In this document: positions 1 to 64,000 of the stretch, one piece after another
Position numbering within the stretch: position 1 is the stretch's first letter
How the letters are laid out: the number at the start of each line of letters is the position of its first letter
The notes under the pieces: generated by a model
The model's database searches: none
Told to the model about the DNA's origin: nothing
What the model saw: only the letters and a program-made list of their open reading frames with translations
Position numbers and translations under genes: made by a program
IMG/VR virus record: IMGVR_UViG_3300003322_000571
Span: 1-64,000 of that record
Strand: one strand, 5' to 3'
DNA length: 64,000 nt

Positions 1-36
1 AGCAGTGGGTCGGGGGTTCGAATCCCTCCACTCCGA
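1..36 (+). tRNA. 3' half of a tRNA truncated by the window edge (anticodon not visible)
   Basis: T-arm GGGGG-TTCGAAT-CCCTC followed by an acceptor 3' strand. Confidence 0.8.
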
Positions 37-88
37 CAAACTTTCTGGTGATTGAGTGGGTAATCAACTTTTAACCAAGGAGATTACT

Positions 89-307
89 ATGAAAGTGTTT
101 GTATGGAATCGTTTGTCTAACGTGTCTGATAATTACCATTCCGGTGGTGGATTAGTAGTATTCGCGGATAACGAGGAACGTGCATGTCAACTGGCAACAG
201 AACATGGTGTTGTATTCAGTGAAGGTGAAACTGTGGCAGATGACGTTCGCGTCGTCGACGGTGGATTCGAAGCTGTCTACATCATGCCAGACGCTGGCTG
301 TTGTTGA
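89..307 (+). CDS. hypothetical phage protein
   Basis: AAGGAG RBS before ATG at 89; ORF MKVFVWNRLS. Confidence 0.7.
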   Translation: MKVFVWNRLSNVSDNYHSGGGLVVFADNEERACQLATEHGVVFSEGETVADDVRVVDGGFEAVYIMPDAGCC

Positions 308-425
308 TCTAAAGGCGTCTGAAGGTGTGGCCACGCCGGATGACGTATCGTGGGTGTAAGGCGAGGGGCTTTACATTCAAGCACACAGGGCTGTAGGCAT
401 ATGGTCCGGGAAAGTGTGCACCCTT

Positions 426-496
426 CAGGATATAGTGTAGTGGTAACATACAACCTTCGGAGCGTTGTGTTGCTGGTTCGATTCCAGCTATCCTGA
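426..496 (+). tRNA. tRNA-Pro(CGG)
   Basis: CAGGATA/TATCCTG acceptor, loop TT-CGG-AG, GGTTCGATTCC T-arm. Confidence 0.85.
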
Positions 497-498
497 CT

Positions 499-743
499 AA
501 GTTGTTGCGTGGGTAGAGACGTTCATCATTTGTTCGACTCAAATATTTCCCGCAATGTACATTTAAGAGACCATCTTGCATGGTGCTGCGATAATCGCCT
601 AAGTGGCTTGGGATGTTGGTTAGTACTCCCTTGAACGACGATCTTGCAGTTAGGACTAATCTGCACGTGTACATTGCGGGAAATCGGGCCTGGTGGCCCA
701 TGGCGGTGTGAAAACCGTAGTTTCTCCGACTTTAACTCAACTT
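499..743 (+). ncRNA. Y RNA-like (YrlA-type) RNA 1: permuted tRNA-like domain with a large insert
   Basis: Shared terminal motif GTTGTTGCGTGG...GTTCATC / TTTAACTCAAC; T-arm ATTTG-TTCGACT-CAAAT, 17-bp stem ATTTCCCGCAATGTACA/TGTACATTGCGGGAAAT, then D-like arm GGGC-CTGGTG-GCCC. Confidence 0.65.
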
Positions 744-747
744 AAAT

Positions 748-856
748 GCGGGCGCTGGTAGCCTCGCTTGGCGACGGCCATAGTAACCAGAAGAGACTCC
801 GGATCTCTATTGTCTGGCGAATGCGAGTATTGGTTCGATTCCAATAAACCTGCACA
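748..856 (+). ncRNA. tRNA-like RNA with an elongated anticodon arm (CCG loop)
   Basis: GCGGG/CCTGC ends, T-arm ATTGG-TTCGATT-CCAAT, distal hairpin AGAGA-CTCCGGA-TCTCT. Confidence 0.55.
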
Positions 857-931
857 GAATTTAGTAAAGCCCTCTGCGAAAGCATTGACACTAAGTTCTG
901 CTACAAGGTTACTTGTAGCAACCAACTGATT

Positions 932-1081
932 ACTGTTGCGAAGTGCAGAATTCCTTCAGAAACTGTCGAGTGTAAACTCTTGGAGGTTCGAATCCTCCCC
1001 AATGGCCATATCGAAAGTGCTGGCAGGTGGCGAAACTGGTAGACGCGAAAGTCCAAAAAGTCTGTACAACTTAATCTCAGT
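932..1081 (+). ncRNA. Y RNA-like RNA 2: circularly permuted tRNA-Leu(CAG)-like domain
   Basis: CTGTTGCGAAG-TGCAGA-ATTCCTTC ... TCTGTAC-AAC-TTAATCTCAG; inside, the variable arm and T-arm come before the D-arm (GGCGAAACTGGTAGACGC). Confidence 0.75.
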
Positions 1082-1089
1082 GTCAAATT

Positions 1090-1174
1090 GGATGACTTAC
1101 TTCCTAGGTGGAAGCACAGCCTCGAAAGCTGATGATCTCGGAAACGGGATGGGGGTCGGTACCTCAGTCATCCG
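1090..1174 (+). tRNA. tRNA-Ser(CGA), non-canonical (probable 8/4 fold)
   Basis: GGATGACT/AGTCATCC acceptor, CAGC-CTCGAAA-GCTG, long variable arm, G73. Confidence 0.75.
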
Positions 1175-1177
1175 CAA

Positions 1178-1320
1178 ATGTGTTGTTGCGTAGTGTAGGA
1201 TTTCTTCATATCCCACGCCGTGTACGTAGGTTCGATTCCTACCTGCCGAGATTCTTGGCAGTCGTCTAGTGGTAGGACAATGGCTTCAAAAAGTGCCTGT
1301 ACGAATTTGACTCAACATAT
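1178..1320 (+). ncRNA. Y RNA-like RNA 3: circularly permuted tRNA domain
   Basis: TGTTGTTGCGTAG-TGTAGG-ATTTCTTC ... CCTGTAC-GAA-TTTGACTCAACA; T-arm GTAGG-TTCGATT-CCTAC, acceptor closed by a loop, then D-arm GTCTAGTGGTAGGAC. Confidence 0.8.
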
Positions 1321-1323
1321 CTT

Positions 1324-1413
1324 GGAACGTAGCGTGCTGAGGATGCACAACGAGCTTTGAACACTCGGGCTGTCGGTGAAGAGCCGGCAATGGTTCGACT
1401 CCATTACGTTCCT
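1324..1413 (+). tRNA. tRNA-Ser(TGA), divergent
   Basis: GGAACGT/ACGTTCC, loop TT-TGA-AC, long variable arm, T-arm. Confidence 0.75.
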
Positions 1414-1427
1414 CTTATAGGTGACAT

Positions 1428-1580
1428 ATGAAATTGATTGAATTGATTGTTACATTGCTTGGTGGACTAATCTCCACAGCACTTTGGATTATCCTTTGGT
1501 TTAACCCGTTGTGGTTCAGAGAGGATTTGCTTAATAAGTACTATCGATCGAACTTTTCATATTTCAACCCGTTCCGATAA
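1428..1580 (+). CDS. small membrane protein (50 aa)
   Basis: AGGTGA RBS; hydrophobic N-terminus MKLIELIVTLLGGLISTALWIILW. Confidence 0.55.
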   Translation: MKLIELIVTLLGGLISTALWIILWFNPLWFREDLLNKYYRSNFSYFNPFR

Positions 1581-1585
1581 TTTTT

Positions 1586-1716
1586 GGTAGATTGGTGTAA
1601 CGGTAGCACGCGTAAACTACCACTAATCGATCTTGTCTCGTCTAGCGACGTTGCGTAGAAAAGTGTTACTTCGCTTTCATTCGCGCGCGGTGGGGGTTCG
1701 AATCCCTCGTCTACCT
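1586..1716 (+). ncRNA. Y RNA-like RNA 4: normally ordered tRNA body with the shared stem in place of the anticodon loop
   Basis: GGTAGAT/GTCTACC acceptor with D- and T-arms; insert TTGTCTCGTC-TAGC-GACGTTGCGTAG...TTACTTC. Confidence 0.7.
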
Positions 1717-1722
1717 CAAATT

Positions 1723-1748
1723 AAAGTCGCTTCGGCGACTTTTCCTTT
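1723..1748 (+). terminator. intrinsic terminator
   Basis: AAAGTCGC-TTCG-GCGACTTTT. Confidence 0.7.
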
Positions 1749-1845
1749 TCCGGGCATGGTGCCCAAACTACAGGAAGACAGATATGGCTGTCGATTGGGA
1801 GTTCGAATCCCCCAATTCCTGCAAACTCAAAACTTACCAATAAAA

Positions 1846-2085
1846 ATGAGTTACAATCTGAAAGAAATGGTCCAAGGTGACCGAAAAGTCCACTTCAACT
1901 TCTACCGTAAGGGCGAACTTTGGTATAAGACAGAGTGTGGATTTGAGTTTCCCGTTCCAGTTGCTGATACAGGTGATGGAACGTTCTTGGCATCCGATCG
2001 AGCGATGCTTTTCATGCGGTACATCCGCAAACAGATTGACTCTATCAAGGAAGGAATGAGCGATGTCTCTTCTGCAACGAATTAA
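1846..2085 (+). CDS. conserved-type hypothetical phage protein
   Basis: ORF MSYNLKEMVQGD...LWYKTECGFEFPVP. Confidence 0.7.
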   Translation: MSYNLKEMVQGDRKVHFNFYRKGELWYKTECGFEFPVPVADTGDGTFLASDRAMLFMRYIRKQIDSIKEGMSDVSSATN

Positions 2086-2506
2086 AGATGACCAACTTGC
2101 TGCTCGTAAAGCACGCGACACGCTGAAAGCGACGTTGCTGACGACGTTGATCGGTGAAGCCACTACTGTCAAGCCTGACGGATCCCGTGGTGGCTCGGAT
2201 GCAGAAGTAACTGCACTGATTAAGAAGTTCATCAAAAACACGAATGAAGTACTGAAGGCGCTAGGTTCGATTGAAGGTGGTGCTGCAATGCAACCGCTTG
2301 CTGAACTGGCAATTCTGGAAACGTACCTTCCGAAGCAACTGTCAGAAGCTGAATTGACCGCAGCAGTTGCCGAAATCGTTGGCCATTTCCGCGAAAAGAC
2401 GAATCCTGTCACGATGGGAATGGTGATGGGTGCACTGAAGGCTGGGTTCGAAGGCCAGTATGACGGTAAGATGGCGAGTGCAGTTGTAAAGGCAGCTGTG
2501 GCGTGA
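2063..2506 (+). CDS. GatB/YqeY domain protein
   Basis: MSLLQRIKDDQLAARKARD; ELAILETYLPKQLSEAEL; MGMVMGALK; DGK motifs. Confidence 0.9.
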   Translation: MSLLQRIKDDQLAARKARDTLKATLLTTLIGEATTVKPDGSRGGSDAEVTALIKKFIKNTNEVLKALGSIEGGAAMQPLAELAILETYLPKQLSEAELTAAVAEIVGHFREKTNPVTMGMVMGALKAGFEGQYDGKMASAVVKAAVA

Positions 2507-2538
2507 CATTTCACGAGACCTAAAGTTGGACAGACCTT

Positions 2539-2916
2539 ATGATTGTTGAACAAATCTTCCTGTTCCTGACGCTGATTACGATTAAGCACTTCATTGCTGA
2601 CTTCCTCTATCAGCCACCGTATCAGTGGATGAACAAAGGTACGTACGGTCACTGGGGTGGAATTGTCCACTCAGGACAACACGCTGTACTGACTGCGATC
2701 ATTCTTGCATTCTTCGTAGATAGTCCTGTTGACATTGGCTTGATTGCACTTCTTGAGTTTGTCATCCACTATCATACTGACTGGGCGAAGATGAACCTGA
2801 ACAAGAAGATGGGATGGGGTGCTACGACGCACAACGAGTTTTGGATCTTGCTTGGTGTTGACCAATTGATTCATTCGTTGACTTATCTTCTGATCGGGTA
2901 TATCGTATTCATGTAA
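2539..2916 (+). CDS. DUF3307-type membrane protein
   Basis: HFIADFLYQ, HYHTD, GVDQLIH motifs. Confidence 0.8.
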   Translation: MIVEQIFLFLTLITIKHFIADFLYQPPYQWMNKGTYGHWGGIVHSGQHAVLTAIILAFFVDSPVDIGLIALLEFVIHYHTDWAKMNLNKKMGWGATTHNEFWILLGVDQLIHSLTYLLIGYIVFM

Positions 2917-2923
2917 ATACAAA

Positions 2924-2997
2924 TGCGGGGTGGTGTAGCCCGGTAGCACACCAGGCTCATAACCTGGAGGTCAGACGTTCAAATCGTCTCCCCGCAT
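2924..2997 (+). tRNA. tRNA-Met(CAT), initiator-like T-loop
   Basis: CCAGG-CTCATAA-CCTGG; TTCAAAT loop. Confidence 0.9.
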
Positions 2998-3286
2998 CAA
3001 AGTGAGCTTTGAAGGTTAGTAACCGAGACACCCTTCTTTATGACACTTAAACTGCTGACAAAGTCGATAAATTCCTTCTCAGGATGTGCAGTTGTCAAGG
3101 TTCACCCCCAAACAGTCTCAGTCCTGCTAATGACTGAGTGGTGGAGGCCGTAACTGTGAAATCAGTTTGCGCCCTACGGTTGCAGAGGACGTCTTTCTCT
3201 GAAAGTCACTGGAAAGAGCTTGCTCGCCGGTTAAAGTGACATACGTCGTGATAACCTATTCGACGAACAATTTAAAGGGGTTTGAT

Positions 3287-3535
3287 ATGTGGAATTTGTA
3301 CTTGTGGATCTGTGGACTGATCGCGTTGTGGGCTTTTGGCTCAGGGATCGTTCAAGACGTCCGTCAAGTATTCCATACGCCAGACCTTGATTTCGATGAG
3401 GACGACGAGACGTACTACAATACGACCGATCCGTTCTTCTGGATGTTTGGTTTTCTGGTCAGTTTCCCCGTCGTAAACTTGATCATCTTGGGATTGATTA
3501 TTTTGTCGGTCGTGTTCAGAAAAGAGACGGTGTAA
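3287..3535 (+). CDS. hypothetical membrane protein
   Basis: Two hydrophobic segments; RBS. Confidence 0.6.
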   Translation: MWNLYLWICGLIALWAFGSGIVQDVRQVFHTPDLDFDEDDETYYNTTDPFFWMFGFLVSFPVVNLIILGLIILSVVFRKETV

Positions 3536-3719
3536 TACAAATGAAAAATCTAGCAGAAATACAACAGATGTTTGAACAACTGGTGCCGTCAGCGCCGTTT
3601 AAACTAGACCTGTCGAAGACAGACGATAAGTATACAGATCCTCAGACACAACGTTGCTTTCAGCAATTTGCTGAAGGTTACTTTGATGGATACGTTGAAG
3701 CTGATCTGGTGTAATGTAA

Positions 3720-3790
3720 GCGGGCATGGTATAGTGGTTGTGCCTCAGCCTTCCAAGCTGATGAGACCGGTTCGATCCCGGTTGCCCGCT
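3720..3790 (+). tRNA. tRNA-Gly(TCC)
   Basis: GCGGGCA/TGCCCGC, TCAGC-CTTCCAA-GCTGA. Confidence 0.95.
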
Positions 3791-3814
3791 CAAATATAAC
3801 ATAAGGTTGCATAT

Positions 3815-4081
3815 ATGATCGGTGACAATTTTGTCCAGCACAAAGATGGTGGTTTGTATTCGATTCTCGCTGTAGGGAAAAGTACTGTTGATCAATCGGA
3901 ACACATCATTTACGTTCACTTGTATCCATTTGAACGTCAAGTGTGGATTCGTCCGATCGAAGAATTCACCGAAGAACGTTTTACGGTTCTAACGCAGGAG
4001 CAAGGCGTTGCGGTGTTGAACCGCGACCGAGAACAGTTCCAAGCAGAAATTACTGCGAACAAGAAAGCTCGTAAGGGCTAA
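3815..4081 (+). CDS. DUF1653-like protein
   Basis: HKDGGLY...IIYVHL...VWIRPIEEF. Confidence 0.65.
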   Translation: MIGDNFVQHKDGGLYSILAVGKSTVDQSEHIIYVHLYPFERQVWIRPIEEFTEERFTVLTQEQGVAVLNRDREQFQAEITANKKARKG

Positions 4082-4093
4082 ATAGGTTTAATT

Positions 4094-4176
4094 GCGGGTA
4101 TAGCTCAGTTGGTAGAGCACCGGTCTTCCAAACCGGAGGCGAATAGTTAACGCAGGTTCGAATCCTGTTGCCCGCT
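4094..4176 (+). tRNA. tRNA-Gly(TCC) with an enlarged variable loop
   Basis: CCGGT-CTTCCAA-ACCGG; variable region of about 15 nt. Confidence 0.85.
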
Positions 4177-4191
4177 CAAATGGAGAAATCC

Positions 4192-4620
4192 ATGATGGAA
4201 TTTGCGCATAACGGTACTGGCATTGTTCGGTACGATCCTCATCGCGGCACGATGAAGTCTAACACGAAGAATTGGTGCGTAATTGACGTTGATCGCGAGA
4301 TCACTCGGTACAACCGGTTCTGGCTTCAACGTGAGAAGCACATCATTCTGCAGCAGCCTGCTTGGGACGCTCACATCTCGGTTGTTCGAGGTGAAAGGCT
4401 TAGCCCCAAAGCACAAAAGCTGTGGAAGAAGTACGAAGGGAAGCGTGTTCCTATTCGGTATGAGCATGGTGATATCCAAATGTCCAAGGACCAAGATCAG
4501 CCTGGTTGGTTCTATTGGATTCGTGTTGACTGCCCGTTCGTGGACGAAATTCGTCAAGAGTTGGGGTTGATCACGAGTTGGAAGTATCATCATATTACGA
4601 TCGGTAGAACTTACTACTGA
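4192..4620 (+). CDS. putative 2H phosphoesterase
   Basis: Two Hx(S/T) motifs: AHISVV and HHITIG. Confidence 0.5.
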   Translation: MMEFAHNGTGIVRYDPHRGTMKSNTKNWCVIDVDREITRYNRFWLQREKHIILQQPAWDAHISVVRGERLSPKAQKLWKKYEGKRVPIRYEHGDIQMSKDQDQPGWFYWIRVDCPFVDEIRQELGLITSWKYHHITIGRTYY

Positions 4621-4631
4621 AGGAGTGGTTC

Positions 4632-4835
4632 ATGAAAGTGGTCACAGATCCTAAAACAGGGAAGCTGCATACTGTTGATAGTCCGTCCGAAGAAAGTATC
4701 AGGCGGAAATTGGCAGAACAGCGTCGTGAACTGCGGGAAATGCTCGCAGGTAACGTTCCTTTTCATGAAGATCAGTGGTCAAAGAAAGAACCACCTGAGT
4801 CTCCTCCCGAAGATCGTTGGGAAGATGACGAATAA
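4632..4835 (+). CDS. hypothetical protein
   Basis: AGGAG RBS; ORF. Confidence 0.6.
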   Translation: MKVVTDPKTGKLHTVDSPSEESIRRKLAEQRRELREMLAGNVPFHEDQWSKKEPPESPPEDRWEDDE

Positions 4836-4836
4836 A

Positions 4837-4938
4837 AGGTCCATGGTGTAACGGCAGCATTCCGGTCTCCTAAGTGCTTGCTCTAATGAGCATTTAGGAA
4901 AACCGTCGGTCGCGGTTCGAATCCGTGTGGACCTGCCA
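4837..4938 (+). tRNA. tRNA-Trp(CCA) with a 28-nt hairpin insertion in the anticodon (4871-4898)
   Basis: AGGTCCA/TGGACCT-G-CCA; removing the insert restores CGGT-CT-CCA-AA-ACCG. Confidence 0.8.
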
Positions 4939-4963
4939 TAACTATAACTATAACAAGGCTCTA

Positions 4964-5206
4964 ATGACAGCTACTGCCAAGAAGATTGTGTTCGCTCCAG
5001 GCGTCCTCGAACAACTCGAATCTGATTTCCAAGGTGAGGAACTCCAACAAGTCCTCGATGAAATTGCACAACTTGCAAATGACCCAACGCAGGGTAAAGC
5101 TGTTAACATGACACAGCTAATGCAAGAAGATCCAGCTTTGTATGCACAGCTGATTACGCAGCTGGAAAGCATTGAAGATAACACTGTAGCACCAACTATT
5201 CAATAA
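4964..5206 (+). CDS. hypothetical protein
   Basis: ORF in operon context. Confidence 0.6.
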   Translation: MTATAKKIVFAPGVLEQLESDFQGEELQQVLDEIAQLANDPTQGKAVNMTQLMQEDPALYAQLITQLESIEDNTVAPTIQ

Positions 5207-5214
5207 GGTGGTAT

Positions 5215-5469
5215 ATGGAAGGCCGTGAACTCGTCAAACTAGCTGCAGACTTTTCTGCAGGTACCGTGACTGCTGCTTATATCAAGCAAACGTTCGGTGA
5301 AGGTGTGTTCTCAACTGTCGCAGCACTAGCAGCTGGTGGAGTTGCCGGCCTTGTTACTGATGCTTTGGTTGAAACTGTGGACCAACACACGGGTGTTGTT
5401 TCTGCAGCGGGTAAAGTAGTAGACTCCGGGATCGGAGCTGTAACTTCTCTGTGGAATGATTGGTTCTGA
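5215..5469 (+). CDS. hypothetical Ala/Gly-rich protein
   Basis: AGGTGG RBS; ORF. Confidence 0.65.
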   Translation: MEGRELVKLAADFSAGTVTAAYIKQTFGEGVFSTVAALAAGGVAGLVTDALVETVDQHTGVVSAAGKVVDSGIGAVTSLWNDWF

Positions 5470-5470
5470 T

Positions 5471-5638
5471 ATGTGGTACGAACAAGAAGATGCAATCTTT
5501 CCACCACGTGTGGCAATTCTACTAGAAGGTAGTATTGTCCAAGTTGGCAATCGTTGTTACGTTAAAAACGATCGTTGGTCAAACGCCCGTGCGGTAACAA
5601 ATTCGCTTGAACAAGCGTTTTTGATTGCTGGATTTTAA
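5471..5638 (+). CDS. hypothetical protein
   Basis: Abuts the upstream gene. Confidence 0.5.
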   Translation: MWYEQEDAIFPPRVAILLEGSIVQVGNRCYVKNDRWSNARAVTNSLEQAFLIAGF

Positions 5639-5658
5639 TTAGACTAAATAGAAAGTAT

Positions 5659-5733
5659 GCCTCGTTAGCTCAGCGGTAGAGCGGCGTCTTTACACGGCGC
5701 GGGTCGGCGGTTCGAACCCGTCACGAGGTACCA
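5659..5733 (+). tRNA. tRNA-Val(TAC)
   Basis: Canonical cloverleaf; encoded CCA. Confidence 0.95.
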
Positions 5734-5740
5734 TATTCAC

Positions 5741-6268
5741 ATGCAACATAACATTGACACGATTGCGTACGACGCAATCAAGAAGATTGGCGAAGAGGAC
5801 CTTCGCATCATTTCTGGTCAAGACCAAACCAGTAATCGTGTCTGGTTTGACATTGCTGTGACGCGCTGGATCCGCAACGAATACGGTCTGTGGCATGATA
5901 GTCCTCTGACTGCTGTTTGGCGCGATAATCCAGACACCCGACGCATTATCGATGGTGTGGATCATAGTTACTGGCATCCAGACGCAGTATCCAACCGCAT
6001 CTACAAGTTCATGCAACAATACTTGAGCTACTACCCTGGACGTAAAGTTCATGTGTATACGTACGGAGTATTTGGACGTCAAGTTGAAGGCGAATACGAA
6101 GTCGTCAAGCGTACAAAGAGTGGTTTGATTGAAGTTTGTCACCCCGTGTACAAGAAAGTACGGCAAACAGTTCACCCTGATCGTATTGCTTTTGTTGATC
6201 AGCCTGTTGAACAACAATACAATAGCAACATTGAAATCATTACTCATGTATGGAAGTATCCTGAGTAA
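5741..6268 (+). CDS. hypothetical protein (N-terminus DUF6794-like)
   Basis: WIRNEYGLW...HPDAVS motif. Confidence 0.65.
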   Translation: MQHNIDTIAYDAIKKIGEEDLRIISGQDQTSNRVWFDIAVTRWIRNEYGLWHDSPLTAVWRDNPDTRRIIDGVDHSYWHPDAVSNRIYKFMQQYLSYYPGRKVHVYTYGVFGRQVEGEYEVVKRTKSGLIEVCHPVYKKVRQTVHPDRIAFVDQPVEQQYNSNIEIITHVWKYPE

Positions 6269-6276
6269 GTGAGTTT

Positions 6277-6366
6277 GGAAGCGTGGTAGAGCGGTTTATT
6301 GCAGAAGTCTTGAAAACTTCCGGTCCTTAACCGGGCCCGTGGGTTCGAATCCCACCGCTTCCTCCA
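6277..6366 (+). tRNA. tRNA-Ser(TGA)
   Basis: GAAGT-CTTGAAA-ACTTC, long variable arm, CCA. Confidence 0.95.
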
Positions 6367-6383
6367 AATACAAACGAGAATAT

Positions 6384-6590
6384 ATGTCAAAGTACGGACA
6401 ACTAGCGAAACAGCTGTGTGGTGGTGTTCGACTAGAGAATCAAATTCTGCAAAGTGCAGCTGGATACTACATCGGAACTTACGATGCAGAAGGTCCTGTT
6501 AGTCGCGAATCTCTAGAATACTGGCCAACACGTAAACTTGCTGAAGAAGCATATGTGACAGGTAACTGGACACAACGAGATCACCCATAA
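6384..6590 (+). CDS. conserved-type hypothetical protein
   Basis: LQSAAGYYIGT...GPVSRESLEYW. Confidence 0.7.
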   Translation: MSKYGQLAKQLCGGVRLENQILQSAAGYYIGTYDAEGPVSRESLEYWPTRKLAEEAYVTGNWTQRDHP

Positions 6591-6601
6591 CTACAACGAA
6601 T

Positions 6602-6805
6602 ATGCCAATCTACGGATACACATGCCAGGAGTGCAATCACTCCGAAGACTATCTTGTCAAATCTTCTGAATCTGCCGTTCCAGCCTGCAAAAGCTGCGGA
6701 AGTGTCAACCAAGAAAAGCAATTGAACACTGGAACAGCGTTCTTGCTGATGGGATACGGATGGTCGAAGAACGGAATGAATTCGAGGAAAGTTGGTAACA
6801 ACTAA
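6602..6805 (+). CDS. FmdB-family zinc-ribbon protein
   Basis: MPIYGYTCQEC...CKSCGS...GYGW. Confidence 0.85.
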   Translation: MPIYGYTCQECNHSEDYLVKSSESAVPACKSCGSVNQEKQLNTGTAFLLMGYGWSKNGMNSRKVGNN

Positions 6806-6811
6806 CACCCT

Positions 6812-6896
6812 GCCCGGGTGGCGGAATTGGTAGTCGCAGCAGGTTTAGGTCCTGCCGCTCATTGCGAGCGTAGGGGTTCGAGTCCCCTCCCGGGTA
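6812..6896 (+). tRNA. tRNA-Leu(TAG)
   Basis: GCAGG-TTTAGGT-CCTGC; long variable arm. Confidence 0.95.
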
Positions 6897-7014
6897 CATA
6901 TGATTCAATTTGAAAGTCCACTTCCATATCCAGTAATTTGGACACCGGAAGATGAAGCGCGACTCGACGCAGCGATCGCCATGATCCGTGAAAAGCGTCA
7001 ACAGAAAGCCCAAC

Positions 7015-7341
7015 ATGACAAAGCCAACGTACTACAGCACAGAGAGGTGCCTCGACAACCTGTCGACGGGCAATCCTGAAACTGTCAAGAACTATGTGAT
7101 CTACGTTCTGTGGGAATGTTCTACGGAGTTCATGGTCAATAACGGAATGCCGACGGATCCTGAAGTCGAAAAGTGGATCGAAGTGCTTGAAAGTCGTGAA
7201 GACAAAAACAATCAGTATATTCAGTCTGCAATTGGTGCTTGCCGCGAGTACATCAAACCTACTCCAACGCCAATGCCACCGTACTCTGGTGAACCGACAA
7301 TTGTCAGTGTTAAGCAAGTCAAGTTGAAACTGAAGAAGTGA
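7015..7341 (+). CDS. hypothetical protein
   Basis: ORF. Confidence 0.55.
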   Translation: MTKPTYYSTERCLDNLSTGNPETVKNYVIYVLWECSTEFMVNNGMPTDPEVEKWIEVLESREDKNNQYIQSAIGACREYIKPTPTPMPPYSGEPTIVSVKQVKLKLKK

Positions 7342-7390
7342 GTGTTATTCCCTGCAGTTGCACATAAATATGCGATTACAGGAGAATCTC

Positions 7391-7621
7391 ATGAAACTGA
7401 ATGAATTGTTTGACCGCGGCGATCACGAACTTCAACAAAGTGTTGCTAATCGCCAACGCGAACTGAACCAGAAAGATCAGGCCACGAAAGGTATTTGGTG
7501 GGTTGATGGAGCTGGAAAGAAACTAGCTGGTCCTTTTGCTGATCAAGAAAAGGCTGACAGCTTCAAGAAGAATCGTCCTGATCGTGTGCCGAAGGGTGCT
7601 AAGGCGATCACGATTCGTTAA
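7391..7621 (+). CDS. hypothetical late (possibly virion) protein
   Basis: TAAATA upstream; MKLNELF N-terminus. Confidence 0.6.
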   Translation: MKLNELFDRGDHELQQSVANRQRELNQKDQATKGIWWVDGAGKKLAGPFADQEKADSFKKNRPDRVPKGAKAITIR

Positions 7622-7626
7622 ACAAT

Positions 7627-7824
7627 GCGGGATGTAGCTCAGGGGTACTAACCTTGCTGTATTGTGAGTGATCATTAACTTGCAGTAAAGGCGTAGGTAG
7701 ACGTTGCATAGGGTGATGTAGAAATCGAAGTAGCTATCCGCTTTCTCGTCCAATACTTTCAATGTCTGCTTAGAGCGGCCGGTATCTAACCGGAGGGTCG
7801 GGGGTTCGATTCCCTCCAACCGTA
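7627..7824 (+). tRNA. tRNA-Arg(TCT)-like gene with a ~125-nt structured insertion in the D-loop
   Basis: TAGCTCAGGGGTA-[7648-7772]-GAGC; CCGG-TATCTAA-CCGG; T-arm; imperfect acceptor. Confidence 0.6.
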
Positions 7825-7830
7825 CTAACT

Positions 7831-7861
7831 GCCCACATGGCTTAGGTAAATCGGTACAGCC
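7831..7861 (+). pseudogene. remnant 5' end of a tRNA-Leu displaced by an HNH gene
   Basis: Starts GCCCACATGGCT with a D-arm-like segment; same first 6 nt as the tRNA at 8364. Confidence 0.5.
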
Positions 7862-7901
7862 ACCACCTAGTCATAAATATAGCTGTTCCGGGGAAAGCTA
7901 T

Positions 7902-8378
7902 ATGGCAGACAAAATTACCAAAGAGAAGATTGAAGCAGTTGTATCCGATTGCCAATCTTTTAGAGAGTTAACGATCAAACTTGGCCGAGCGCCGTTAGGC
8001 GGAAACATCTCAGAGATGAAACGCAGGTGTATCAAACTGGGAATCGACACGTCCCATATGCTTGGGAAATCTCATGCTAAGGGAAGTACATCTAACAAAA
8101 GACGAACACCCGCTGAGATATTGGTGGAACGTGATCGATTGCAAGGACGTGCACCTATTGAACAGTTACGTAGAGCACTAAAAGAAAGTGGTGTACAGTA
8201 TCAATGTCAAGTATGTTCGTTAAAAGATTGGAACGGTAAGCCGTTAACTTTACACATCGATCACATAGATGGCCAATACTGGAACTGTAGATTGACGAAT
8301 TTGAGGTACATTTGTCCTAATTGTCATTCGCAGACACCCACGTATTGTGGCAAAAACGTTAATGCCCACGTATGCTAA
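7902..8378 (+). CDS. HNH homing endonuclease
   Basis: CQVC...LHIDHIDG...NLRYICPNCHSQT. Confidence 0.9.
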   Translation: MADKITKEKIEAVVSDCQSFRELTIKLGRAPLGGNISEMKRRCIKLGIDTSHMLGKSHAKGSTSNKRRTPAEILVERDRLQGRAPIEQLRRALKESGVQYQCQVCSLKDWNGKPLTLHIDHIDGQYWNCRLTNLRYICPNCHSQTPTYCGKNVNAHVC

Positions 8379-8437
8379 TTGGTAACGCAGATGGATTTAA
8401 AATCCGTTGACTGTCGGTTCGAGTCCGACTGTGGGTA
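8364..8437 (+). tRNA. tRNA-Leu(TAA) with a short variable arm, overlapping the HNH 3' end
   Basis: GCCCACG/TGTGGGT; ATGGA-TTTAAAA-TCCGT. Confidence 0.85.
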
Positions 8438-8456
8438 CATATCATAGGAGACGTAC

Positions 8457-8780
8457 ATGATTAATGCAGATGTTGCAGCGTTTGATGCTGCAGTTGCGGC
8501 TGGGAAGCCGGTTGTTGTTGACTTTTGGGCACCTTGGTGCGGGCCTTGCAAGATGGTCGGTCCGGTGTTTGAAGAAATCGCTGGTGAGCGTTCTGAACAG
8601 GCAACGTTCTTGAAGGTCAACGTTGATGCTGAGCCTGAACTCGCTCAGAAGTTCAAGGTCCGTGGCATTCCGACGATTGTCGTTGCAAAGGACGGTGAGA
8701 CAGTTGCCTCGATTACTGGTGCACAGCCAAAGGCGAAGCTCGATCAGTTCATTGCTCAAAACCTTGGACCTGTTGCTTAA
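8457..8780 (+). CDS. trxA: thioredoxin
   Basis: VVVDFWAPWCGPCK. Confidence 0.95.
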   Translation: MINADVAAFDAAVAAGKPVVVDFWAPWCGPCKMVGPVFEEIAGERSEQATFLKVNVDAEPELAQKFKVRGIPTIVVAKDGETVASITGAQPKAKLDQFIAQNLGPVA

Positions 8781-8837
8781 CAGAATCGAAACAAGGTATA
8801 TTCCTAATTGATCTTAAGGTCATTTTGGGAAAAGCCT

Positions 8838-9011
8838 ATGAAATTCGATTTCGACGAATGGATGGAGCTTGCTCGGAAAAATCCAAATGAATTCGAAAGG
8901 CGGCGCCAAAGAATTCTGAAGGAAGAAGAGTTAGTTCCGTTTGAAGTGCAGTTTGTTGTAGCTGCCGAACAGAACGCTGTTCAACTTGAACTTGCCAAGA
9001 AAACCAAGTAA
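8838..9011 (+). CDS. hypothetical protein (DUF3135-like)
   Basis: FDEWMELARKNPNEFERRR. Confidence 0.55.
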   Translation: MKFDFDEWMELARKNPNEFERRRQRILKEEELVPFEVQFVVAAEQNAVQLELAKKTK

Positions 9012-9061
9012 GAAACGGACACTTCGTCCGTTTCTTTCATTAGACTCGGAGGAATACTTCG

Positions 9062-9883
9062 TTGCGTGCAGATTTGAATAAGCAGTTGTGTGAAGAAGAA
9101 CGACACAACTCAAGCGATTGCTACGGCAATTATCGCCATGATCGTCGGGCGAATGAAAAGTACGACGACATGTACGATCTCGACAACGAAGATCGTGAAG
9201 ACGCTTACCAGATGAGCGGTGCTCGTGAGAGCATGAAGCAGCGATACAAGATGCACTGGCATGAGAAGGAGTTCGGTGAACACTTGAACCCCTTGTACGG
9301 TCAGATCCGAAAGGCTGTTGGTCGCAAGTGGGATGACTTCTACAGTGAACTGTCGAAGGTATTCGATACTCGCTCTGTGATTAACCGTCACATTCTGCTT
9401 CACTTGTACGATCATATCGACGTTGACGGTGTATTCGTTGGTGACGACGGAGAACTGTATAGTCGCAATAAGTACAACCAACAGGCGTACCAGATCGGTG
9501 AAGATACGTCTCAGTACTACGTTGATCCTCGTGACGGAATCATCAAGATTAACCGTAAGTACAAACACTACCGTACACAACGTCGTCAGAGGGATGCTGA
9601 GTACGTCACTGAACAACAAAAAGTTCGACGTGTTGTTGACGATACGACAGAGCTTCACAACTTGAACGGCGTGTGGTTTGAAATCAAATTCCGCGTATTC
9701 AAGCCACAAATCAACGTCGTGTGGAAGAACATGACTGGTCCTGGCTATCGATATGCGTACAACGAATACGTGTATCCGTATTTGTACGATGTCCTCAAGA
9801 AGGAAACCGTGTCTTCCAATAAGGTTGCTGTTTCAAAACGTACCCTATCTCATAAAGAGTTGAAGAAACACGGTTTGGTTTGA
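9062..9883 (+). CDS. conserved-type hypothetical protein
   Basis: VGRKWDDFYSEL...YYVDPRDGII. Confidence 0.75.
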   Translation: MRADLNKQLCEEERHNSSDCYGNYRHDRRANEKYDDMYDLDNEDREDAYQMSGARESMKQRYKMHWHEKEFGEHLNPLYGQIRKAVGRKWDDFYSELSKVFDTRSVINRHILLHLYDHIDVDGVFVGDDGELYSRNKYNQQAYQIGEDTSQYYVDPRDGIIKINRKYKHYRTQRRQRDAEYVTEQQKVRRVVDDTTELHNLNGVWFEIKFRVFKPQINVVWKNMTGPGYRYAYNEYVYPYLYDVLKKETVSSNKVAVSKRTLSHKELKKHGLV

Positions 9884-9889
9884 TAAGAT

Positions 9890-9961
9890 ACCTCTTTAGT
9901 TCAGTGGAAAGAACGCGGTCTTCCGAAGTCCGAGGCACAAGTTCGATTCTTGTAAGAGGTA
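9890..9961 (+). tRNA. tRNA-Arg(CCG)
   Basis: ACCTCTT/AAGAGGT; loop TT-CCG-AA. Confidence 0.9.
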
Positions 9962-9965
9962 CAAA

Positions 9966-10196
9966 ATGGCATGTCAAAAATGTGGTAGTACTCGCGTCAT
10001 GAGCTTTAGTGGGAAGTGCAGTGACTGTTTTGGCGGGAGTATCGGATCGAAAGATTTCGATGGATATGTTCCCCATGACATGGGAATTGGTGGCGGTGAC
10101 TACGTCGAGGGCAAATTGTGCCTCGACTGTGGTCAGATGCAAGGTGAGTGGCCACTGCCGTTGTCGGAGATTGAATCCCCTGACGAAGACGAGTAA
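9966..10196 (+). CDS. small Cys-rich protein
   Basis: Three CxxC pairs. Confidence 0.7.
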   Translation: MACQKCGSTRVMSFSGKCSDCFGGSIGSKDFDGYVPHDMGIGGGDYVEGKLCLDCGQMQGEWPLPLSEIESPDEDE

Positions 10197-10203
10197 ATAA
10201 CAT

Positions 10204-10278
10204 ACCGCCTTAGTACAGTGGAAAGTACGAGGTCCTCCTAAGACTTAGACACAGGTTCGATTCCTGTAGGCGGTACCA
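10204..10278 (+). tRNA. tRNA-Arg(CCT)
   Basis: Loop CT-CCT-AA; CCA. Confidence 0.9.
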
Positions 10279-10280
10279 AG

Positions 10281-10310
10281 TTGACACACTAAGGGTAAGC
10301 GATATATACT
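10281..10310 (+). promoter_or_regulatory. sigma70-type promoter
   Basis: TTGACA-N18-TATACT. Confidence 0.65.
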
Positions 10311-10323
10311 TTGCTTATCAGTC

Positions 10324-10397
10324 GCCCCGTTAGCATGAAGGTCGTGCAGTTGCCTTGTAAGCATCAGGTGATGGTTCGATTCCGTCACGGGGCACCA
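10324..10397 (+). tRNA. tRNA-Thr(TGT)
   Basis: Loop CT-TGT-AA; CCA. Confidence 0.9.
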
Positions 10398-10416
10398 CTA
10401 TAATTCCAGGTGACAT

Positions 10417-11076
10417 ATGCCTGCACCCATCACAGACGTTATCTTCGTTGACGTCGACGGCCCAATGATTCCTCAACGGGCTGCATATCTCCCCTTCCAA
10501 TCCAAACGTTACGATGCATTCGATCCTTGTGCATCGTCGCTGCTGCTTCGTCTAATTGAAGACGCACAAGAAGCTGACCGTGTGATCAAGATCGTTGTGT
10601 CTAGCACGTGGCGAAAGCTTGGACGTGCTGCTTGCGATCAACTGTTTGAACAGAATGGAATTGATCCGTCGCATTTCCATGATGACTGGGCTACACCGAC
10701 AAAAATGTCGGCAACACGGACAGACGAAATTCTGTTGTGGCTGCGAGATCATCCAGAAGTGACAACATGGGTTGCACTCGATGATGAACACCTTAGCTGG
10801 GAACATCTGCCGAACGCAATTCAATGCGACTTGTATGATGGTTTCACGTGGCGAAACTACATCGAGTGTCGACTGCTTCTCAATCTTGATGACCCTTCAG
10901 CTCCGTTGAATCAACCATACAACCGTGAGAAATTGGCGTCTCAAGTTGATTTCTTCAAACGTCGTGAGATCACTAGGACGAAACGACGTAGTGAGCCAGG
11001 CTATTATCAGCTGTCTCAGTTTGCCGAACAAGTGTTTCCAATCGTGCGACCTGCACAAGATAAGGACGAGCAATGA
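10417..11076 (+). CDS. HAD-domain protein (Swiss-Army-knife RNA-repair type)
   Basis: IFVDVDG, IVVSSTWR, WVALDD. Confidence 0.8.
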   Translation: MPAPITDVIFVDVDGPMIPQRAAYLPFQSKRYDAFDPCASSLLLRLIEDAQEADRVIKIVVSSTWRKLGRAACDQLFEQNGIDPSHFHDDWATPTKMSATRTDEILLWLRDHPEVTTWVALDDEHLSWEHLPNAIQCDLYDGFTWRNYIECRLLLNLDDPSAPLNQPYNREKLASQVDFFKRREITRTKRRSEPGYYQLSQFAEQVFPIVRPAQDKDEQ

Positions 11077-11576
11077 TCAAGTATGTCGAGTGCCCTGAAT
11101 ACCATCTGGAATCGAAGATTTCGGAGTATACGGTGTTCCTGGCTGGTGGGATTTCGAACTGCCACAATTGGCAGGCTGACATCGTTGATATGTTCGAGGA
11201 CACGTACAAGCCTGAAGACTACGACCTCGATCTGATTCTGATCAATCCTCGTCGTGCCAACTTTGATATTGAAGATCCGGACATGAGCCGTGAACAGATC
11301 GAATGGGAGTTCGAGCATCTTCATGCTGTTGACCTGACACTGTTCTGGTTCCCTCCGGAGACGCTGTGCCCGATCACTCTGTTCGAGCTTGGAGCGGCTG
11401 CGTCTGATCCTAATCGTCAGATCGTCGTTGGTTGTCATCCTGACTATGCACGCAAGTTTGATGTTGAAGTCCAACTTGCGTTACAACGTCCTGGAGCGAA
11501 GGTTGTTGTCCATACCTCGCTTGATGGACTGGTCAAGGAAGTCAACGACACACTGCATCTGTTGAACAATTTTTGA
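11073..11576 (+). CDS. nucleoside 2-deoxyribosyltransferase-like protein
   Basis: VFLAGGI, NPRR, QIEWE, PITLFELG. Confidence 0.85.
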   Translation: MIKYVECPEYHLESKISEYTVFLAGGISNCHNWQADIVDMFEDTYKPEDYDLDLILINPRRANFDIEDPDMSREQIEWEFEHLHAVDLTLFWFPPETLCPITLFELGAAASDPNRQIVVGCHPDYARKFDVEVQLALQRPGAKVVVHTSLDGLVKEVNDTLHLLNNF

Positions 11577-11988
11577 GTAAGGTCTAGTCTACCGCTAGCG
11601 AAAGCTAGAGGAAGTTCGGGGCTGCAAAGAGCAAAGGGTGATCGCTCTGTGGGAGGTCTCGTGTGCGTTTAGGACGCCCTTGCGAGTATCGGACAACCGG
11701 GTTGGTGGGAAGACTTGATGGCGTTAGCCTTGGAAATCTCATCATTAGGCACGTATGACCGCTTGTACCACAACGATTCTGCAGCAAGCCAAACAGTTCT
11801 CGATGACTCTGCTCGACGAGGGAACGGGTTGGTGCACCTATGACCTGGTTTGAAAGCCAGCGAGGATAGGATGGTCATGATGGAAATATCCGCGTAACTG
11901 CAGTGAACACTCCGCATGATTGCCTATAGATGAATGGTAGACACAGTGATTTACGTCACTGCACATAACCCCGGCTATTGACCTTACT
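11576..11988 (+). ncRNA. rnpB: RNase P RNA
   Basis: P1 AGTAAGGTC/GACCTTACT; CR-I-like GAGGAAGTTCGGGGCT pairing with CR-V-like ACATAACCCCGGCTA; AGATGAATG. Confidence 0.85.
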
Positions 11989-12350
11989 CAACTTCTACTA
12001 GCCTTAAGATACTGGACAGCGTTCAACAAAATCTGTTCATTATCTTTGGCTAATCCAAGCAGCAGGTTGCATTCGCGGCAAAGGATACCACGAATGTTGC
12101 CCGTTGTATGGCAGTGATCAACTGCATACGTAGACGGATAGTTTGGATCAAGTGCCTTACAACAGATTCCGCACATGCACGACTGAGCAACAGTCATCTG
12201 TTGCTTCTCGTCCAGTGTGATTCCGTATGTTCGAACTAGATGGTCATTAGGTGAAACCTTGACCTTTGGCTTGAACTTGAGAGGTGCAGGTTCCCCGTCA
12301 AGCAGATGGTCTAGTTCTCGATCTTCCTTACGTCGCTTGTAAATACTCAT
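11988..12350 (-). CDS. endonuclease VII-family endonuclease
   Basis: CGIC...VDHCHTTGNIRGILCRECN. Confidence 0.9.
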   Translation of the reverse strand: MSIYKRRKEDRELDHLLDGEPAPLKFKPKVKVSPNDHLVRTYGITLDEKQQMTVAQSCMCGICCKALDPNYPSTYAVDHCHTTGNIRGILCRECNLLLGLAKDNEQILLNAVQYLKASRS

Positions 12351-12386
12351 GCACGTATTTAACGTAGCAATCTAAGGAGATACATT

Positions 12387-12503
12387 ATGGACTTTCTTAT
12401 TGGTGCTATTGCTGGTCTTGCTGTCGGCGCTTGGTTCTCAGAGCCAACGAAGAAGTATCTGACCAAAGCTTGGGATTGGATTAAGGGTTTCTTCACCCCC
12501 TAA
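12387..12503 (+). CDS. small membrane protein
   Basis: AAGGAG RBS; MDFLIGAIAGLAVGAWF. Confidence 0.6.
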   Translation: MDFLIGAIAGLAVGAWFSEPTKKYLTKAWDWIKGFFTP

Positions 12504-12682
12504 AGCAGACGAGTAATGTCTAAGTAACGACTAGCGTTACTAAATAACCATGTTGACAATGAGAGCGGGTTGCTCATATCATTGTCAACATGTAGTAAAC
12601 AGAGCTTAACTGTACAAAAAGCAATCAACTACAACCAACCAGATAGACTGGTTGCGTACTATTCGCAAAGGAGTTTTGCACC

Positions 12683-14170
12683 ATGAATATTCGTCAATCC
12701 GAAGACATCATCCGTCGCCGCGCTGAACTGTGGGCTGAGCTGGAAGCTCTGGAAGATCCCCGCACAATCACGTCGCTTGCCGACAACCCCATCCTCGATA
12801 CTGACAGCTACAAGCTGTGCCACCAGGCAATGTACAACATTCTTGGTGTGACCAAGTCGTTCTCGTACATCGAGCCTCGAATTCACGACAAGACGATGTT
12901 CTTCGCAGGCCTTCAGATGTATCTGAAGCGTATGAAGCCGATCACGCACAAGATGGTTGATCAGGCGAAGGAATTCTTCGGCAAGCACATCATCGGTGGT
13001 GCTGAGATGTTCCCGGAAGCTGACTGGCGCCGTGTCGTCGATGAATTCGGTGGTTATCCTCCGATCAAGATTCGTGCACTGCCGGAAGGTACTGTGATCA
13101 AGTCGCGTAACGCGCTGGTCACGATCGAATGTGACGTTCCTGGCCTCAGCTGGCTCGCTGCGTACTACGAAACTGCGATCCTTCGCGCTGTGTGGTATCC
13201 GACGACCGTCGCTTCGAAGAGCTACGACATTCGTCAAATGCTTCGCAAGTTCGCTGAACAGACGAGCGATCTGTCTGTCGAAGAAGTCGTCATGTTCATG
13301 TACCATGACTTCGGTGCGCGTGGTGTGTCGAGTTTCGAATCTGCCGGCCTCGGTGGCGCAGCCCACATTCTTGCAGGGTCGTGGGGTACTGACACGATCA
13401 CAGGTGCGATCTTCGCCAACGAACTGTACGGCTCTGACATGAGCGCGTTCAGTGTGTTTGCTACGGAACACAGCATCATGACGATGCGTGGCCGTGAAGG
13501 TGAACTGCAGACGGTTCGTGACATCATCAAGACGTACAACAAGGGTCCTGGGACGATCGTGTCGATCGTTTCTGACGGGTACGACATCTTCAATCTTGCT
13601 GACCATTACTGCACGACGCTGAAGCAGGAAATCATCGACGCAGGTATTCGCCTTGTTGTTCGTCCTGACTCTGGTGATGCTGTTGACGTAATCTGCAAGC
13701 TGCTGCTGAAGTTCGAAGCAGCTTACGGCGTGACGGTCAACAGCAAGGGATACAAGGTGTTGAACACCGTTCGTATCCTGCAAGGTGACGGCCTGTCGAC
13801 GGTCGAAGATTTCGCCAAGATCGTTGGTGCGGTCATCGCTCTGGGATTCGGCATTGAGAACCTCGTGTTCGGTATGGGTGGTGGTCTCTTGCAGATCGTC
13901 AACCGTGACCTGTACAAGTTTGCGATGAAGACTTGTGCTGCGGAAGTCAACGGTCAGTGGATCGATGTGTTCAAGGATCCTGTTACTGACCAAGGAAAGC
14001 GCTCGAAGAAGGGTCGTCTGACGGTCGTCAAGCGCAACGATGAAGCGATCACCGTTCGCTTGGAAGAAGTACTGCCGACTGATGTCGAACTGATGCAAGA
14101 CGTGTGGTATGCCGGTACTCTGTACAAGAGCTACAACGTCGAACAGGTTCGTGCAAACAGCCGTGCATAA
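12683..14170 (+). CDS. nadV: nicotinamide phosphoribosyltransferase
   Basis: DTDSYK, HDFGARG, ATEHS, RPDSGD, QGDG, FGMGG, FAMK motifs. Confidence 0.95.
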   Translation: MNIRQSEDIIRRRAELWAELEALEDPRTITSLADNPILDTDSYKLCHQAMYNILGVTKSFSYIEPRIHDKTMFFAGLQMYLKRMKPITHKMVDQAKEFFGKHIIGGAEMFPEADWRRVVDEFGGYPPIKIRALPEGTVIKSRNALVTIECDVPGLSWLAAYYETAILRAVWYPTTVASKSYDIRQMLRKFAEQTSDLSVEEVVMFMYHDFGARGVSSFESAGLGGAAHILAGSWGTDTITGAIFANELYGSDMSAFSVFATEHSIMTMRGREGELQTVRDIIKTYNKGPGTIVSIVSDGYDIFNLADHYCTTLKQEIIDAGIRLVVRPDSGDAVDVICKLLLKFEAAYGVTVNSKGYKVLNTVRILQGDGLSTVEDFAKIVGAVIALGFGIENLVFGMGGGLLQIVNRDLYKFAMKTCAAEVNGQWIDVFKDPVTDQGKRSKKGRLTVVKRNDEAITVRLEEVLPTDVELMQDVWYAGTLYKSYNVEQVRANSRA

Positions 14171-14241
14171 AGTTGCCCACTTCCAGGGTAACCTAGAATA
14201 TAGAGGGGTCAAAAGACCCCTCTTTTTATTTGGAGAATCAA

Positions 14242-14481
14242 ATGGATATTTTCAACAAGCTGACTGCTCACCTGGACGTTGAACAGCTCCGTGAATTGGT
14301 CAAAGCTGCTGCTGAGAAAGAGTCTGACCGTCCCGTCGAATCGATCACTTTTAATGTCGAGAGTCGCTGTGAGGGATACGGAATGAATGAACGAATGGTT
14401 CAAGTGTTCACCGGTGCAACGATCGTGTTTGGTAAACAAACAGAGCAGTCGGTCACTTTTACTCGTGTTCAGAAGAAATGA
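14242..14481 (+). CDS. hypothetical protein
   Basis: GGAG RBS. Confidence 0.6.
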   Translation: MDIFNKLTAHLDVEQLRELVKAAAEKESDRPVESITFNVESRCEGYGMNERMVQVFTGATIVFGKQTEQSVTFTRVQKK

Positions 14482-14563
14482 CCAAATAAATGAACTGTTG
14501 TTAACCTAATTATTTTAGGTTACTATGTTCTACCTTTAATTGCTCTTTAGGAGGAGGTTTTTT

Positions 14564-15220
14564 ATGAAGGCTTTGATTTCTCTTGCGCTCGCACTGGCGG
14601 CAAGCACAGCAGCTGTTGCTGCACCGGTCACTTCGAACGTGACCGTTGACGGTTTCGCGTACGGTTCTCGTTCTGTCGAATATGACACGAACAAGGCTGA
14701 CGGGCTTGCAGCGGCTGGTGGGTTCAACATCACGTCCGGCAACCAGTCGTTCCTGGCGTACTGCATCGAACTGACGCAAAATACGTACTTCGGTGCGATC
14801 AATACGTACACGTCGCTTTCGCCGTCGTCGTACTTCAGCAGCTCGAAGGTGTCGACTGATCTCGGTCGCCTGTTCGGTACGTTCGGCTCGTCGATTAACA
14901 CGACCGACGAGTCTGCTGCTTTCCAGATGGCAGTCTGGGAAATTGTGTACGAGAACGGCAATGGCAACAACAAGTACGATGTGACGAAGGGGTCTGCGCA
15001 GTTCAACAGCTTCTCCGCTGTTGAGACGCAAGCGAACTACTACCTGTCGCATCTCGGCAACACGTCGTCTTCGCTGACCGTGTTCTCGAACGGTAAATAC
15101 CAGGATCTGATCGCCGCCGTCGTGCCGACCAGCCCGGTTCCGGAACCTTCGTCGATCGCTTTGATCGGCGCTGGTCTCGCTGCTCTCGGCTTCGTTGCCC
15201 GCCGTAAGAAGGCAAACTAA
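14564..15220 (+). CDS. PEP-CTERM sorting-domain secreted protein
   Basis: Signal peptide; AYCIEL, AAFQMAVWEI; C-terminal VPEPSSIALIGAGLAALGFVARRK. Confidence 0.92.
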   Translation: MKALISLALALAASTAAVAAPVTSNVTVDGFAYGSRSVEYDTNKADGLAAAGGFNITSGNQSFLAYCIELTQNTYFGAINTYTSLSPSSYFSSSKVSTDLGRLFGTFGSSINTTDESAAFQMAVWEIVYENGNGNNKYDVTKGSAQFNSFSAVETQANYYLSHLGNTSSSLTVFSNGKYQDLIAAVVPTSPVPEPSSIALIGAGLAALGFVARRKKAN

Positions 15221-15247
15221 GTCTGACCTCAACAAGTAGGAGTGTAT

Positions 15248-16069
15248 ATGTACAAGTGCATGTTTGCGTTTGTCGCTCTGATCTTCAGTGCGTCGACGTT
15301 TGCTGCTGCACCGCAGGTCGTTCCTACTTGTTCGTGGGATCAACCTGGACAAAACCGCTTCACCGGTAACGTCATTGCAGCAGTCGACAACTACAAGGAC
15401 ATCCCTGTAGAGACGCGCGAAAAGCTCAAAAAGCGGCTCGCCAATCCAAAGAATTACGACGACAACGTCGTAATCAAGCGTAACGGAATCGTAGGCTCTA
15501 AGCAATACGATTCTGAACTGTCGCAGATGCATTTCGGTGCAAACAAAGTGTGCCAATCGGTCACACGTGACAAGTGGAAGGAAGACCAAGAAGAACGCGG
15601 TCTTGTGTTCTGTGAAGATGGTTACTGCGTCGTGTTGCCGACTGTATGTGGCAATTTGTCGCGTGTCAATCGTCGTGGATCACTTGGCGGTGGAGCTCCT
15701 GGTGAACACGGTGGTGCCCCGTACGAAGAACTTGCTTACATGCCAGCTCTTCCACCGGAATTGACAACGTTTGCAAATCCGCAAGATCCGTTCGAACCTT
15801 TGCCGGTGTTGAATCCACCACTCCTGCCAACTGATCCATTGTTTGGACCAGGACCTGGAGGTGGTTGGAATGGTGGCTGGTACAATCCACCGGCTGTTGT
15901 GTTCTTCCCGCCGGTCATCTTGCCGCCTGGTAAACCACCGTTCGTTGGACCACCAACTCCACCTGTGATCAATCCACCGACTACACCAGTTCCTGAGCCT
16001 GAAACCTGGGCACTGATGATTATCGGAATCGTAGCACTCGTAGCTGCGAAGAAACTGAAGGGCCGCTAA
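15248..16069 (+). CDS. MHFG-family PEP-CTERM protein
   Basis: CSWDQPG, MHFG, ERGLVFC, PTVCGNLSR; C-terminal VPEPETWALMIIG. Confidence 0.88.
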   Translation: MYKCMFAFVALIFSASTFAAAPQVVPTCSWDQPGQNRFTGNVIAAVDNYKDIPVETREKLKKRLANPKNYDDNVVIKRNGIVGSKQYDSELSQMHFGANKVCQSVTRDKWKEDQEERGLVFCEDGYCVVLPTVCGNLSRVNRRGSLGGGAPGEHGGAPYEELAYMPALPPELTTFANPQDPFEPLPVLNPPLLPTDPLFGPGPGGGWNGGWYNPPAVVFFPPVILPPGKPPFVGPPTPPVINPPTTPVPEPETWALMIIGIVALVAAKKLKGR

Positions 16070-16140
16070 GGCCCTTTTTCTTTGCTTGTTGAATTGAATT
16101 ACGGGTCATTCTATACTGGACGTTACTTTCTGGAGATTCC

Positions 16141-16983
16141 ATGTTTGCCAACATCGTCGCTGTTCCGAAGCTGAATGCACCCGATTCACGAGATGTGCTC
16201 GGATTGGTCAGCCATTCCAAACTAGCTGCACACGAACTGGGAATCAACTGCGAAGTATACGATCCGCAAAAGTCCTACGAAGGTACTACACTGTACCTGG
16301 CACTGGGCGGCGATGGCACAATGATCCATGCAATGAAGCTCGCGACCCAACATGGTGATGATGGATATGCGTACGGGATCAACCTTGGTAATGTTGGATT
16401 CTTGACGGAGCTCGGCTTGCGTGAGTTCCCGTACTTTGAACTGTACGACACGTTGATCGATCTGTTTAAGTTCGACAGTATGTACTACGAAGAGAGGATC
16501 GTCATTGAGACGACCGAACCGTATTCGTTGTCGGTCAACGAAGTTTCAATTTCTCAGCTGTATGCTGACGCAATGATTACGTACAGTCTTCGTGTTGATG
16601 GCCAAGATGCAGGCATTCACAAAGCGAACAGTCTTCTGATCGCTACTTCAACTGGTTCCACTGCCTATGCATTGTCGGCGGGTGGCGCTTTGATGACACC
16701 GACGCTGAAAGCGCTTCAGCTTGTTCCCGTCGCTCCAATTAAACTGACAGCTCGTCCGATCATTGTTCCGCACGATGCAAAGATTCAGGTTGAGGTGTGG
16801 GGCGAAGGTATTGCTGTCCGCACTGATGGCCAAGTGTTGATGCGGAGTTCTGATGTGTGGACAGAAAGCAATCCGTTCAAACTGACGCTGACGTCACACA
16901 ACAAGTTCGCCAAGGTTCTGCACAAGAATGGTTGGAATTTCTTTGATGTTCTCGCGGAGAAACTCGGATGGATGAAGAAGTGA
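16141..16983 (+). CDS. nadK: NAD+ kinase
   Basis: LGGDGT, GINLGNVGFL, NE, TSTGSTAYALSAGG. Confidence 0.92.
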   Translation: MFANIVAVPKLNAPDSRDVLGLVSHSKLAAHELGINCEVYDPQKSYEGTTLYLALGGDGTMIHAMKLATQHGDDGYAYGINLGNVGFLTELGLREFPYFELYDTLIDLFKFDSMYYEERIVIETTEPYSLSVNEVSISQLYADAMITYSLRVDGQDAGIHKANSLLIATSTGSTAYALSAGGALMTPTLKALQLVPVAPIKLTARPIIVPHDAKIQVEVWGEGIAVRTDGQVLMRSSDVWTESNPFKLTLTSHNKFAKVLHKNGWNFFDVLAEKLGWMKK

Positions 16984-17576
16984 AGTACGATTGGGAGAAA
17001 CTGCGGGACGAATTCAGTAAACACACAGTTAGGCATCCGACACTGATAGCAGTGATGCCACTTGTAGACCCACCTCGAGTGTTGAGTAGCCAAACTCCAG
17101 GCATTTATCCTGACAGAGACTACAGTCTCAAACGTATGTTGGACGCACCGATTATTGAGTTCAAGGACAAATACCATTTCCTGTCAAACTTCCACACTTC
17201 GGAGTTTGAATGGAGAGGAATTGTTTGGCCTAACGCAGAAGCTGCATACCAATCCGCGAAATCGGATAATCCGGCAGATTGGGAACGGTTCTCGAAGTTC
17301 ACCAATCCTGTTGTAGCAAAACGCGCCGGTAAGCAACTGAACCTTCGTTCAGATTGGGAGAAGGTCAAGATCCGGATTATGCTTGAAATTGTCCTGGCGA
17401 AATTCAGTCAGAACGATGAGTTGAAGCAACTATTGCTTGATACAGGTGACGCTCATCTTGAAGAAGGTAATTACTGGGGCGATAGGATTTGGGGTGTTAG
17501 CCCCGCGGGTTCAGGCCGAGGTCATAACTACCTCGGTCAAATTTTGATGCAAGTGAGGTCATATCTTCGTGGCTGA
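16968..17576 (+). CDS. NADAR (YbiA) family protein
   Basis: FLSNF, EAAYQSAK, KFSQN, WGDRIWG, NYLGQILM. Confidence 0.92.
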   Translation: MDEEVKYDWEKLRDEFSKHTVRHPTLIAVMPLVDPPRVLSSQTPGIYPDRDYSLKRMLDAPIIEFKDKYHFLSNFHTSEFEWRGIVWPNAEAAYQSAKSDNPADWERFSKFTNPVVAKRAGKQLNLRSDWEKVKIRIMLEIVLAKFSQNDELKQLLLDTGDAHLEEGNYWGDRIWGVSPAGSGRGHNYLGQILMQVRSYLRG

Positions 17577-17604
17577 TAAATGGTATGCTGGAATTGGCCG
17601 CTAA
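17569..17604 (+). pseudogene. orphaned original N-terminus of the SLOG/DprA-like gene (MADKWYAGIGR*)
   Basis: Matches WYAGVGS at the start of ORF 18170; has its own GAGGT RBS. Confidence 0.7.
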
Positions 17605-17624
17605 ATACCCGCATAGGAGGGTAT

Positions 17625-18209
17625 ATGGGACATACGCGATCTAGCACACCACGAGAACTCGAAATTCGTACAGAAAATAGGTACACTTTACATCCGCAGG
17701 ATAAGAAACGATGTACTAAGTGTGAGATGTTATATGTTGGTATAGCTGCTAACTTTGATATTCACCACAAGAAAGTTGATGGTACGGTAGTATACGCAGG
17801 TCAATGTAGAACCTGTTTAGCATCTGTAAGAGCAGAACGGACACATCGGTACAAGCAAGATATTAACTTGTACGTTCGGAGATTCCTACCAGCTGTTCGT
17901 TGCAGGGCGAAAGAAGAAGCATTACAATTTGATTTAGATGCAGAATGGTTAGTTGAGATATGGGCTCGTCAAGACGGAAGATGTTACTACACCAATGATC
18001 TGTTAGATCTATCAGCAACTACGGAAAAAGGTAGTCATCCACATCTCAATTTTCCTTCGTTGGACAGACGTATTCCCGCGGAAGGGTACGTTAAGGAAAA
18101 TGTAGTGTGGACGTCGTACGGTGTAAACCGCATGAAAAATAACTTGACTGACACACAGTTCATAGAATTATGCAAGACAGTAACGTTAAACGTTGGTACG
18201 CAGGAGTAG
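17625..18209 (+). CDS. putative homing endonuclease (zinc-finger plus HNH-like)
   Basis: CTKC, CRTC, QDGRCYYT, PSLDR, GYVKENVVW..VNRMK. Confidence 0.8.
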   Translation: MGHTRSSTPRELEIRTENRYTLHPQDKKRCTKCEMLYVGIAANFDIHHKKVDGTVVYAGQCRTCLASVRAERTHRYKQDINLYVRRFLPAVRCRAKEEALQFDLDAEWLVEIWARQDGRCYYTNDLLDLSATTEKGSHPHLNFPSLDRRIPAEGYVKENVVWTSYGVNRMKNNLTDTQFIELCKTVTLNVGTQE

Positions 18210-18721
18210 GAAGTAGGTCTACACCCGATTCCGTATTAGAATTGATGCGTGAGTTTGCCTTTCAAGCAGCTTACACATATGACTGGGGTCTTCGTTCGGG
18301 AGCAGCACCAGGCGCTGATAGCGCATTTGAAGTTGGTGCAGTTGATGCGGTCGGAGATTGTGAAATCTTCCTGCCGTGGAAAGGGTTTGCGGGACATACG
18401 TCGCAGCTGACCACGTCACTTCCGAATGCACACAAGATCGCTGCAGCAATCCATCCCGTGTGGTTCAAGCTAAAACCAGCTGCTCGTGAGCTGGTTGCTC
18501 GGAACATGCACCAGATTCTTGGTCCTAACCTCGATAACCCTGTCAAGTTTGTCGTTTGCTGGACCAAGGATGGTTGTGAAACAATCGAAGATTATTCGAT
18601 TACGACGGGTGGGACAGGAACAGCAATCGCTTGTGCTTCCGCACGAAACATCCCCGTTTTCAACTTGAAGAACCGCGGACGACTGGAAGCAGCGTACGCA
18701 TTTATGAAAGGATCGGTATGA
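18170..18721 (+). CDS. SLOG/DprA-like nucleotide-processing protein
   Basis: YAGVGSRSTP, LRSGAAPGADSAFE, ARN, GGTGTA. Confidence 0.8.
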   Translation: MQDSNVKRWYAGVGSRSTPDSVLELMREFAFQAAYTYDWGLRSGAAPGADSAFEVGAVDAVGDCEIFLPWKGFAGHTSQLTTSLPNAHKIAAAIHPVWFKLKPAARELVARNMHQILGPNLDNPVKFVVCWTKDGCETIEDYSITTGGTGTAIACASARNIPVFNLKNRGRLEAAYAFMKGSV

Positions 18722-19431
18722 TCATTATTGGTATTATTGCAGCGTTGTTGATCGTTGATTTGTTCTTGCTCGTGCGAGAACGGTTCTACTGGGCTCTCAC
18801 GTTGTACATTGCAGCAATTGCTGTTGCTGTTCACAAAATTGACGGCGTCCAGGAATTCATTCTCAGCAATGGTATCTGGGGTATTGTCAGCGCAGCTGGT
18901 GTATATCTGGCAATCGGTGGTCTCGTGTCAATTCTGAAGTGGTATCAACGTATTCGCAAGTACGGCGTCAAGCTGAAAGCAACAGTTGAGAAGTTCAATA
19001 CATCGTACAAGAATCCTGAACCAAAGCCCGGCGTTGAAAAGACTGTTGATGAGCCAGTTGCAGGTATTCCGATCAAGACGAAGCAGACGCAACCTAAGCA
19101 GTTTACTACCGAAGAATTGACGATCGCACGTCGCAAGGCATTGTATGACAAGCTGTATTCAGCTGGCCTATTGAAAGACGCAGACATTTCTCTTGCGCCG
19201 AGCGAAAAAGTTCTGCTCGACGAACAACTGTTCAAAGATGCAATCACTCCTCGTGCAAGCTGCAACAAGGAACGCATCACGATGTGGATTCTGTTGTGGC
19301 CGTTCGTCGCCGTTACATTCTTCGTGGAAGACTTCCTCGGCAACCTCGCTACATGGATGATGGAGCTGCTTAACGGCGTGTACAGCAAGATCGCCCGTAA
19401 CGCTGTCGACCAAAACATTGGAGAGATCTAA
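18718..19431 (+). CDS. membrane protein
   Basis: Several transmembrane segments. Confidence 0.7.
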   Translation: MIIIGIIAALLIVDLFLLVRERFYWALTLYIAAIAVAVHKIDGVQEFILSNGIWGIVSAAGVYLAIGGLVSILKWYQRIRKYGVKLKATVEKFNTSYKNPEPKPGVEKTVDEPVAGIPIKTKQTQPKQFTTEELTIARRKALYDKLYSAGLLKDADISLAPSEKVLLDEQLFKDAITPRASCNKERITMWILLWPFVAVTFFVEDFLGNLATWMMELLNGVYSKIARNAVDQNIGEI

Positions 19432-19943
19432 TGAGCACAGCACAAGAAGTTGTGCTGGTTGAACAAACAATTCCGGAGGCCGTCAAACAAGATACTGATG
19501 CTGCCCTCCGTGTAATTGACGAAGCCCGTGCACACGGTTTTGTTATCTACCTCGGTGGTTCACGCAGAATGGCCGAGCGTTCCCCTGAATTAGTTTTGAT
19601 CAATCAGGAAACTGATTATGATTTCTACGTTCAGAATAGCCCTGAAATCGAACACTTTTTGATCGACAAAGGGTTTCAGTATAGTGATCGTACGAGGAAG
19701 GTCCAGCAAGGACTACAATCGTATGATTTCGATACGAGCACGGTTCTTGTTTTGAAACAAGGTCGTGTAGAGATTTCACTCCGTAAGGACGTTAATCTGT
19801 ACAGGACAGTGTTTGAAAACATAGATCCGTATGTTTACCAAACGGTGTTGTGGAAATCCTCTCCGCACCAACCGAACCGTGAACTGATTCAACCCATCTT
19901 TAACACTTTTCTTTCTATCGCAAGCGCTGCGAAAGGTCTTTGA
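19431..19943 (+). CDS. putative nucleotidyltransferase-fold protein
   Basis: LGGSR...TDYDF. Confidence 0.5.
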   Translation: MSTAQEVVLVEQTIPEAVKQDTDAALRVIDEARAHGFVIYLGGSRRMAERSPELVLINQETDYDFYVQNSPEIEHFLIDKGFQYSDRTRKVQQGLQSYDFDTSTVLVLKQGRVEISLRKDVNLYRTVFENIDPYVYQTVLWKSSPHQPNRELIQPIFNTFLSIASAAKGL

Positions 19944-19945
19944 TT

Positions 19946-20221
19946 ATGCTGTACATTGCTGCCGACAAGCGCAACCTGTTTGATAATGCCATCCACACTA
20001 CTCTCCAAGCTCTTCGTGAGGCAGAGTGTGATTTCGATGACAAGGATTATGAATCAAACGTTGGTTATCTGATTCTCCACCTGCTGAAGACGACTCACTC
20101 TGCTGACAAGAGTTCTGACGATGTGATTCGTGCACTAGGTGTTCTCGAGACGGTCAAGATGGAATACATGCGCACAATCGGTATTCCAGTAGCAAAACAA
20201 CAACAGTACGACGTCGAATAA
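19946..20221 (+). CDS. hypothetical protein
   Basis: ORF. Confidence 0.65.
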   Translation: MLYIAADKRNLFDNAIHTTLQALREAECDFDDKDYESNVGYLILHLLKTTHSADKSSDDVIRALGVLETVKMEYMRTIGIPVAKQQQYDVE

Positions 20222-20301
20222 CTCGCTGAAGTTCTGTTAAGGAACCCCTTGTTGGTCGTTGCATATATAACGTATGTAACCATCAACAAGGGGTTTTTCT
20301 T

Positions 20302-20481
20302 ATGTTTACTGAAGTTCAACAGACGCTTTATTCGATTCGCGTTAATGGCCGCGTTGTTGCCAGCAATCTCCCTTCACGTCAACTTGCAGAAGCACAGCTG
20401 CTCACGTTGCCAGCAGAGCAACGTGCTCTCGCAGAAATCGTGCCTGTAACCGCTGACGGTCGTTCTCTCCTTCTCGGGTAA
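20302..20481 (+). CDS. hypothetical protein (59 aa, below the ORF-track cutoff)
   Basis: MFTEVQQTLYSIRVNG...DGRSLLLG. Confidence 0.6.
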   Translation: MFTEVQQTLYSIRVNGRVVASNLPSRQLAEAQLLTLPAEQRALAEIVPVTADGRSLLLG

Positions 20482-20549
20482 TTTTTGCCGAACATGGGGC
20501 ACTTTTTGTAAATAGGAACGGATTTTCTGACCTATAAAGAAAGTGCTCG

Positions 20550-20705
20550 ATGGACATCCTTACTACTACCGATCTACTCGAAACCATCAACGAAGTTATT
20601 CGTACGTTGGAGGCAGACGAGAGTGTGTTTTATATCGCTTTGGACGTCGCTCATCAACTGAGAGATGAGGTTCAACAAGCTTTGGCTGAATGCAGCGAAG
20701 ACTGA
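20550..20705 (+). CDS. small acidic hypothetical protein
   Basis: ORF MDILTTTDLLETINE. Confidence 0.45.
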   Translation: MDILTTTDLLETINEVIRTLEADESVFYIALDVAHQLRDEVQQALAECSED

Positions 20706-20729
20706 TAAATACTCCATACGGAGAAAATT

Positions 20730-20957
20730 ATGCGCTTCCTGCGAGAACTACTTCAAGAAATTCATGACAAGCGTGGCGACAATGCCGATAACGCTGTTGA
20801 GGACATCGTCTGCGTTCCAGACGATGAAGCTGTTCCTGCAAACGGCACAAAGACTACTGATGTGCAATCTAAGAGGAAGGTTACCACTCAAGTCGACAGG
20901 GCTACAGACTCGTTGATTAAGACGTTGTGGTACTACAACGATGCAGATGCGAGTTAA
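20730..20957 (+). CDS. hypothetical late protein
   Basis: TAAATA plus GGAG upstream. Confidence 0.6.
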   Translation: MRFLRELLQEIHDKRGDNADNAVEDIVCVPDDEAVPANGTKTTDVQSKRKVTTQVDRATDSLIKTLWYYNDADAS

Positions 20958-20962
20958 TCAAT

Positions 20963-21409
20963 ATGGACGAACTACGTAAACAACTAAAAGAAACACTGGC
21001 CTCGGTGTTTGCCTTCTATCTCAAAGTGCACAATTGTCACTGGAATGTCGAAGGTCCTGAATTCTATGAATATCACAAGATGTTCCAGAAGATTTACGAG
21101 GATGTTTATGATTCTGTCGATGCGCTAGCAGAACACATTCGTACTGTTGGCACGTATGCTCCAGGTGGCCTTAAGCGTTATCAAGAATTGTCGTTGATTG
21201 ACGATGCAACAGAAGTAATGACATCATCTCAGATGATCGAAGTACTGATGCAGGACAACGGTGTGATCATCCAGTCGCTGAATGACGCATTCAAACAGGC
21301 GCAAAAGCAAAATCTCCAAGGGCTAATGAACTATCTAGCGGATCGAATCGATCAACACCAGAAATGGGGCTGGTTCCTCCGCGCGTCATCAAAGAAACGA
21401 GGCGAATAA
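20963..21409 (+). CDS. dps: Dps / ferritin-like protein
   Basis: HWNVEGPEFYEYHKMF, DALAEHIR, HQKWGWFL. Confidence 0.93.
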   Translation: MDELRKQLKETLASVFAFYLKVHNCHWNVEGPEFYEYHKMFQKIYEDVYDSVDALAEHIRTVGTYAPGGLKRYQELSLIDDATEVMTSSQMIEVLMQDNGVIIQSLNDAFKQAQKQNLQGLMNYLADRIDQHQKWGWFLRASSKKRGE

Positions 21410-21410
21410 C

Positions 21411-21569
21411 ATGGAATTCCTAAAGCAATTGCTTGCCGAGAGCAAGGAAGAGAAAAAGAAGAAGGGCATCAAGTCTAAAGCAGCTGATGTCTATCACCGC
21501 GACTATATGAAGACGCGCAACAAGCCGTATCGTAAGTACGACGCTCAAGAGCGTTCAAAGGACGAATAA
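21411..21569 (+). CDS. small basic hypothetical protein
   Basis: ORF MEFLKQLLAES. Confidence 0.55.
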   Translation: MEFLKQLLAESKEEKKKKGIKSKAADVYHRDYMKTRNKPYRKYDAQERSKDE

Positions 21570-22363
21570 TGACATTCAAAAAAGTCTCTCGCCTCGATGA
21601 AGGTCCTCTTGACTTTGCTCGCGGATTCGGACGCGAAGGTGTTCGCCAAGTAAAGAATTCTGGAATTGGCCGTGCTGTAGGTAACATGGTTCAAGCGGGA
21701 CGTGATGCATCTGCAGAGGCTGATGCAAAGGCAGTCCAGACGCAATTGATTCAGTCTGTTCAACAGCTTGGTCAGCTCGTTGCAAAGTACAATCAGCTGA
21801 CAGGTCAAGTTCCCGACGAAGTACCGCAGGGTGATGATCTTCCTGACAACCCACGTCCTGCTGATAATGGTCAACAGCCACATCAGCAACAGAAAGACAA
21901 TGTCAAGATGGGTGTTCCAGATGCTTTCCGCACCACGCAGAAGCCTAAAGGTCGTATCGGTCAGCACGGATTTGAATACACGTTTGACTCATACCTTCGT
22001 CAAGTGTATGGCACAGAAGAACAACTCGACGAAGGATTCTGGGATTTCTTGAAGGGTGCAGGTAAAGAAGGTGCTCGCGCAGGTGTTGAAAAGATTAAGA
22101 CGGCGTTGAACCCTGAGAAGTCAACTCTTGCTAAGATGTACCGTGCTGGCCGTCAAGCATCACATGATGGAAATGTCCGTAACATTCAAGCAAAGATGCA
22201 GCAGGTCGCGGCACAGATTGCTGCACTAGCAGAGAAGGTTCCTCAGAAGGAAGCTGCGATCCGTAGTGCAATTGCACAAGTGCCACAACCCCTACAACGT
22301 GCTACGATGTACTTTATTCGTCAAGCGATTGAAAGCAATGGACGTCAAGATCCAACTGTGTAA
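21569..22363 (+). CDS. hypothetical (possible internal virion) protein
   Basis: Two LDEG motifs, resembling prohead-protease cleavage sites. Confidence 0.65.
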   Translation: MTFKKVSRLDEGPLDFARGFGREGVRQVKNSGIGRAVGNMVQAGRDASAEADAKAVQTQLIQSVQQLGQLVAKYNQLTGQVPDEVPQGDDLPDNPRPADNGQQPHQQQKDNVKMGVPDAFRTTQKPKGRIGQHGFEYTFDSYLRQVYGTEEQLDEGFWDFLKGAGKEGARAGVEKIKTALNPEKSTLAKMYRAGRQASHDGNVRNIQAKMQQVAAQIAALAEKVPQKEAAIRSAIAQVPQPLQRATMYFIRQAIESNGRQDPTV

Positions 22364-22427
22364 TTGTTGACTTATTTCTCTTACCTAATTAAGCTCCAGT
22401 ACCTAAAAATACTGGAGCTTTTTTATT

Positions 22428-22736
22428 ATGGTCTGGAAGCTGTTCCTCGACGACGAGCGTTACCCATCTCAAGAAGGTTGGTTCATTGCACGGAGTTCAC
22501 AAGAAGCAATTGAACTGGTTGAGAAAATTGGAATGCCGTGCGAGATCGCTTTCGATCATGACCTTGGCGGTGACGATACGTCGATCAAGTTTATCTGGTG
22601 GGTAATTGATCAACATTACGACAACGGATTGGAGATTGGTGATCTCCAATATTCGATTCATTCACAGAATCCGATCGGCGCTGCCAACATCAAAGGTTTG
22701 ATGGAGGGGTTCCTCAACGATATCCGGAGTAACTAA
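22428..22736 (+). CDS. cyclic-phosphate-processing receiver domain protein
   Basis: LFLDDER, FDHDLG, HSQNPIG. Confidence 0.85.
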   Translation: MVWKLFLDDERYPSQEGWFIARSSQEAIELVEKIGMPCEIAFDHDLGGDDTSIKFIWWVIDQHYDNGLEIGDLQYSIHSQNPIGAANIKGLMEGFLNDIRSN

Positions 22737-22951
22737 TGGAACTAAAGGTACGAGCAATTGTCCGTGTTAAGCGAGCAAACGTCGAGTTTGCTCCAGGACT
22801 TGGAATTGGTGTCCTTGCAACACAAGAGTTCAAAGTTCAAGTGCCGTTGGGTCGAACTGTGACCGATCACAGAGTTTCAGCTTGCATTCATGATGTTGGA
22901 CAAGCATTGCTTGACGATAGTGTAGAAGTAATCTACGAGGAAGTGAAATGA
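22736..22951 (+). CDS. hypothetical protein
   Basis: Translationally coupled ORF. Confidence 0.6.
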
Positions 22952-24021
22952 AAATCTACCTTGTCGGCGGTGCAGTTCGCGATATCCTTCTTGGTCTTGA
23001 GCCGAAGGATCGTGACTACGTCGTTGTTGGTGCAACTCCTGAAGATATGCTCGCTAAGGGCTTTTCGAAAGTTGGTGCATCGTTTCCTGTGTTCCTTCAT
23101 CCTGAAACTGGTGAAGAGTACGCTCTTGCACGTACCGAACGGAAGACGGGCGTTGGTTACAACGGGTTTGACGTGACGTTCGATACGTCTATCACTCTGG
23201 AAGATGACCTTCGTCGTCGTGATCTGACGATCAATTCAATGGCAATGGACCTCGAAACGAACGAGATCATTGATCCGTTCGGTGGTCAAAGTGATCTCAA
23301 GCGAAAGATCCTCCGTCATACAAGTGAAGCGTTTGCTGAGGATCCGGTTCGTGTTCTTCGTACTGCTCGGTTCGCAGCTCGGTACGGGTTTGATGTGTCA
23401 GAAACGACACTGGAGCTGATGGAACAGGTCGCTCCAGAACTTGACCATGTTCCTGCGGAACGAATCTTCGCCGAGTTCCAGAAGGGCTTGATGGAGAAAG
23501 CTCCGTACAGGATGCTTGGTGTACTGGTACAGTGCTACGCTGACAACGTTAAGTCGGTTGAACCATTTCTTCGTGGTGATCATGATCTGTGGCAACGTCT
23601 GCACCTTGTTCGAGATGATACGCCGTTGCATGTTCGGTTTGCTCTGATCGCTCGTCGCTTCCACCCGGAAGATTACGAAGCGTGCAAGATTCCTACAGAC
23701 CTTGCACGAGTGGCGAAAGCAGTTCAGTCGCACTTCTATCAATGGAAGGGACTTCGTACTTGCTCTGATGAACGGTTCGTTAAGATGTGTGACAGATACC
23801 GTGCTTTCAGCAACCCGGACTTCTTCCAGCAAGTGCTCGATGTATTTGAATTCATTGAACATCCGTACGCGATCAAAGGTGTATGGCGTGAACCTATCAA
23901 CGAACGTCTGGCGTTGGCAACGAGCATCGATGCTGCAACAATTGTTGCTAGTCTGCCGATTAAAGACGGCAAGTTGATTCAGGCGAAGATTCACGAAGCA
24001 CGTCTTGCCGCAATGAAGTAA
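22948..24021 (+). CDS. cca: tRNA nucleotidyltransferase (CCA-adding enzyme)
   Basis: [40 protein letters not shown]. Confidence 0.95.
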
Positions 24022-24084
24022 CAGACTATTCTGGTCTGACATAAAGGGCGCAGGTAAATACTGCGCCCTTTTCTTTTGCTCAAA

Positions 24085-24405
24085 ATGATCAACGTAACAC
24101 AACCAGCTCGCCAACAAATCTTGAAATCCTTAGCTAAGCGTGGCAAAGGACTTGGAATTCGTATTGGAATCAAAACGACGGGATGTTCAGGCTTGTCATA
24201 CGTGCTTGAATACGCAGATCAAATCAACGATGACGACTACATCGTCATGTATGACGGTTTTGGGATTTTTGTAGATCGAAAACACACGGTGTACGTCAAA
24301 GAAATGACGATTGACTATGTTTGTAAGGGATTGAATGAAGGGTTTGAGTTCATTAATCCTTTAGAGAAAAGTCGCTGCGGTTGTGGAGAGTCTTTCCGCG
24401 TGTGA
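24085..24405 (+). CDS. iscA: Fe-S cluster assembly protein, IscA/HesB family
   Basis: TTGCSGLSY, CGCGESF. Confidence 0.93.
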   Translation: MINVTQPARQQILKSLAKRGKGLGIRIGIKTTGCSGLSYVLEYADQINDDDYIVMYDGFGIFVDRKHTVYVKEMTIDYVCKGLNEGFEFINPLEKSRCGCGESFRV

Positions 24406-24468
24406 CGTCAGTGTAAACCAGTGCAGTTCCATAAATATGTACACTAATGTTTGTACAAAGGAATTGCG

Positions 24469-24714
24469 ATGCCTACACTGGATTATCAATTTGACACGGG
24501 CCAAACGGTCTACAACATCGACCCGGATGACGGCATTCGTGATGCTGTTGTGAAGAAGATCGAGGCGACGATTCAGTACGGGAGTACTGCGTTGCAATAC
24601 ACGATTGCGTTCAAAAAGACTGCAGAAGGATTTGCTACAGTCGACGAATCGACACTATTCCCAACTGCTGAATCTGCTTGGGAAGCATACAGGGCCAAGT
24701 ACTTGGATAACTAA
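24469..24714 (+). CDS. hypothetical late protein
   Basis: TAAATA upstream. Confidence 0.6.
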   Translation: MPTLDYQFDTGQTVYNIDPDDGIRDAVVKKIEATIQYGSTALQYTIAFKKTAEGFATVDESTLFPTAESAWEAYRAKYLDN

Positions 24715-24716
24715 TC

Positions 24717-25226
24717 ATGGCAGCAGCTAATCAAGTCATTCGCGTAAAGCGTTCGACGGTACCTGGTCGTGTACCGTCTGTAGGTGACTTGCTGACCGGT
24801 GAAATTGCTATCAACCTTCCTGATGGAAAGATGTATTTCCTGAAGGACAACGGTACACCTCAAGTAGTTGAAGTATCAACATCGGGTGGTTCCGGGGGTT
24901 CGTCTGTTTATACAGAGTTCCAACAGAACTTTGCTTTTTCTTCTGCTGGCATCATTTCACTTGCCGCAATCCCTGCGAACAAAGTTGTAGTTGAAGTGAC
25001 CGTAACGGTGTTAACACCGTTTGATGGTACACCAACTTTGTCTGTAGGCGATAGCGTAAATCAATCATCACTCGTAGCAACCAACGAAAATAATCTAGCT
25101 GTTGCTGCAACATTCGCATTGCATCCGAACGTTTCATACTCGTCTGCTGACGTAGCTAACATCTACTTTACACAAGGTGGAGCTACGCAAGGAACGGGAT
25201 TTGTGACGATCAAAATGCAACAGTAA
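24717..25226 (+). CDS. virion/tail-fibre-associated protein
   Basis: IRVKRSTVPGRVP...GEIAIN..DGK fibre N-terminal motif. Confidence 0.75.
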   Translation: MAAANQVIRVKRSTVPGRVPSVGDLLTGEIAINLPDGKMYFLKDNGTPQVVEVSTSGGSGGSSVYTEFQQNFAFSSAGIISLAAIPANKVVVEVTVTVLTPFDGTPTLSVGDSVNQSSLVATNENNLAVAATFALHPNVSYSSADVANIYFTQGGATQGTGFVTIKMQQ

Positions 25227-25259
25227 CCTAAATATCTTGGGTAAAAAATTGGAGGCCTT

Positions 25260-26189
25260 ATGAGCATGTTTTCCGATCTGTTGGGTACAATTAAGCAGTC
25301 GTTTGCGGTCGGTATCCGCGGCGTGCTGCTTAAGAACAAGAGTGGTACTTCTGCTGGCAGTGAAGTATTGCAAGTCCGTAATGCAACTGATGCAGCATTT
25401 GCTGCTGTTGAAGTTGGTGACGTAACTGCAAATGCGGTTGGCGCTGCTTCTGTTAGCACAACCGGTGGTGTTACCGTTGGCAACGCCCTGACCGTTTCTG
25501 CTGGCGGTGCTAACGTCACCGGTGCTGGTACGTTCTCTGGCGCATTGCAGGGTACAGGTGTAACTGCTACAACTGGTAACATCACAGCAACTGCAGGTAA
25601 CATTTCAGCGACAGCTGGTTCCGTTGCTGCAGGTACGACTGTTACAGCTGGTACTAACCTCGTTGCTACAAGCAGCGTTGTTGTTGGTTCAGGTGCTAAC
25701 CAAGCGACTTTGTCTGCTCCAGCTTCGGGCGGTGCAACAACGTTGACGTTGCCAGTTGGTGGTGGTGCGAGCGGTTATGTTTTGTCGACAAACGGCGCTG
25801 GTGTATTGTCTTGGGTTGACCCAGGTTCTCCTACAACGAATGCAGCACGTTGGACGGCAGCTTCAACGACAATTGCTTTCAACAGTGGTGCTACGGTTGC
25901 AGGTGACGCAATTCCTTCCGGCTCTGTGATCGACAACGTTCAAGTGATTATTGATACACCGTTTGATGCAACAGGTGCAGCTTTGTCGGTAGGTATTACA
26001 GGTACACCTACAAAGTATATGGCTACGACAGACAGTGCTTTGAACTTTGCCGCAGCAACGGTGTTTGCAGTTCATCCAGGACTGCCGGCTGAAGGTTCTG
26101 CAACAGCAGTATCGATCGCCTTCACGGCAGGTACAGGTGGTACAGCAGGTTCTGCGCGAGTAATTGTAACGTACGCAGCTCCTCTCTAA
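25260..26189 (+). CDS. Gly/Ala/Thr-rich virion fibre protein
   Basis: Composition; late promoter; C-terminus similar to the preceding gene. Confidence 0.7.
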   Translation: MSMFSDLLGTIKQSFAVGIRGVLLKNKSGTSAGSEVLQVRNATDAAFAAVEVGDVTANAVGAASVSTTGGVTVGNALTVSAGGANVTGAGTFSGALQGTGVTATTGNITATAGNISATAGSVAAGTTVTAGTNLVATSSVVVGSGANQATLSAPASGGATTLTLPVGGGASGYVLSTNGAGVLSWVDPGSPTTNAARWTAASTTIAFNSGATVAGDAIPSGSVIDNVQVIIDTPFDATGAALSVGITGTPTKYMATTDSALNFAAATVFAVHPGLPAEGSATAVSIAFTAGTGGTAGSARVIVTYAAPL

Positions 26190-26209
26190 TCGTTATTCGC
26201 TTAGATAAC

Positions 26210-26234
26210 AAACCTCGCTTCGGCGAGGTTTTTC
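26210..26234 (+). terminator. intrinsic terminator
   Basis: AAACCTCGC-TTCG-GCGAGGTTTTT. Confidence 0.8.
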
Positions 26235-26279
26235 GTTTGGTCGATAAATATTGCCATCACCTTAAATGGAGTTAAAACA

Positions 26280-26750
26280 ATGGCTGTTCCAGCATACATT
26301 ACTAATGAACACGTTTTCTACAGTGACGTGACAACTGAGGCAGCATTGCTTCTCGATGGTTCACCGCAGTGGCTGTTGCCATGGCAATCTCTCGTCGATC
26401 AGCGCTCTCAAGACGACCTCGATGTACTTGTTCAAGCAAACGGTGGTTCTCTCCCTTTGTCGGATGTCAATATTGCTAAGACGACGATCCTTGATAATGG
26501 CCAATCGTGGTACGATACATATATCGGCGCTACGAAGTATGTTGTATTGGCTGACCTATTCACATACGCCGTATTCCACAACCCATATTCAAGCGGCGGT
26601 GGAGGCGGGGGTGGTAGTTATGTATTGCCACCAGCGACACAATCAGTACTCGGCGGTGTAAGTGTTCCAGCTGATGGTGGGCTTGTTGTCGACGGATCCG
26701 GCGCAATTGCGGTAGATCCAAACGGTAGTGTGGACGGCGGCGACTTCTGA
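26280..26750 (+). CDS. virion protein with a head-fibre-like motif
   Basis: YVLPPATQSVLGGV; terminal DGGDF. Confidence 0.65.
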   Translation: MAVPAYITNEHVFYSDVTTEAALLLDGSPQWLLPWQSLVDQRSQDDLDVLVQANGGSLPLSDVNIAKTTILDNGQSWYDTYIGATKYVVLADLFTYAVFHNPYSSGGGGGGGSYVLPPATQSVLGGVSVPADGGLVVDGSGAIAVDPNGSVDGGDF

Positions 26751-26893
26751 AATTTGTGACTTGAGATAACGAAAAGTTATCAACCTACAAAAGGCCCTGG
26801 AAAATCTTCAGGGCCTTTGTTTTTAGCATTGTTTGTCAAGGGAAAGACAGTAAATATAGACATGTAACGTCTGACGACAAAGGTACACGAATT

Positions 26894-29800
26894 ATGTCAC
26901 AAACAATCAAGATCAAGCGTTCCTCTGACCCAGGTAAGGTTCCTGCTTCATCGGAACTCGAACTTGGCGAATTGGCCATTAACACTTATGACGGTAAAAT
27001 CTTCTTCAAGAGGGATGATGGCACTGAAAGTATCGTCAACGTAACTGGCGAAACAGGCAATACTGGTCAACCAGCTGGTTCCTTGTACAACATTCAGATG
27101 AATGGTGGTGGTAATTCCTTCGCTGCTATTCCTAACGGCACTGACGGTTATATCCTGACGGCTCATGGCAATGCTACTCCAACATGGGAACCAGCACCTG
27201 CCACGGGCGTTACATCGGTTGCTGTTTCCGGTGGTACAACAGGTCTGACAACATCTGGTGGTCCAATTACTGGCGCTGGTACAATCACACTTGGTGGCAC
27301 ACTTGCTATTGCTAACGGTGGTACAGGTGCTACAACGGCAGGTGCTGCTCTGACAGCATTGTTGCCTTCACAAACGGGTAACAACGGTCGTGTCCTCTCC
27401 ACGGACGGCACAACGGCTTCTTGGATTGCTCCTCCTGCAGCAGGCGTGACATCTGTGCAGGCTTCGGGCGGTACGACCGGCATGACATTCTCAGGCGGTC
27501 CAATCACGTCGTCAGGTACATTGACGATGGCTGGTACTTTGGCAATCGCTAATGGTGGTACAGGTGCAACGACAGCTGCTAACGCCATCAATGCTCTCGT
27601 CCCTTCACAGACAGGTAACAGTGGTCGTTATTTGACGACAAACGGTACAGTTGTTTCGTGGTCGGCAGCTGCTCCTGGTACAGTTACATCGGTTCAAGGT
27701 TCAGGTGGCACAACAGGTCTGACGTTCTCCGGCGGTCCAATTACTACTACCGGTACGTTGACACTTGGTGGCACGTTGGCTGTTGCTAACGGTGGTACTG
27801 GTTCGACAACGCAATCGGGTGCTATTAACAATCTGTTGCCAGCACAATCTGGTCAAGGTGGTAAGGTTCTTACGACTGATGGTTCTGCTGTATCATGGAC
27901 GACTGCATCTGCTGGAACGGTCACGTCTGTTGCTATTGATCCAAGCACAACGGGTCTGACTTTTGCTGGTGGCCCAATTACTTCGTCTGGTACATTCACA
28001 GTTGGTGGTACGCTTGCTGTTGCTAACGGCGGTACAGGTGCTACAACTGCCAACAGTGCTTTGAATGCCCTCTTGCCTTCGCAGACGGGTAACTCTGGCC
28101 GCGTGTTGTCTACAAACGGTACTGACGCTTCTTGGATTGCTGCAGCTACGGGTACAGTTACATCGGTCGCTGTTTCCGGTGGTACAACTGGTTTGACGAC
28201 TTCCGGTGGTCCAGTCACAACTTCCGGTACAATCACTCTTGCAGGTACTCTTGCCTTGGCAAACGGTGGTACAGGTGCAACGACACAAGCTGGCGCTGCT
28301 AACGCTGTATTGCCATCACAGACGGGTAACTCCGGTCGCTACTTGACAACAAACGGCACGAACGTTTCTTGGTCAGCTGCTGCACCAGGCACTGTTACGT
28401 CTGTTCAGGCATCTGGCGGTACGACGGGATTGACATTTAGCGGTGGTCCAGTTACGACATCTGGTACGTTGACGCTGTCGGGTACATTGGCACTCGCTAA
28501 TGGTGGTACAGGTGCTACAACGCAAGCTGGTGCAGCTAACGCTGTTCTGCCATCTCAATCGACTTTCGCTGGTCAATTCTTGACGACTGACGGCACGAAC
28601 GTGTCGTGGGCAATGCCTTCGGCATCTGCCACATCGTTGAATGGTATCGGTACGACACCACGTAGTGCTACAACGGCTGGTGTATATGCTGGTATTGATG
28701 GCGGTTCCGATCCGATCGTTACATTGTCTAACCCTGCTGCAGGTGTTGACGGCGGCGTGTTCCAGATGTATGTTATCGATAACGGTTCGTTGAACCTCGG
28801 TTTCTCGAACGATGCATACAACCAAACGAACTTCTTGACGGTTACGCGTCCTGCAGCAAGCAGCACTGCATCGAACATCACGTTCGCAGCAACTGCAATG
28901 CAGATCAACGCTCCTGTAACTGCAACGTCGTTCTCTGGTGTTGGCACGAACTTGACAGCGTTGAACGCTTCGAACGTCAGCTCCGGTACGCTCGCTATCG
29001 CCAACGGCGGTACAGGTCAGACGACGGCATCTGGTGCAATCAACGCTCTGGTTCCATCGCAAACGGGTAACTCTGGTCGTGTTCTCGGTACGAACGGTAC
29101 AGCAGTATCTTGGGTTGCTGCATCGGCAGGTACGGTAACTTCGGTTGCAGCATCTGGCGGTACAACTGGTTTGACGTTCAGCGGTTCGCCAATCACAACG
29201 TCGGGTACTTTGACATTGTCGGGTACTTTGGCTTTGGCAAATGGTGGTACAGGTGCTACAACGCAGGCGGGTGCAGCTAACGCTGTATTGCCATCGCAGA
29301 CAAGCGCTGCTGGTCAGTTCTTGACAACGAACGGTACAAACGTATCGTGGGCAACTGTTTCTGCTACAACGTTGGGCGCGACAGGTATTTCGCCACGCGC
29401 TGCTAGCGGTTCGACGTCTGGTATCTACGCTGGTATTGACACGGCTCCTAACAACGACCCAACGTTCACGATGGTGAGCGGTGATGCTACAACTGGTAAC
29501 AAGGTTTCTCAGTTGTATATCGTTGACAGCGGTCAAATCAACTGGGGCTTCTGCGCTGATAACTTCAGCGGTCAAACAAACTTCTTGACGGTTGGCCGTT
29601 CGTCGGGTACGAACAACGCAAGCACGATCACGTTGACAAGCACAGCGTTCCAAGTTAACGCTGCGTTGACAGCAACGTCGTTGGCTGGTTCTGGTACAGG
29701 TATCACGGCACTGAGTGCTTCGAACATCTCTACTGGTGTTATCCAGGATCCATTGCGATTGGCAACGACGGGTACACCAAGCTCGTCGACGTATCTGCGT

Positions 29801-30358
29801 GGTGACTTGTCTTGGCAGCCAATTTCGTCTGCTGGTACTGTTACTTCGGTACAGGTTGCTGGTGGTACGACTGGTTTGACGTTCTCAGGTGGTCCTATCA
29901 CTACGAGCGGTACGATCACGATGGCTGGTACGCTTGCTATCGCCAACGGCGGTACAGGTCAGACGACAGCTTCTGGTGCAATTAACGCATTGGTTCCGTC
30001 TCAGACTGGTAACGCTGGTTTGTACTTGACAACGAACGGTACTTCTGTCTCTTGGGCTGCTGCATCTGCTACTGCTTCTAATATCCCACGTGTAACAACG
30101 TTCGATATTAACGCTCGTGGTGCTCGTGTTGCATTGACAGCTGACGTCACGGTTAACAGTGGCGTGTTTGCAGTTGGTGATGTTATCAGCTTCTACAACA
30201 CAACAGCTTCTACGCTCCAGTTGATCCAAGGTTCAGGTATGACGGGACGTTTGGATGGTACAGCTAACACAGGTACACGTACAATTCAGCCTTTCGGTGT
30301 GTGCTACATCTGGTTCAACACAACAACGGAATACATCGTTTCCGGTAGCGTTTTGTAA
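26894..30358 (+). CDS. long tail fibre with ~80-aa tandem repeats
   Basis: IKIKRSS...GELAINTYDGK; repeated GTVTSV..SGGTTGLT.SGGPITTSGT...ANGGTG...LPSQTGN. Confidence 0.85.
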   Translation: MSQTIKIKRSSDPGKVPASSELELGELAINTYDGKIFFKRDDGTESIVNVTGETGNTGQPAGSLYNIQMNGGGNSFAAIPNGTDGYILTAHGNATPTWEPAPATGVTSVAVSGGTTGLTTSGGPITGAGTITLGGTLAIANGGTGATTAGAALTALLPSQTGNNGRVLSTDGTTASWIAPPAAGVTSVQASGGTTGMTFSGGPITSSGTLTMAGTLAIANGGTGATTAANAINALVPSQTGNSGRYLTTNGTVVSWSAAAPGTVTSVQGSGGTTGLTFSGGPITTTGTLTLGGTLAVANGGTGSTTQSGAINNLLPAQSGQGGKVLTTDGSAVSWTTASAGTVTSVAIDPSTTGLTFAGGPITSSGTFTVGGTLAVANGGTGATTANSALNALLPSQTGNSGRVLSTNGTDASWIAAATGTVTSVAVSGGTTGLTTSGGPVTTSGTITLAGTLALANGGTGATTQAGAANAVLPSQTGNSGRYLTTNGTNVSWSAAAPGTVTSVQASGGTTGLTFSGGPVTTSGTLTLSGTLALANGGTGATTQAGAANAVLPSQSTFAGQFLTTDGTNVSWAMPSASATSLNGIGTTPRSATTAGVYAGIDGGSDPIVTLSNPAAGVDGGVFQMYVIDNGSLNLGFSNDAYNQTNFLTVTRPAASSTASNITFAATAMQINAPVTATSFSGVGTNLTALNASNVSSGTLAIANGGTGQTTASGAINALVPSQTGNSGRVLGTNGTAVSWVAASAGTVTSVAASGGTTGLTFSGSPITTSGTLTLSGTLALANGGTGATTQAGAANAVLPSQTSAAGQFLTTNGTNVSWATVSATTLGATGISPRAASGSTSGIYAGIDTAPNNDPTFTMVSGDATTGNKVSQLYIVDSGQINWGFCADNFSGQTNFLTVGRSSGTNNASTITLTSTAFQVNAALTATSLAGSGTGITALSASNISTGVIQDPLRLATTGTPSSSTYLRGDLSWQPISSAGTVTSVQVAGGTTGLTFSGGPITTSGTITMAGTLAIANGGTGQTTASGAINALVPSQTGNAGLYLTTNGTSVSWAAASATASNIPRVTTFDINARGARVALTADVTVNSGVFAVGDVISFYNTTASTLQLIQGSGMTGRLDGTANTGTRTIQPFGVCYIWFNTTTEYIVSGSVL

Positions 30359-30367
30359 GGATAACTA

Positions 30368-32458
30368 ATGAGCTTTCTTGCTGGTATGGTTAACGGAACA
30401 ACAGGCCGCTCAGGCCTTGTTGTTCCAACGACCTTTACGTTGAAAACTTCGTCGACTAATAACCAAACGTCGACGAGTAGTATTACTGCCGTTGACAATA
30501 ACTCAGGAACTAACACAGTTCCTGTGACAGTAGTCAACCCAACTCTTGGTTCTGTTTCTTCATTCACACCGTTCTGCAGTCCTCAGGGGTATTGGAGTTA
30601 TTCAGCCAACGCAACAATTGGTGATGGATCAACGATTTATCCTACTAATGCTGCATTGGTGACAAGCACAGGTGACTTTACGTGGGAAGCATATATCACA
30701 CGTAACACGACATCGTCTGCTGTTATGTGCTTGGCTAACACGAGCACAGCTGGACAGGCTATTCTTCGTGTTACAGGTGACACTGCAGCCAACATTCTTG
30801 GTTTGTTCTCGTACACAGGATCTGCTTTTGCAACAGCACTTAAGGGTGGTCAGTGGGCTCACTTTGCTATCGTCCGTGCTTCTAGTACAATCTCTGTTTA
30901 CTTGAACGGTAGGTTGTTGATGCCGCCTGTAACAGGTAACAATACGTCGTTCTCGTTTACAGGATCTGGAGCTTTGATTGGTGGTGCTAACAACAGCGTT
31001 ACAAACCAAGAATGGATTGGTAACATTAGCAACCTCCGTATCACGATCGGTACTGCTGTATACACAGGTCAATTCATTCCATCGAACGCACCACTAACAA
31101 CATTGGCTAACACAAAGCTATTGATGTTCTGCGGTCCATCACACCTTGACTACTCTGGTTCTGGTACGACGTTCACATATTCGACGACTGCGACGTACTC
31201 TGCACGCATCAGCCAAGCTAATCCATTCACAACAACGCAAAGTTTTGTGCCTGCAAGTGATATTGGATCTTTAGCAAACATTAGTCGAGCGGGTGCTGCT
31301 ACGACTATGACTTACATTACGTTGAATTCTGCACCTGCAGCTATCGGAGCTTCTGATTGGACGGCAGAAGGTTGGTTTTACTTTACGTCAAACGTCGCGG
31401 CAGCATCATTTATGAGTTGCTGGATCAACGGAAATAACGGTGCTTCGTCATGGGCTCTTAGTCAAGGTGGAGGCGGTGCCGGTTCAAGTGCGGGCGATCA
31501 GACAAAGCTTCGTATTGTTACGAACGCTGGTGGTGTTAGTGACGTCAACTTCGGTGCACAAGGCACGCTACCTTTAAACAGTTGGGTTCACGTTGCTGTA
31601 TGTCGTTCTGGTGGTACTCTCCGTTTGTACTCTAACGGGGTACAGGTGTTTACCACATCAGGAGGTCCAGGAACTGGAACGTATGCAAACAACCCAACAT
31701 TGACGCTGTTTAACTACAGTAACGCTGGAAGTAACCAATGTAACGGCTATGCGTATAACGTCCGCTATATGATTGGTACAGCTGCTTATACAGGTACAAC
31801 ATACACGATCCCGACGGGGCCACTGGCTGCTACAGGATCAACTGCTATGTTCAACTTCCGCAACCCGGGATTGTATGACGGCACAGGAAATGCGGGAATT
31901 ATTACAGCTGGTGATACTACCCGTTTGACTACAGCTACAGCTGCTTACGGAACGACTTCTGTTAGTTTGCCTAACGCTGGTGACTATCTGTTGCTGACAA
32001 ATCCCCGTGCAGCTTTCCAATTTGGCAACGGTGACTTCACTGTTGAAGGTTGGATTAACTGGACGAATGCTGATTCAACATTGTTCTACATTATCGACGG
32101 TCGCAACCCTTCACAGACGTCGGGTTGGAACTTGTCGCGTAGTGCAGCCAACAAACTGGTATGGTCAAACGGTACTGGTACAGCAGGAGCAATCCTAACG
32201 TCCACAGCAAACCTTGATGTCATGAACACATGGACTCACGTTGCGTACTGCCGTACAGCTGGTGTCGGTCGTTTGTTCATTAACGGTGTTCTCGATTCGT
32301 CGGTTACTGATACGACGGTATATGACATCTCTTCGTACTACGCATACATCGGTGCTGGATCGAACGCTGTGTCTCAAATGAACGGTAACGTTCAAGGTTT
32401 CCGCGTATCAAAGTTTGGTAGGTACACAGCAAACTTCACGCCACCAACAAACATCTAA
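30368..32458 (+). CDS. LamG/concanavalin-like triple-domain adhesin
   Basis: Three D(F/W)TxE(G/A) ... WxH(V/F)A..R ... NG repeats. Confidence 0.85.
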   Translation: MSFLAGMVNGTTGRSGLVVPTTFTLKTSSTNNQTSTSSITAVDNNSGTNTVPVTVVNPTLGSVSSFTPFCSPQGYWSYSANATIGDGSTIYPTNAALVTSTGDFTWEAYITRNTTSSAVMCLANTSTAGQAILRVTGDTAANILGLFSYTGSAFATALKGGQWAHFAIVRASSTISVYLNGRLLMPPVTGNNTSFSFTGSGALIGGANNSVTNQEWIGNISNLRITIGTAVYTGQFIPSNAPLTTLANTKLLMFCGPSHLDYSGSGTTFTYSTTATYSARISQANPFTTTQSFVPASDIGSLANISRAGAATTMTYITLNSAPAAIGASDWTAEGWFYFTSNVAAASFMSCWINGNNGASSWALSQGGGGAGSSAGDQTKLRIVTNAGGVSDVNFGAQGTLPLNSWVHVAVCRSGGTLRLYSNGVQVFTTSGGPGTGTYANNPTLTLFNYSNAGSNQCNGYAYNVRYMIGTAAYTGTTYTIPTGPLAATGSTAMFNFRNPGLYDGTGNAGIITAGDTTRLTTATAAYGTTSVSLPNAGDYLLLTNPRAAFQFGNGDFTVEGWINWTNADSTLFYIIDGRNPSQTSGWNLSRSAANKLVWSNGTGTAGAILTSTANLDVMNTWTHVAYCRTAGVGRLFINGVLDSSVTDTTVYDISSYYAYIGAGSNAVSQMNGNVQGFRVSKFGRYTANFTPPTNI

Positions 32459-32461
32459 CAC

Positions 32462-32485
32462 AGGACCCTTCGGGGTCCTTTTTTA
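32462..32485 (+). terminator. intrinsic terminator
   Basis: AGGACCC-TTCG-GGGTCCTTTTTT. Confidence 0.85.
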
Positions 32486-32616
32486 TACCCTGTTGACTTG
32501 GTCTAAATATTGAGAGAAAGTTTACTTCATCGATTGATTGCTTAGGTAGCTTTTGCTGCACTAAGCATAAATAAAAGGACACGCCACTCTTGGCACAATT
32601 TTTGGAAGCAAACGAA

Positions 32617-32758
32617 ATGTTCAACCACAATGTGATTACCGTCAAGGCAGCCACAAATGCGATTAAAAATTCGCAGGGGGTTCTTCGTAGCTAAAGAAAA
32701 TGCGCAAGCACAGCTAACACAAGAGCCCTGGCAGATGAAAATCACCAGGGCTTTTTTG
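32617..32758 (+). promoter_or_regulatory. putative leader-peptide attenuator upstream of tRNA array 2
   Basis: 25-aa ORF 32617-32694; terminator AAGAGCCCTGG...CCAGGGCTTTTTT; GGGGTTCTT in the ORF can pair with the terminator 5' arm. Confidence 0.65.
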
Positions 32759-32854
32759 TTAACTGTTGTTCTGAGAGTACCGCGAGACCATGCATGAAAA
32801 CTGCTGGCCGGCCTTAGTAGCAACAATCGTTCTTTCACAATTTAGATGTACTTT

Positions 32855-32927
32855 CTTCCGTTGGTGTAATTGGCAGCACACCAGACTTTTAATCTGGCAG
32901 GTCCGGGATCGTTGCCCGGGCGGAGGA
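32855..32927 (+). tRNA. tRNA-Lys(TTT)
   Basis: CCAGA-CTTTTAA-TCTGG. Confidence 0.85.
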
Positions 32928-32944
32928 CAATATGTGTACAAAGC

Positions 32945-33027
32945 TCCACAGTAAGCATAATTGGTACTGCAACGCACTGTTAATGCGTCTTCCTTGAGTC
33001 TTGCTGGTTCGAGTCCAGCCTGTGGAG
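32945..33027 (+). tRNA. tRNA-Asn(GTT) with an enlarged variable loop, nested in an inverted repeat
   Basis: ACGCA-CTGTTAA-TGCGT. Confidence 0.85.
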
Positions 33028-33041
33028 CTTTGTACACATAT

Positions 33042-33119
33042 TCCGGGAGAGGCGCCGTGGTGGCAACCGCTTGACTGTTAATCAAGATTAGACTGGTTCG
33101 ACTCCAGTTCCCGGAGCCA
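33042..33119 (+). tRNA. tRNA-Asn(GTT)
   Basis: CTTGA-CTGTTAA-TCAAG; GCCA end. Confidence 0.9.
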
Positions 33120-33129
33120 AAATAAGGAG

Positions 33130-33516
33130 ATGCATATGAAGCACGTTGCAATTATCGTTGGGGGTTACCATGATTTCGATTATAATGACTACAATTCTGT
33201 TACTAAGCTGATCGCTTCTTCGATCACTGAATGGACAGAAGTGTCCGATGAACAGTTCGAACTGTTGAAGCGTGCTCAATCATATGATTATCACAATCGT
33301 TTTACCTTGATTGAACGTCCTGTTGACGAACCAGCATATGTTCGTAAGACAGTTGACGATTATGTCAAGTGGGCTAAGGCTGAAGAAGACAAGAAAGCTA
33401 AAGAAAAGCAAAAGGCCGCTGAGGCAGCCCTAGCTAAGAAGCTCAAGCGTGAAGCGAAGACGCTTGCTGATAAGCGAAAGCTACTCGACAAGCTAAAGGA
33501 AGAGCTTGGCGAATAA
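33130..33516 (+). CDS. hypothetical protein with a Lys-rich coiled coil
   Basis: AAGGAG RBS. Confidence 0.7.
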   Translation: MHMKHVAIIVGGYHDFDYNDYNSVTKLIASSITEWTEVSDEQFELLKRAQSYDYHNRFTLIERPVDEPAYVRKTVDDYVKWAKAEEDKKAKEKQKAAEAALAKKLKREAKTLADKRKLLDKLKEELGE

Positions 33517-33520
33517 ACAA

Positions 33521-33599
33521 GGGTTCTGTGTTGATGCTGGTTGACTGCTTGCCTTCGGGGGCAGTCAACGCCCGGGTACAAGTCCTGGAGAATCCACCA
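33521..33599 (+). ncRNA. tmRNA tRNA-like-domain mimic (G3:U70, A73, UUCG-capped stem)
   Basis: GGGTTCT/AGAATCC-ACCA; no D-stem; long GTTGACTGC/GCAGTCAAC helix; T-arm CCGGG-TACAAGT-CCTGG. Confidence 0.7.
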
Positions 33600-33603
33600 A
33601 ATT

Positions 33604-33675
33604 GGGACGTTGGCAGAATGGTTATGCACCGGACTCTTAATCCGACTTATCCGAGTTCGATCCTCGGGCGTCCTA
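33604..33675 (+). tRNA. tRNA-Lys(CTT)
   Basis: CGGA-CTCTTAA-TCCG. Confidence 0.9.
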
Positions 33676-33699
33676 CAGTTTAAGGTAATATTGTTTTAT

Positions 33700-33774
33700 G
33701 GGAGTATGGCGTAGCTGGAAACGTACTAGGCTCTTACCCTTGTGTCCACGGTTCGAATCCGTGTGCTCCCACCA
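33700..33774 (+). tRNA. tRNA-Lys(CTT), variant
   Basis: AGG-CTCTTAC-CCT; CCA. Confidence 0.85.
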
Positions 33775-33790
33775 ACTTTGAAAGGATTAG

Positions 33791-34024
33791 ATGACTCTAC
33801 CTTCAACATATCAGATCGGTGACGTAGTACTATACCTTCCGTACGAGATGCGTGAGGATGATCACGTGATTCATATTCGCGCTACGATCGTTGCTGTAAC
33901 GTTTACAAAAGCGAAAGTGTTCTATGACATTGTATTTGAGTTGGAAGGTACAGAGTATCTGAAGCAACGAGTAGATTCAGCTTTTGTGCTGAATGACAGC
34001 ACAAATGTTCGTGTGGTTCATTAA
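33791..34024 (+). CDS. hypothetical protein
   Basis: AAGGA RBS. Confidence 0.65.
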   Translation: MTLPSTYQIGDVVLYLPYEMREDDHVIHIRATIVAVTFTKAKVFYDIVFELEGTEYLKQRVDSAFVLNDSTNVRVVH

Positions 34025-34127
34025 CCTAATCGGTTGACGATAAGTTGTGTGCTGAACTGAATAAATGCGTTGTTGTAAGGTACACGATCGACTACTATCA
34101 ACGGTAGTATACTCTAGAGATTAAATT

Positions 34128-34200
34128 GCCCAGCGGTGTGGCTGGTGAAACTACCTCTCTTACAAAGAGGATTTGCGGGGTTCGAAACCCTGGCTGGGCA
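34128..34200 (+). tRNA. tRNA-Val(TAC), divergent D-arm
   Basis: CCTCT-CTTACAA-AGAGG. Confidence 0.8.
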
Positions 34201-34256
34201 CAGTAACCTAATACGTTGTGAAACAATTAGGTTAACATTAAAATACTTCAAACAAT

Positions 34257-34330
34257 TCCCGGTTAGTTCAATGGCAGAACATCGTGCTGATAACGCGGAG
34301 ACACAGGATCGTAACCTGTACTGGGAACCA
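34257..34330 (+). tRNA. tRNA-Ile(GAT)
   Basis: Loop CT-GAT-AA; CCA. Confidence 0.85.
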
Positions 34331-34343
34331 ATAGGAGACTGAT

Positions 34344-34820
34344 ATGCCTTGGCCTGATGCAATGGATGGCGACATGGACGATTACTATTATGGTCCTATT
34401 GGGCCTGCTGGTCGAATCGGAGGTGGCGCAGATCAACAGTATGCGGAACGATATTCGCATGACAATTCTGCACGTTCATCGCCTTTGTATCAGTTCAATA
34501 GCTTAGAAGAGCTTGTCACTTCTGAAGTGTTCCAGCAACAGCTAGGAATGGCGCTTGAATGCAAGAACAAGCAAATTGCTGAGCTTCGCCAAGAATTGAT
34601 CGACAAACACCCAGGACATCCTAGTACTGAAGCGGTGTTTGATCAGTGGGAATGGATTCAGCAAAACCAGTCGAAGTCGTTCTGGTCGTTTGGATACAAC
34701 ATGATTCGTAAGAATTATTGTTATAGTGGGTTTGGTACGTACGGATTTGGATTTCCATCGTATTACCACGCATATGCTGCAGCAAACAGGTACGAAGCAC
34801 CTGAAAGTGCTGCAGATTGA
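34344..34820 (+). CDS. hypothetical protein
   Basis: AGGAG RBS. Confidence 0.65.
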   Translation: MPWPDAMDGDMDDYYYGPIGPAGRIGGGADQQYAERYSHDNSARSSPLYQFNSLEELVTSEVFQQQLGMALECKNKQIAELRQELIDKHPGHPSTEAVFDQWEWIQQNQSKSFWSFGYNMIRKNYCYSGFGTYGFGFPSYYHAYAAANRYEAPESAAD

Positions 34821-34826
34821 TAGTCT

Positions 34827-34901
34827 GGTGGGGTAGCTCAGAGGCAGAGCAATCGGTCGATAACCGATAGGTCGAGATTTCGAAATTCTCTCTCACCACC
34901 A
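34827..34901 (+). tRNA. tRNA-Ile(GAT), with an unusual C33
   Basis: ATCGG-TCGATAA-CCGAT; CCA. Confidence 0.85.
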
Positions 34902-34911
34902 AATAGTCACT

Positions 34912-34986
34912 GCTCCGTAAACATTGACGGTGATGCCTGGTTTTGTAGTCCAGTTGAAGGCGGTTCGAATCCGTCACGGAGCACCA
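34912..34986 (+). tRNA. tRNA-Thr(TGT)
   Basis: GCTCCGT/ACGGAGC; loop TT-TGT-AG. Confidence 0.8.
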
Positions 34987-34988
34987 AT

Positions 34989-35067
34989 CCTCGTGTTAAG
35001 CGCCCTTGTGCACAGGGTAGCCAATAGGTATGGACAATGTTACTTTCGACGGTAACCACGGGGGCCA
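34989..35067 (+). ncRNA. D-arm-less tRNA-like RNA
   Basis: CCTCGTG/CACGGGG-GCCA; three internal hairpins including a TTCGA loop. Confidence 0.5.
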
Positions 35068-35085
35068 AATAACAAGGGAGCAACC

Positions 35086-35283
35086 ATGATCACATTTAGC
35101 GAACTGCGTAAATCGTACAAGTATTTCAAGAACGAGCTTCAGACGAACGACAAGGCAAAGATTTTCAATGCGATGGTGACAGATTTCACCGCCAGTGATC
35201 AAATCAACCCGTTCGACTATGCTGAAGTTGGTCACTTCTATGTGCGTGTTTCGCTGTACCGCCTGATCGCCTGGTTGTACTAA
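35086..35283 (+). CDS. hypothetical protein
   Basis: GGAG RBS. Confidence 0.6.
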   Translation: MITFSELRKSYKYFKNELQTNDKAKIFNAMVTDFTASDQINPFDYAEVGHFYVRVSLYRLIAWLY

Positions 35284-35290
35284 CAAGAAT

Positions 35291-35369
35291 TTGCGGCTGC
35301 GTAGCAACACGGTTACTTCTTTGACTCTTAATCAAAACCATAACACCGTTAGCGATTTTATCTCCGCAA
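35291..35369 (+). ncRNA. Y RNA-like RNA 5: minimal, displaying a tRNA-Lys(CTT) anticodon arm
   Basis: GCGGCTGCGTAG...GGTTACTTC-[TTTGA-CTCTTAA-TCAAA]...TTTATCTCCGC. Confidence 0.72.
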
Positions 35370-35388
35370 CTTAATTTCTGGACTGACA

Positions 35389-35856
35389 ATGAATCAGTAT
35401 GTCACTGGCGTTCTTGATAACGACGCTAAAGGAACCACAGGTGTCGGCACTATCTTCTTCGTCGATGTAACACTCGACGGAATTAAGACAAGGCATACGT
35501 GGGGACTGGTTGAACAAATTCAAGGGAAGTTCGATCTAGACGCTGTCGTCGCTCCTGTTCGCGAACGTTTGAAAGCAGCTGCTTCTGCACAGAAGGCAGC
35601 TGAAGAACAAGCGAAGAAGGAAAAGATGGAGCAGCGTGAAGCAAGCGTTGTAGTTGATGACGTACTGGCTTCACTTGTCAAGACAGTACTGAACGATTCG
35701 GGAAGCGCAAAAGCGATTTCTGAGTACAAGTCGGGCAAGGAAAAAGCACTGAATGCACTCGTCGGATCTGTGATCAAGCAGATCAGGACCCAGAAGTTGA
35801 ATGTCAGCTTCGATGCATTCACAATCAACAGAGCTCTGCAAGCACAACTTGCATGA
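35389..35856 (+). CDS. protein with a C-terminal GatB/YqeY tail domain
   Basis: EYKSGKEKALNALVGSVIK. Confidence 0.65.
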   Translation: MNQYVTGVLDNDAKGTTGVGTIFFVDVTLDGIKTRHTWGLVEQIQGKFDLDAVVAPVRERLKAAASAQKAAEEQAKKEKMEQREASVVVDDVLASLVKTVLNDSGSAKAISEYKSGKEKALNALVGSVIKQIRTQKLNVSFDAFTINRALQAQLA

Positions 35857-35862
35857 GTCAAT

Positions 35863-35935
35863 TCCGGTGTAGCTCAGAGGTAGTAGCAACTGACTGTTAA
35901 TCAGTGGGTCGGAGGTTCGATCCCTTCCACCGGAG
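35863..35935 (+). tRNA. tRNA-Asn(GTT)
   Basis: ACTGA-CTGTTAA-TCAGT. Confidence 0.92.
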
Positions 35936-35953
35936 CAAATTTAGGAGTGTCAG

Positions 35954-36145
35954 ATGTTCGCATTGACCAAAGAACAGAGTGAAAAGCTGAACGAATGGGC
36001 CAAGGCCCTGAAGAACGGGCCTACAGGTGCTATCGGTGGTCGCTTCACATACAGTTTCACGCCAACGAGTCTTGGTACAATCGTCAAAGTCAAATGTGGC
36101 TTGACGAATGAAGAAGTTGATCTGACGGATTATCAGGACTGGTAA
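35954..36145 (+). CDS. conserved-type phage hypothetical protein
   Basis: GAIGGRFTYSFTPTSLG. Confidence 0.7.
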   Translation: MFALTKEQSEKLNEWAKALKNGPTGAIGGRFTYSFTPTSLGTIVKVKCGLTNEEVDLTDYQDW

Positions 36146-36146
36146 T

Positions 36147-36644
36147 ATGCTAGACTATCTGTACGACGTTGAAGACCGCATTCACGAACTGTTATCGCAT
36201 CCCGAACTATGGAATGATCTTCTCGTTACTTACGAGAAGCCGACCGTAGAACGTCTGTGGATGCAAGACGGCGAGAACCGAATTTACCTGCACAGGATTC
36301 ACACGTGCAATCCAGGTGAAGCGTACTATCACAAGCATCCGTGGCCTTCCGCAATGCGTGTTGTTTCAGGAACGTACGAGATGCAAGTTGGGCTAATGAT
36401 GCCTGGCAATACGGAGCCAACAACGGCTGCAAAGCTTCGTTTGGATCATGGATCTACATACGAGATGACCAACTCTGAAGCAATGCATTCTGTGCGACCT
36501 CTTGCATACGAAACTTTGTCGCTGATGGTAACTGGTCCTCGCTGGACTATTAGTGATTCAGCCGCAAAGCTTGATAACGGTCGACTGACACAGGATCAAC
36601 GAGATAGGTTGTTTGCAGATTTTCTGGACTACTATCTTTGGTAA
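36147..36644 (+). CDS. cupin-like protein
   Basis: HKHPW, GTYE, HSV. Confidence 0.6.
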   Translation: MLDYLYDVEDRIHELLSHPELWNDLLVTYEKPTVERLWMQDGENRIYLHRIHTCNPGEAYYHKHPWPSAMRVVSGTYEMQVGLMMPGNTEPTTAAKLRLDHGSTYEMTNSEAMHSVRPLAYETLSLMVTGPRWTISDSAAKLDNGRLTQDQRDRLFADFLDYYLW

Positions 36645-36649
36645 AAATT

Positions 36650-36718
36650 GGGCTGCCCGCTGGGGCGGAGGGATCCCTTGCAAGGATCTCGGGACGGGTT
36701 CGATCCCCGTGCGGTCCA
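36650..36718 (+). tRNA. tRNA-Ala(TGC), short D-arm
   Basis: G3:U70; GATCC-CTTGCAA-GGATC. Confidence 0.8.
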
Positions 36719-36723
36719 CATAT

Positions 36724-36783
36724 GAGCTTGATGTTGATGCAACCTGCATGCGGAGAGCGGTACGAGTCCGCATAGGTTCACCA
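36724..36783 (+). ncRNA. mini tRNA-like RNA (G3:U70, ACCA end) related to 33521-33599
   Basis: GAGCTTG/TAGGTTC-ACCA; shared TGTTGATGC and TAC(A/G)AGT T-loop. Confidence 0.55.
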
Positions 36784-36804
36784 CAAACATAGACAGGAAT
36801 TAGA

Positions 36805-37086
36805 ATGTACACAGAAATTGTTGTAGATCATACGCACTATTTCGTCGCTACAAAAGTGATGGAAGGACGAGTATTTGATGTATCAACGCACGCAGGACTA
36901 CACAACCTGTTGGCGATGAGTGATTTTGTAGTTCGAAACCAACAGTTCATCAAATGTCGCCATGATTTGGCGTTTATTGTAAGGACATTCTGTGAAAACC
37001 AACAATCAGAAAGTGCCAAGCGCGCAGACGAAATCTTCGAAGTCGCCAAGTACGGACCAGGATTCTTCGACCTCCATCGATATTGA
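36805..37086 (+). CDS. hypothetical protein
   Basis: ORF with RBS. Confidence 0.5.
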   Translation: MYTEIVVDHTHYFVATKVMEGRVFDVSTHAGLHNLLAMSDFVVRNQQFIKCRHDLAFIVRTFCENQQSESAKRADEIFEVAKYGPGFFDLHRY

Positions 37087-37360
37087 ATCGTCTCCCGATG
37101 AGAAGTTCAAGAAGCAGTGGAAAGAGACGGCAGCGCGTCTTGCTGACTTGCAGAAGTTGATTTACGACTTCTATGAGCTTCACGATACGGACGTAATTGA
37201 CGGCAGCAAGAAAAAGAAGATTCCGCCGAGGAGAGACCTTCAATTGCAACGTCAACTGTACCGTCAAGAAGCTACCAGGTTGCATAACTTGAGGGTCAAG
37301 CTGATCATGTCAGCTTACGATGAAAATCGTCGTCTCCGTACAGAACTGTTTGAGGATTAA
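36992..37360 (+). CDS. hypothetical protein
   Basis: ORF; start uncertain. Confidence 0.5.
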   Translation: MKTNNQKVPSAQTKSSKSPSTDQDSSTSIDIESSPDEKFKKQWKETAARLADLQKLIYDFYELHDTDVIDGSKKKKIPPRRDLQLQRQLYRQEATRLHNLRVKLIMSAYDENRRLRTELFED

Positions 37361-37362
37361 TT

Positions 37363-37608
37363 ATGTACGATGCGCTCGAGCGATACATGCGAGCTTGCGA
37401 GGTAGTATTCAACATCATCTCAGCGCCGTTCAAGTTGAGTAAGGATGGCACGCTGGTGTATTACTTCCTGTTTACGTTTGTCGGCGTGCCGTCACTAGCA
37501 GTATCTTTGGTACTTGCTGTATTTGGTTGGTTGACTTGGTGGACAACAGTTGGTGTTATTGTTGTTAACTTGGCTGTAGTTTGGTATTGGTTCATTTACA
37601 AGAAGTGA
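37363..37608 (+). CDS. membrane protein
   Basis: Two transmembrane segments; GAGG RBS. Confidence 0.65.
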   Translation: MYDALERYMRACEVVFNIISAPFKLSKDGTLVYYFLFTFVGVPSLAVSLVLAVFGWLTWWTTVGVIVVNLAVVWYWFIYKK

Positions 37609-37613
37609 ACGCT

Positions 37614-37684
37614 GGGATGCAAACTTTAAGGTGAAGTACCTGGCTTTTAACCAGGAAAACAGGGGTCAGTACCCTGGCGTCCTA
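37614..37684 (+). tRNA. tRNA-Lys(TTT), atypical T-loop
   Basis: CCTGG-CTTTTAA-CCAGG. Confidence 0.8.
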
Positions 37685-37701
37685 CTAACGGGAAGACAGA
37701 C

Positions 37702-38118
37702 ATGACTGAAGACGAAGTAACAGTGATGAAGCAGATCTGGTCGTTGATGATCCATGAAGGTCGTCCGACAGATCCTAATGCTGACTGGTCAATCTACTGC
37801 GGTGATTTTAATGATTACTGGCAGCTTACCAGCACAGGCTGGGATGGATTGAAGAAGCAAAAGGATGCGTTCATCGAACAAATCAAAGAGGTAGGTGTTA
37901 ACATCTACCGCTGCGACGTTCCTGAGTACAATTGTTATGGTCACTTCTGTGATTCCAACTCACCATGCGATCAAGTCCATGTGTGGACAGGGAACATGCT
38001 GTTGAATGATGGGACAAAGATTTTTGTGTCCGCAAAGGATATTGATCTTCGTCCGCTTGTTAATCGATTGACAAGCAAACAAGACCAAGTAGACTTGGTC
38101 AAACTATATTTTGGTTGA
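37702..38118 (+). CDS. hypothetical protein
   Basis: ORF. Confidence 0.65.
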   Translation: MTEDEVTVMKQIWSLMIHEGRPTDPNADWSIYCGDFNDYWQLTSTGWDGLKKQKDAFIEQIKEVGVNIYRCDVPEYNCYGHFCDSNSPCDQVHVWTGNMLLNDGTKIFVSAKDIDLRPLVNRLTSKQDQVDLVKLYFG

Positions 38119-38222
38119 TTTAGCACATACAAGGAGGATGCTATGACACCGCTAAACGCATCGAGCGAACCAATGGAGTTCCGCGTAACAGTGTAAACGG
38201 AATATCGAACAAGTTCAAGAGG

Positions 38223-38513
38223 ATGGCCGAGATCTACAGGATCTTTGCTAAAGACTGGGAACACGTACTCGACTTTTCCGATGACGCTTTATTGCAGTTG
38301 TATAACCACGAATCGTACGGTGGGCGTATTGATTCGAACAATGGTTATGCGCACGGCAAAAAGTATCTTAATTTGCACGTTACGATGTGGAAAGAAGATA
38401 TCGCAAAGGGCTTGCTTTTCAAGCATGAGCTATACGAAGACAACGTCTTCCCTCACTGGTGGCTAGACAACATCTTGAAAGATGTGTACAACAACTATGC
38501 TACCTGGAAATAA
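38223..38513 (+). CDS. hypothetical protein
   Basis: ORF. Confidence 0.65.
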   Translation: MAEIYRIFAKDWEHVLDFSDDALLQLYNHESYGGRIDSNNGYAHGKKYLNLHVTMWKEDIAKGLLFKHELYEDNVFPHWWLDNILKDVYNNYATWK

Positions 38514-38530
38514 TCACAAGAACACATCCT

Positions 38531-38872
38531 ATGAACACGCATTCTGTCCCTCAAGACGTCCTACAAAAATTCTTCACGAACACAGACGACACAGGTCGCT
38601 TTGTGTATACGTCGAAGCGAACAGGCCGCACATACTTTGTCGAGCCTATTGAAACCGCTCACACACCTAAATGGGGTTCTGTTGATCCTGCGACAGGCAA
38701 CCTCATGCATAAGAAGGGCGACGGTAAGTACCGTGGTGGTATCTCTCCTAGCGAATCGTTGATCACGCCGGAGAATGGTTTCAAGAATATTCAGGTGCTA
38801 GACCGCGGTACAAGTCCTTTGCTTGCAATCGACTATATCGATTCAAAGTACCCTGATAAAGTTGACACTTAA
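38531..38872 (+). CDS. conserved-type hypothetical protein
   Basis: TGRF..S.RTGRTYFVEPI, WGSVDPATG, ESLITPENGF. Confidence 0.75.
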   Translation: MNTHSVPQDVLQKFFTNTDDTGRFVYTSKRTGRTYFVEPIETAHTPKWGSVDPATGNLMHKKGDGKYRGGISPSESLITPENGFKNIQVLDRGTSPLLAIDYIDSKYPDKVDT

Positions 38873-39005
38873 ACGGGTTAACTTGACACTGAGCGCGATT
38901 GAGTCTCCTCGCTCATAAAACATACGAAGAGATCCGCGTAGCGCGATCCAGCGCCATCCTGTAAAGGGCAAGTACTGGAAGGTCAGGCAGCGGCTGACCA
39001 ATCAT

Positions 39006-39079
39006 GGGGGCGGAGTGTTTACGGGATAGCACGTTACTCTTGCACGGTTTCAGATCGAGTTCAAGCCTCGACGCCTCCA
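39006..39079 (+). tRNA. tRNA-Ala(TGC), divergent
   Basis: GGGGGCG/CGCCTCC with G3:U70; loop CT-TGC-AC. Confidence 0.75.
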
Positions 39080-39102
39080 CAAACTTCTAGACGAGAATAG
39101 AC

Positions 39103-39543
39103 ATGAAAGTCCGCAAGATCGCTAAGGCGAAACTCTTCACTTATGCACAACGCCAAGCGTTTTACACCGCGCGTTGGTTCAGTCTGCGATTCAGTGCATG
39201 GGGGAGCGACGTACGTCGTGCAGCTCGCCATTTGAAGGTCGGTACAATCATTGAGACGTGTGGCCTTGACGTTGCTGAAATCGTTAACGTTGATTGGCAA
39301 GATGACAGTATCAAATACAAGTCACTGACACGTCCTGACCAAGGGTTTGGATACTGCAGTATTCGTAATTGTGGACCTCTGCCTCTTCGTCCTTACGCTG
39401 TTGAGCGCCGTCTTGACCTGTTTAACAAGTACGGAAAAGACGGTCTGTCTCTGCGTTATTACGTCGAAGATTGCCGGATGCCAATCGAAGAAGCTAAGAA
39501 GCAGCTTGACGCTTTTAAGGCGGAGTGGAATGCGAAAGAATGA
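39103..39543 (+). CDS. hypothetical protein
   Basis: ORF. Confidence 0.65.
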   Translation: MKVRKIAKAKLFTYAQRQAFYTARWFSLRFSAWGSDVRRAARHLKVGTIIETCGLDVAEIVNVDWQDDSIKYKSLTRPDQGFGYCSIRNCGPLPLRPYAVERRLDLFNKYGKDGLSLRYYVEDCRMPIEEAKKQLDAFKAEWNAKE

Positions 39544-39892
39544 TCTGATCAAGATGCTACAGGACCTACCTGGTAATCCTGAAGTTGTGTTCTGGAACGG
39601 ATTTGTCAATGACTACCATCATATTGATCGTAACGTTGAGACGGTGACACTGGTCAAAGAAACACGAGAGTTTGTTCGTCATTGCTTGACGCTTGCTTCG
39701 GGTGGGGTTCCTCCTACGGAGCAAACGTTGGATGCTGCAATGAAACGTCGTGAATGGGAACGTCCGAACGAATTTGTTGATCCTAATGAACATCAACAGT
39801 GGTACGGCACGAAGAAGAAAAAGTTGTACGTGCTACAAGGATTGCCGCGCGGTAAGACTATGTGGGATCGTATGGGTGACATGGAATACTAA
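39530..39892 (+). CDS. hypothetical protein
   Basis: GGAG RBS; MRKNDLIKMLQDLPGNPEV. Confidence 0.7.
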   Translation: MRKNDLIKMLQDLPGNPEVVFWNGFVNDYHHIDRNVETVTLVKETREFVRHCLTLASGGVPPTEQTLDAAMKRREWERPNEFVDPNEHQQWYGTKKKKLYVLQGLPRGKTMWDRMGDMEY

Positions 39893-40075
39893 ATGGCAAC
39901 AACCACAAATCAAAAGGCGATGGCACTGCTTGATTTATGTGAGAAGTTCGTTAACGACCAAAGGATTTCTTGCCCCGAAGCTGTTTACCAAACAGATAGG
40001 GTCATTGAAAATGCATATGACTTCATTACAGAAGTGTGTGAAATCGTAGGCTATTACGAATACCCGGAGGAATGA
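39893..40075 (+). CDS. hypothetical protein
   Basis: Coupled ORF. Confidence 0.65.
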   Translation: MATTTNQKAMALLDLCEKFVNDQRISCPEAVYQTDRVIENAYDFITEVCEIVGYYEYPEE

Positions 40076-40269
40076 TGGGAACTTTGATTTGGTTGGTGTT
40101 CACGACCGTCGTTGGCGGTCTGATCGGCAAGTATGTCCCTGCTGAATCGCAAGCGTTCATCGGTGCTGTGATCGGCTTTGTTGTCGGTCTGGTTCTTCGA
40201 CTGATTGTTGCGGGCGGTGGCGAAGGTCTCGATGATCTTGCTGACGGTATCGGCGACATGATCGACTGA
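40072..40269 (+). CDS. small membrane protein
   Basis: Two transmembrane segments. Confidence 0.65.
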   Translation: MMGTLIWLVFTTVVGGLIGKYVPAESQAFIGAVIGFVVGLVLRLIVAGGGEGLDDLADGIGDMID

Positions 40270-40276
40270 TGGTATT

Positions 40277-40349
40277 GGGGGATTAGCTCAGCTGGGAGAG
40301 CGACGGATTTGCAATTCGTAGGTCAGGAGTTCGATCCTCCTATCCTCCA
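40277..40349 (+). tRNA. tRNA-Ala(TGC)
   Basis: Canonical; G3:U70. Confidence 0.93.
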
Positions 40350-40541
40350 CAAAGAAAGTAACGTATGGTACTGACATTTACATTGGCGTGGTGGATGATT
40401 CCACTAGCGGTTGCAGTAATCGGAACGTTGTTCATGCCAACAGGTTCAGGTGGCTTTGTAGTAGGGCTACTGTGCTGGTTTGCAGCGATTTGTATCGTAT
40501 TAGGTCGTTATGTCGGCCTGTGGTTCGGTTGAACATTTTAT

Positions 40542-40612
40542 ACCTCGTTAGCTCAAAGGTAGAGCGCTGCATTGACATTGCAGATACGGCGGATCGTTAC
40601 CGTCACGAGGTA
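40542..40612 (+). tRNA. tRNA-Val(GAC)
   Basis: CTGCA-TTGACAT-TGCAG. Confidence 0.88.
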
Positions 40613-40633
40613 CAAAGATACGTTATAACGTTT

Positions 40634-40704
40634 GCTCTCATAGTACAGTGGCAGTACACGACCTTGGTACGGTTGAGACATGGGTTCAATTCCCGTTGAG
40701 AGCA
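40634..40704 (+). tRNA. tRNA-Thr(GGT)
   Basis: Loop TT-GGT-AC. Confidence 0.88.
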
Positions 40705-40708
40705 CAAA

Positions 40709-40906
40709 ATGATTGTTTGTATTTGTCATTTTGTCCGTTCCCAAGACATTGAAAAATGTATTGAAGACGGATGTGATTTGGAAGGCATCCAAAAGCGAAC
40801 ACGTGCATGTACATCATGTATGCGCTGCAGAGATGTCATTGAAGACTTGTTACAGAAGGGAACTAGTGATGCTAGGCTATCCAGTGAGGATGACGGGACG
40901 AGATAG
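40709..40906 (+). CDS. Bfd-like (2Fe-2S) protein
   Basis: MIVCIC...CTSC. Confidence 0.75.
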   Translation: MIVCICHFVRSQDIEKCIEDGCDLEGIQKRTRACTSCMRCRDVIEDLLQKGTSDARLSSEDDGTR

Positions 40907-41138
40907 TTGGTCCGGTCCTGAAGATAACGGTTACTACGTGTTCAACAGCGATGCTGCACGTAAGGCGTATATCAACGACCAGATGAAGGATCGACGTGGT
41001 GCTGCTCCGGAATACTACGTTGAGTACACTTCCGAACAACCGTTCGAGCTGTTGCCTGAAAGCGTCAACAAGTTCGACGAAGATGGCAAGTTCTTTGCTG
41101 AAAAGATCAGCAAGACTGTCAAAATCAACTTGGTGTGA
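40869..41138 (+). CDS. hypothetical protein
   Basis: ORF. Confidence 0.6.
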   Translation: MLGYPVRMTGRDSWSGPEDNGYYVFNSDAARKAYINDQMKDRRGAAPEYYVEYTSEQPFELLPESVNKFDEDGKFFAEKISKTVKINLV

Positions 41139-41350
41139 ACATGAAACTGGTTGAAGTCACCGGAACTATCCCTGCAGGCTCGTATCCAGCTGTATGCAGC
41201 GGATACGTGTCTGAGTTCAAAGTGAACGGTCAAACATACCGTGCGAAATTCAAGATTGGAGTTCGCGGTATCAACATTCAAGACACCGTGACGGTTACCC
41301 CTGAAGGGATTACGTCGCAGCATCTTGGCGCCAACGGTATTATCGTTTAA
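41135..41350 (+). CDS. hypothetical protein
   Basis: Coupled ORF. Confidence 0.6.
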   Translation: MNMKLVEVTGTIPAGSYPAVCSGYVSEFKVNGQTYRAKFKIGVRGINIQDTVTVTPEGITSQHLGANGIIV

Positions 41351-41763
41351 TGTCGTACGCAAAAAAGACGATCACTTGTATCTATTGCGGTTGTACCAAA
41401 GATCAAAGCCGGCATTCTGCCAAAGGTAAGTACTGTTCCAATAAATGTCAACAGGACTTCCAATATCAACAATACGTCACTCAATGGAAATCAGGCGAGG
41501 TGACTGGTCTCGTTGGTAAGACAGGTATTAGTTACCATGTTCGCAGATATGTGTTTGCGAAATATAACAACAAGTGCTGTATTTGTGGCTGGCGTGAACA
41601 GCATCCCACAGATGGTTCAATCCCTCTAGAAATTGATCATATTGATGGCGATTGGACTAACACCATTGAGAGTAATCTTCGGTTGCTATGTCCCAACTGT
41701 CATAGTTTGACCCCTACATATAAAAGTAGGAATCGTGGTAAGAGTTCACGAACGTATAAATAA
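41350..41763 (+). CDS. HNH endonuclease
   Basis: YCSNKC, LEIDHIDG, NLRLLCPNCH. Confidence 0.9.
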   Translation: MSYAKKTITCIYCGCTKDQSRHSAKGKYCSNKCQQDFQYQQYVTQWKSGEVTGLVGKTGISYHVRRYVFAKYNNKCCICGWREQHPTDGSIPLEIDHIDGDWTNTIESNLRLLCPNCHSLTPTYKSRNRGKSSRTYK

Positions 41764-41770
41764 CTCCATT

Positions 41771-41841
41771 GCCCTTGTAGTATATTGGTATTACAATTGC
41801 CTTGTAAGCATTAGAAGACGGTTCGATTCCGTACTGGGGCA
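41771..41841 (+). tRNA. tRNA-Thr(TGT)
   Basis: Loop CT-TGT-AA. Confidence 0.85.
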
Positions 41842-42041
41842 CAGTCCGAATGTGGTAGCACGGCCGTAAAGGTATAGTCGACCAGCATTTCCGCAGTCGT
41901 AAGCGGATTCATCGAAGCTAGAAAGGCGTACTAGCGCTCGAAAGAGAGATGAGGAAAAAGAAGGCCTTGCAGGTTCTTACCTGGACAAGGGGACTGACCG
42001 TAGGTCAGAAGCCGGTTCTTCTGCCGTCCTTCGATGTTTTT

Positions 42042-42112
42042 GCTCTGTTAGTATAGTGGTATTATGCGACACTCGTAACGTTGAGACTGCAGTTCGATTC
42101 TGCAACGGAGCA
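42042..42112 (+). tRNA. tRNA-Thr(CGT)
   Basis: Loop CT-CGT-AA. Confidence 0.85.
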
Positions 42113-42304
42113 CAAAGCAAGTAGCATTAAGGTCGGTTGTTACAGTTCAGCCCGAATAGATGCGCATCAAGTGACAAACAAGCAACTGTATGCTGTCGCA
42201 TGAGCTTGCCTCCCCTTAAACAAGTACATCTAAATTGGTCTTTTGACCCGTTTTCTTTAATTGCGAACCCTCCTATAGTTGCTGAAACTTAGGAGGGTTT
42301 CCCT

Positions 42305-42706
42305 ATGCAATACAGGATCACCGTGACGGCTGTTCCGTCCGATCTTGCACGCGGTAACAATAAGCCGTACATTGACTGGATTCGTCAGCTGACCGGTGAT
42401 GCACTTGCTGATGGCCATCGCAAGTTCTGTGCGATCCGTGATGGCATGCCGTTGTCATACGTGACGTGGTATCGTCCGACCAAGCCTGCTCCTCTTGGAT
42501 TGTCAGTCGAAGTTGAGGAAATCCTGACGGAGCAGGAACTGAAAGACCGTGAAGCTGCGCAGCTCCGTGAGTTCATGGTCGAAAAGTTCCAAAACCTGCT
42601 CAAAGAGGGCGCTGAGGGATTCAGCGGCTCCGCTGTCGAAGCATGCCGCATGCTGATCAAAGATCCGACACTGATCGGTCACAAGTACATCGCAGCGGGT
42701 GGTTGA
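42305..42706 (+). CDS. hypothetical protein
   Basis: AGGAGG RBS. Confidence 0.65.
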   Translation: MQYRITVTAVPSDLARGNNKPYIDWIRQLTGDALADGHRKFCAIRDGMPLSYVTWYRPTKPAPLGLSVEVEEILTEQELKDREAAQLREFMVEKFQNLLKEGAEGFSGSAVEACRMLIKDPTLIGHKYIAAGG

Positions 42707-43205
42707 TATGGATCGATATACACCATTCGTCATTGCTGGCGTTCTTGCGTTTGGATCGGTCGCTGTACTACGCACCTGTTCCCCGAGTTACCGTGAGGTG
42801 GTTGACAAGCCTGCGGTTTCGATCACCGTCAATCACACGAAGGCTCCGTACCAATGGAAAGTGATCCGTGTGCTCGACGGTGATACCGTTGAAGTCGATG
42901 CAAAGTTCTTCCCCGAAGAGCTCGGCAACATCCGCGTGCGGATTGAAGGAATCGATACACCCGAATCAGGTGGCCGAGCAAAATGTGACGACGAACGTGA
43001 CCGTGCGAAAGTCGCAAAGAAGTTCGCCAAGGACACTCTGGAAGGCAAAGTGATCGAAGTCCGTCAAGTGAAGACAGACAAGTACGGTGGTCGTATCGTC
43101 GGTGACATCTACATCGATGGCAAACCCTATCGCCAGCTGTTGCTTGAAAAGGGACTTGCGAAGTCGTATGATGGTGGTACAAAATCATCATGGTGTCGCC
43201 TATGA
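42699..43205 (+). CDS. thermonuclease (SNase) family protein
   Basis: RVLDGDT, RIEGIDTPE, DKYGGR, GLAKSY. Confidence 0.9.
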   Translation: MVDMDRYTPFVIAGVLAFGSVAVLRTCSPSYREVVDKPAVSITVNHTKAPYQWKVIRVLDGDTVEVDAKFFPEELGNIRVRIEGIDTPESGGRAKCDDERDRAKVAKKFAKDTLEGKVIEVRQVKTDKYGGRIVGDIYIDGKPYRQLLLEKGLAKSYDGGTKSSWCRL

Positions 43206-43362
43206 AAAAGCTATTCACTTACGTCCCTCAGAAACTAAGCAAATTCTTCGGTCAAGACCGGTACACACTGTTTGCGTTGTACGGGTTCTGGTGGACATTC
43301 TTGTCTGAAATTGTCCTCTTGATTTTGATCTCCGGCTTGGCGCTGTTCTACTGGCTGTTCGA

Positions 43363-43563
43363 ATGAAAGTCAATGTAGGCCATAAGCCATACTCTGCAGG
43401 GATGCGTCTGATGCTGTCTCATGCAGTACGGCAGCATTTTCAGGACTGGACTTCTGTTGTTGTCGTGCATCATTACACTGATAATAGCGATAAACTTCAA
43501 CTTGAAGTAGAGCGCCGTCATCAAGACGGGACAATCACATTTGAACGGTTGATTTTCAAATGA
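43363..43563 (+). CDS. hypothetical protein
   Basis: Coupled ORF. Confidence 0.5.
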   Translation: MKVNVGHKPYSAGMRLMLSHAVRQHFQDWTSVVVVHHYTDNSDKLQLEVERRHQDGTITFERLIFK

Positions 43564-43940
43564 AAACGCGAATCACGAAACAACATGAGCTGATGTCCGA
43601 AGAACGTTTCGACGACATCAAGAACAAGCTTCGCCATCTGTTGATTGACGGCGTGATCCTGTATTTCGACGACAGCACGCAAGTGCGTTGGCTCGACGCC
43701 GGCCAAACGTACGAAGCAGGCGACTACATTTACAAGGCGATGGAAAGTGGTGTGTTCATCCTGTGGCCTGGAAATGATGAACACCACTGGATGTATCACG
43801 GTTCGTTCAAGATGTACGAATCTGCTCTGTTCGACGGAATCCTCGAGAGCGCCGAAAAGGCATATGAACTCGAAGGATGGTTCACTGGCGTTCTTGCCAG
43901 TAAGGTGCTGACTGACATGCGCCGCGAAAGGAAAATCTAA
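43560..43940 (+). CDS. hypothetical protein
   Basis: Coupled ORF. Confidence 0.65.
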   Translation: MKTRITKQHELMSEERFDDIKNKLRHLLIDGVILYFDDSTQVRWLDAGQTYEAGDYIYKAMESGVFILWPGNDEHHWMYHGSFKMYESALFDGILESAEKAYELEGWFTGVLASKVLTDMRRERKI

Positions 43941-44797
43941 TGCTGCCCCATCGCCTTAACAAGGATGCTGAATCGTATGAAGATGTTTTTCAGTACTTTC
44001 AGACACGTGCTCTCCAACTGACGCCGTACGGCGTACGGTGGAATCGACGTCTCGAAAAAGTCGATGGCGGCTATACGACTGTGCTGACTTACCTCGGACG
44101 GAACTATAGCTCGTTCTATACTGTTCTGTCTGAACGTGGTAAGGGCAAGACTGAAAAGATGGCAAGGGCACTGCCGTACGAAGTGTTGACTGTTCCTGAC
44201 TGTCATATCGCAGGATTCCTTGACTACCACAAGATTCCGTACGACATGTTCTCGGGAATTATTTCGAATACTGTTGAGTACGAAAAGATCGAGCAGTACT
44301 ACGGTACACGTCAGCCGAATCGCGCTCCTGTTTACTTCATGAATCACGTCGACGAAGGGATGTATATCCTCGACAAGATTGGTGCTAGTGATGCGGCAAT
44401 GCGGGCATTTGCGCTCCATCCGATCATCCAAGATGACAAGGACATGCCTGTCAACTACAAGTCGTTGCTTGATTGCAACCCTGAAGCGTTGATTTTGGCT
44501 GTAGAATATCGGAATATTGCCAATCAGTACCTGTCCAATAAGGTAACTGTGTCTGGTGATACGTTCGATTACCACGGAGGTCCGGTGCTCGGTCCTGTCA
44601 AGGCTGTCAACGACATGTTGATTGCTGACAAGATTCAGAACTACAAGGACTTCCTGCTGTATCACCACAAGACGCACCCCCGGTCCCGGGAACTGGAAGC
44701 GTATTTCAAGGTCTGGCTTGAAGCGCTTGGGATCACGAACTTCAAGGATTGGTTCGATGAATTGAACGAACTCAATCCGCCACACAATATGCGATGA
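43940..44797 (+). CDS. conserved-type hypothetical protein (possible HD-like)
   Basis: MNHVDEG, LHPIIQ, MLIADKIQN. Confidence 0.7.
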   Translation: MLPHRLNKDAESYEDVFQYFQTRALQLTPYGVRWNRRLEKVDGGYTTVLTYLGRNYSSFYTVLSERGKGKTEKMARALPYEVLTVPDCHIAGFLDYHKIPYDMFSGIISNTVEYEKIEQYYGTRQPNRAPVYFMNHVDEGMYILDKIGASDAAMRAFALHPIIQDDKDMPVNYKSLLDCNPEALILAVEYRNIANQYLSNKVTVSGDTFDYHGGPVLGPVKAVNDMLIADKIQNYKDFLLYHHKTHPRSRELEAYFKVWLEALGITNFKDWFDELNELNPPHNMR

Positions 44798-45393
44798 CAT
44801 CAATTAAACACTTTGGGATTCCTGGATTTGGCTCAGGAATTCTCCAACCGAAACTCTCGCGGAACTTCCGCGTTCGATTCCTTGACACGGACGGTAATCC
44901 ACTACCGTACTCTGAACACCTGTCAAAGCAGGTAACAACGACTGATCCAATTCCGGTGTGGACCTTGCGTAGTCGCACATCTCAGTGGGGAACTCTCGTT
45001 GGTCAAGAGGAGTTCACGATCGTCTTCGAAGACGACGTCCAGGACCTCGTTGCTAGTAGCTTGCTGAAACTGCAGCAGGAGCTGACGTTCACTGTAGCGA
45101 TCGACTACCTCGACGGGAATGACACTGTCATTCGAACAATCAGTTTGACGACCGCAAACGTGGAGAAGCTGTTGTTTGACAGCTTGAGCTACGCGAGTAA
45201 GAGTGCGGTAAGTACGTTCGACGCTAAGTACAGTACAGATATCAGTGATAATGAGTCTGACATTGCGTTGGCCTTGAACGACCTCAAGTCGACGACTACG
45301 ATGTACAATTGCCGTGAATCAGACGTACTGTCGATCTTTGTGACGATCAACTACACTGACGTCAAATTTCAATTCAACAATCCAAACCTCTAA
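44794..45393 (+). CDS. tail-tube (gp19-like) paralog
   Basis: ILQPKL...FRVRF, TIVFEDD, LDGN, LSYAS pattern. Confidence 0.55.
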   Translation: MTSIKHFGIPGFGSGILQPKLSRNFRVRFLDTDGNPLPYSEHLSKQVTTTDPIPVWTLRSRTSQWGTLVGQEEFTIVFEDDVQDLVASSLLKLQQELTFTVAIDYLDGNDTVIRTISLTTANVEKLLFDSLSYASKSAVSTFDAKYSTDISDNESDIALALNDLKSTTTMYNCRESDVLSIFVTINYTDVKFQFNNPNL

Positions 45394-45403
45394 AGGACGA
45401 ATC

Positions 45404-45661
45404 ATGCAATAGGTTTTCGAAAACACCGCTATCGTTTTTCACTTCAACAAGGGACACCTCGCTGACCCTACGATCCCTATGTGGGTGTTGAAGATTAAGG
45501 GTGAGTCACATTACGTCACTCATGTTACCGTCAAACCTGGTATTGGCTTTAGTACTAAGGAAACGCCTGATAATGCTCACACCAAAGGTGCGATCAAGTT
45601 CAAAGGCAGTGCACGGATCTTTACTAACGATGCGGGAGAACCTGAAGCAGAGATTTACTGA
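45404..45661 (+). CDS. hypothetical protein with an in-frame TAG at codon 3 (read-through or pseudogene)
   Basis: AAGGA-N6-ATG CAA TAG GTT... is in frame with ORF 45479. Confidence 0.5.
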
Positions 45662-45662
45662 T

Positions 45663-45869
45663 ATGACTAACCCACTGTTCCCTGTGCCTGATCCTTCTGA
45701 ATTGAAATCGTTCATGATCAACGTCAAGATTCCTGGGTCGACGCGCCTTGTTCCATACAAGGCGAAGCAATACCTCGTCGACCAAGGAACACTGCTCGTA
45801 GAGCTAGCGACTGGTAAGCGTGTTGTTTACGCACAAGGACAGTGGCTGATGGTTACGGAACCGGAGTAA
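45663..45869 (+). CDS. hypothetical protein
   Basis: ORF. Confidence 0.6.
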   Translation: MTNPLFPVPDPSELKSFMINVKIPGSTRLVPYKAKQYLVDQGTLLVELATGKRVVYAQGQWLMVTEPE

Positions 45870-45871
45870 GT

Positions 45872-46456
45872 ATGCCAATTAAGTTCGTTGAACGCGACGA
45901 TAAGGTTGAAGAGATTTACGGTGGTGATCTGTTCCTTGGTGAAGTGGGCGGATACGTCCGCTCTTTGCCCGACAACCCTTTTGAAGTGTATAACCTCGAA
46001 CAAGAGTACAAGTATCATTTCAACCTTGCGTGGGTGGATCAAAATACTTGGTGGGCTCTTGCAGCGTTGCCTGGGCTGAGTAACGATGCCGTCCGTTATC
46101 TTAACATGGCGGCGCGGTACAAATGCCCGTACACAGACAACTGGTTCACTGTGATCGTCCCGCATACGATTATGTCAAAGCATAATCTGTTTGGCGAAAC
46201 ATACCTTGAAGGAAAAGAACCTTGGTATCTTGAGTACGCTGTCAGAGACGTTAGCGATACCGATGATGAGGAAGAGGAAGAAGAGGATGTGGACTACGAA
46301 GACAATGTCCCTACAATTCAACAGTTCCTTCTCGGCCCTGGGTACTCTCAAATGACTTTGATGTCTGACGGATCGACTTACGTTCGAGAAGTGCTGATTG
46401 ACTTGGATAACGGTGACTTGCTTCGTGCTTGGGTCCACGTTTGGTATAACAAATGA
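45872..46456 (+). CDS. hypothetical acidic protein
   Basis: GGAG RBS. Confidence 0.65.
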   Translation: MPIKFVERDDKVEEIYGGDLFLGEVGGYVRSLPDNPFEVYNLEQEYKYHFNLAWVDQNTWWALAALPGLSNDAVRYLNMAARYKCPYTDNWFTVIVPHTIMSKHNLFGETYLEGKEPWYLEYAVRDVSDTDDEEEEEEDVDYEDNVPTIQQFLLGPGYSQMTLMSDGSTYVREVLIDLDNGDLLRAWVHVWYNK

Positions 46457-46559
46457 AAGCACTGAAATCACCTCTTGCGAGACGAATCCTAGCCAGAGCA
46501 TTTTACGATCGAGTATTCGCTAGGCAGTTTCGCAGTGGATTGTTTCTGTTTGAAGGTAT

Positions 46560-46925
46560 ATGGTACAAACAAAAGAAGAACGACTAATTGATGTACTGCG
46601 GTCGTACGGTTGGAATACAACGATTCCTCTAGTGTTTGATGTTGTTTATGGACCAGTGTTCCTTCATAGTCGTCCTGACGGTAGCAAACAAGCGTGTGAA
46701 GTTCGGTCACGAATGCTAGCTCCTCACCGGTCGAAGACAGAACAGGTGATCGAAGAGATTGAGAACGATATCAGTTGGATGACTGAGCACCAGCTGAAAC
46801 CACACGCGTATACGTTCAATGTATATGTGTTTGGTGACTACAACCTGCTACGGTACAACAAAATTGTCGATGGTAACTTCTCTATGTCACCAATCTGGAC
46901 GTATTACTCGTCTTTAGGACAATAA
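46560..46925 (+). CDS. hypothetical protein
   Basis: AAGGT RBS. Confidence 0.6.
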   Translation: MVQTKEERLIDVLRSYGWNTTIPLVFDVVYGPVFLHSRPDGSKQACEVRSRMLAPHRSKTEQVIEEIENDISWMTEHQLKPHAYTFNVYVFGDYNLLRYNKIVDGNFSMSPIWTYYSSLGQ

Positions 46926-46936
46926 ATAACGTACAT

Positions 46937-47007
46937 GCCTCAGCCGATGGAGCGGCGGGACGCCTTCTAAGCGACCTTTGATGGGGGTTCGAATCCCTCC
47001 TGAGGCA
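46937..47007 (+). tRNA. tRNA-Arg(TCT), short D-arm
   Basis: GCCTCAG/CTGAGGC; loop CT-TCT-AA. Confidence 0.8.
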
Positions 47008-47022
47008 CATAAGGAGATAAAT

Positions 47023-47223
47023 ATGATCAATGAAGTATGGCACATCAAAGTGCCGGGCAAGGCAAAGCTTGTCACAAAACGCGTTGTGGAACAAACAGAA
47101 CTTACTACTGTGCTTGAGGATACGGAAAGTCCTTTGGAACAGTTTGGACTCAATGTATTCGCACGAGAACGTAGTCGTTACTTAACCGATGATCTCAAGT
47201 TTGTTGAACAGGTGTCAGAATAA
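47023..47223 (+). CDS. hypothetical protein
   Basis: AAGGAG RBS. Confidence 0.65.
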   Translation: MINEVWHIKVPGKAKLVTKRVVEQTELTTVLEDTESPLEQFGLNVFARERSRYLTDDLKFVEQVSE

Positions 47224-47238
47224 CCTAGGAGAAGTACG

Positions 47239-47919
47239 ATGAAGTACATCGTTGAAGTTCATGCCGCTGAGGGCGGTGACGATAGCAAGTTGTTCGTGAA
47301 GGACCTTGCGCAAGCATACACGAAGTTGTTCCAGCGTTTTGGCTGAAAGCACCGGGTTGTTGTAGAGAAGGACGGCGAAATTCACATTGAAGTGAGTGGC
47401 TCTGATCTATCACAGCTCAACAATGAACCCGGTGGCCATAGGCTTCAACGAATTCCTCCCACGGAAAAACGTGGAAGAGTTCATACGTCCACTGTTACTG
47501 TCGCTGTAATCGATACAGATAGCTATGCGACACCTGATTTTACTCAGATTGATCCTAGTGATTTCAAGATTGAGTGGTACTCAGGAACAGGTGCAGGTGG
47601 ACAGCACCGTAATAAACATCAGAACAGTATCCGACTTACACACGTACCTACGGGGTTAGTTGAGACGTCTCAGTGCCGGAGCCGGGAGGCTTCTCACAAA
47701 GAGGCGATGAGTCAGATGGTGAAGCGGTTGCAGAGCAATGCAAGTTACCAGCGTGTAGTAGCTCAATCAATTGAGCGTAAGCGTCAAATGGGAACAGGTA
47801 TGCGAGGTGACAAAATTCGTACATATCGCTTCCAAGATGATGTTGCCACAGACAACCGTACAGGTAAGAAGGTCAACCTTTCAAAAGTAATGAACGGACA
47901 ATTCGACCTTCTTTGGTAA
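47239..47919 (+). CDS. class-I release factor (RF1-like PxT motif, lacking domain 1) with an in-frame TGA at codon 36
   Basis: EVHAAEGGDDSKLF...FG*K; EPGGHRLQRIPPTEKRGRVHTS; GAGGQHRNK; KIRTY. Confidence 0.9.
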
Positions 47920-48456
47920 TCATTTGTTCAGTGTTTGTAGAATAGCCTTGACTTTGGCGGAGTTGATCTCTTTCGGATCCTCCGCCTTTTCCTTTGCTGG
48001 ATGCAGAACACTATGAATGATCGATTCAGCGATCTTCTTAGCACCCGATACTGGCTTGACTTCCTCTTCTACGACTGGTTGTTCCGTTTCCTCTTCTGGT
48101 TCAGTTTCACTTTCCGTAATCATCTCTGGCAATGATTCAGAATGGACTTCAACGATTGGTTTACTGTCGTAGCTAATGTCACCCTTTGCAGCTTCGAAGA
48201 AATATCCGTCAACAATCACTTCAATGCGGAATTCGGTCGGCTTGTCTTCCATCTCCTTCAATGCTGCAACATCAACTGTCCATCCCGTTTTTGATGTTGG
48301 TACGCGTTTTGCATGGAACAACGTTTCTGTAAACGTATCACCAACACACAGACGAACTTTCGGAACTTCGAATCCATCGATGTTCATGATGTTGACATCG
48401 AACTCAACCTCTGTCGTTTCGTTCAGATTTAGATTGATTGTCGTTGAATCAGCCAT
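47920..48456 (-). CDS. hypothetical (late/virion) protein
   Basis: Minus-strand operon. Confidence 0.7.
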   Translation of the reverse strand: MADSTTINLNLNETTEVEFDVNIMNIDGFEVPKVRLCVGDTFTETLFHAKRVPTSKTGWTVDVAALKEMEDKPTEFRIEVIVDGYFFEAAKGDISYDSKPIVEVHSESLPEMITESETEPEEETEQPVVEEEVKPVSGAKKIAESIIHSVLHPAKEKAEDPKEINSAKVKAILQTLNK

Positions 48457-48463
48457 ATGCTAC

Positions 48464-48853
48464 TCACTTACGTTTGAAGGTGACGCTCAATGATTCAGCA
48501 ATCTGCGACATCTTGCGTTTGAAACTGTTACCGTACTTCAGCATTTTGACAATGATGTTCGCCTTCTTCTGATCGACAACGAACATCTTACGCCAAGTGC
48601 TGTTTTTTGCCTTAACAGTGATCATTACGACCTTTTGGTTCGGCAACATCATCTTATTCGATACCGGGGTATATGCTTGGTTGACGAACACAGGCGTAAC
48701 AGCATATCCACCAGTTGCTTGACGAGGTGGTTGAGGAGGAACGTAGATTGTGCACTTGAACAAACCAAACCCCATCGTCAACATGCCGCAGCATGCATCC
48801 ATTCCGAGGCCTTTCGTGATCAAGCCACTATACGTGTTCTTAAACAGTGCCAT
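48464..48853 (-). CDS. hypothetical (late/virion) protein
   Basis: Coupled to the upstream gene. Confidence 0.65.
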   Translation of the reverse strand: MALFKNTYSGLITKGLGMDACCGMLTMGFGLFKCTIYVPPQPPRQATGGYAVTPVFVNQAYTPVSNKMMLPNQKVVMITVKAKNSTWRKMFVVDQKKANIIVKMLKYGNSFKRKMSQIAESLSVTFKRK

Positions 48854-49434
48854 CAGCAATTACCACCACGTGGAACGCGTTCACACACTTCCTGAACGCT
48901 TGGCATACCGTGGAAGTCTTTAAGATCAAACACCGTCAGAGGCGTTGTGCAGTCATCATCGTAGATTGTCAACGTCGCATTTGCTACGTCAATTTCTGTA
49001 CGGTTGCGTTCGTACTTAAGCAATGTCTCTAGTAACGTTACGATCATTACTTCTGTAATCATCATTGAAGCGACATTAGCACTAATTTGATTCAACTCGA
49101 GACCTGCTGATCCTGGTATAGTATGTTCGACAGCTTGTTCATCCCACACAGCTGGAGCAATGTCCTCTACGTAACTATCATTCCCGCCGTATTTGTACCT
49201 GTCATTCTCGTCGAGTGTGACTCCACCATCAAACGTAAACACGTAACTGGTCAGTGGATTATACGTAGAGAAGTTATAGCGATACCAACCATTACCAATT
49301 TCAGCTACCGGAGCATCTACGACAATTGGGTCATTACTGTTGGTGTTCAACTGATAAATGGTGATCGTTGGAGTCAAACCAGGTTGCGGGACTCCGTCGT
49401 TGGTGAAGAACGCTGTGATGATTTTGGTAGCCAT
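48853..49434 (-). CDS. putative virion protein
   Basis: TAAATA upstream on the minus strand; EIGNGWYRY, TIYDDD.TTPL..FDL. Confidence 0.7.
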   Translation of the reverse strand: MATKIITAFFTNDGVPQPGLTPTITIYQLNTNSNDPIVVDAPVAEIGNGWYRYNFSTYNPLTSYVFTFDGGVTLDENDRYKYGGNDSYVEDIAPAVWDEQAVEHTIPGSAGLELNQISANVASMMITEVMIVTLLETLLKYERNRTEIDVANATLTIYDDDCTTPLTVFDLKDFHGMPSVQEVCERVPRGGNC

Positions 49435-49516
49435 TGAAAGACCCTCATGAGCATCGTATTTATTTTCAGCTGGTTAGCAGGAAGGAAATAAATACCGTTA
49501 CAATTAGGAGTCATCG

Positions 49517-50587
49517 ATGAGCGTCATTGTAGCGAAGTCGAACAGAAAGGTTTGCTCAACACCAACGTACAATTGTTTTCCAGCTGTCACAGAACAAGTA
49601 ATTGTTCCTGCCGGCGCAACTGTATTCATTGATGGTTTGTTGACAGACAAGTTCGCCGCTGGCAAATGGTTCATCACATTAGCTACTTCTGATGATCGTC
49701 TTCAAGGGTATGAGCTCTACGCTACCCACCGTAATGGTACTTCACCAACACACGTAATCTACGGTGAAGTTGGCTCACTGATCAATCACACAACGAATGT
49801 TGTGATCAATGCGTCACGTTTGACGTTGACTATCGAAAACAACGAATCGATTGATTTGCTTGTTTGTTTCACACGCGTTGCTGTTCCAAAGGTTCTCAAT
49901 TACGTTGAGACACTCGATGTTGTTGAAGTTGGTAATTTGAACGGCTTTGTTCCAGCAAACACTTCAGGTTCTGTTGATTTCATCGGCAACCAACAAGCAA
50001 TCGGTGTTAAATGGGTTGTTGCTGTTACAACGTCTACAGGTGAGCGTAGTTCTGCTCAAGTGTATGCATCGCTCGGTACAACTGTCCAGGCAGTAACGTA
50101 CGGATTCATTGGTGATCAACTAGCGTATTCAATTGACGTCGAACAGGTAGCCGGCTTTGGATATAATCTCGTTGTGTCGAATCTGACGAGTAATCCGATC
50201 CGCGTAGATATCACACGTGTTCCTATTCAGTTGACCACAGGCGTGTCATATTGTGGTCCTAGCGCAGGTCTTGACCTGTGGATTCCACAACCTGTCACGG
50301 TTCAGCCAACACAGACGACAACTGTCGACACATTGTCAACGACGCAGGCATATGCTGCTGCGAAATGGCTTGCGGTGTTGTCAAATACGACAAATCAAAC
50401 AATGGCTTTTGAAGTTGCATCTGTTGAATCGGGTGTTACTTCAGACACTATGTACGCAATTATCTCCGACTACTTTGATGTAGACGTAGAGACCGTTGTA
50501 TCAGGTCAGACCGTACAACTTAACGTCACTAATAATCAACCTGATGCAATTACTGTTCGAATGCTGCGCATTCCGGTAGCCTTGTAA
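49517..50587 (+). CDS. virion protein with three internal repeats
   Basis: Three (A/V/G)KW...Y(G/A) beta-rich repeats. Confidence 0.7.
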   Translation: MSVIVAKSNRKVCSTPTYNCFPAVTEQVIVPAGATVFIDGLLTDKFAAGKWFITLATSDDRLQGYELYATHRNGTSPTHVIYGEVGSLINHTTNVVINASRLTLTIENNESIDLLVCFTRVAVPKVLNYVETLDVVEVGNLNGFVPANTSGSVDFIGNQQAIGVKWVVAVTTSTGERSSAQVYASLGTTVQAVTYGFIGDQLAYSIDVEQVAGFGYNLVVSNLTSNPIRVDITRVPIQLTTGVSYCGPSAGLDLWIPQPVTVQPTQTTTVDTLSTTQAYAAAKWLAVLSNTTNQTMAFEVASVESGVTSDTMYAIISDYFDVDVETVVSGQTVQLNVTNNQPDAITVRMLRIPVAL

Positions 50588-50607
50588 GCATCGAAGTGTG
50601 AGTTAAT

Positions 50608-51396
50608 ATGGCAATTGAACTATTCAGGATCAGGAAAGGTATTGAGATTGACAACTCCGTGTGTATTCTGTACGGAGATGGTCCACCCGGCTCTTCACAA
50701 GATACTGATGATGCAGGCGTAGGTTCGATGTACCTTGACGCTACGAATGGTGATTCGTACTCAAAGATCAATCCAAGCGCAGGATCGAACTCTTGGCAGC
50801 GCATCGCTGCTGAAGGTCAAAACTTATACCGTGAGCATCCTGTTACACCAGCACCTGGTCTGGCAGCTGGTCCTAATTCGATGGCTTTCGGTCAAGCTGC
50901 TCAAACAGCTCCTGAGGCGCACGATGCTGTAGCTATTGGTCCTCAGTCGTATGCACGTCTTCCAGGTTTGGTTCAAGCGTCGGGTCGTTTTGGAAGTTCG
51001 GGCGATGCACAAGCTGGTCGTTACATTTTGCGAACAGTTTCCGTTAATCAGTTTGCAACAACGATGTTCTTCGACGGAACCAACGGAACAGAACGGTTGA
51101 CATTGCCTGATGACTGCACATGGAGGTTCAAAGCGACAATCGTAGGACACCGTATTGATGCAGAAGGCCACGCAGGTTATACGATTGAAGGTTTAGCATA
51201 TCGATTGGCAGGCCCTGGTACGACAAGTATCTTGGGATCGACAATCAAAAATATCATAGCAGAGAGCGATCCAGCATGGGATGTTGAAGTAGTCGCTGAT
51301 ACAGTTAATGGTAGTTTGAACATTAACGTCACAGGTGAGTCTGGAAAGACGATTCGTTGGGTCGCCATCGTTGAAACGGTAGAAGTGACCAACTGA
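50608..51396 (+). CDS. fibre-associated virion protein
   Basis: YadA-like A(I/F)G motifs; C-terminal domain shared with 51453. Confidence 0.7.
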   Translation: MAIELFRIRKGIEIDNSVCILYGDGPPGSSQDTDDAGVGSMYLDATNGDSYSKINPSAGSNSWQRIAAEGQNLYREHPVTPAPGLAAGPNSMAFGQAAQTAPEAHDAVAIGPQSYARLPGLVQASGRFGSSGDAQAGRYILRTVSVNQFATTMFFDGTNGTERLTLPDDCTWRFKATIVGHRIDAEGHAGYTIEGLAYRLAGPGTTSILGSTIKNIIAESDPAWDVEVVADTVNGSLNINVTGESGKTIRWVAIVETVEVTN

Positions 51397-51452
51397 AAGG
51401 AATAATGCATTTAGGGTAAATACACCTACACGTCCAACATTGGAGAAATTCT

Positions 51453-54173
51453 GTGAATTTTAACCACGACACTGGCTTAGTCGATAGCCTTCTTACAATC
51501 GACACAACAGTTGCGCCACCACTTGGTGGTTTGACGAACACTCTTGCTATCACAGGCACAGGTTCGCTGGTTCTTCCTCATGGTTCAACAGCTGAGCGTC
51601 CGGGTACGCCTGTTGAGGCTATGATTCGCTACAACAACAGCACACAGGATCTTGAATTCTACGACGGCACAAGTTGGGTTGAAGTTTCTTCTTCCGTAGG
51701 TACTGTGACATCTGTGACTGTGACAACATCAACAGGTATGACAGTATCTGGTGGTGTTACACAAACAGTTACTGACAACGGAACGTTCGCTCTTGTATTG
51801 TCACCAGAACTGCAAGGATTGTCGGCACTTGCTGTAACTGGTATTGTTACACGTACAGCAGCTGGTACATATGTATCACGCACGATCGCTGGTACAGCTG
51901 GTGATATCGTTGTTGCGAACGGTGATGGCGTATCTGGGAATCCAACATTGTCGCTTGCTACAGTCGGTACTCCTGTATCGAATGGCTTCCTTAAAATCAC
52001 TACAGATACGAAGGGTCGTGTAACAGGTACAACAGCAGTTACAACTGCGGATGTTACGACACTTGTTGATGGAACATACGTCAACATTTCTGGTGATACA
52101 ATGGCGTCAGGTGCAAACTTGACGTTTACGGGCGGTGGTGAAATTCTAGGTTTGCCTGCGATGCCGTCAGATCCAACATCTGCCGCTTCAAAGGCGTACG
52201 TTGATGCTACTGCTCAAGGTTTGGCGACTAAAGATTCCGTCCGTGTTGCTACAACAGGCCCGGGTACACTTTCTTCGTCGTTTGCAAACGGTCAAACAGT
52301 TGACGGTATTGTTCTTGTAACAGGCGACCGTATCCTGATCAAAAACCAGACGAGCCAAGCCGAAAACGGTATCTATGTTGTACAAGCAGCAGGTACGCCT
52401 GTCCGTGCTGTCGACATGGACATTTGGGCGGAAGTTCCTGGCGCTTACTGCTTTGTAAGCGGAGGTACATTAAATCACGATACTGGTTGGGTGTGTACAT
52501 CTCAACCTGGCGGTACAATCAACGTTAACCCAATCACGTTCACGCAGTTCTTTGGTGCTGGTGCTTACACAGCTGGCGTTGGTTTGACGCTGAACGGTAC
52601 TGAATTCTCGTTAACGTCTCCTGTTGCAACAACGCTTGGTGGTACTGGTTTGACGACTGTAGGTGGTGCTAACACTGTTCTTGGTGTCAATGCTGCTGGT
52701 ACAGCTTATCAAGCTAAGACTATTGCTGCTGGTACGGGTGTTTCTGTAACGCACAGCACAGGTACGATTACGCTCGCTAACACAGGTGTTACTTCCGTCG
52801 CTGGTACAGCTGGTCGTGTTACGGTTTCTGGTTCGACAGGTGATGTTACAATCAGCTTGCCTAACGATGTTTCCGTCGCTTCTGTTACTGCTACAGGTTT
52901 GACACCGAACGGTGCTTTGTTTGCAAGTGCTGGTGGTCTCGTAAGCTCAACAACAGCAATGACGAACGGTCAGTTGTTGATCGGTAATACAGGCACAACA
53001 CCATCAGTTGCTACACTTGCCACAGGTACGGGTATTTCTGTAACAAACGGTGCTGGTACAATCACGCTTGCTAACACGGGCGTTACATCCCTGACTGCTG
53101 GTACAGGTATCAGCTTGTCTGGTGCAACAGGTGCGATCACTGTTACGAACACAGGTGTGACATCAGTTAACGCTTCAGGCGGTACAACAGGTTTGTCGTT
53201 CAGTGGTGGTCCAGTTACAACGACAGGTACGTTGACGCTCGGTGGTACTCTTGCTCCATCGAACGGTGGTACGGGGTTGACAGCACTTGGTGTTGCTAAC
53301 TCTGTTCTAGGTGTCAACGCTGCTGCGTCGTCAGCAGAATACAAGACTGTTGAAGCTGGCACAGGTATTTCCGTAACACACAGCGCAGGTCAAATTACAG
53401 TTGCTAACACAGGTGTAACATCGGTTGGTCTTGCTGCGCCAAGCATCTTTACGGTTGCCGGCACGCCTGTTACAACAACAGGTACGTTGACACTCAGTCT
53501 TGCAACACAAACTGCAAATACAGTATTTGCAGGTCCTACTTCAGGCGGTTCTGCAGCACCAACGTTCCGTTCGCTGGTATACAACGACTTGCCAATCGCA
53601 TTGTACAAGGAAAATCCATCGACGCCTACAGCGCCTGTAGCTTCTGGTACAAACGCAATTGCTATTGGTAGCGGCTCGTCAGCTACTGCACAAGGTGGTT
53701 TGGCTCTCGGTATTGGTTCTGCAGCTCGTGTATACGGTCAAGTTGCTGTTGCTAACGGTCAATTCACTTCTGTCGGTGATGCACAACAAGGTACATACAT
53801 CTTCCGCAACATCACCACTAACGCAACGCAAACGGAATTGTTCCTTGATGGTGTCACAGGTACACAGCGTCTTGTAATGCCTAACAACAGTGCAATGACG
53901 TTCTCGATCCTGGTAACAGGTCGTCGTACCGATGCTGTAGGTGGTGGCGCTGGTTACCGTATCGACGGCGTTGCTCGTAAGGATGCAACAGCTGCTTCTG
54001 CAACAATCATTGGTGCTGTTGTTAAGTCGGTCCTTGGTGAAACAAATGCGGCATGGGATGTAACGGTTGACGCTGACACAACAAACGGTTCGCTCCGTGT
54101 TCGTGTAACAGGTGAAGCTGCTAAAACAATTCGTTGGGTTGCTGTTGCAACGACTGCGGAAGTAACAAACTAA
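51453..54173 (+). CDS. tail fibre protein
   Basis: GSTAERP..MIRYN, SVRVATT, GDRILIKNQT..ENGIY, NTGVTS repeats. Confidence 0.85.
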   Translation: MNFNHDTGLVDSLLTIDTTVAPPLGGLTNTLAITGTGSLVLPHGSTAERPGTPVEAMIRYNNSTQDLEFYDGTSWVEVSSSVGTVTSVTVTTSTGMTVSGGVTQTVTDNGTFALVLSPELQGLSALAVTGIVTRTAAGTYVSRTIAGTAGDIVVANGDGVSGNPTLSLATVGTPVSNGFLKITTDTKGRVTGTTAVTTADVTTLVDGTYVNISGDTMASGANLTFTGGGEILGLPAMPSDPTSAASKAYVDATAQGLATKDSVRVATTGPGTLSSSFANGQTVDGIVLVTGDRILIKNQTSQAENGIYVVQAAGTPVRAVDMDIWAEVPGAYCFVSGGTLNHDTGWVCTSQPGGTINVNPITFTQFFGAGAYTAGVGLTLNGTEFSLTSPVATTLGGTGLTTVGGANTVLGVNAAGTAYQAKTIAAGTGVSVTHSTGTITLANTGVTSVAGTAGRVTVSGSTGDVTISLPNDVSVASVTATGLTPNGALFASAGGLVSSTTAMTNGQLLIGNTGTTPSVATLATGTGISVTNGAGTITLANTGVTSLTAGTGISLSGATGAITVTNTGVTSVNASGGTTGLSFSGGPVTTTGTLTLGGTLAPSNGGTGLTALGVANSVLGVNAAASSAEYKTVEAGTGISVTHSAGQITVANTGVTSVGLAAPSIFTVAGTPVTTTGTLTLSLATQTANTVFAGPTSGGSAAPTFRSLVYNDLPIALYKENPSTPTAPVASGTNAIAIGSGSSATAQGGLALGIGSAARVYGQVAVANGQFTSVGDAQQGTYIFRNITTNATQTELFLDGVTGTQRLVMPNNSAMTFSILVTGRRTDAVGGGAGYRIDGVARKDATAASATIIGAVVKSVLGETNAAWDVTVDADTTNGSLRVRVTGEAAKTIRWVAVATTAEVTN

Positions 54174-54189
54174 AACTATAAGGTGATAT

Positions 54190-56289
54190 ATGGAGTTTGA
54201 CTACAGCTTAGAGACGATTAGTCCTACGCTAACTCCTACTCTCACGATTGGTGGTACAGGCAGTCTGACGATTCCAGTAGGAACGTCAGCTGCTGAACCA
54301 ACTGGTGTGACGGGTACGATGCGATACGATACGGATCTCAACAAGTTCCGTTTCTACACAACTAGTTGGAATAACATTGCGACAGAAGGATACGTTGCGT
54401 CAAACTTCCAACCACTTGATTCCGACTTGACAGCACTGGCTAATACGTCAACAACAGGATTGTATGTTGTGACAGGTGCTGGTACATCTACCACCCGAAC
54501 ACTGACAGCACCTGCAGCTGGTATTACCGTTTCAAACGGTAACGGTGTTGCGGGTAACCCCACTCTGTCTCTTGCTAATGACTTGAGTGCTCTTGAAGCT
54601 CTCGCAAGTACAGGATATGCGGTACGTACAGCAACTGATACATGGGCACAACGTTCAATCGTTGCCGGTTCCTCTAAGTTGTCCGTAACAAATGGTGACG
54701 GCGTTGCGGGTAATACATCTGTCGACGTAGTTGAAGCAAACCTGACGTTAAACAACATTGGCGGTACTCTTAGCATTGCCAAAGGCGGCACGGGATTGAC
54801 TGGTGCAGGTACAGCAAACCAGATGTTTGGCATGAATGCTGCAGCAACAGCTCCCGAATACAAAACGCTTGTTGCTGGTACAGGGTTGTCTATTCTTCAT
54901 GCACCTGGACAAATTACATTTGCAAATACTGGTGTAACATCAGTCGCTGCAACAGTTCCCGCTGCAGGTATTACTGTTAGCGGAAGTCCGATCACAACAA
55001 CTGGTACACTTGCATTCAATCTTGCCAACGATCTCGCTGCTTTGGAAGGTCTTGCAAGCACGGGATTTGCAACTCGTACTGCAACTGATATCTGGGCGCA
55101 ACGTACTCTGACATCTGGCTCTTCCAAGTTGTCGTTGACGAATGGTGACGGTGTTGCTGGCAATCCTACATTCGATGTTGTTGAAGGAAACTTGACACTA
55201 AACAATATCGGCGGGACGCTTGGTATTGCTAAAGGCGGTACAAACTTGACGACACTTGGAACAGCGAACCAAGTACTTGGTGTCAATGCAGCTGCTACAT
55301 CACTTGAATACAAATCGCTTGTTGCGGGTACGGGCATTAGTATTGGACAAGGTGCTGGTGCGGTGACGATCAACAACACAGGTGTAACGTCAGTAGCAGC
55401 TTCTGCACCAAGCGCTGGTTTTACGATTACGGGTAGTCCGATCACAACGACAGGTACGTTGACGTTTACATTGGCAAATGACTTGGCAGCTGTTGAAGGA
55501 TTGGCAGGAACAGGATATGCGGTACGTACTGCAGCTGATACATGGGCTCAACGTTCGTTTGCAGCTGCCTCTTCCAAAGTTGCTATCACGAATGGCGATG
55601 GCGTTTCGGGAAACACTACGGTTGATGTAGTTGAAGCGAACCTATCATTGAACAACATTGGCGGCACGCTCAGTGTTGCAAAGGGCGGTACAAACCTGAC
55701 AGCGGTTGGATCTGCAAATCAGGTGATGGGTGTTAATGCTGCTGGTACAGCTCTTGAATACAAAACGATTGCAGCTGGTACAGGTATTACTGTAGCACAC
55801 ACAGCAAATACGGTAACGATCACAAACAACTCGAAGTCGATTGCGCAGTTGATTCCAAGTGCAATTACAGCAGCAACTGGCTCAACAACAATCCCCGTAG
55901 ACAACACTCCTCCGTTGAATACGGAAGGTACGCAAGTGTGGTCAGGTACTATTACACCAACAGCAACAACTTCGACGGTACGAATTGAAGTTTGTACTAA
56001 CGTAGGTGTTGACGCAAACCAAGCATTTGTTACAGTTGCATTGTTCCGTGGTACGACTTGTATTGCTGTTAAATCTGCCGCGGCTATTGGTGCTGGACTA
56101 GCGTCAGCTGTTCAACAAGCTGCTTCGTTGAACCTGTGTTTCTATGATACCCCTGCTACTACATCAGCTGTGACATACTCTGTACGTGTGGGTTCTAGTA
56201 CAGGCAACTGGTATTTTGGACGAAGTGCTGTTGCTACATATAACGGATTAGCATCAGGACAAGTAGTATTAACAGAGTTCCGCGCATAA
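54190..56289 (+). CDS. tail fibre protein with three ~150-aa repeats
   Basis: Three copies of LANDL.A.E.LA.TG.A.RTA.D.WAQR. Confidence 0.85.
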   Translation: MEFDYSLETISPTLTPTLTIGGTGSLTIPVGTSAAEPTGVTGTMRYDTDLNKFRFYTTSWNNIATEGYVASNFQPLDSDLTALANTSTTGLYVVTGAGTSTTRTLTAPAAGITVSNGNGVAGNPTLSLANDLSALEALASTGYAVRTATDTWAQRSIVAGSSKLSVTNGDGVAGNTSVDVVEANLTLNNIGGTLSIAKGGTGLTGAGTANQMFGMNAAATAPEYKTLVAGTGLSILHAPGQITFANTGVTSVAATVPAAGITVSGSPITTTGTLAFNLANDLAALEGLASTGFATRTATDIWAQRTLTSGSSKLSLTNGDGVAGNPTFDVVEGNLTLNNIGGTLGIAKGGTNLTTLGTANQVLGVNAAATSLEYKSLVAGTGISIGQGAGAVTINNTGVTSVAASAPSAGFTITGSPITTTGTLTFTLANDLAAVEGLAGTGYAVRTAADTWAQRSFAAASSKVAITNGDGVSGNTTVDVVEANLSLNNIGGTLSVAKGGTNLTAVGSANQVMGVNAAGTALEYKTIAAGTGITVAHTANTVTITNNSKSIAQLIPSAITAATGSTTIPVDNTPPLNTEGTQVWSGTITPTATTSTVRIEVCTNVGVDANQAFVTVALFRGTTCIAVKSAAAIGAGLASAVQQAASLNLCFYDTPATTSAVTYSVRVGSSTGNWYFGRSAVATYNGLASGQVVLTEFRA

Positions 56290-56291
56290 AG

Positions 56292-56318
56292 AAAAAGCCC
56301 ACCTAGGTGGGCTTTTTT
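56292..56318. terminator. bidirectional intrinsic terminator
   Basis: AAAAGCCCACC-TA-GGTGGGCTTTTT between convergent genes. Confidence 0.8.
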
Positions 56319-56319
56319 A

Positions 56320-56688
56320 TTAGTGAATCGACTGAGCGTCCTGTTGTCCCATTCCGCCTGGTTGACCCTGCGGAGCTGTTTGACGTACAGGAGGTGTTGC
56401 TTTTTGCTGACCACCTTGGCCGCCTTCTTCTGCAGCGATACGGCGTTGTAGAGCGCCGCGAATCTTGTTCAAGTTAACGAATACTGCAGAACGCCAGCGC
56501 TTACGGAGAGCTGGATTAGGTTCTTTGTTTACGAGCTTGAGAGCGCGGCTGCATGCAGCAAGACGTTCGCTCAAGTCCTCATCAGACATGTCGTCAGACA
56601 ATTGAACTACCTCCTGGAGATAAGCGAGATTTTTGTCAGCTTCATTGAGCTTCATACCTGCGAGCTGTTTGATACGTGTGGAATCCAT
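56320..56688 (-). CDS. hypothetical late protein
   Basis: RIKQLAG N-terminus; TAAATA upstream. Confidence 0.7.
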   Translation of the reverse strand: MDSTRIKQLAGMKLNEADKNLAYLQEVVQLSDDMSDEDLSERLAACSRALKLVNKEPNPALRKRWRSAVFVNLNKIRGALQRRIAAEEGGQGGQQKATPPVRQTAPQGQPGGMGQQDAQSIH

Positions 56689-56863
56689 AAATTACCCCTG
56701 TTTTAAGGTTGTTGTGTATTTATGTACGTCATGTGATAGTGCACATAACTATTACCGGAGATCTGAAATGCTGTTCAAGTTCGTTTTCAAGTGACGTTGA
56801 TCTACTCGATCGAAATCTCAGTGCTGTGAGAGCACTAACTACGTCTATTTGAAAAGGAACTAT

Positions 56864-57472
56864 ATGTTGCAGTATCCCTCTATTGTCGGCTGGAAAAAAG
56901 CACCTATTGGCAAACCGTGTATCGCATTTAACAAGTACGATGGATCAAACCTTCGTTGGGAGTATTCACCCAAACGTGGTTGGAATAAAATGGGTACACG
57001 TCGTTGCATGTTTGATGCAAACACTCCCCTGTATAACCAAGCAATCGAACTGTTTCACGACAGTGGAATGGCTCAGACGATCGTTGATACGACGAATCAT
57101 GCGTTCGGTCGTAAAGTTGAACGTATCACAGCGTTCACGGAGTTCTTCGGTCCGTCGAGTTTTGCAGGTTATCACAAACACGATGAAGCAAAGCAATTGA
57201 AGCTGTTTGATGTGTTTGTGTTCAAGAAGGGGTTCATTCCACCTAAGCAATTTGTCAAGTTGTTCGGTAAACAAGAATGGGCTGCGGAAGTTGTTTACCA
57301 AGGCAATATGAACCAAGAGTTCATTGAAGATGTCCGTAACGGGAAGTATCCTGTGTATGAAGGCGTCATCTGCAAAGGTGAGGACTGGAATGCAAAAATC
57401 AAGACGATTCAATTCCTTGAACGTCTGAAGAACACTCATGCAGATTTGTATGAGGAGGAAAAGAACGAATGA
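56864..57472 (+). CDS. putative ATP-dependent RNA ligase-family protein
   Basis: KYDGSN (motif I), EFFG, LFDV, EGVICK, KIK. Confidence 0.7.
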   Translation: MLQYPSIVGWKKAPIGKPCIAFNKYDGSNLRWEYSPKRGWNKMGTRRCMFDANTPLYNQAIELFHDSGMAQTIVDTTNHAFGRKVERITAFTEFFGPSSFAGYHKHDEAKQLKLFDVFVFKKGFIPPKQFVKLFGKQEWAAEVVYQGNMNQEFIEDVRNGKYPVYEGVICKGEDWNAKIKTIQFLERLKNTHADLYEEEKNE

Positions 57473-57669
57473 CAGCGAACGAAGTCGCAGCAAGGTTCGG
57501 AGAGGACCTTGTTGAATTGAATGCACGCATTGCAATTACCCACGCGAAGTATTTGTTTGACAGTTACTCTGAACGTGGGTATCACAGTCATGCGGAACAT
57601 GCTCAAATGATTGTTCAATCCCTCGAACAACTACTCGAATTCTACCTAAACCATAAGGAAAACAAATGA
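57469..57669 (+). CDS. hypothetical protein
   Basis: Coupled ORF. Confidence 0.6.
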   Translation: MTANEVAARFGEDLVELNARIAITHAKYLFDSYSERGYHSHAEHAQMIVQSLEQLLEFYLNHKENK

Positions 57670-57962
57670 CCGAAACACAAATTGAATGGTTCTCCCAACA
57701 ATTCAGCGCAATCTTGGTGACGTTCGCCTTCGACCCGAATGACAACGACACGCGACAGAATGTTCACAATGCCTTCTTCAACTTTCTGAGTGAACAACCA
57801 GAGGTGTATGATTTTGCCGTCGTTTGTAATGAAACCAACAACGCTGGAGACCGACCTACAAAGTTGCGTGCTGACATCTGCTTGAAGGTTGAAGAAGACG
57901 GTCCGTTTTTCTATTTCCCGTTGACACTCGATTTAGTGGAGACGACAGATGTGGTCGCTTGA
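57666..57962 (+). CDS. stand-alone tail-sheath C-terminal-like domain
   Basis: FAFDPNDNDTR, YDFAVVCNETNN, LRADI.LK. Confidence 0.7.
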   Translation: MTETQIEWFSQQFSAILVTFAFDPNDNDTRQNVHNAFFNFLSEQPEVYDFAVVCNETNNAGDRPTKLRADICLKVEEDGPFFYFPLTLDLVETTDVVA

Positions 57963-58275
57963 GTTCTGGGGCATTACATGCTTCGTGTTTGTCGCTCTGT
58001 TTACTTTCAGAGCGTACAAACTTGAACCAGGCAAAGGACAATCACCGCGTAGCTCGATCATTGAAGCTTGGGTCAACATCGTCATTGGTTTCACTATCAG
58101 TTACGGTGCGAACTTCCTAATTTTCCCTCTAATTGGCTCGCATCTAACCGCTGGACAGAACTTTTGGATTGGCTGGATTTACACAGCAATTTCAATTGTT
58201 CGTCAGTATACAATTAGGCGTTGGTTCAACGACCACGTCCACAATATGGCACTGCGCTTGGCAGGAGACAAATGA
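57949..58275 (+). CDS. membrane protein
   Basis: QSPRSSIIEAWVN...SIVRQYTIRRWFN. Confidence 0.7.
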   Translation: MWSLEFWGITCFVFVALFTFRAYKLEPGKGQSPRSSIIEAWVNIVIGFTISYGANFLIFPLIGSHLTAGQNFWIGWIYTAISIVRQYTIRRWFNDHVHNMALRLAGDK

Positions 58276-58823
58276 TTTACTTGTTTTTAGATACGGAGTT
58301 CACCTCGTTTGAACAACCAGAGCTGATCTCCATTGGCATCGTTTCGGAAGACGGTCAACATGAATTCTACCGTGAAGTGTCCGACCACAATGCGTATAAA
58401 CGTAGCCAGTTCGTCAAGGACGTCGTCATCCCGTTGTTGTTCAACGACTACGCAACAAGCATGATTCGTGAGTACGTTGCTATGGATCTCAACAAGTGGA
58501 TCGATAGCCTCCCAACCGATCAAGTGACAATTGTTGTTGATTATCCTGGTGACTGGCATCTCGTTAAGCCATTGCTTGATAAGGTGTCTGAGCGACGCGT
58601 TAAGATCAATGCTGAGATGCGTAATCACTCGTTCCTTGCTGCTGCACGGTACCGAGCTGTTGATGTCTCGCCTGAAAAGACATTGGAAGCAATGTTCGTG
58701 ATGGAGGAGTCTGAAGAGGCTTACTTCAAGACAGATCCTCGTCAACATCACGCTTTGGTCGATGCACGAGCAATGCGTGCTGGATGGATTGCAGCTTTGG
58801 AGGTTCTCAATGGACAGCAATAA
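58272..58823 (+). CDS. DEDDh 3'-5' exonuclease
   Basis: FLDTEF, LISIGIV, HHALVDA. Confidence 0.88.
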   Translation: MIYLFLDTEFTSFEQPELISIGIVSEDGQHEFYREVSDHNAYKRSQFVKDVVIPLLFNDYATSMIREYVAMDLNKWIDSLPTDQVTIVVDYPGDWHLVKPLLDKVSERRVKINAEMRNHSFLAAARYRAVDVSPEKTLEAMFVMEESEEAYFKTDPRQHHALVDARAMRAGWIAALEVLNGQQ

Positions 58824-59766
58824 ACTACTAGGAGGCTTTTATGGCCTCGTTCTTGGTGATGCTGTTGGTGTTCCGTTTGAATTTCAACAGCCGCGCCAAC
58901 TACCGCCGCTGTCAAAAATCGACATTGTGATGGCTGATGTTCCCAAGTTCACCAAAACATATCCGCAAGTCCCGTACGGTACCTGGTCCGATGACACAGC
59001 ATTGTCATTGTGTCTTCTTGATGCGTTGCTTGATTTTACCGAGCCGGAGATGTGGCACGGCGACTTTGTCGAGAATATGCAAAATTGGCGATTCCATGGC
59101 AAATTTACTCCGTATAACGAGAAGAAATTTGACATTGGGTTGCAGACTGCCATGGCATTGACTGAACTGGAAGACGGATTGAGTATTCAGGCGCGTGTGG
59201 ACGGCCCAGATCGTTGTGGAAACGGTGCTTTGATGCGTAGCCTTCCAGTTGCCCTCGTGTATGCTTACGTACCAGACCACGACGTTCGTGCAAACTTAAT
59301 TGCCAATGTTACACTCGATCACGTCAATGCTACCCACGCGAACATGATGAGCAAGATTGTCAGTTTGGCGTATACGTTGCTGGCATCATATCTTCTCGAT
59401 GGAGTGTATTGGTTCGATGCCATTGATCTGGCGCTTGATAAGACCGAACAACTTCTTGGTGAAGCTTATAAGGATGACATGTTGAAGTTCCGAGCTTATG
59501 AGCATCGTGAACCAACAGGAACAGGCTACTCTGTTGATACATTCTGGTCTGCGATTTATGCATTGAAGGCTGGTTCAGACTTCCGTACAACGATTCAGCA
59601 TGCTATTTCACTTGGCAACGATACAGACACAACTGCATGCGTTGCTGGTGGACTCGCGGGGATTATCTACGGGTTTGATCGTCTTCCTGTTGATTGGCTT
59701 GCACATCTTCGCGATAAGCAACAAATTGATCAATATGCTCAGCGACTACTAATTATCTCACTATGA
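58810..59766 (+). CDS. ADP-ribosylglycohydrolase
   Basis: GDAVGVPFEF, WSDDT, GNGALMR, GNDTDT. Confidence 0.93.
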   Translation: MDSNKLLGGFYGLVLGDAVGVPFEFQQPRQLPPLSKIDIVMADVPKFTKTYPQVPYGTWSDDTALSLCLLDALLDFTEPEMWHGDFVENMQNWRFHGKFTPYNEKKFDIGLQTAMALTELEDGLSIQARVDGPDRCGNGALMRSLPVALVYAYVPDHDVRANLIANVTLDHVNATHANMMSKIVSLAYTLLASYLLDGVYWFDAIDLALDKTEQLLGEAYKDDMLKFRAYEHREPTGTGYSVDTFWSAIYALKAGSDFRTTIQHAISLGNDTDTTACVAGGLAGIIYGFDRLPVDWLAHLRDKQQIDQYAQRLLIISL

Positions 59767-59957
59767 AAGACAAAATAGGTCAGAAACTAGCTGTACATGA
59801 CCGCGTAGCGACGACGTTGTATGGTGCTTTGTGCGTTGGAGTTATTACAAAGTTGACAAAGGCGTATGTCTACGTACTAGCCCTTGACGAGACGGCGATG
59901 TTAGCGACCTTTAAGACGACTTCCAGCAACGTGATTAAGATTGGAAACACAGAATGA
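59763..59957 (+). CDS. hypothetical protein
   Basis: Coupled ORF. Confidence 0.55.
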   Translation: MKDKIGQKLAVHDRVATTLYGALCVGVITKLTKAYVYVLALDETAMLATFKTTSSNVIKIGNTE

Positions 59958-60382
59958 TTCTAAAAGAAAAGACACTAATGAGGGTAGATGCCCCTAATCG
60001 TAATATGCGTCAATATCCACGCGAGGTCGTTGAAGCTGCTCTTGCAACGAAAACGACGATGTACGGATTGCTAGGCGAACCGGCAATTGTTGGTGATGAC
60101 GAGGGAACGTTTAAAATTGATGTCCCAACTGCCGAGAACGCTGCTTTTGTTGCTTCCAACTTCAAGTTTGATGGTGACTACGTTGTCTGCGATGTTGAAA
60201 CACTTGATACTCATACAGGACGAATTTTCGAGCAATTGACAACTTTGCCTAAAGGTTGTGGATTCTATCCAGTTCTGACCGTCGGTGGCTATATTGGATC
60301 AACGATGAGTGATGGTGTTCAATTAGTCACGGAGTGGGATTTTATCGTTCCGTACGCAACTGTTATTCCTATGTGGGATTAA
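59954..60382 (+). CDS. degenerate prohead protease (T4 gp21-like) paralog
   Basis: PNRNMRQYPREV, LLGE, LDT.TGR; catalytic His not evident. Confidence 0.55.
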   Translation: MILKEKTLMRVDAPNRNMRQYPREVVEAALATKTTMYGLLGEPAIVGDDEGTFKIDVPTAENAAFVASNFKFDGDYVVCDVETLDTHTGRIFEQLTTLPKGCGFYPVLTVGGYIGSTMSDGVQLVTEWDFIVPYATVIPMWD

Positions 60383-60383
60383 A

Positions 60384-60425
60384 ATGAGTCATCCTAAACA
60401 AGTTATTGTGATGCGCAAAGCATAA
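60384..60425 (+). pseudogene. orphaned original N-terminus of Pth2 (MSHPKQVIVMRKA*)
   Basis: Duplicates PKQVIVMR of ORF 61142. Confidence 0.85.
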
Positions 60426-60449
60426 ATACCTTCCAAAGAAGGTATTTGA

Positions 60450-61172
60450 ATGTACATCATCTACAAACACACTTGTACTGCCACTGGTAAAAGTTATGTT
60501 GGACAAACCAAAGAACTAACTAAGCGTACAAACGCACACAAGAGTTCAAGGTCGGGGTGCGTTGCGTTCAGGAACGCCATTAGCTGCTACGGGTGGGAGT
60601 CATTTGTCACGGTTGAGTTGGCTTGTTGCACGACGGTTGGAGACGCCAACGTTGTAGAGAGCTTGTTGATATCCGAATACAACACCATAGCACCCAGTGG
60701 ATATAACTTAACAAGTGGTGGCAAAGCATGTCAGATCAGCGAATTGACCAAGCGGAAAATTTCTGAGTCACTGAAAGGTAGGCCGAAGCCTCCCCGGACA
60801 TCATCTCACATAGAAAATCTGGCTGCACGGCGTCGAGGAAAGTCGTATGAGGAGTTATACGGCGTTGAACGAGCCAAAGAGTTAAAGAAAAACAAAGGGC
60901 ACGCGTTTGATGAGTACCATTCACAGCGACGAGGAAAAGGGTTTAACGACTTGTTTGGTGAAGACAAAGCCGCAGAGATACGCGCAAAGATGTCGAGGAC
61001 TAGGTTGACCAAAATTCCCGAATCAACCCAAGTGTTGATAGAAACAACATACGATCGTGACAAGTGTGTGACAAAAACGTTTGCGGAATCAATCGGGTTG
61101 ACAGTATACATTGTAGTTAGATATTTGAAGGACATCGGTAAATGGAATCCAAAGCAGCTCCCAAGCAGGTAA
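60450..61172 (+). CDS. GIY-YIG homing endonuclease
   Basis: IIY..T...GKSYVGQT, GYNLTSGG, NUMOD3-like repeat. Confidence 0.9.
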   Translation: MYIIYKHTCTATGKSYVGQTKELTKRTNAHKSSRSGCVAFRNAISCYGWESFVTVELACCTTVGDANVVESLLISEYNTIAPSGYNLTSGGKACQISELTKRKISESLKGRPKPPRTSSHIENLAARRRGKSYEELYGVERAKELKKNKGHAFDEYHSQRRGKGFNDLFGEDKAAEIRAKMSRTRLTKIPESTQVLIETTYDRDKCVTKTFAESIGLTVYIVVRYLKDIGKWNPKQLPSR

Positions 61173-61558
61173 TCGTAATGAGACGCGATCTGAAGATGCC
61201 GCGAGGAAAGATTGCGGCACAGGCAGCACATGCTTCAATGGCAGGCCTTCTCAACCATGTTACCTTCCGTCTTGAGGAAGACACGATGGAGGGATGGGCG
61301 TTGTCGATGCCGAAGAATGGTGCGATGTCACAGTGGTTGCGTGGCGCTTTCACCAAGGTTTGCGTTTGCGTTGAGAGTGAAGCTGAACTTGAGGCTGTGT
61401 ACAAGCAAGCTCAATTGGCTGGCCTCAACGTGTCAAAGATTGTCGATAACGGTTTGACTGTATTCGACAACGTTCCCACTTGGACGTGCATCGGTGTGGG
61501 GCCGGACTTCCCTGAGCGAATTGATCCAATCACTGGCCATTTGAAACTATACAATTGA
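61142..61558 (+). CDS. pth2: peptidyl-tRNA hydrolase Pth2
   Basis: KQVIVMRRDLKM..GKIAAQAAHA, IVDNGLT, IGVGP, ITGHLKLY. Confidence 0.93.
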   Translation: MESKAAPKQVIVMRRDLKMPRGKIAAQAAHASMAGLLNHVTFRLEEDTMEGWALSMPKNGAMSQWLRGAFTKVCVCVESEAELEAVYKQAQLAGLNVSKIVDNGLTVFDNVPTWTCIGVGPDFPERIDPITGHLKLYN

Positions 61559-62183
61559 CATAATACCAGTCTGTAACAGTTGGACTGTTGAGTTTAGCCA
61601 TTATTGACGAACGATGCATGTTGAGCGTACGAATAGCATCTCCTATTGAGTTGTACTTAACGCCAGCACATACCACTGGTTTTAATCGAGCTTGATTAGA
61701 AGAACGAAGTTTCACCTTTTGCTCTTCTGTCATTGGCACTCCTTTGTTGGATGCTGTTCTTCCGGTAAGCTTTTCGCGTTGTTCCAATGTCCATGGCTTT
61801 CCTTTGTTGGGCGCAGGTCGTCCCTTCAAAGATTCGGAGATCATCCGCTTGGAAAGTTCCGTGTGTGTTTTTCCGATGAATGTGCCGGATGTATTTCCGT
61901 TAGGATTTCCCTTTCCACCAACAGTTATATTCAAGCATAGTGGATCTCGTAACAACTCAGTGGTAACCAGTTCACTCTCAATCACCAACGCTTCTGCGCG
62001 TGTAGAGCAGATGCGAAGAACTTCACGCTTGAACAGCGATCGTCCGTATTTCCTGACGCTAGCTCTGATACGATTACCCGAACCTAAATAGTCATCTGTG
62101 CTCGCATTCTCCCCTGAATGTACGCCAATGTAAAATTGGTTTGTGTCAATGTTGACGGTCTTGTAAACAATGTGCTCTCTCAT
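61530..62183 (-). CDS. GIY-YIG (Seg-like) homing endonuclease
   Basis: IVYKTVN...FYIGVH, YLGSG, NUMOD3/NUMOD1 repeats. Confidence 0.9.
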   Translation of the reverse strand: MREHIVYKTVNIDTNQFYIGVHSGENASTDDYLGSGNRIRASVRKYGRSLFKREVLRICSTRAEALVIESELVTTELLRDPLCLNITVGGKGNPNGNTSGTFIGKTHTELSKRMISESLKGRPAPNKGKPWTLEQREKLTGRTASNKGVPMTEEQKVKLRSSNQARLKPVVCAGVKYNSIGDAIRTLNMHRSSIMAKLNSPTVTDWYYVNCIVSNGQ

Positions 62184-62206
62184 GATACCCCTCCAACGCT
62201 TATTTA

Positions 62207-62284
62207 TGGACTTGCATTGCGATTGGTCCAGACTTCCCTGAGAAGATCGATCCGATCACTCGTCAACTCAAGTTGTACAACTAA
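62207..62284 (+). pseudogene. orphaned original C-terminus of Pth2
   Basis: WTCIAIGPDFPEKIDPITRQLKLYN* versus WTCIGVGPDFPERIDPITGHLKLYN*. Confidence 0.9.
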
Positions 62285-62292
62285 GTACACCT

Positions 62293-62390
62293 GCCAGCGT
62301 TTCTAATATTGGCCTTAGGGGTGCCCTTATAAAGCACTAAGACCCGTCTAGATCAGGCGGTTAATGTGGGTTCGATTCCCATCGCTGGTA
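62293..62390 (+). tRNA. tRNA-Ile(TAT)-like with a long variable arm
   Basis: GCCAGCG/CGCTGGT; loop CT-TAT-AA; extra arm of about 28 nt. Confidence 0.7.
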
Positions 62391-62446
62391 CACACAACCC
62401 TAATATTTCTGTTGGGGTAACGTACTCAACCATATATACTTTCTTC

Positions 62447-62513
62447 AGCTGTTGCGTAGTTCAAGGGTTACTTCTTTTGGTGAAACTATCCCCTTGACGT
62501 TTTAATCTCAGCT
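62447..62513 (+). ncRNA. Y RNA-like RNA 6: minimal
   Basis: AGCTGTTGCGTAG-TTCAAGGG-TTACTTC...CCCTTGAC-GTT-TTAATCTCAGCT; TATACT -10 box just upstream. Confidence 0.75.
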
Positions 62514-62526
62514 TTAACATATGTAC

Positions 62527-62588
62527 GCACGTGGGTGCAAGGTTAACTGTTCCCGTCTCATGACCGGACGTTAGTCTCCACGCTGCCA
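62527..62588 (+). ncRNA. CCA-ended hairpin displaying a Met(CAT)-like anticodon loop
   Basis: Paired ends GCA-CGTGG/CCACG-C-TGC-CA; apical loop CTCATGA. Confidence 0.4.
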
Positions 62589-62600
62589 ACTTTTGGTTGA

Positions 62601-62635
62601 AGCCCTGGTATGCAACACTGCTACCAGGGCTTTTC
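62601..62635 (+). terminator. intrinsic terminator
   Basis: AGCCCTGGTA...TACCAGGGCTTTT. Confidence 0.7.
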
Positions 62636-62652
62636 CTTTTTGGAGAAAATAA

Positions 62653-63057
62653 ATGTCGCTAGGTACAATTAAAGATGTCGTAATTGCTACGGTGGATGTC
62701 GCTAATCTCAACAATCGCGTTTACCCAAAGAACGTGATTGAAGAAGCTGTTCGTCAGCGTGTTCATCCGATTTTCGGCCGAGTCGGTATGCCGGAAGCAG
62801 GATCGTCTTGTGAGGTCGACCTTCGTGATGTATCACATCAAGTTACCGATCTCCGAATCACCGAAGATGGTAACTTGACTGGCACAGTTGTCGTCCTTGA
62901 CACGCCTCCCGGTAGGTTGCTGACATCATTGTTGACAGAGAACCTCGACATCACCTTCCGCATGGCAGGATATGGTGATCTAATTGATAAGGATGGATAC
63001 ACAGAAGTGACCAACTTTCGTCTATCATCGATCAATGCTGTCGCAGACGGTGCTTGA
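62653..63057 (+). CDS. degenerate prohead protease (gp21-like) paralog
   Basis: NLNNRVYP, VSHQVT, VLDTPPGR. Confidence 0.65.
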   Translation: MSLGTIKDVVIATVDVANLNNRVYPKNVIEEAVRQRVHPIFGRVGMPEAGSSCEVDLRDVSHQVTDLRITEDGNLTGTVVVLDTPPGRLLTSLLTENLDITFRMAGYGDLIDKDGYTEVTNFRLSSINAVADGA

Positions 63058-63075
63058 TCTCATTAAGGGTCAACC

Positions 63076-63375
63076 ATGAAACTCCTCGAAGAACTTGAAG
63101 CACAGTTTACTGATGGTCGTCAACTGTCTTCTGAACTGTTTGGTTACATCTTGCGTTGGTATCAAACAGGTGAGATCGACAAAGTTGATGAGCTGCTGAA
63201 GTCGATCGAGTTCAAGCCCACGATGCTGCATGTTGCTGCTGGCGTGATCCGTATCACAGCAGGCTGGCGACACCTTCTTCCGTCTTGGGAAGAAGCAAAG
63301 GATCGGGCGGTGTTGGCGATCACGGAAAGTGGTCATGATCCTCACAAGCTGTTAATGGGAGTTCGTCCGTTATGA
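63076..63375 (+). CDS. hypothetical protein
   Basis: ORF. Confidence 0.6.
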   Translation: MKLLEELEAQFTDGRQLSSELFGYILRWYQTGEIDKVDELLKSIEFKPTMLHVAAGVIRITAGWRHLLPSWEEAKDRAVLAITESGHDPHKLLMGVRPL

Positions 63376-63560
63376 AACGTGACATCAAAGATCATCCGTT
63401 ATTGAAAACGATGACGGCTGAGCAACTGTTGCAAATGCTCGTTGATGTTCGAGAAGTTGCATGGGTCGAAGGCCAAGATGGACGAACGAAAGAAGATTTT
63501 TACAACGCTTTAACGCAAATTTGTCGCATCACACGTGATGTTGACAACTACCATTTTTAA
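63372..63560 (+). CDS. hypothetical protein
   Basis: Coupled ORF. Confidence 0.55.
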   Translation: MKRDIKDHPLLKTMTAEQLLQMLVDVREVAWVEGQDGRTKEDFYNALTQICRITRDVDNYHF

Positions 63561-63573
63561 CTGGAGAAACGAT

Positions 63574-64000
63574 ATGTCAAAACTCAATCCAACTGGTCGT
63601 AACGTTACGACAAACATTGTTGCGGTTGCTGCGAACCGTGGTGAACAGCTTGCTGTTTCTGCGAATGGCAACTTGCAATTCAAGAAGGACTCCTACCAGA
63701 CGTTGTACGAAACAACTGTTTCGACGATGCTTGGCAAGGGCAACCAACTGAATTCTGCTGATGCGCTTGTGCAAAAGCTGAAGGCGTCCGTTCGTTCTGT
63801 TGTTGCTGATGGCGCCAGCTCATTCGACTTCATTGCGAACCTCGCAATCCACGCACGTACGGAGATGAACGTCCGTACGATCCCAATCGTTCTTGTGGTT
63901 GAATTTGCGAAGGCGCTCGCCGATCAGCGTCAACCGTTGGTTGCACGTGTTGATGCGATTGAACAAGAACTGACTACAGCTCGTAAGGCTAAGCGTGCGA
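63574..64000 (+). CDS. Ro60/Rsr-like TROVE-domain protein (N-terminal part; runs off the window)
   Basis: GGAG RBS; open to the window end; DFIANLAIHARTEMNVRTIPIVLVVE resembles the TROVE F.A.LA.YAR..M.LR..P helix. Confidence 0.72.
   Translation, partial: MSKLNPTGRNVTTNIVAVAANRGEQLAVSANGNLQFKKDSYQTLYETTVSTMLGKGNQLNSADALVQKLKASVRSVVADGASSFDFIANLAIHARTEMNVRTIPIVLVVEFAKALADQRQPLVARVDAIEQELTTARKAKRA

Follow-up and report, generated by a model that had tools for sequence, protein, structure and literature searches.

In a 350-kb jumbo phage from soil or root, two selfish endonuclease genes have each inserted into one end of the small peptidyl-tRNA hydrolase gene pth2 and have each brought a diverged spare copy of the end that was displaced, so that the gene stays whole, while a near-identical phage from another soil sample still has the uninvaded gene. 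The locus lies in the 64,000-nt stretch that was analysed (the window), which corresponds to positions 1 to 64,000 of IMG/VR virus record IMGVR_UViG_3300003322_000571. An initial sequence-only reading had described an old N-terminus upstream of a GIY-YIG gene whose tail encodes a new Pth2 start in another frame, an old C-terminus beyond an antisense GIY-YIG gene whose tail overlaps the new C-terminus, and duplicated peptides that are near-identical while their codons differ, and all of these elements were found where that reading had placed them. Its interpretation, that free-standing homing endonucleases had invaded pth2 at both ends and left a chimeric gene with recoded replacement termini, is supported by the follow-up analysis, although recoding is well supported only at the N-terminal end and the target sites are known as insertion points, with the cut positions themselves remaining an inference.

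Structure of the invaded locus

The layout of the locus is given in Table 1. At the N-terminal end the duplicated peptide PKQVIVMR is identical at 8/8 residues but at only 16/24 nucleotides, with 7 of 8 codons differing, while at the C-terminal end 20/25 residues and 53/75 nucleotides are identical and 10 of the 20 identical residues use a different codon. When Pth2 was compared by tblastn with the whole 350-kb genome, the C-terminal remnant was the only second hit (E 2e-11). A genome-wide scan for duplicates of ORF termini within 3 kb returned only paralogue families and no other case of this kind, the best-looking candidate, at 122378-125481, being two tandem tail-fibre paralogues as opposed to an endonuclease event.

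Table 1. Features of the pth2 locus, with positions counted along the window.
Feature	Position	Strand	Description
Upstream neighbour	59954..60382	+	Small prohead-protease-like (S77-like) protein; its stop lies one base before the native pth2 start codon
Native N-terminal remnant of pth2	60384..60420	+	13-codon remnant (MSHPKQVIVMRK plus the first base of the next codon), now running into a stop at 60423-60425; 60384-60425 encodes MSHPKQVIVMRKA and a stop
Cassette 1	60421..61189	+	769 nt; hairpin, HEG1 and replacement N-terminus
Hairpin	60423..60448	+	11 bp with a CAAA loop; holds the likely HEG1 Shine-Dalgarno (GAAGG, 60438-60442); an outer helix pairs the HEG1 AUG
HEG1	60450..61172	+	Predicted free-standing GIY-YIG homing endonuclease, 240 aa, intact ORF; its last 31 nt overlap the start of pth2 in another frame
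Replacement N-terminus of pth2	61142..61189	+	MESKAAPKQVIVMRRD; part of cassette 1; its first 31 nt also encode the HEG1 tail
Chimeric pth2	61142..61558	+	138 aa, functional as inferred from sequence; imported N-end, resident body, imported C-end
Resident pth2 body	61190..61480	+	Shared with the endonuclease-free allele
Cassette 2	61481..62206		726 nt; replacement C-terminus, antisense HEG2 and its 5' leader; boundary ambiguous by 5 nt (TGGAC on both sides)
Replacement C-terminus of pth2	61481..61558	+	WTCIGVGPDFPERIDPITGHLKLYN and a stop
HEG2	61530..62183	-	Predicted Seg-like GIY-YIG/NUMOD3 homing endonuclease, 217 aa, intact ORF; GGAGG Shine-Dalgarno at 62190-62194 on the minus strand; its last 29 nt overlap the pth2 3' end, the last 7 residues being read antisense through it
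Native C-terminal remnant of pth2	62207..62284	+	25 codons plus stop, WTCIAIGPDFPEKIDPITRQLKLYN and a stop; no longer attached to a start
tRNA	62293..62390	+	Conserved, long variable arm, anticodon loop CUUAUAA; lies 8 nt after the native stop

The genome is a metagenome-assembled viral contig, which raises the possibility that the assembly joined strain variants. This can be all but excluded, as a separate Logan assembly of the source run gives a 4489-nt contig that covers 59900-62700 with 0 differences, and the duplicated segments are only 67-71% identical, each pair being separated by 0.65-0.75 kb that holds a complete ORF.

The chimeric gene matches the Pth2 family (PF01981) at E 3.3e-29 over profile positions 2-115 of 115, keeps the conserved terminal motifs in an alignment of Pth2 proteins, and has 265 homologues at E<=1e-10, among which P0002, its closest relative, is 77% identical. 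A near-identity DNA search of 50,697 public phage records found no match, while a protein search found Pth2 in 34 records, all under 60% identical, and a Pth2 search of IMG/VR gave 20 loci, all at most 49% identical. The upstream neighbour was assigned on a weak PF03420 match. The GC and GC3 of the cassettes (0.45-0.46 GC) do not differ enough from those of their neighbours to mark them as foreign, and a scan for promoters and terminators showed no enrichment over shuffled sequence, although a 10/12 sigma-70-like site, on which no conclusion is rested, lies at 61098-61125, just before the new pth2 start.

The two endonuclease genes

HEG1 matches GIY-YIG (PF01541) at 34.5 bits against a cut-off of 22.6 bits (E 2.5e-8) and phrog_314 at E 2e-30 over residues 1-238, and its residues Y5, Y16, G18, E70 and N86 are invariant in an alignment of the endonucleases (A2). 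In contrast, the assignment of HEG2 to GIY-YIG does not rest on a Pfam match above the cut-off, as SegE_GIY-YIG scores 23.3 bits, just under the cut-off of 25 bits, but on its match to phrog_314 ('homing endonuclease', E 8e-43), on its homology to HEG1 (32% identity over 142 aa, E 2e-11) and on conserved catalytic residues, the Tyr, Tyr, Gly, Glu and Asn being invariant in A2. With respect to C-terminal DNA-binding modules, NUMOD3 scores 22.9 bits in HEG2 (cut-off 20.4 bits) and 16.5 bits, below the cut-off, in HEG1; a weak match of HEG2 to the I-TevI DNA-binding domain (E 0.07) ends WYYVN against WFYIN; and no PDB hit was found for HEG1. The two are the only genes in the 350 kb with a NUMOD3 match, that of HEG1 being the sub-threshold one, and they account for two of only three GIY-YIG hits. 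Both match phrog_314 over their full length, and their conserved endonuclease domains end at the edges of the pth2 ORF, with only short read-through tails. Neither is embedded in an intron or intein, as each has a separate ORF with its own start, one of them on the opposite strand, and an Rfam search found no intron between 60300 and 62700.

The hairpin upstream of HEG1 has a predicted dG of -18.7 kcal/mol (z -5.4), and 0 of 200 shuffled sequences fold as well. A role for this structure in translational control is inferred.

It is possible, though on balance doubtful, that the structure is a fossil, in which the insertions happened as described but one or both endonucleases are now inactive or domesticated and the cassettes no longer home. 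In line with this, no other indexed sequencing run holds either endonuclease near-identically, a search of 5.8 billion proteins returned nothing closer than about 54% identity over part of the length, so that no donor and no other occupied site was found, and HEG2 lacks an Arg at the position used by I-TevI-type enzymes in A2. However, both ORFs are intact and full length against phrog_314 and keep the catalytic Tyr, Tyr, Glu and Asn, the placement of the HEG1 ribosome-binding site in a strong hairpin suggests maintained regulation, and the existence of an invaded and an uninvaded allele among near-identical phages is the signature of a recent or ongoing invasion.

The endonuclease-free allele

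The sequence-only reading had named, as the observation that would count against it, relatives that lack the endonucleases but carry the same duplications, and the relatives examined show the opposite. Sequencing run X2, a soil metagenome from 2024 that belongs to a different study from the source, holds contigs of a near-identical phage, one of which joins 60418 to 61190 (771 nt skipped), reading ...MRKDLKM with 4 bridging letters, while another joins 61480 to 62207 (726 nt skipped). Each joint has at least 53 nt on both sides at 94-100% identity, although the two contigs are short (252 and 194 nt) and of low depth (2-3x). Together they describe an endonuclease-free pth2 made of the native N-end, the same body and the native C-end, with no duplication. 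X2 contigs cover parts of the upstream gene at 97-99% identity and show 0/54 differences in the C-terminal remnant, 2/53 differences over 61190-61242 and 9/140 over 61341-61480; the last of these segments differs more than the flanks do, which hints at some co-conversion, the extent of which could not be mapped. Degenerate DNA patterns encoding the native N junction and the native C end found nothing in the viral or metagenome contig collections searched, and no full-length empty-site allele was therefore retrieved. Three more distant syntenic relatives (L022, L023 and L024) also carry a single uninterrupted pth2, with no endonuclease and no second Pth2-like fragment.

Both remnants sit in the native context. 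The N-terminal remnant abuts the stop codon of the upstream gene with the same tight stop/start spacing that pth2 has with its upstream gene in L023, and the C-terminal remnant is followed by the tRNA (Rfam 32.4 bits, gathering score 29), homologous sequence to which follows the pth2 stop in L023 and L024, the L023 copy being called tRNA-Ile(tat) by ARAGORN. The N-terminal remnant matches L023 at 24/27 nt and L024 at 23/27 nt, as opposed to 16/27 and 15/27 for the replacement, which also matches the remnant at only 16/27 nt and shares 0 of 8 non-Met third codon positions with the native copy, L023 or L024. This signal rests on only 8 codons, which are partly constrained by the overlapping HEG1 frame. 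The divergence ends sharply at 61189. At the C-terminal end the divergence between the two copies (53/75 nt) lies within the ordinary range between lineages (45-54/75), and against the distant lineages this end is not discriminating (51-54 against 49-54 of 75), so that selection for cleavage resistance is not demonstrated there.

Before the read data were examined, it appeared plausible that a single imported unit, HEG1-pth2-HEG2, had replaced the middle of the resident gene, in which case the whole of the present pth2 would be foreign. Pth2 is 77% identical to the copy of the L022 phage while neighbouring orthologues are 43-71% identical, the flanking genes of the window are about equally distant from L022, L023 and L024, and the old ends look L023/L024-like (MRK, CIAIGP) whereas the present gene looks L022-like throughout. 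This reading was considered seriously but is contradicted by the X2 allele and is now very unlikely, as that allele has the same body while the nearest other lineage is only about 73% identical at the nucleotide level, and divergence starts sharply at the cassette boundaries. Equally hard to sustain is the view that the invaded arrangement is ancestral, that the short fragments are foreign hitch-hikers and that the X2 allele arose by precise loss of both cassettes. While the replacement ends are slightly more like P0002 than the remnants are (11/14 against 9/14 aa at the N end and 20/25 against 17/25 at the C end), and endonuclease loss is part of the accepted homing cycle, such loss would need two deletions whose end points fall exactly at the outer edges of 24-nt and 75-nt repeats that are only 67-71% identical. 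In addition, all four endonuclease-free relatives share the uninterrupted state, and the remnants have the conserved context and the similarity to L023 described above.

Interpretation

The explanation favoured here, with high confidence, is that two free-standing GIY-YIG homing-endonuclease cassettes, unrelated in detail, have each inserted cleanly into the resident pth2 gene, one at codon 13/14 and the other at codon 113/114. In this view, each cassette carries the endonuclease gene plus a diverged copy of the gene end that it displaces, probably taken from a donor phage in which the endonuclease sat just outside pth2, and its ORF still runs a few codons into that donor-derived end. The replacement end is fused in frame to the resident body, leaving Pth2 full length, while the displaced native ends survive as untranslated remnants outside the cassettes. 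During co-infection, each enzyme would cut the uninvaded allele at or near its insertion point, and the break would be repaired from the invaded genome, with homology provided by the native remnant plus flank on the outer side and by the gene body on the inner side, so that the cassette is copied in. The invaded genome would be immune because the native site is split by the cassette and the contiguous replacement copy differs at many positions. The analysis demonstrates the anatomy of the locus, the clean insertion boundaries, the existence of the empty-site allele and the intact endonuclease ORFs, while cleavage, the cut positions, mobility of the cassettes and immunity of the replacement ends are inferred from sequence.

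A more speculative and rather unlikely possibility is that the two cassettes act together as a pincer on an essential translation-rescue gene of a tRNA-rich jumbo phage, cutting the pth2 of a competitor at both ends in mixed infections, excising its body and forcing replacement. This would make the arrangement an interference-competition weapon as well as a selfish element, and it would also be the first phage example of terminus-replacing endonuclease cassettes, including one that replaces a start codon and N-terminus.

Occupied and empty alleles of two homing-endonuclease sites are both seen in wild, near-identical phages, with insertion points known to within a few bases and each native site able to be set beside its replacement. 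The target sites of two uncharacterised GIY-YIG enzymes are directly testable with four short substrates. The locus shows how a free-standing endonuclease can enter a coding sequence without harming it, by carrying the displaced terminus, a route previously documented for C-termini in fungal mitochondria. It also carries a warning for annotation, in that short 'orphan' peptides next to phage endonuclease genes can be displaced gene ends, and the adjacent gene can be a natural chimera.

Comparison with known systems

The closest precedent is found in the mitochondrial mobile endonuclease ORFs (mORFs) that create hybrid genes, in Allomyces macrogynus atp6 and in Glomus sp. atp6, atp9, cox2 and nad3 (PMC3630166). 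In these systems an endonuclease ORF is inserted near a gene end together with a foreign, diverged copy of that end fused in frame, and the native end persists beyond the insert and is nearly identical to the uninvaded relative, while the inserted end is much more diverged (64-81% in Glomus, 67-71% here). In the phage locus, by comparison, the native ends are continuous with the body in X2, with the C-terminal end discriminating only against X2 and not against the distant lineages. The mitochondrial cases involve only C-termini and one element per gene, and the mORF is often in phase with the gene, whereas here the host is a bacteriophage, both termini of one 138-codon gene are invaded, the endonucleases use separate frames or the opposite strand, and one cassette replaces a start codon and N-terminus. 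Literature searches, including the work of Barth et al., found no phage example and none with both ends of one gene invaded, which is not proof that none exists.

The free-standing GIY-YIG Seg endonucleases of T4-like phages (SegB, PMC2330249; reviewed in PMC2993671) are phage GIY-YIG/NUMOD3 enzymes (NUMOD3 being above the cut-off here only in HEG2) that are present or absent among close relatives, as is seen at this locus, and are thought to spread by intronless homing, cutting the endonuclease-free allele in co-infection with co-conversion of the flanks. However, Seg and Mob genes normally sit between genes and leave no duplicated gene fragments, and immunity comes from natural polymorphism in the neighbouring gene, not from a carried replacement end. 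In T4 mobA with the gene 60 bypass cassette, and in Aeromonas phage Aeh1 nrdA split by mobE, a phage endonuclease is inserted inside or at the edge of a conserved gene, the host gene stays functional and the insertion itself protects the site from cleavage. Those insertions split the gene into two polypeptides or add a translational bypass, while pth2 remains one uninterrupted ORF because each cassette supplies a spare terminus. Lastly, integrase-driven elements that insert in the 3' end of a gene or tRNA, such as e14 and phage 21 in icd, keep the target gene intact by a carried, synonymously diverged copy of the displaced end and leave the native end as a pseudo-fragment, but their mechanism is site-specific recombination by an integrase at att sites, as opposed to the double-strand-break repair driven by a homing endonuclease that is inferred here.

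The pth2 locus and its two endonuclease genes

The 350,089-bp viral contig, which comes from a root metagenome and has a GC content of 0.48, carries direct terminal repeats and is estimated to be complete. It represents a tRNA-rich jumbo phage, with 30 tRNA genes called in its first 64 kb (the window). At the pth2 locus, an ATG one base after the end of a small S77-like gene opens a short reading frame that encodes the N-terminal remnant of pth2, and this is followed by a strong hairpin, a GIY-YIG gene (HEG1), pth2 itself, a gene on the opposite strand (HEG2), an orphan reading frame that encodes the C-terminal remnant, and a tRNA. The coordinates of these features, and of others mentioned below, are collected in the following table.

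Features of the pth2 locus and of other regions and contigs mentioned in the text
Feature	Sequence	Coordinates	Strand	Description
HNH_3-like match	window	8241-8309		in a 214-aa ORF; next to tRNA-Leu (8364)
HNH_3-like match	window	41614-41688		in a 152-aa ORF; next to tRNA-Thr (41771)
Translation/RNA module	window and genome	58762-63999, and to about 67 kb of the genome		shared with L022, L023 and L024
Upstream S77-like gene	window	59954-60382		142 aa
N-terminal remnant ORF	window	60384-60425		13 codons, MSHPKQVIVMRKA*
Cassette 1	window	60421-61189		769 nt; hairpin, HEG1 and 16 replacement codons
Hairpin	window	60423-60448		11 bp
HEG1	window	60450-61172	+	240 aa
Sigma-70-like match	window	61098-61125		TTGACA, 16-nt spacer, GATATT; 10/12
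pth2	window	61142-61558		138 aa; starts 31 nt before the end of HEG1, in another frame
Cassette 2	window	61481-62206		726 nt; 25 replacement codons plus stop, antisense HEG2 and its leader with a GGAGG ribosome-binding site
HEG2	window	61530-62183	-	217 aa; overlaps the pth2 3' end by 29 nt
C-terminal remnant	window	62207-62284		orphan reading frame, WTCIAIGPDFPEKIDPITRQLKLYN*
tRNA	window	62293-62390		8 nt after the stop of the C-terminal remnant
Downstream S77-like gene	window	62653-63057		134 aa
Third GIY-YIG hit	genome, outside the window	91904-92158		in a 245-aa ORF
pth2	L022	6001-6411
tRNA	L023	5419-5507
tRNA	L024	about 5400-5500
pth2 (protein P0028)	L027	5001-5729		242 aa

In profile searches, HEG1 was found to have a GIY-YIG domain above Pfam's cut-off, while HEG2 has NUMOD3 above the cut-off and SegE_GIY-YIG just below it. 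Both match phrog_314 'homing endonuclease' over their whole length (E 2e-30 and 8e-43, respectively), they are 32% identical to each other over 142 residues, and both keep the invariant Tyr, Tyr, Gly, Glu and Asn of the family. The C-terminus of HEG2 weakly resembles the I-TevI DNA-binding domain, ending WYYVN against WFYIN; the conserved protein therefore ends right at the pth2 stop codon, and only a 7-residue tail is read antisense through pth2. Pth2 matches PF01981 over the full profile. HEG1 and HEG2 are the only two genes with NUMOD3 matches in the 350-kb genome and account for two of only three GIY-YIG hits, where the third is weak (22 bits, just under the cut-off) and lies in an ORF that is not detectably similar to HEG1 or HEG2 by BLAST. 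Weak HNH_3-like matches, below Pfam's cut-off, also occur in two ORFs inside the tRNA arrays. These may be further homing endonucleases and, if so, could relate to the many duplicated tRNA genes (Gly-tcc x2, Asn-gtt x3, Ala-tgc x3, Thr-tgt x3).

Both ends of pth2 are present twice. At the N end, PKQVIVMR is identical at 8/8 amino acids but at only 16/24 nucleotides, while at the C end the two copies are identical at 20/25 amino acids and 53/75 nucleotides, with half of the identical residues using a different codon. The C-terminal remnant is the only second Pth2-like hit in the genome (E 2e-11), and a genome-wide scan for duplicates of ORF ends within 3 kb found nothing else of this type. The sequence-only reading, in which pth2 was described as invaded at both ends by two endonucleases that each supply a recoded replacement terminus, is confirmed in what it observed.

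Native context of the two remnants

The nearest Pth2 proteins in a collection of 5.8 billion proteins are P0002 (77% identity), P0003 (65%), P0004 (62%) and P0005 (57%). Their contigs (L022, L023 and L024-L026) are syntenic with the window, sharing the order ADP-ribosylglycohydrolase, small ORFs, pth2 and then a TROVE/VWA protein, and none of them has an endonuclease next to pth2 or a second Pth2-like fragment. In L023 the pth2 start lies one base after the stop of the upstream gene, which is the same tight spacing that the N-terminal remnant has with its own upstream gene in the window. In L023 and L024 the pth2 stop is followed within about 10 nt by the same tRNA that follows the C-terminal remnant. 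Both remnants therefore sit in the native context of the gene.

This tRNA scores 32.4 bits in Rfam against a gathering score of 29, and has a long variable arm and the anticodon loop CUUAUAA (UAU, formally Ile). It is missed by ARAGORN in the window and in L024 but is called tRNA-Ile(tat) in L023, and its anticodon stem shows compensatory changes between the window and L024. A type-II-shaped tRNA-Ile(UAU) that is tightly linked to a peptidyl-tRNA hydrolase in three lineages is unusual. The locus forms part of a conserved translation/RNA module that is shared across several uncultured jumbo phages (the window phage and those of L022, L023 and L024), and that comprises an RF-1/PCRF-like gene, an Rv2179c-like exonuclease, ADP-ribosylglycohydrolase, a DUF7205-like small ORF, pth2, a tRNA, a TROVE (Ro60-like)+VWA protein and a Gp23-like capsid gene. 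The two small genes that flank the pth2 locus resemble the prohead-protease S77 fold and are paralogues with 28% identity to each other, although both are too short to be a full protease and only the downstream one is conserved in L022. Another link between pth2 and ADP-ribosylation genes is seen in L027, a contig of another uncultured phage, where a Pth2 with a roughly 110-residue N-terminal extension sits between PARP-like, DUF3850 and NADAR genes.

An endonuclease-free allele in an independent metagenome

The decisive evidence came from contigs of four public sequencing runs that were compared with positions 59900-62700. The source run (X1) gives one independently assembled contig of 4489 nt that covers the stretch with 0 differences, which rules out an assembly artefact. 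Run X2, a soil metagenome from another study dated 2024, contains low-depth contigs of a near-identical phage. One X2 contig of 252 nt covers 60224-60418, then four letters, then 61190-61242; it skips 771 nt and reads ...ATG CGC AAG GAC CTG AAG ATG..., that is MSHPKQVIVMRKDLKM.... Another X2 contig of 194 nt covers 61341-61480 joined directly to 62207-62260, skipping 726 nt, with TGGAC common to both sides. Differences from the window are 1/112, 6/195, 2/53, 9/140 and 0/54 in the five covered pieces.

An endonuclease-free allele therefore exists, and it consists of exactly the native N-terminal remnant, the same body and the native C-terminal remnant. Duplications shared by endonuclease-free relatives had been named beforehand as the finding that would overturn the sequence-only reading, and this allele does not carry them; the interpretation of a two-sided invasion is supported. 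The same contigs dispose of an alternative in which the whole gene was imported together with both endonucleases as one block. This idea arose from the L022-like character of the present gene as opposed to the L023/L024-like remnants, but the body is shared with the X2 allele at 94-96% and divergence begins sharply at the cassette edges. Pth2 is 77% identical between the window phage and the L022 phage, while most neighbouring orthologues are 43-71% identical, and the remnants look more like L023/L024 than the body does, which suggests earlier mosaic exchange at this gene, independent of the present cassettes.

Anatomy and divergence of the cassettes

Comparison with the X2 allele defines two cassettes, both of which are clean insertions with essentially no loss of resident sequence. 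At the N end, the four sequences of endonuclease-free type (the native remnant, L022, L023 and L024) share 4-6 of 9 third codon positions with each other, while the replacement copy shares only the Met codon with the remnant, L023 and L024, that is, 0 of 8 informative positions. This fits escape from cleavage, although it rests on 8 codons, of which the first four lie in the overlap with HEG1. At the C end, by contrast, the identity of remnant and replacement (53/75 nucleotides) lies within the range of any two lineages (45-54/75), and ordinary divergence of a donor allele explains it.

The likely Shine-Dalgarno of HEG1 lies within the 11-bp hairpin and its AUG is paired by an outer helix, so that both are buried in a predicted structure of -18.7 kcal/mol (z -5.4), which also overlaps the stop codon that ends the N-terminal remnant. 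This recalls the hairpin-controlled translation of T4 endonuclease genes, and it may be a translational switch of that kind, a role that is inferred. A sigma-70-like promoter match lies inside the 3' end of HEG1, 17 nt before the replacement pth2 start, and could let the cassette supply its own promoter for the chimeric gene; however, it is a single consensus match, and the promoter scan showed no enrichment over shuffled sequence.

Inferred mechanism and origin

What the analysis demonstrates is two clean insertions, intact endonuclease ORFs, an intact chimeric pth2, and the coexistence of occupied and empty alleles, while cleavage, repair and protection are inferred from established knowledge of intronless homing in T4-like phages (PMC2330249, PMC2993671). 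In this view, each enzyme would cut the empty allele near its insertion point, and repair would copy the cassette, using the remnant plus flank and the gene body as homology arms. The occupied genome would be protected because the native site is split and the contiguous copy is diverged. The slightly higher divergence in 61341-61480 may be a trace of co-conversion. The first insertion probably came from a donor in which each endonuclease lay just outside a diverged pth2; both conserved endonuclease domains end at the edges of the pth2 ORF, and the likely route was one homologous and one illegitimate junction. The arrangement is of interest because both inferred target sites are defined almost to the base and are open to direct testing.

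Comparison with known systems

The architecture matches that of the mitochondrial mobile endonuclease ORFs that create hybrid genes, which comprise Allomyces atp6 and Glomus atp6, atp9, cox2 and nad3. In those cases an inserted foreign C-terminus replaces the native one, where the native end persists and is 91-98% identical to the uninvaded relative, as opposed to 64-81% for the insert (PMC3630166). Literature searches for a phage precedent found none, which is not proof that none exists. The enzymes themselves belong with the phage Seg-like GIY-YIG endonucleases. What differs here from the mitochondrial hybrid genes is the phage setting, the replacement of an N-terminus and start codon, and the presence of two independent cassettes on one 417-bp gene.

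What the first reader, a model, noticed from the sequence alone, without database searches (positions are those of the whole stretch)
62447..62588. Small promoter-terminator unit near the TROVE gene: a minimal Y RNA plus a CCA-ended anticodon hairpin
Seen: TATACT (62435-62440) precedes Y-like copy 6, whose cargo TTC-TTTTGGT-GAA resembles a Gln(TTG) anticodon loop. Next comes a 62-nt rod with an apical CTCATGA (Met-like) loop and a 3' CCA, then a terminator (62601-62635). Inference: a dedicated small-RNA transcript made of anticodon mimics.
Basis: partly seen in the sequence, partly recalled or inferred. Interest (0 to 1): 0.6.

Follow-up and report, generated by a model that had tools for sequence, protein, structure and literature searches.

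The report
Phage Y RNA beside its Ro gene
A 350-kb uncultured jumbo phage carries, about 1 kb upstream of its Ro60 (TROVE) gene, a small promoter-to-terminator unit whose first hairpin is a conserved, minimal Y RNA, while the second hairpin, read as a Met-anticodon/CCA mimic, is an unconserved filler.

Summary
The first element (62446-62514) is real. It recurs upstream of the TROVE gene in every close relative I fetched, and both helices covary. A covariance model built from it hits 96 sites in 33 of 43 phage TROVE loci, all on the TROVE strand. It hits only 3 sites in 845 kb of control phage DNA, and one of those also lies next to a TROVE gene.

It has the Y RNA layout: a terminal stem, then an internal loop carrying UUGCGUAG, a variant of the bacterial GNCGAA(N)G Ro-binding motif, then a second helix and a small U-rich apical hairpin. 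It lacks the tRNA-like module that four or five paralogs in the same genome carry. It is best read as a YrlB/Yrn2-type minimal Y RNA with its own sigma-70-like promoter and an intrinsic terminator.

The anticodon reading fails:
- The apical stem has 3 bp.
- The loop length and the supposed anticodon vary between orthologs.

The 62-nt rod also fails:
- It has no homolog.
- It folds no better than shuffles (z = -1.08).
- Its CCA is partly paired.
- Relatives carry a second Y RNA or unrelated hairpins in that slot.

No RNA-seq data exist. This is a new member of a known kind.

The parts
62412..62440 (+). Sigma-70-like promoter: -35-like TTGGGG (62412-62417), 17-nt spacer, -10 TATACT (62435-62440) inside the conserved word CATATATACT. 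The predicted start is about 62447, the first base of the Y RNA stem.
   Evidence: Read from the sequence. The same TTGnnn / 16-18 nt / TATA(C/A)T arrangement lies 7-9 nt before the RNA in L003, L004, L005, L007, L172, L175, L194 and L195, and less clearly in L198. ATATATACT occurs only 4 times on the + strand of the 350-kb genome. The consensus scanner did not flag it. No transcript data.
62446..62514 (+). Minimal Y RNA-like sRNA (family copy 6). Terminal stem AGCUG/CAGCU; internal loop 5' UUGCGUAG opposite 3' CGUUUUAAUCUC; helix 2 UCAAGGG/CCCUUGA; junction UUAC / ACUAU; apical mini-hairpin UUC-UUUUGGU-GAA.
   Evidence: R1 81.8 bits, R2 68.9 bits. Orthologs lie upstream of TROVE in 11 relatives. 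Covariation: 91% of cells paired against 60% in shuffles, and 153 double-change cells against 47.
62515..62526 (+). Spacer between the Y RNA and the second hairpin.
   Evidence: Unpaired in the fold; not conserved.
62527..62588 (+). 'Rod': a phage-specific 62-nt imperfect hairpin in the variable second slot of the unit. Apical UCAU/CUCAUGA; the 3' GCCA is partly paired.
   Evidence: Fold -21.1 kcal/mol, z = -1.08. R2 gives 2.3 bits. No homolog in related loci. No significant similarity to Y copies. Relatives hold a second Y-like RNA or unrelated hairpins in this slot.
62599..62640 (+). Intrinsic terminator: a 12 + 3 bp GC-rich hairpin followed by UUUUCCUUUUU. It is immediately followed by the ribosome-binding site and ATG of the next gene (ATG 62653).
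   Evidence: -24 kcal/mol, z = -5.9. Hairpins with different stem sequences plus a U-tract lie at the same place in L003, L005, L007, L172, L175, L195 and L198.
63574..64000 (+). 5' part of the TROVE + vWA (Ro60/Rsr-like) gene, the presumed protein partner. The whole gene is genome 63574-65250, 558 aa.
   Evidence: Pfam TROVE 7e-21 and VWA_2. The closest solved structure is Thermus phage phiLo phiRo60 (9KOP/9L5Y, E = 3.7e-14). More than 2,000 homologs.

Best explanation
The unit is a small non-coding RNA gene of a jumbo phage. A host-type promoter starts transcription at about 62447, and an intrinsic terminator ends most transcripts at about 62640. The first 69 nt fold into a minimal Y RNA. 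A 5-bp terminal stem and the adjacent asymmetric internal loop (5' UUGCGUAG, 3' CGNUUUUAUCUC) form the module that docks on the phage's own Ro60 (TROVE + vWA) ring, whose gene lies 1.06 kb downstream on the same strand. Where paralogs carry a tRNA-like T-arm/acceptor/D-arm module, this copy has only a small U-rich hairpin (UUC-UUUUGGU-GAA). It is therefore the 'long hairpin with small pyrimidine-rich loop' type of Y RNA (YrlB/Yrn2-like), which would gate or tether Ro60 rather than mimic a tRNA. The 62-nt rod occupies a fast-evolving second slot that in relatives holds a second Y RNA or other hairpins. Here it is most likely a lineage-specific structural or 3'-protective hairpin, or a decayed second Y RNA, with no anticodon or CCA function. 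Shown: conservation, covariation, tight same-strand association with TROVE, and motif resemblance. Inferred: transcription boundaries, Ro60 binding, and any downstream function.
For: Orthologous elements with the same promoter word and a terminator lie between PTH2 and TROVE in L003, L004, L005, L007, L172-L175, L194, L195 and L198. Both helices covary. Model R2 gives 96 hits at E <= 0.01 in 33 of 43 IMG/VR TROVE loci, all on the TROVE strand and mostly within about 600 nt upstream, often in tandem. It gives 3 hits in 845 kb of control phage DNA that had been pre-selected for two conserved words. One of those (L044) proved to lie just upstream of a TROVE ORF. R2 also finds 6 tandem copies upstream of TROVE in Caulobacter phage CcrPW and one in Gordonia phage Trax. 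The paralog at 1180-1318 carries T-arm, stem and D-arm in YrlA order (Rfam YrlA positions 30-81, 20 bits, below threshold). Copies at 930, 1180, 1645 and 349904 have GGUUCGAWUCC T-loops. The 5' loop word is GCGUAG in 14 of 39 members and GCGAAG in 5 of 39. The published Ro-binding motif is GNCGAA(N0-1)G, and a YUAY word follows the stem; here that word is UUAC in 30 of 39 (PMC4201824). The layout 'terminal stem, internal bulge with CGAA, stem' was shown to bind a phage Ro60 in PMC12135203. [quoted passage not shown]
Against: No Rfam Y RNA family reaches threshold anywhere in the genome. The motif here (UGCGUAG) departs from GNCGAAG at two positions. No expression data exist: the only run holding the sequence is DNA from a root metagenome. 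Binding to Ro60 is untested. The covariation counts were made on a model-fitted alignment, which leans towards the structure. The -35 element is weak, and the promoter scanner missed it.
Confidence: 0.72

Rival explanations
1. One reading: the transcript is made of anticodon mimics. These would be a Gln(UUG)-like loop in the Y RNA and a Met(CAU)-like, CCA-ended hairpin that engages MetRS, VapC-type nucleases or other tRNA-recognising proteins.
For: The loop UUUUGGU fits the Y-U-NNN-R-N pattern, and it recurs exactly in 5 of 17 orthologs and near relatives. CUCAUGA fits the tRNA-Met loop pattern, and CCA follows the rod. The phage carries more than 30 tRNAs and tRNA-like Y RNA modules. CCA addition to a Y RNA is known in M. 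smegmatis (PMC4201824).
Against: The apical stem has 3 bp, not 5. The loop length ranges from 3 to 11 nt, and the 'anticodon' triplet changes among orthologs while a UUGG word slides within the loop. The rod has no homolog. Its loop folds as a UCAU tetraloop, the first C of its CCA is paired, and no relative has CCA or a CAU loop at that place. The rod's stability is ordinary (z = -1.08).
Confidence: 0.05
2. The rod is a second, strongly diverged Y RNA (a Y2), as in relatives where two Y-like RNAs stand in tandem between promoter and terminator. Alternatively it is a misfolded-RNA-like ligand for the Ro60 cavity.
For: Slot 2 holds a clear second Y-like RNA in L007, L194, L195 and L198. By eye there are patches of likeness: CAAGGUUAACUGUUC against CAAGGGUUACUUCUU, and GACGUUAGUCUC-CACG against GACGUUUUAAUCUC-AGC. 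UCUC precedes the 3' strand of the closing stem. The small loop is pyrimidine-rich, as in YrlB/Yrn2-type RNAs.
Against: R2 scores it at 2.3 bits. Local alignment to six Y copies gives z <= 1.5 against shuffles. It lacks the CG(A/U)AG loop word in unpaired form.
Confidence: 0.15
3. The whole unit is mainly a cis-acting leader or attenuator of the downstream operon (62653 onward, including TROVE), not a trans-acting RNA.
For: The terminator's U-tract runs straight into the ribosome-binding site of the next gene, here and in relatives. In L172 and L175 the next gene is TROVE itself. No convincing promoter lies between 62640 and 63574. In M. smegmatis, YrlA and YrlB are encoded upstream of Rsr and are processed from a single precursor.
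Against: Family members lie far from TROVE inside tRNA arrays of the same genome (499-1752, 35291, 349904), so the fold is not tied to a cis role. The terminator is very strong. Co-transcription and a trans role are not exclusive.
Confidence: 0.2
4. A structured phage sRNA or processing signal with no relation to Ro60, for example a tRNA-array punctuation element that happens to lie near TROVE.
For: Several copies lie inside tRNA clusters directly after tRNA 3' ends. There is no Rfam Y RNA hit.
Against: The hit density in TROVE loci is about 100-fold that of the controls. All 96 hits are on the TROVE strand. A TROVE-blind pattern search also led to a TROVE gene. The motif and the module order resemble YrlA.
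Confidence: 0.06

Closest known systems
YrlB / Yrn2-type bacterial Y RNAs (S. Typhimurium YrlB, M. smegmatis YrlB, D. radiodurans Yrn2; PMC4201824)
   Same: A small RNA encoded next to the Ro60 gene on the same strand. The 5' and 3' ends pair. A CGAA-like word lies near the 5' end. [quoted passage not shown] It coexists with tRNA-like Y RNAs in the same genome.
   Different: There is no detectable sequence homology to those RNAs. The motif is UGCGUAG rather than GNCGAAG. This RNA has its own promoter and terminator instead of the operon-internal position of the Salmonella RNAs. A conserved GUUACUUC...UGGUGAAA apical word is specific to this phage family.
YrlA (Rfam RF02553), tRNA-like Y RNA of bacteria and phages
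   Same: The same stem and internal-loop module. A YUAY word (UUAC) follows the 5' stem strand. Paralogs in this genome carry T-arm, stem and D-arm in YrlA order.
   Different: This copy has no T-arm, D-arm or acceptor-like stem. The Rfam model gives no hit here at E <= 10 and none above 20 bits in the whole genome, against a threshold of 69 bits.
Yrl1/Yrl2 of Thermus phage phiLo with phiRo60 (PMC12135203; PDB 9KOP, 9L5Y)
   Same: Phage-encoded. Located upstream of the phage Ro60 gene. Stem-bulge-stem layout with the binding word in the bulge. phiRo60 is the closest solved relative of this TROVE protein.
   Different: The proteins are only distantly related (E = 3.7e-14 over 360 residues). phiLo uses CGAA. 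Binding has been demonstrated there and not here.
Metazoan Y RNAs (Rfam RF00019)
   Same: In this one sequence, 5' GU(U)CAA / 3' UUGAC can be drawn like the bulged GGUCCGA/UUGACU Ro-binding helix.
   Different: That helix is not conserved in orthologs (GAAGUGUG, CUAGUGUG and others), so the likeness is a coincidence. The conserved module is the internal loop next to the terminal stem.

Membership tests
Bacterial/phage Y RNA (Ro60-associated ncRNA; criteria of Chen et al. 2014) | Encoded within about 4 kb of the Ro60/TROVE gene, on the same strand | tested here: met
   62446-62514 (+) against the TROVE start at 63574 (+), 1.06 kb apart. Family-wide, 96 of 96 hits are on the TROVE strand.
Bacterial/phage Y RNA (Ro60-associated ncRNA; criteria of Chen et al. 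2014) | 5' and 3' ends pair into a stem that flanks the Ro-binding region | tested here: met
   Terminal stem AGCUG/CAGCU. All 5 pairs show changes on both sides across 39 members, and 94% of cells are paired.
Bacterial/phage Y RNA (Ro60-associated ncRNA; criteria of Chen et al. 2014) | GNCGAA(N0-1)G word near the 5' end | tested here: inconclusive
   The window has UGCGUAG, which matches the motif except at two positions. Across the family: GCGUAG 14 of 39, GCGAAG 5 of 39, the rest variants. The position (internal loop after the terminal stem) fits.
Bacterial/phage Y RNA (Ro60-associated ncRNA; criteria of Chen et al. 2014) | Physically bound by, or stabilised by, Ro60 | not testable with these tools
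   No RNA-protein assay or fold is available, and no RNA-seq run holds the sequence.
YrlA (Rfam RF02553) | tRNA-like domain: T-arm, acceptor-like stem and D-arm between the stem strands | tested here: not met
   The insert is a 13-nt mini-hairpin with no T-loop or D-loop words. Paralogs at 930, 1180, 1645 and 349904 do have T-loops.
YrlA (Rfam RF02553) | Scores at or above the Rfam gathering threshold (69 bits) | tested here: not met
   No hit at E <= 10 over 62150-62700. The best hit in the genome is 20 bits, at 1225-1278.
   The Y RNA apical stem has 3 bp, the loop is 3-11 nt in orthologs, and the triplet is not conserved. The rod loop folds as a 4-nt UCAU loop and is not conserved.
CCA-ended tRNA-like minihelix | Single-stranded 3' NCCA at the mature end of a coaxial acceptor/T-like helix | tested here: not met
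   The first C of the CCA pairs with G62527. There is no T-loop. The transcript would continue to the terminator 50 nt downstream. No relative has CCA at this place. The mature 3' end itself is not testable.

The most novel reading that the evidence does not exclude
The Y RNA stem module in these phages may be a standard 'handle' onto which exchangeable cargos are mounted: tRNA-like domains, U-rich mini-hairpins, or inserts of 100-250 nt. The promoter-Y1-slot2-terminator cassette next to TROVE would then be a rapidly exchanging two-slot display unit. Its minimal member, through its conserved UUGG(N)UGAAA loop, would recruit a specific phage or host partner to Ro60. Candidates are the conserved Rv2179c-like 3'-5' exoribonuclease or the RNA ligase encoded nearby, giving a phage-built RNA surveillance or repair particle distinct from the PNPase-based RYPER complex. 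On this reading the rod would be a new kind of cargo or Ro substrate.
Probability: 0.12. Interest if true: 0.7.

Novelty: new member of a known kind. Interest (0 to 1): 0.38.

Why it matters
Ro60 and Y RNA particles are known in animals, bacteria and a few phages, but the RNA partners are hard to find because they diverge quickly. Here a clade of uncultured jumbo phages of about 350 kb carries a Y RNA family that the Rfam YrlA model misses. The genome has up to seven copies, and one stripped-down copy is kept with its own promoter right beside the Ro60 gene. That gives:
- a usable covariance model for annotating Y RNAs in phage TROVE loci;
- a natural minimal Ro-binding RNA of 69 nt for biochemistry;
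- a conserved RNA-metabolism neighbourhood (exoribonuclease, PTH2, tRNA-Ile(UAU), CYTH, RNA ligase) in which to look for the effector that the Y RNA tethers.

It does not reveal a new class of anticodon mimic.

Tried and rejected
- Rfam, by gathering threshold and by E <= 10, over the region and the whole genome: only a weak tRNA hit at 62293-62390 and chance miRNA/sRNA hits, with no Y_RNA or YrlA hit.
- Searching the genome for sequence repeats of the element with blastn-short and the repeat finder: nothing. The paralogs are recognisable only by structure and motifs.
- A metazoan-style GUYCRA...UUGAC helix scan: only chance matches. That helix is not conserved in orthologs.
- Megablast of the locus against cultured phages: no match.
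- Peptide-pattern search for close TROVE relatives in IMG/VR: none. Relatives came from the word search and contig look-ups.
- A loose two-word DNA pattern in IMG/VR: it returned mostly chance matches in coding DNA. I reused these as a stringent negative control.
- Rod as a Y RNA paralog: R2 gives 2.3 bits, and alignment gives z <= 1.5.
- Rod homologs in related loci by blastn and nhmmer: none.
- Second-slot elements of relatives against R2 with filters off: none are family members.
- Expression: the only run holding the sequence is a DNA root metagenome, probably the source sample.
- The simple promoter/terminator scanner missed both signals.
- NCBIfam on TROVE and the small neighbouring ORFs: no families.
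- Complex prediction was not used, because it cannot take RNA.
- The supplementary tables of Chen et al. 2014 and two Wolin-lab reviews are not held. I could therefore not check whether the CcrColossus-type copies found by R2 are the ones already published.

Full report
**What the window is.** The window is the first 64 kb of a 350,089-bp IMG/VR virus record with direct terminal repeats. It is a jumbo phage with a T4-type major capsid protein (Gp23 family, genome 65814-67136) and at least 30 tRNA genes in the window. No cultured phage matches the locus at the DNA level. The nearest TROVE proteins of cultured phages are below 30% identical.

**Gene order around the finding.**
- Rv2179c-like 3'-5' exoribonuclease, 58221-58823.
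- ADP-ribosylglycohydrolase, 58762-59766.
- A small Peptidase_S77-like ORF, 59954-60382.
- GIY-YIG endonuclease, 60450-61172.
- PTH2 peptidyl-tRNA hydrolase, 61142-61558.
- A second GIY-YIG/NUMOD3 endonuclease on the minus strand, 61530-62183.
- A duplicated PTH2 3' end, 62220-62284.
- A tRNA-like gene, 62293-62390.
- The finding, 62447-62588, followed by a terminator.
- Three small ORFs, 62653-63560.
- The TROVE + vWA (Ro60-like) gene, 63574-65250.
- Further downstream: Gp23, a CYTH protein, and an RNA ligase at 68642-69790.

**The observation.** The 200 nt from 62441 fold into three hairpins with z = -3.96. Folded separately:
- The terminator is exceptional (-24 kcal/mol, z = -5.9).
- The Y-like hairpin is modest (z = -1.76).
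- The rod is ordinary (z = -1.08, with 28 of 200 shuffles folding as well).

Thermodynamics alone therefore says little. The case rests on comparison with relatives.

**Conservation of the first element.** The TROVE protein has more than 2,000 homologs, many on contigs above 300 kb. I fetched loci for relatives at 52-73% protein identity.
- In all but the two most distant loci fetched (L008 at 61% and L009 at 52%, where the model found nothing), a near-identical layout lies between PTH2 and TROVE.
- That layout is the word CATATATA(C/A)T, then 7-9 nt, then 5' GCUG-UUGCG..., a helix that differs in sequence, GUUACUUC-small loop-GAAA, the complementary helix strand...UUAUCUC-AGC 3'. A variable hairpin and a terminator whose stem differs in sequence follow.
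- A five-sequence alignment already showed double changes in 7 of 13 pairs.
- A covariance model built from it (R1) found 45 sites in TROVE-adjacent phage loci, all on the TROVE strand.
- On the 39-member alignment, 91% of cells pair against 60% after shuffling and about 40% with slid partners. There are 153 double-change cells against 47. The caveat is that this alignment was fitted to the model.

**Association with TROVE.** The second model (R2) gave these results:
- 96 hits at E <= 0.01 in 33 of 43 IMG/VR TROVE loci. Every hit is on the TROVE strand, usually within 600 nt upstream, and often in tandem arrays (seven each in L136 and L158).
- Only 3 hits in 845 kb of unrelated phage DNA that had been pre-selected for two of the family's conserved words.
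- One of those three (L044) lies directly upstream of a TROVE-like ORF on the same strand. This is an independent confirmation.
- Six tandem copies upstream of the TROVE gene of Caulobacter phage CcrPW, and one upstream of the Ro-like gene of Gordonia phage Trax.

**Why it is a Y RNA.** Chen et al. 2014 (PMC4201824) define bacterial and phage Y RNAs by position (within 4 kb of Ro60, same strand), by a GNCGAA(N0-1)G word near the 5' end, by a YUAY word after the stem, and, for YrlA, by a T-arm/acceptor-like/D-arm module.
- The family here has GCGUAG in 14 of 39 members, or GCGAAG in 5 of 39, in the internal loop after the terminal stem. It has UUAC in 30 of 39 after helix 2.
- Inside this genome R2 finds seven members: 349904-350021, 499-743, 930-1083, 1180-1318, 1645-1752 (weak), 35291-35369 and 62446-62514.
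- Four of them carry a GGUUCGAWUCC T-loop.
- The copy at 1180-1318 aligns to positions 30-81 of Rfam YrlA (T-arm, stem, D-arm in the permuted YrlA order) at 20 bits, below threshold.
- The stem-bulge-stem layout with the binding word in the bulge is the one shown to bind a phage Ro60 in Thermus phage phiLo (PMC12135203). That protein is the closest solved relative of this TROVE protein.
- Copy 6 has no tRNA-like module. [quoted passage not shown]
- No Rfam Y RNA model reaches threshold. This is a divergent subfamily, and its membership is inferred, not demonstrated.

**The anticodon idea.** In 17 orthologs and near relatives the apical element is UAC-UUC-[loop]-GAA. The exact loop UUUUGGU occurs in five. 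The loop ranges from 3 to 11 nt, the stem has 3 bp, and the triplet at positions 34-36 of a notional 7-nt loop changes (UUG, UGG, GGA, UUU). What is kept is a UUGG(N)U word next to GAAA. This is a conserved loop motif, probably a protein or RNA contact, and not an anticodon mimic. The resemblance of GUUCAA/UUGAC to the metazoan Ro-binding helix is also specific to this one sequence.

**The rod.** What follows the Y RNA differs from genome to genome:
- L007, L194, L195 and L198 have a clear second Y-like RNA.
- L003/L004 have a 49-nt hairpin, L005 a perfect 36-nt hairpin, and L172 a 17-nt hairpin plus spacer.
- L174 and L175 share a different element of about 100 nt.

None of the non-Y elements scores with R2. 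The window's rod scores 2.3 bits, has no blastn or nhmmer homolog in any related locus, and is not significantly similar to Y copies (z <= 1.5). Its apical CUCAUGA folds as a UCAU tetraloop. The first C of its CCA is paired, and the transcript would run on for 50 nt to the terminator. Positional analogy leaves a small chance that it is a decayed or remodelled second Y RNA.

**Transcription.**
- The -10 word is conserved, with a TTGnnn -35-like hexamer 16-18 nt upstream in all relatives.
- ATATATACT occurs only four times on the + strand of the genome.
- The predicted start falls on the first base of the terminal stem.
- The terminator is strong and conserved in position, but its U-tract abuts the next gene's ribosome-binding site. 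In L172 and L175 that gene is TROVE itself. Partial read-through into the Ro60 operon is therefore plausible, as in M. smegmatis, where the Y RNAs lie upstream of Rsr and are cut from a single precursor.
- No RNA run holds the sequence. The only holder is a DNA root metagenome, probably the source. Boundaries and expression remain inferred.

**Verdict.** The first half of the finding is a genuine, conserved, minimal Y RNA-like gene with its own promoter and terminator beside the phage Ro60 gene. The second half (anticodon mimics, Met loop, CCA end) is not supported. This is a new member, of a divergent phage subfamily, of a known kind of system. Its interest lies in the family's modular arrays and in the conserved RNA-metabolism neighbourhood, not in a new mechanism.

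Noticed in passing
window 62293-62390 (+): A tRNA gene that ARAGORN misses here and Rfam scores at only 32.4 bits. It forms a clean cloverleaf with a long variable arm of about 20 nt and the anticodon loop CUUAUAA (UAU, Ile), with a C31-A39 mismatch. Orthologs lie right after the PTH2 stop codon in L005, L172 and L175, and L173 carries a similar gene in a different gene context. ARAGORN calls the L172 and L173 copies tRNA-Ile(tat). A class-II-shaped tRNA-Ile(UAU) kept next to PTH2 and the Y RNA is unusual.
   Followed up: partly
window 499-743, 930-1083, 1180-1318, 1645-1752, 35291-35369; genome 349904-350021: Six further members of the same Y RNA-like family lie inside the tRNA arrays, several directly after a tRNA 3' end. 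Four have T-loop words, and one has T-arm, stem and D-arm in YrlA order. One has a 245-nt insert with no T-loop. None is annotated by Rfam.
   Followed up: partly
window 61142-62284: The PTH2 gene (61142-61558) overlaps at its 3' end a GIY-YIG/NUMOD3 homing endonuclease on the opposite strand (61530-62183). After it, at 62220-62284, lies a second in-frame copy of the last ~20 PTH2 codons (GPDFPEKIDPITRQLKLYN*) in the position where relatives end PTH2. It looks like an endonuclease insertion that brought its own replacement gene end. Another GIY-YIG gene lies just upstream (60450-61172).
   Followed up: partly
window 59954-60382 and 62653-63057: Two small paralogous ORFs (142 and 134 aa) with weak, sub-threshold similarity to the T4 prohead core protease family (Peptidase_S77) flank the PTH2/Y RNA region. 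The second starts right after the Y RNA terminator.
   Followed up: no
L174 2090-2190 and L175 2325-2430: Two relatives share a different conserved structured element of about 100 nt (GUACUGGUGGCAAAAGUGGAAGAUUAUUAGGG...) in the slot after the Y RNA. It is not a member of the Y family by model R2.
   Followed up: no
window 58221-59766 and genome 67697-69790; same order in L003, L004, L007, L172-L175: A conserved RNA-metabolism neighbourhood surrounds TROVE: Rv2179c-like 3'-5' exoribonuclease, ADP-ribosylglycohydrolase, PTH2, tRNA, Y RNA, TROVE, then the capsid gene Gp23, a CYTH protein and an Rnl-type RNA ligase. The exoribonuclease is a candidate for the effector that the Y RNA tethers.
   Followed up: partly
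window 27198-30063 and 52637-55844: Long arrays of diverged 237-nt and 450-nt direct repeats (60-80% identity), rich in GGT/ACN codons. They are most likely repeated domains of fibre or surface proteins.
   Followed up: no
L191 (Caulobacter phage CcrPW) 1571-2761: Six tandem family members with different cargos fill the 1.2-kb 'empty' stretch upstream of the annotated RNA-binding (TROVE) gene. One small ORF annotated as a hypothetical protein (2608-2736, minus strand) overlaps two of them (2463-2610 and 2638-2761) and is probably spurious.
   Followed up: no
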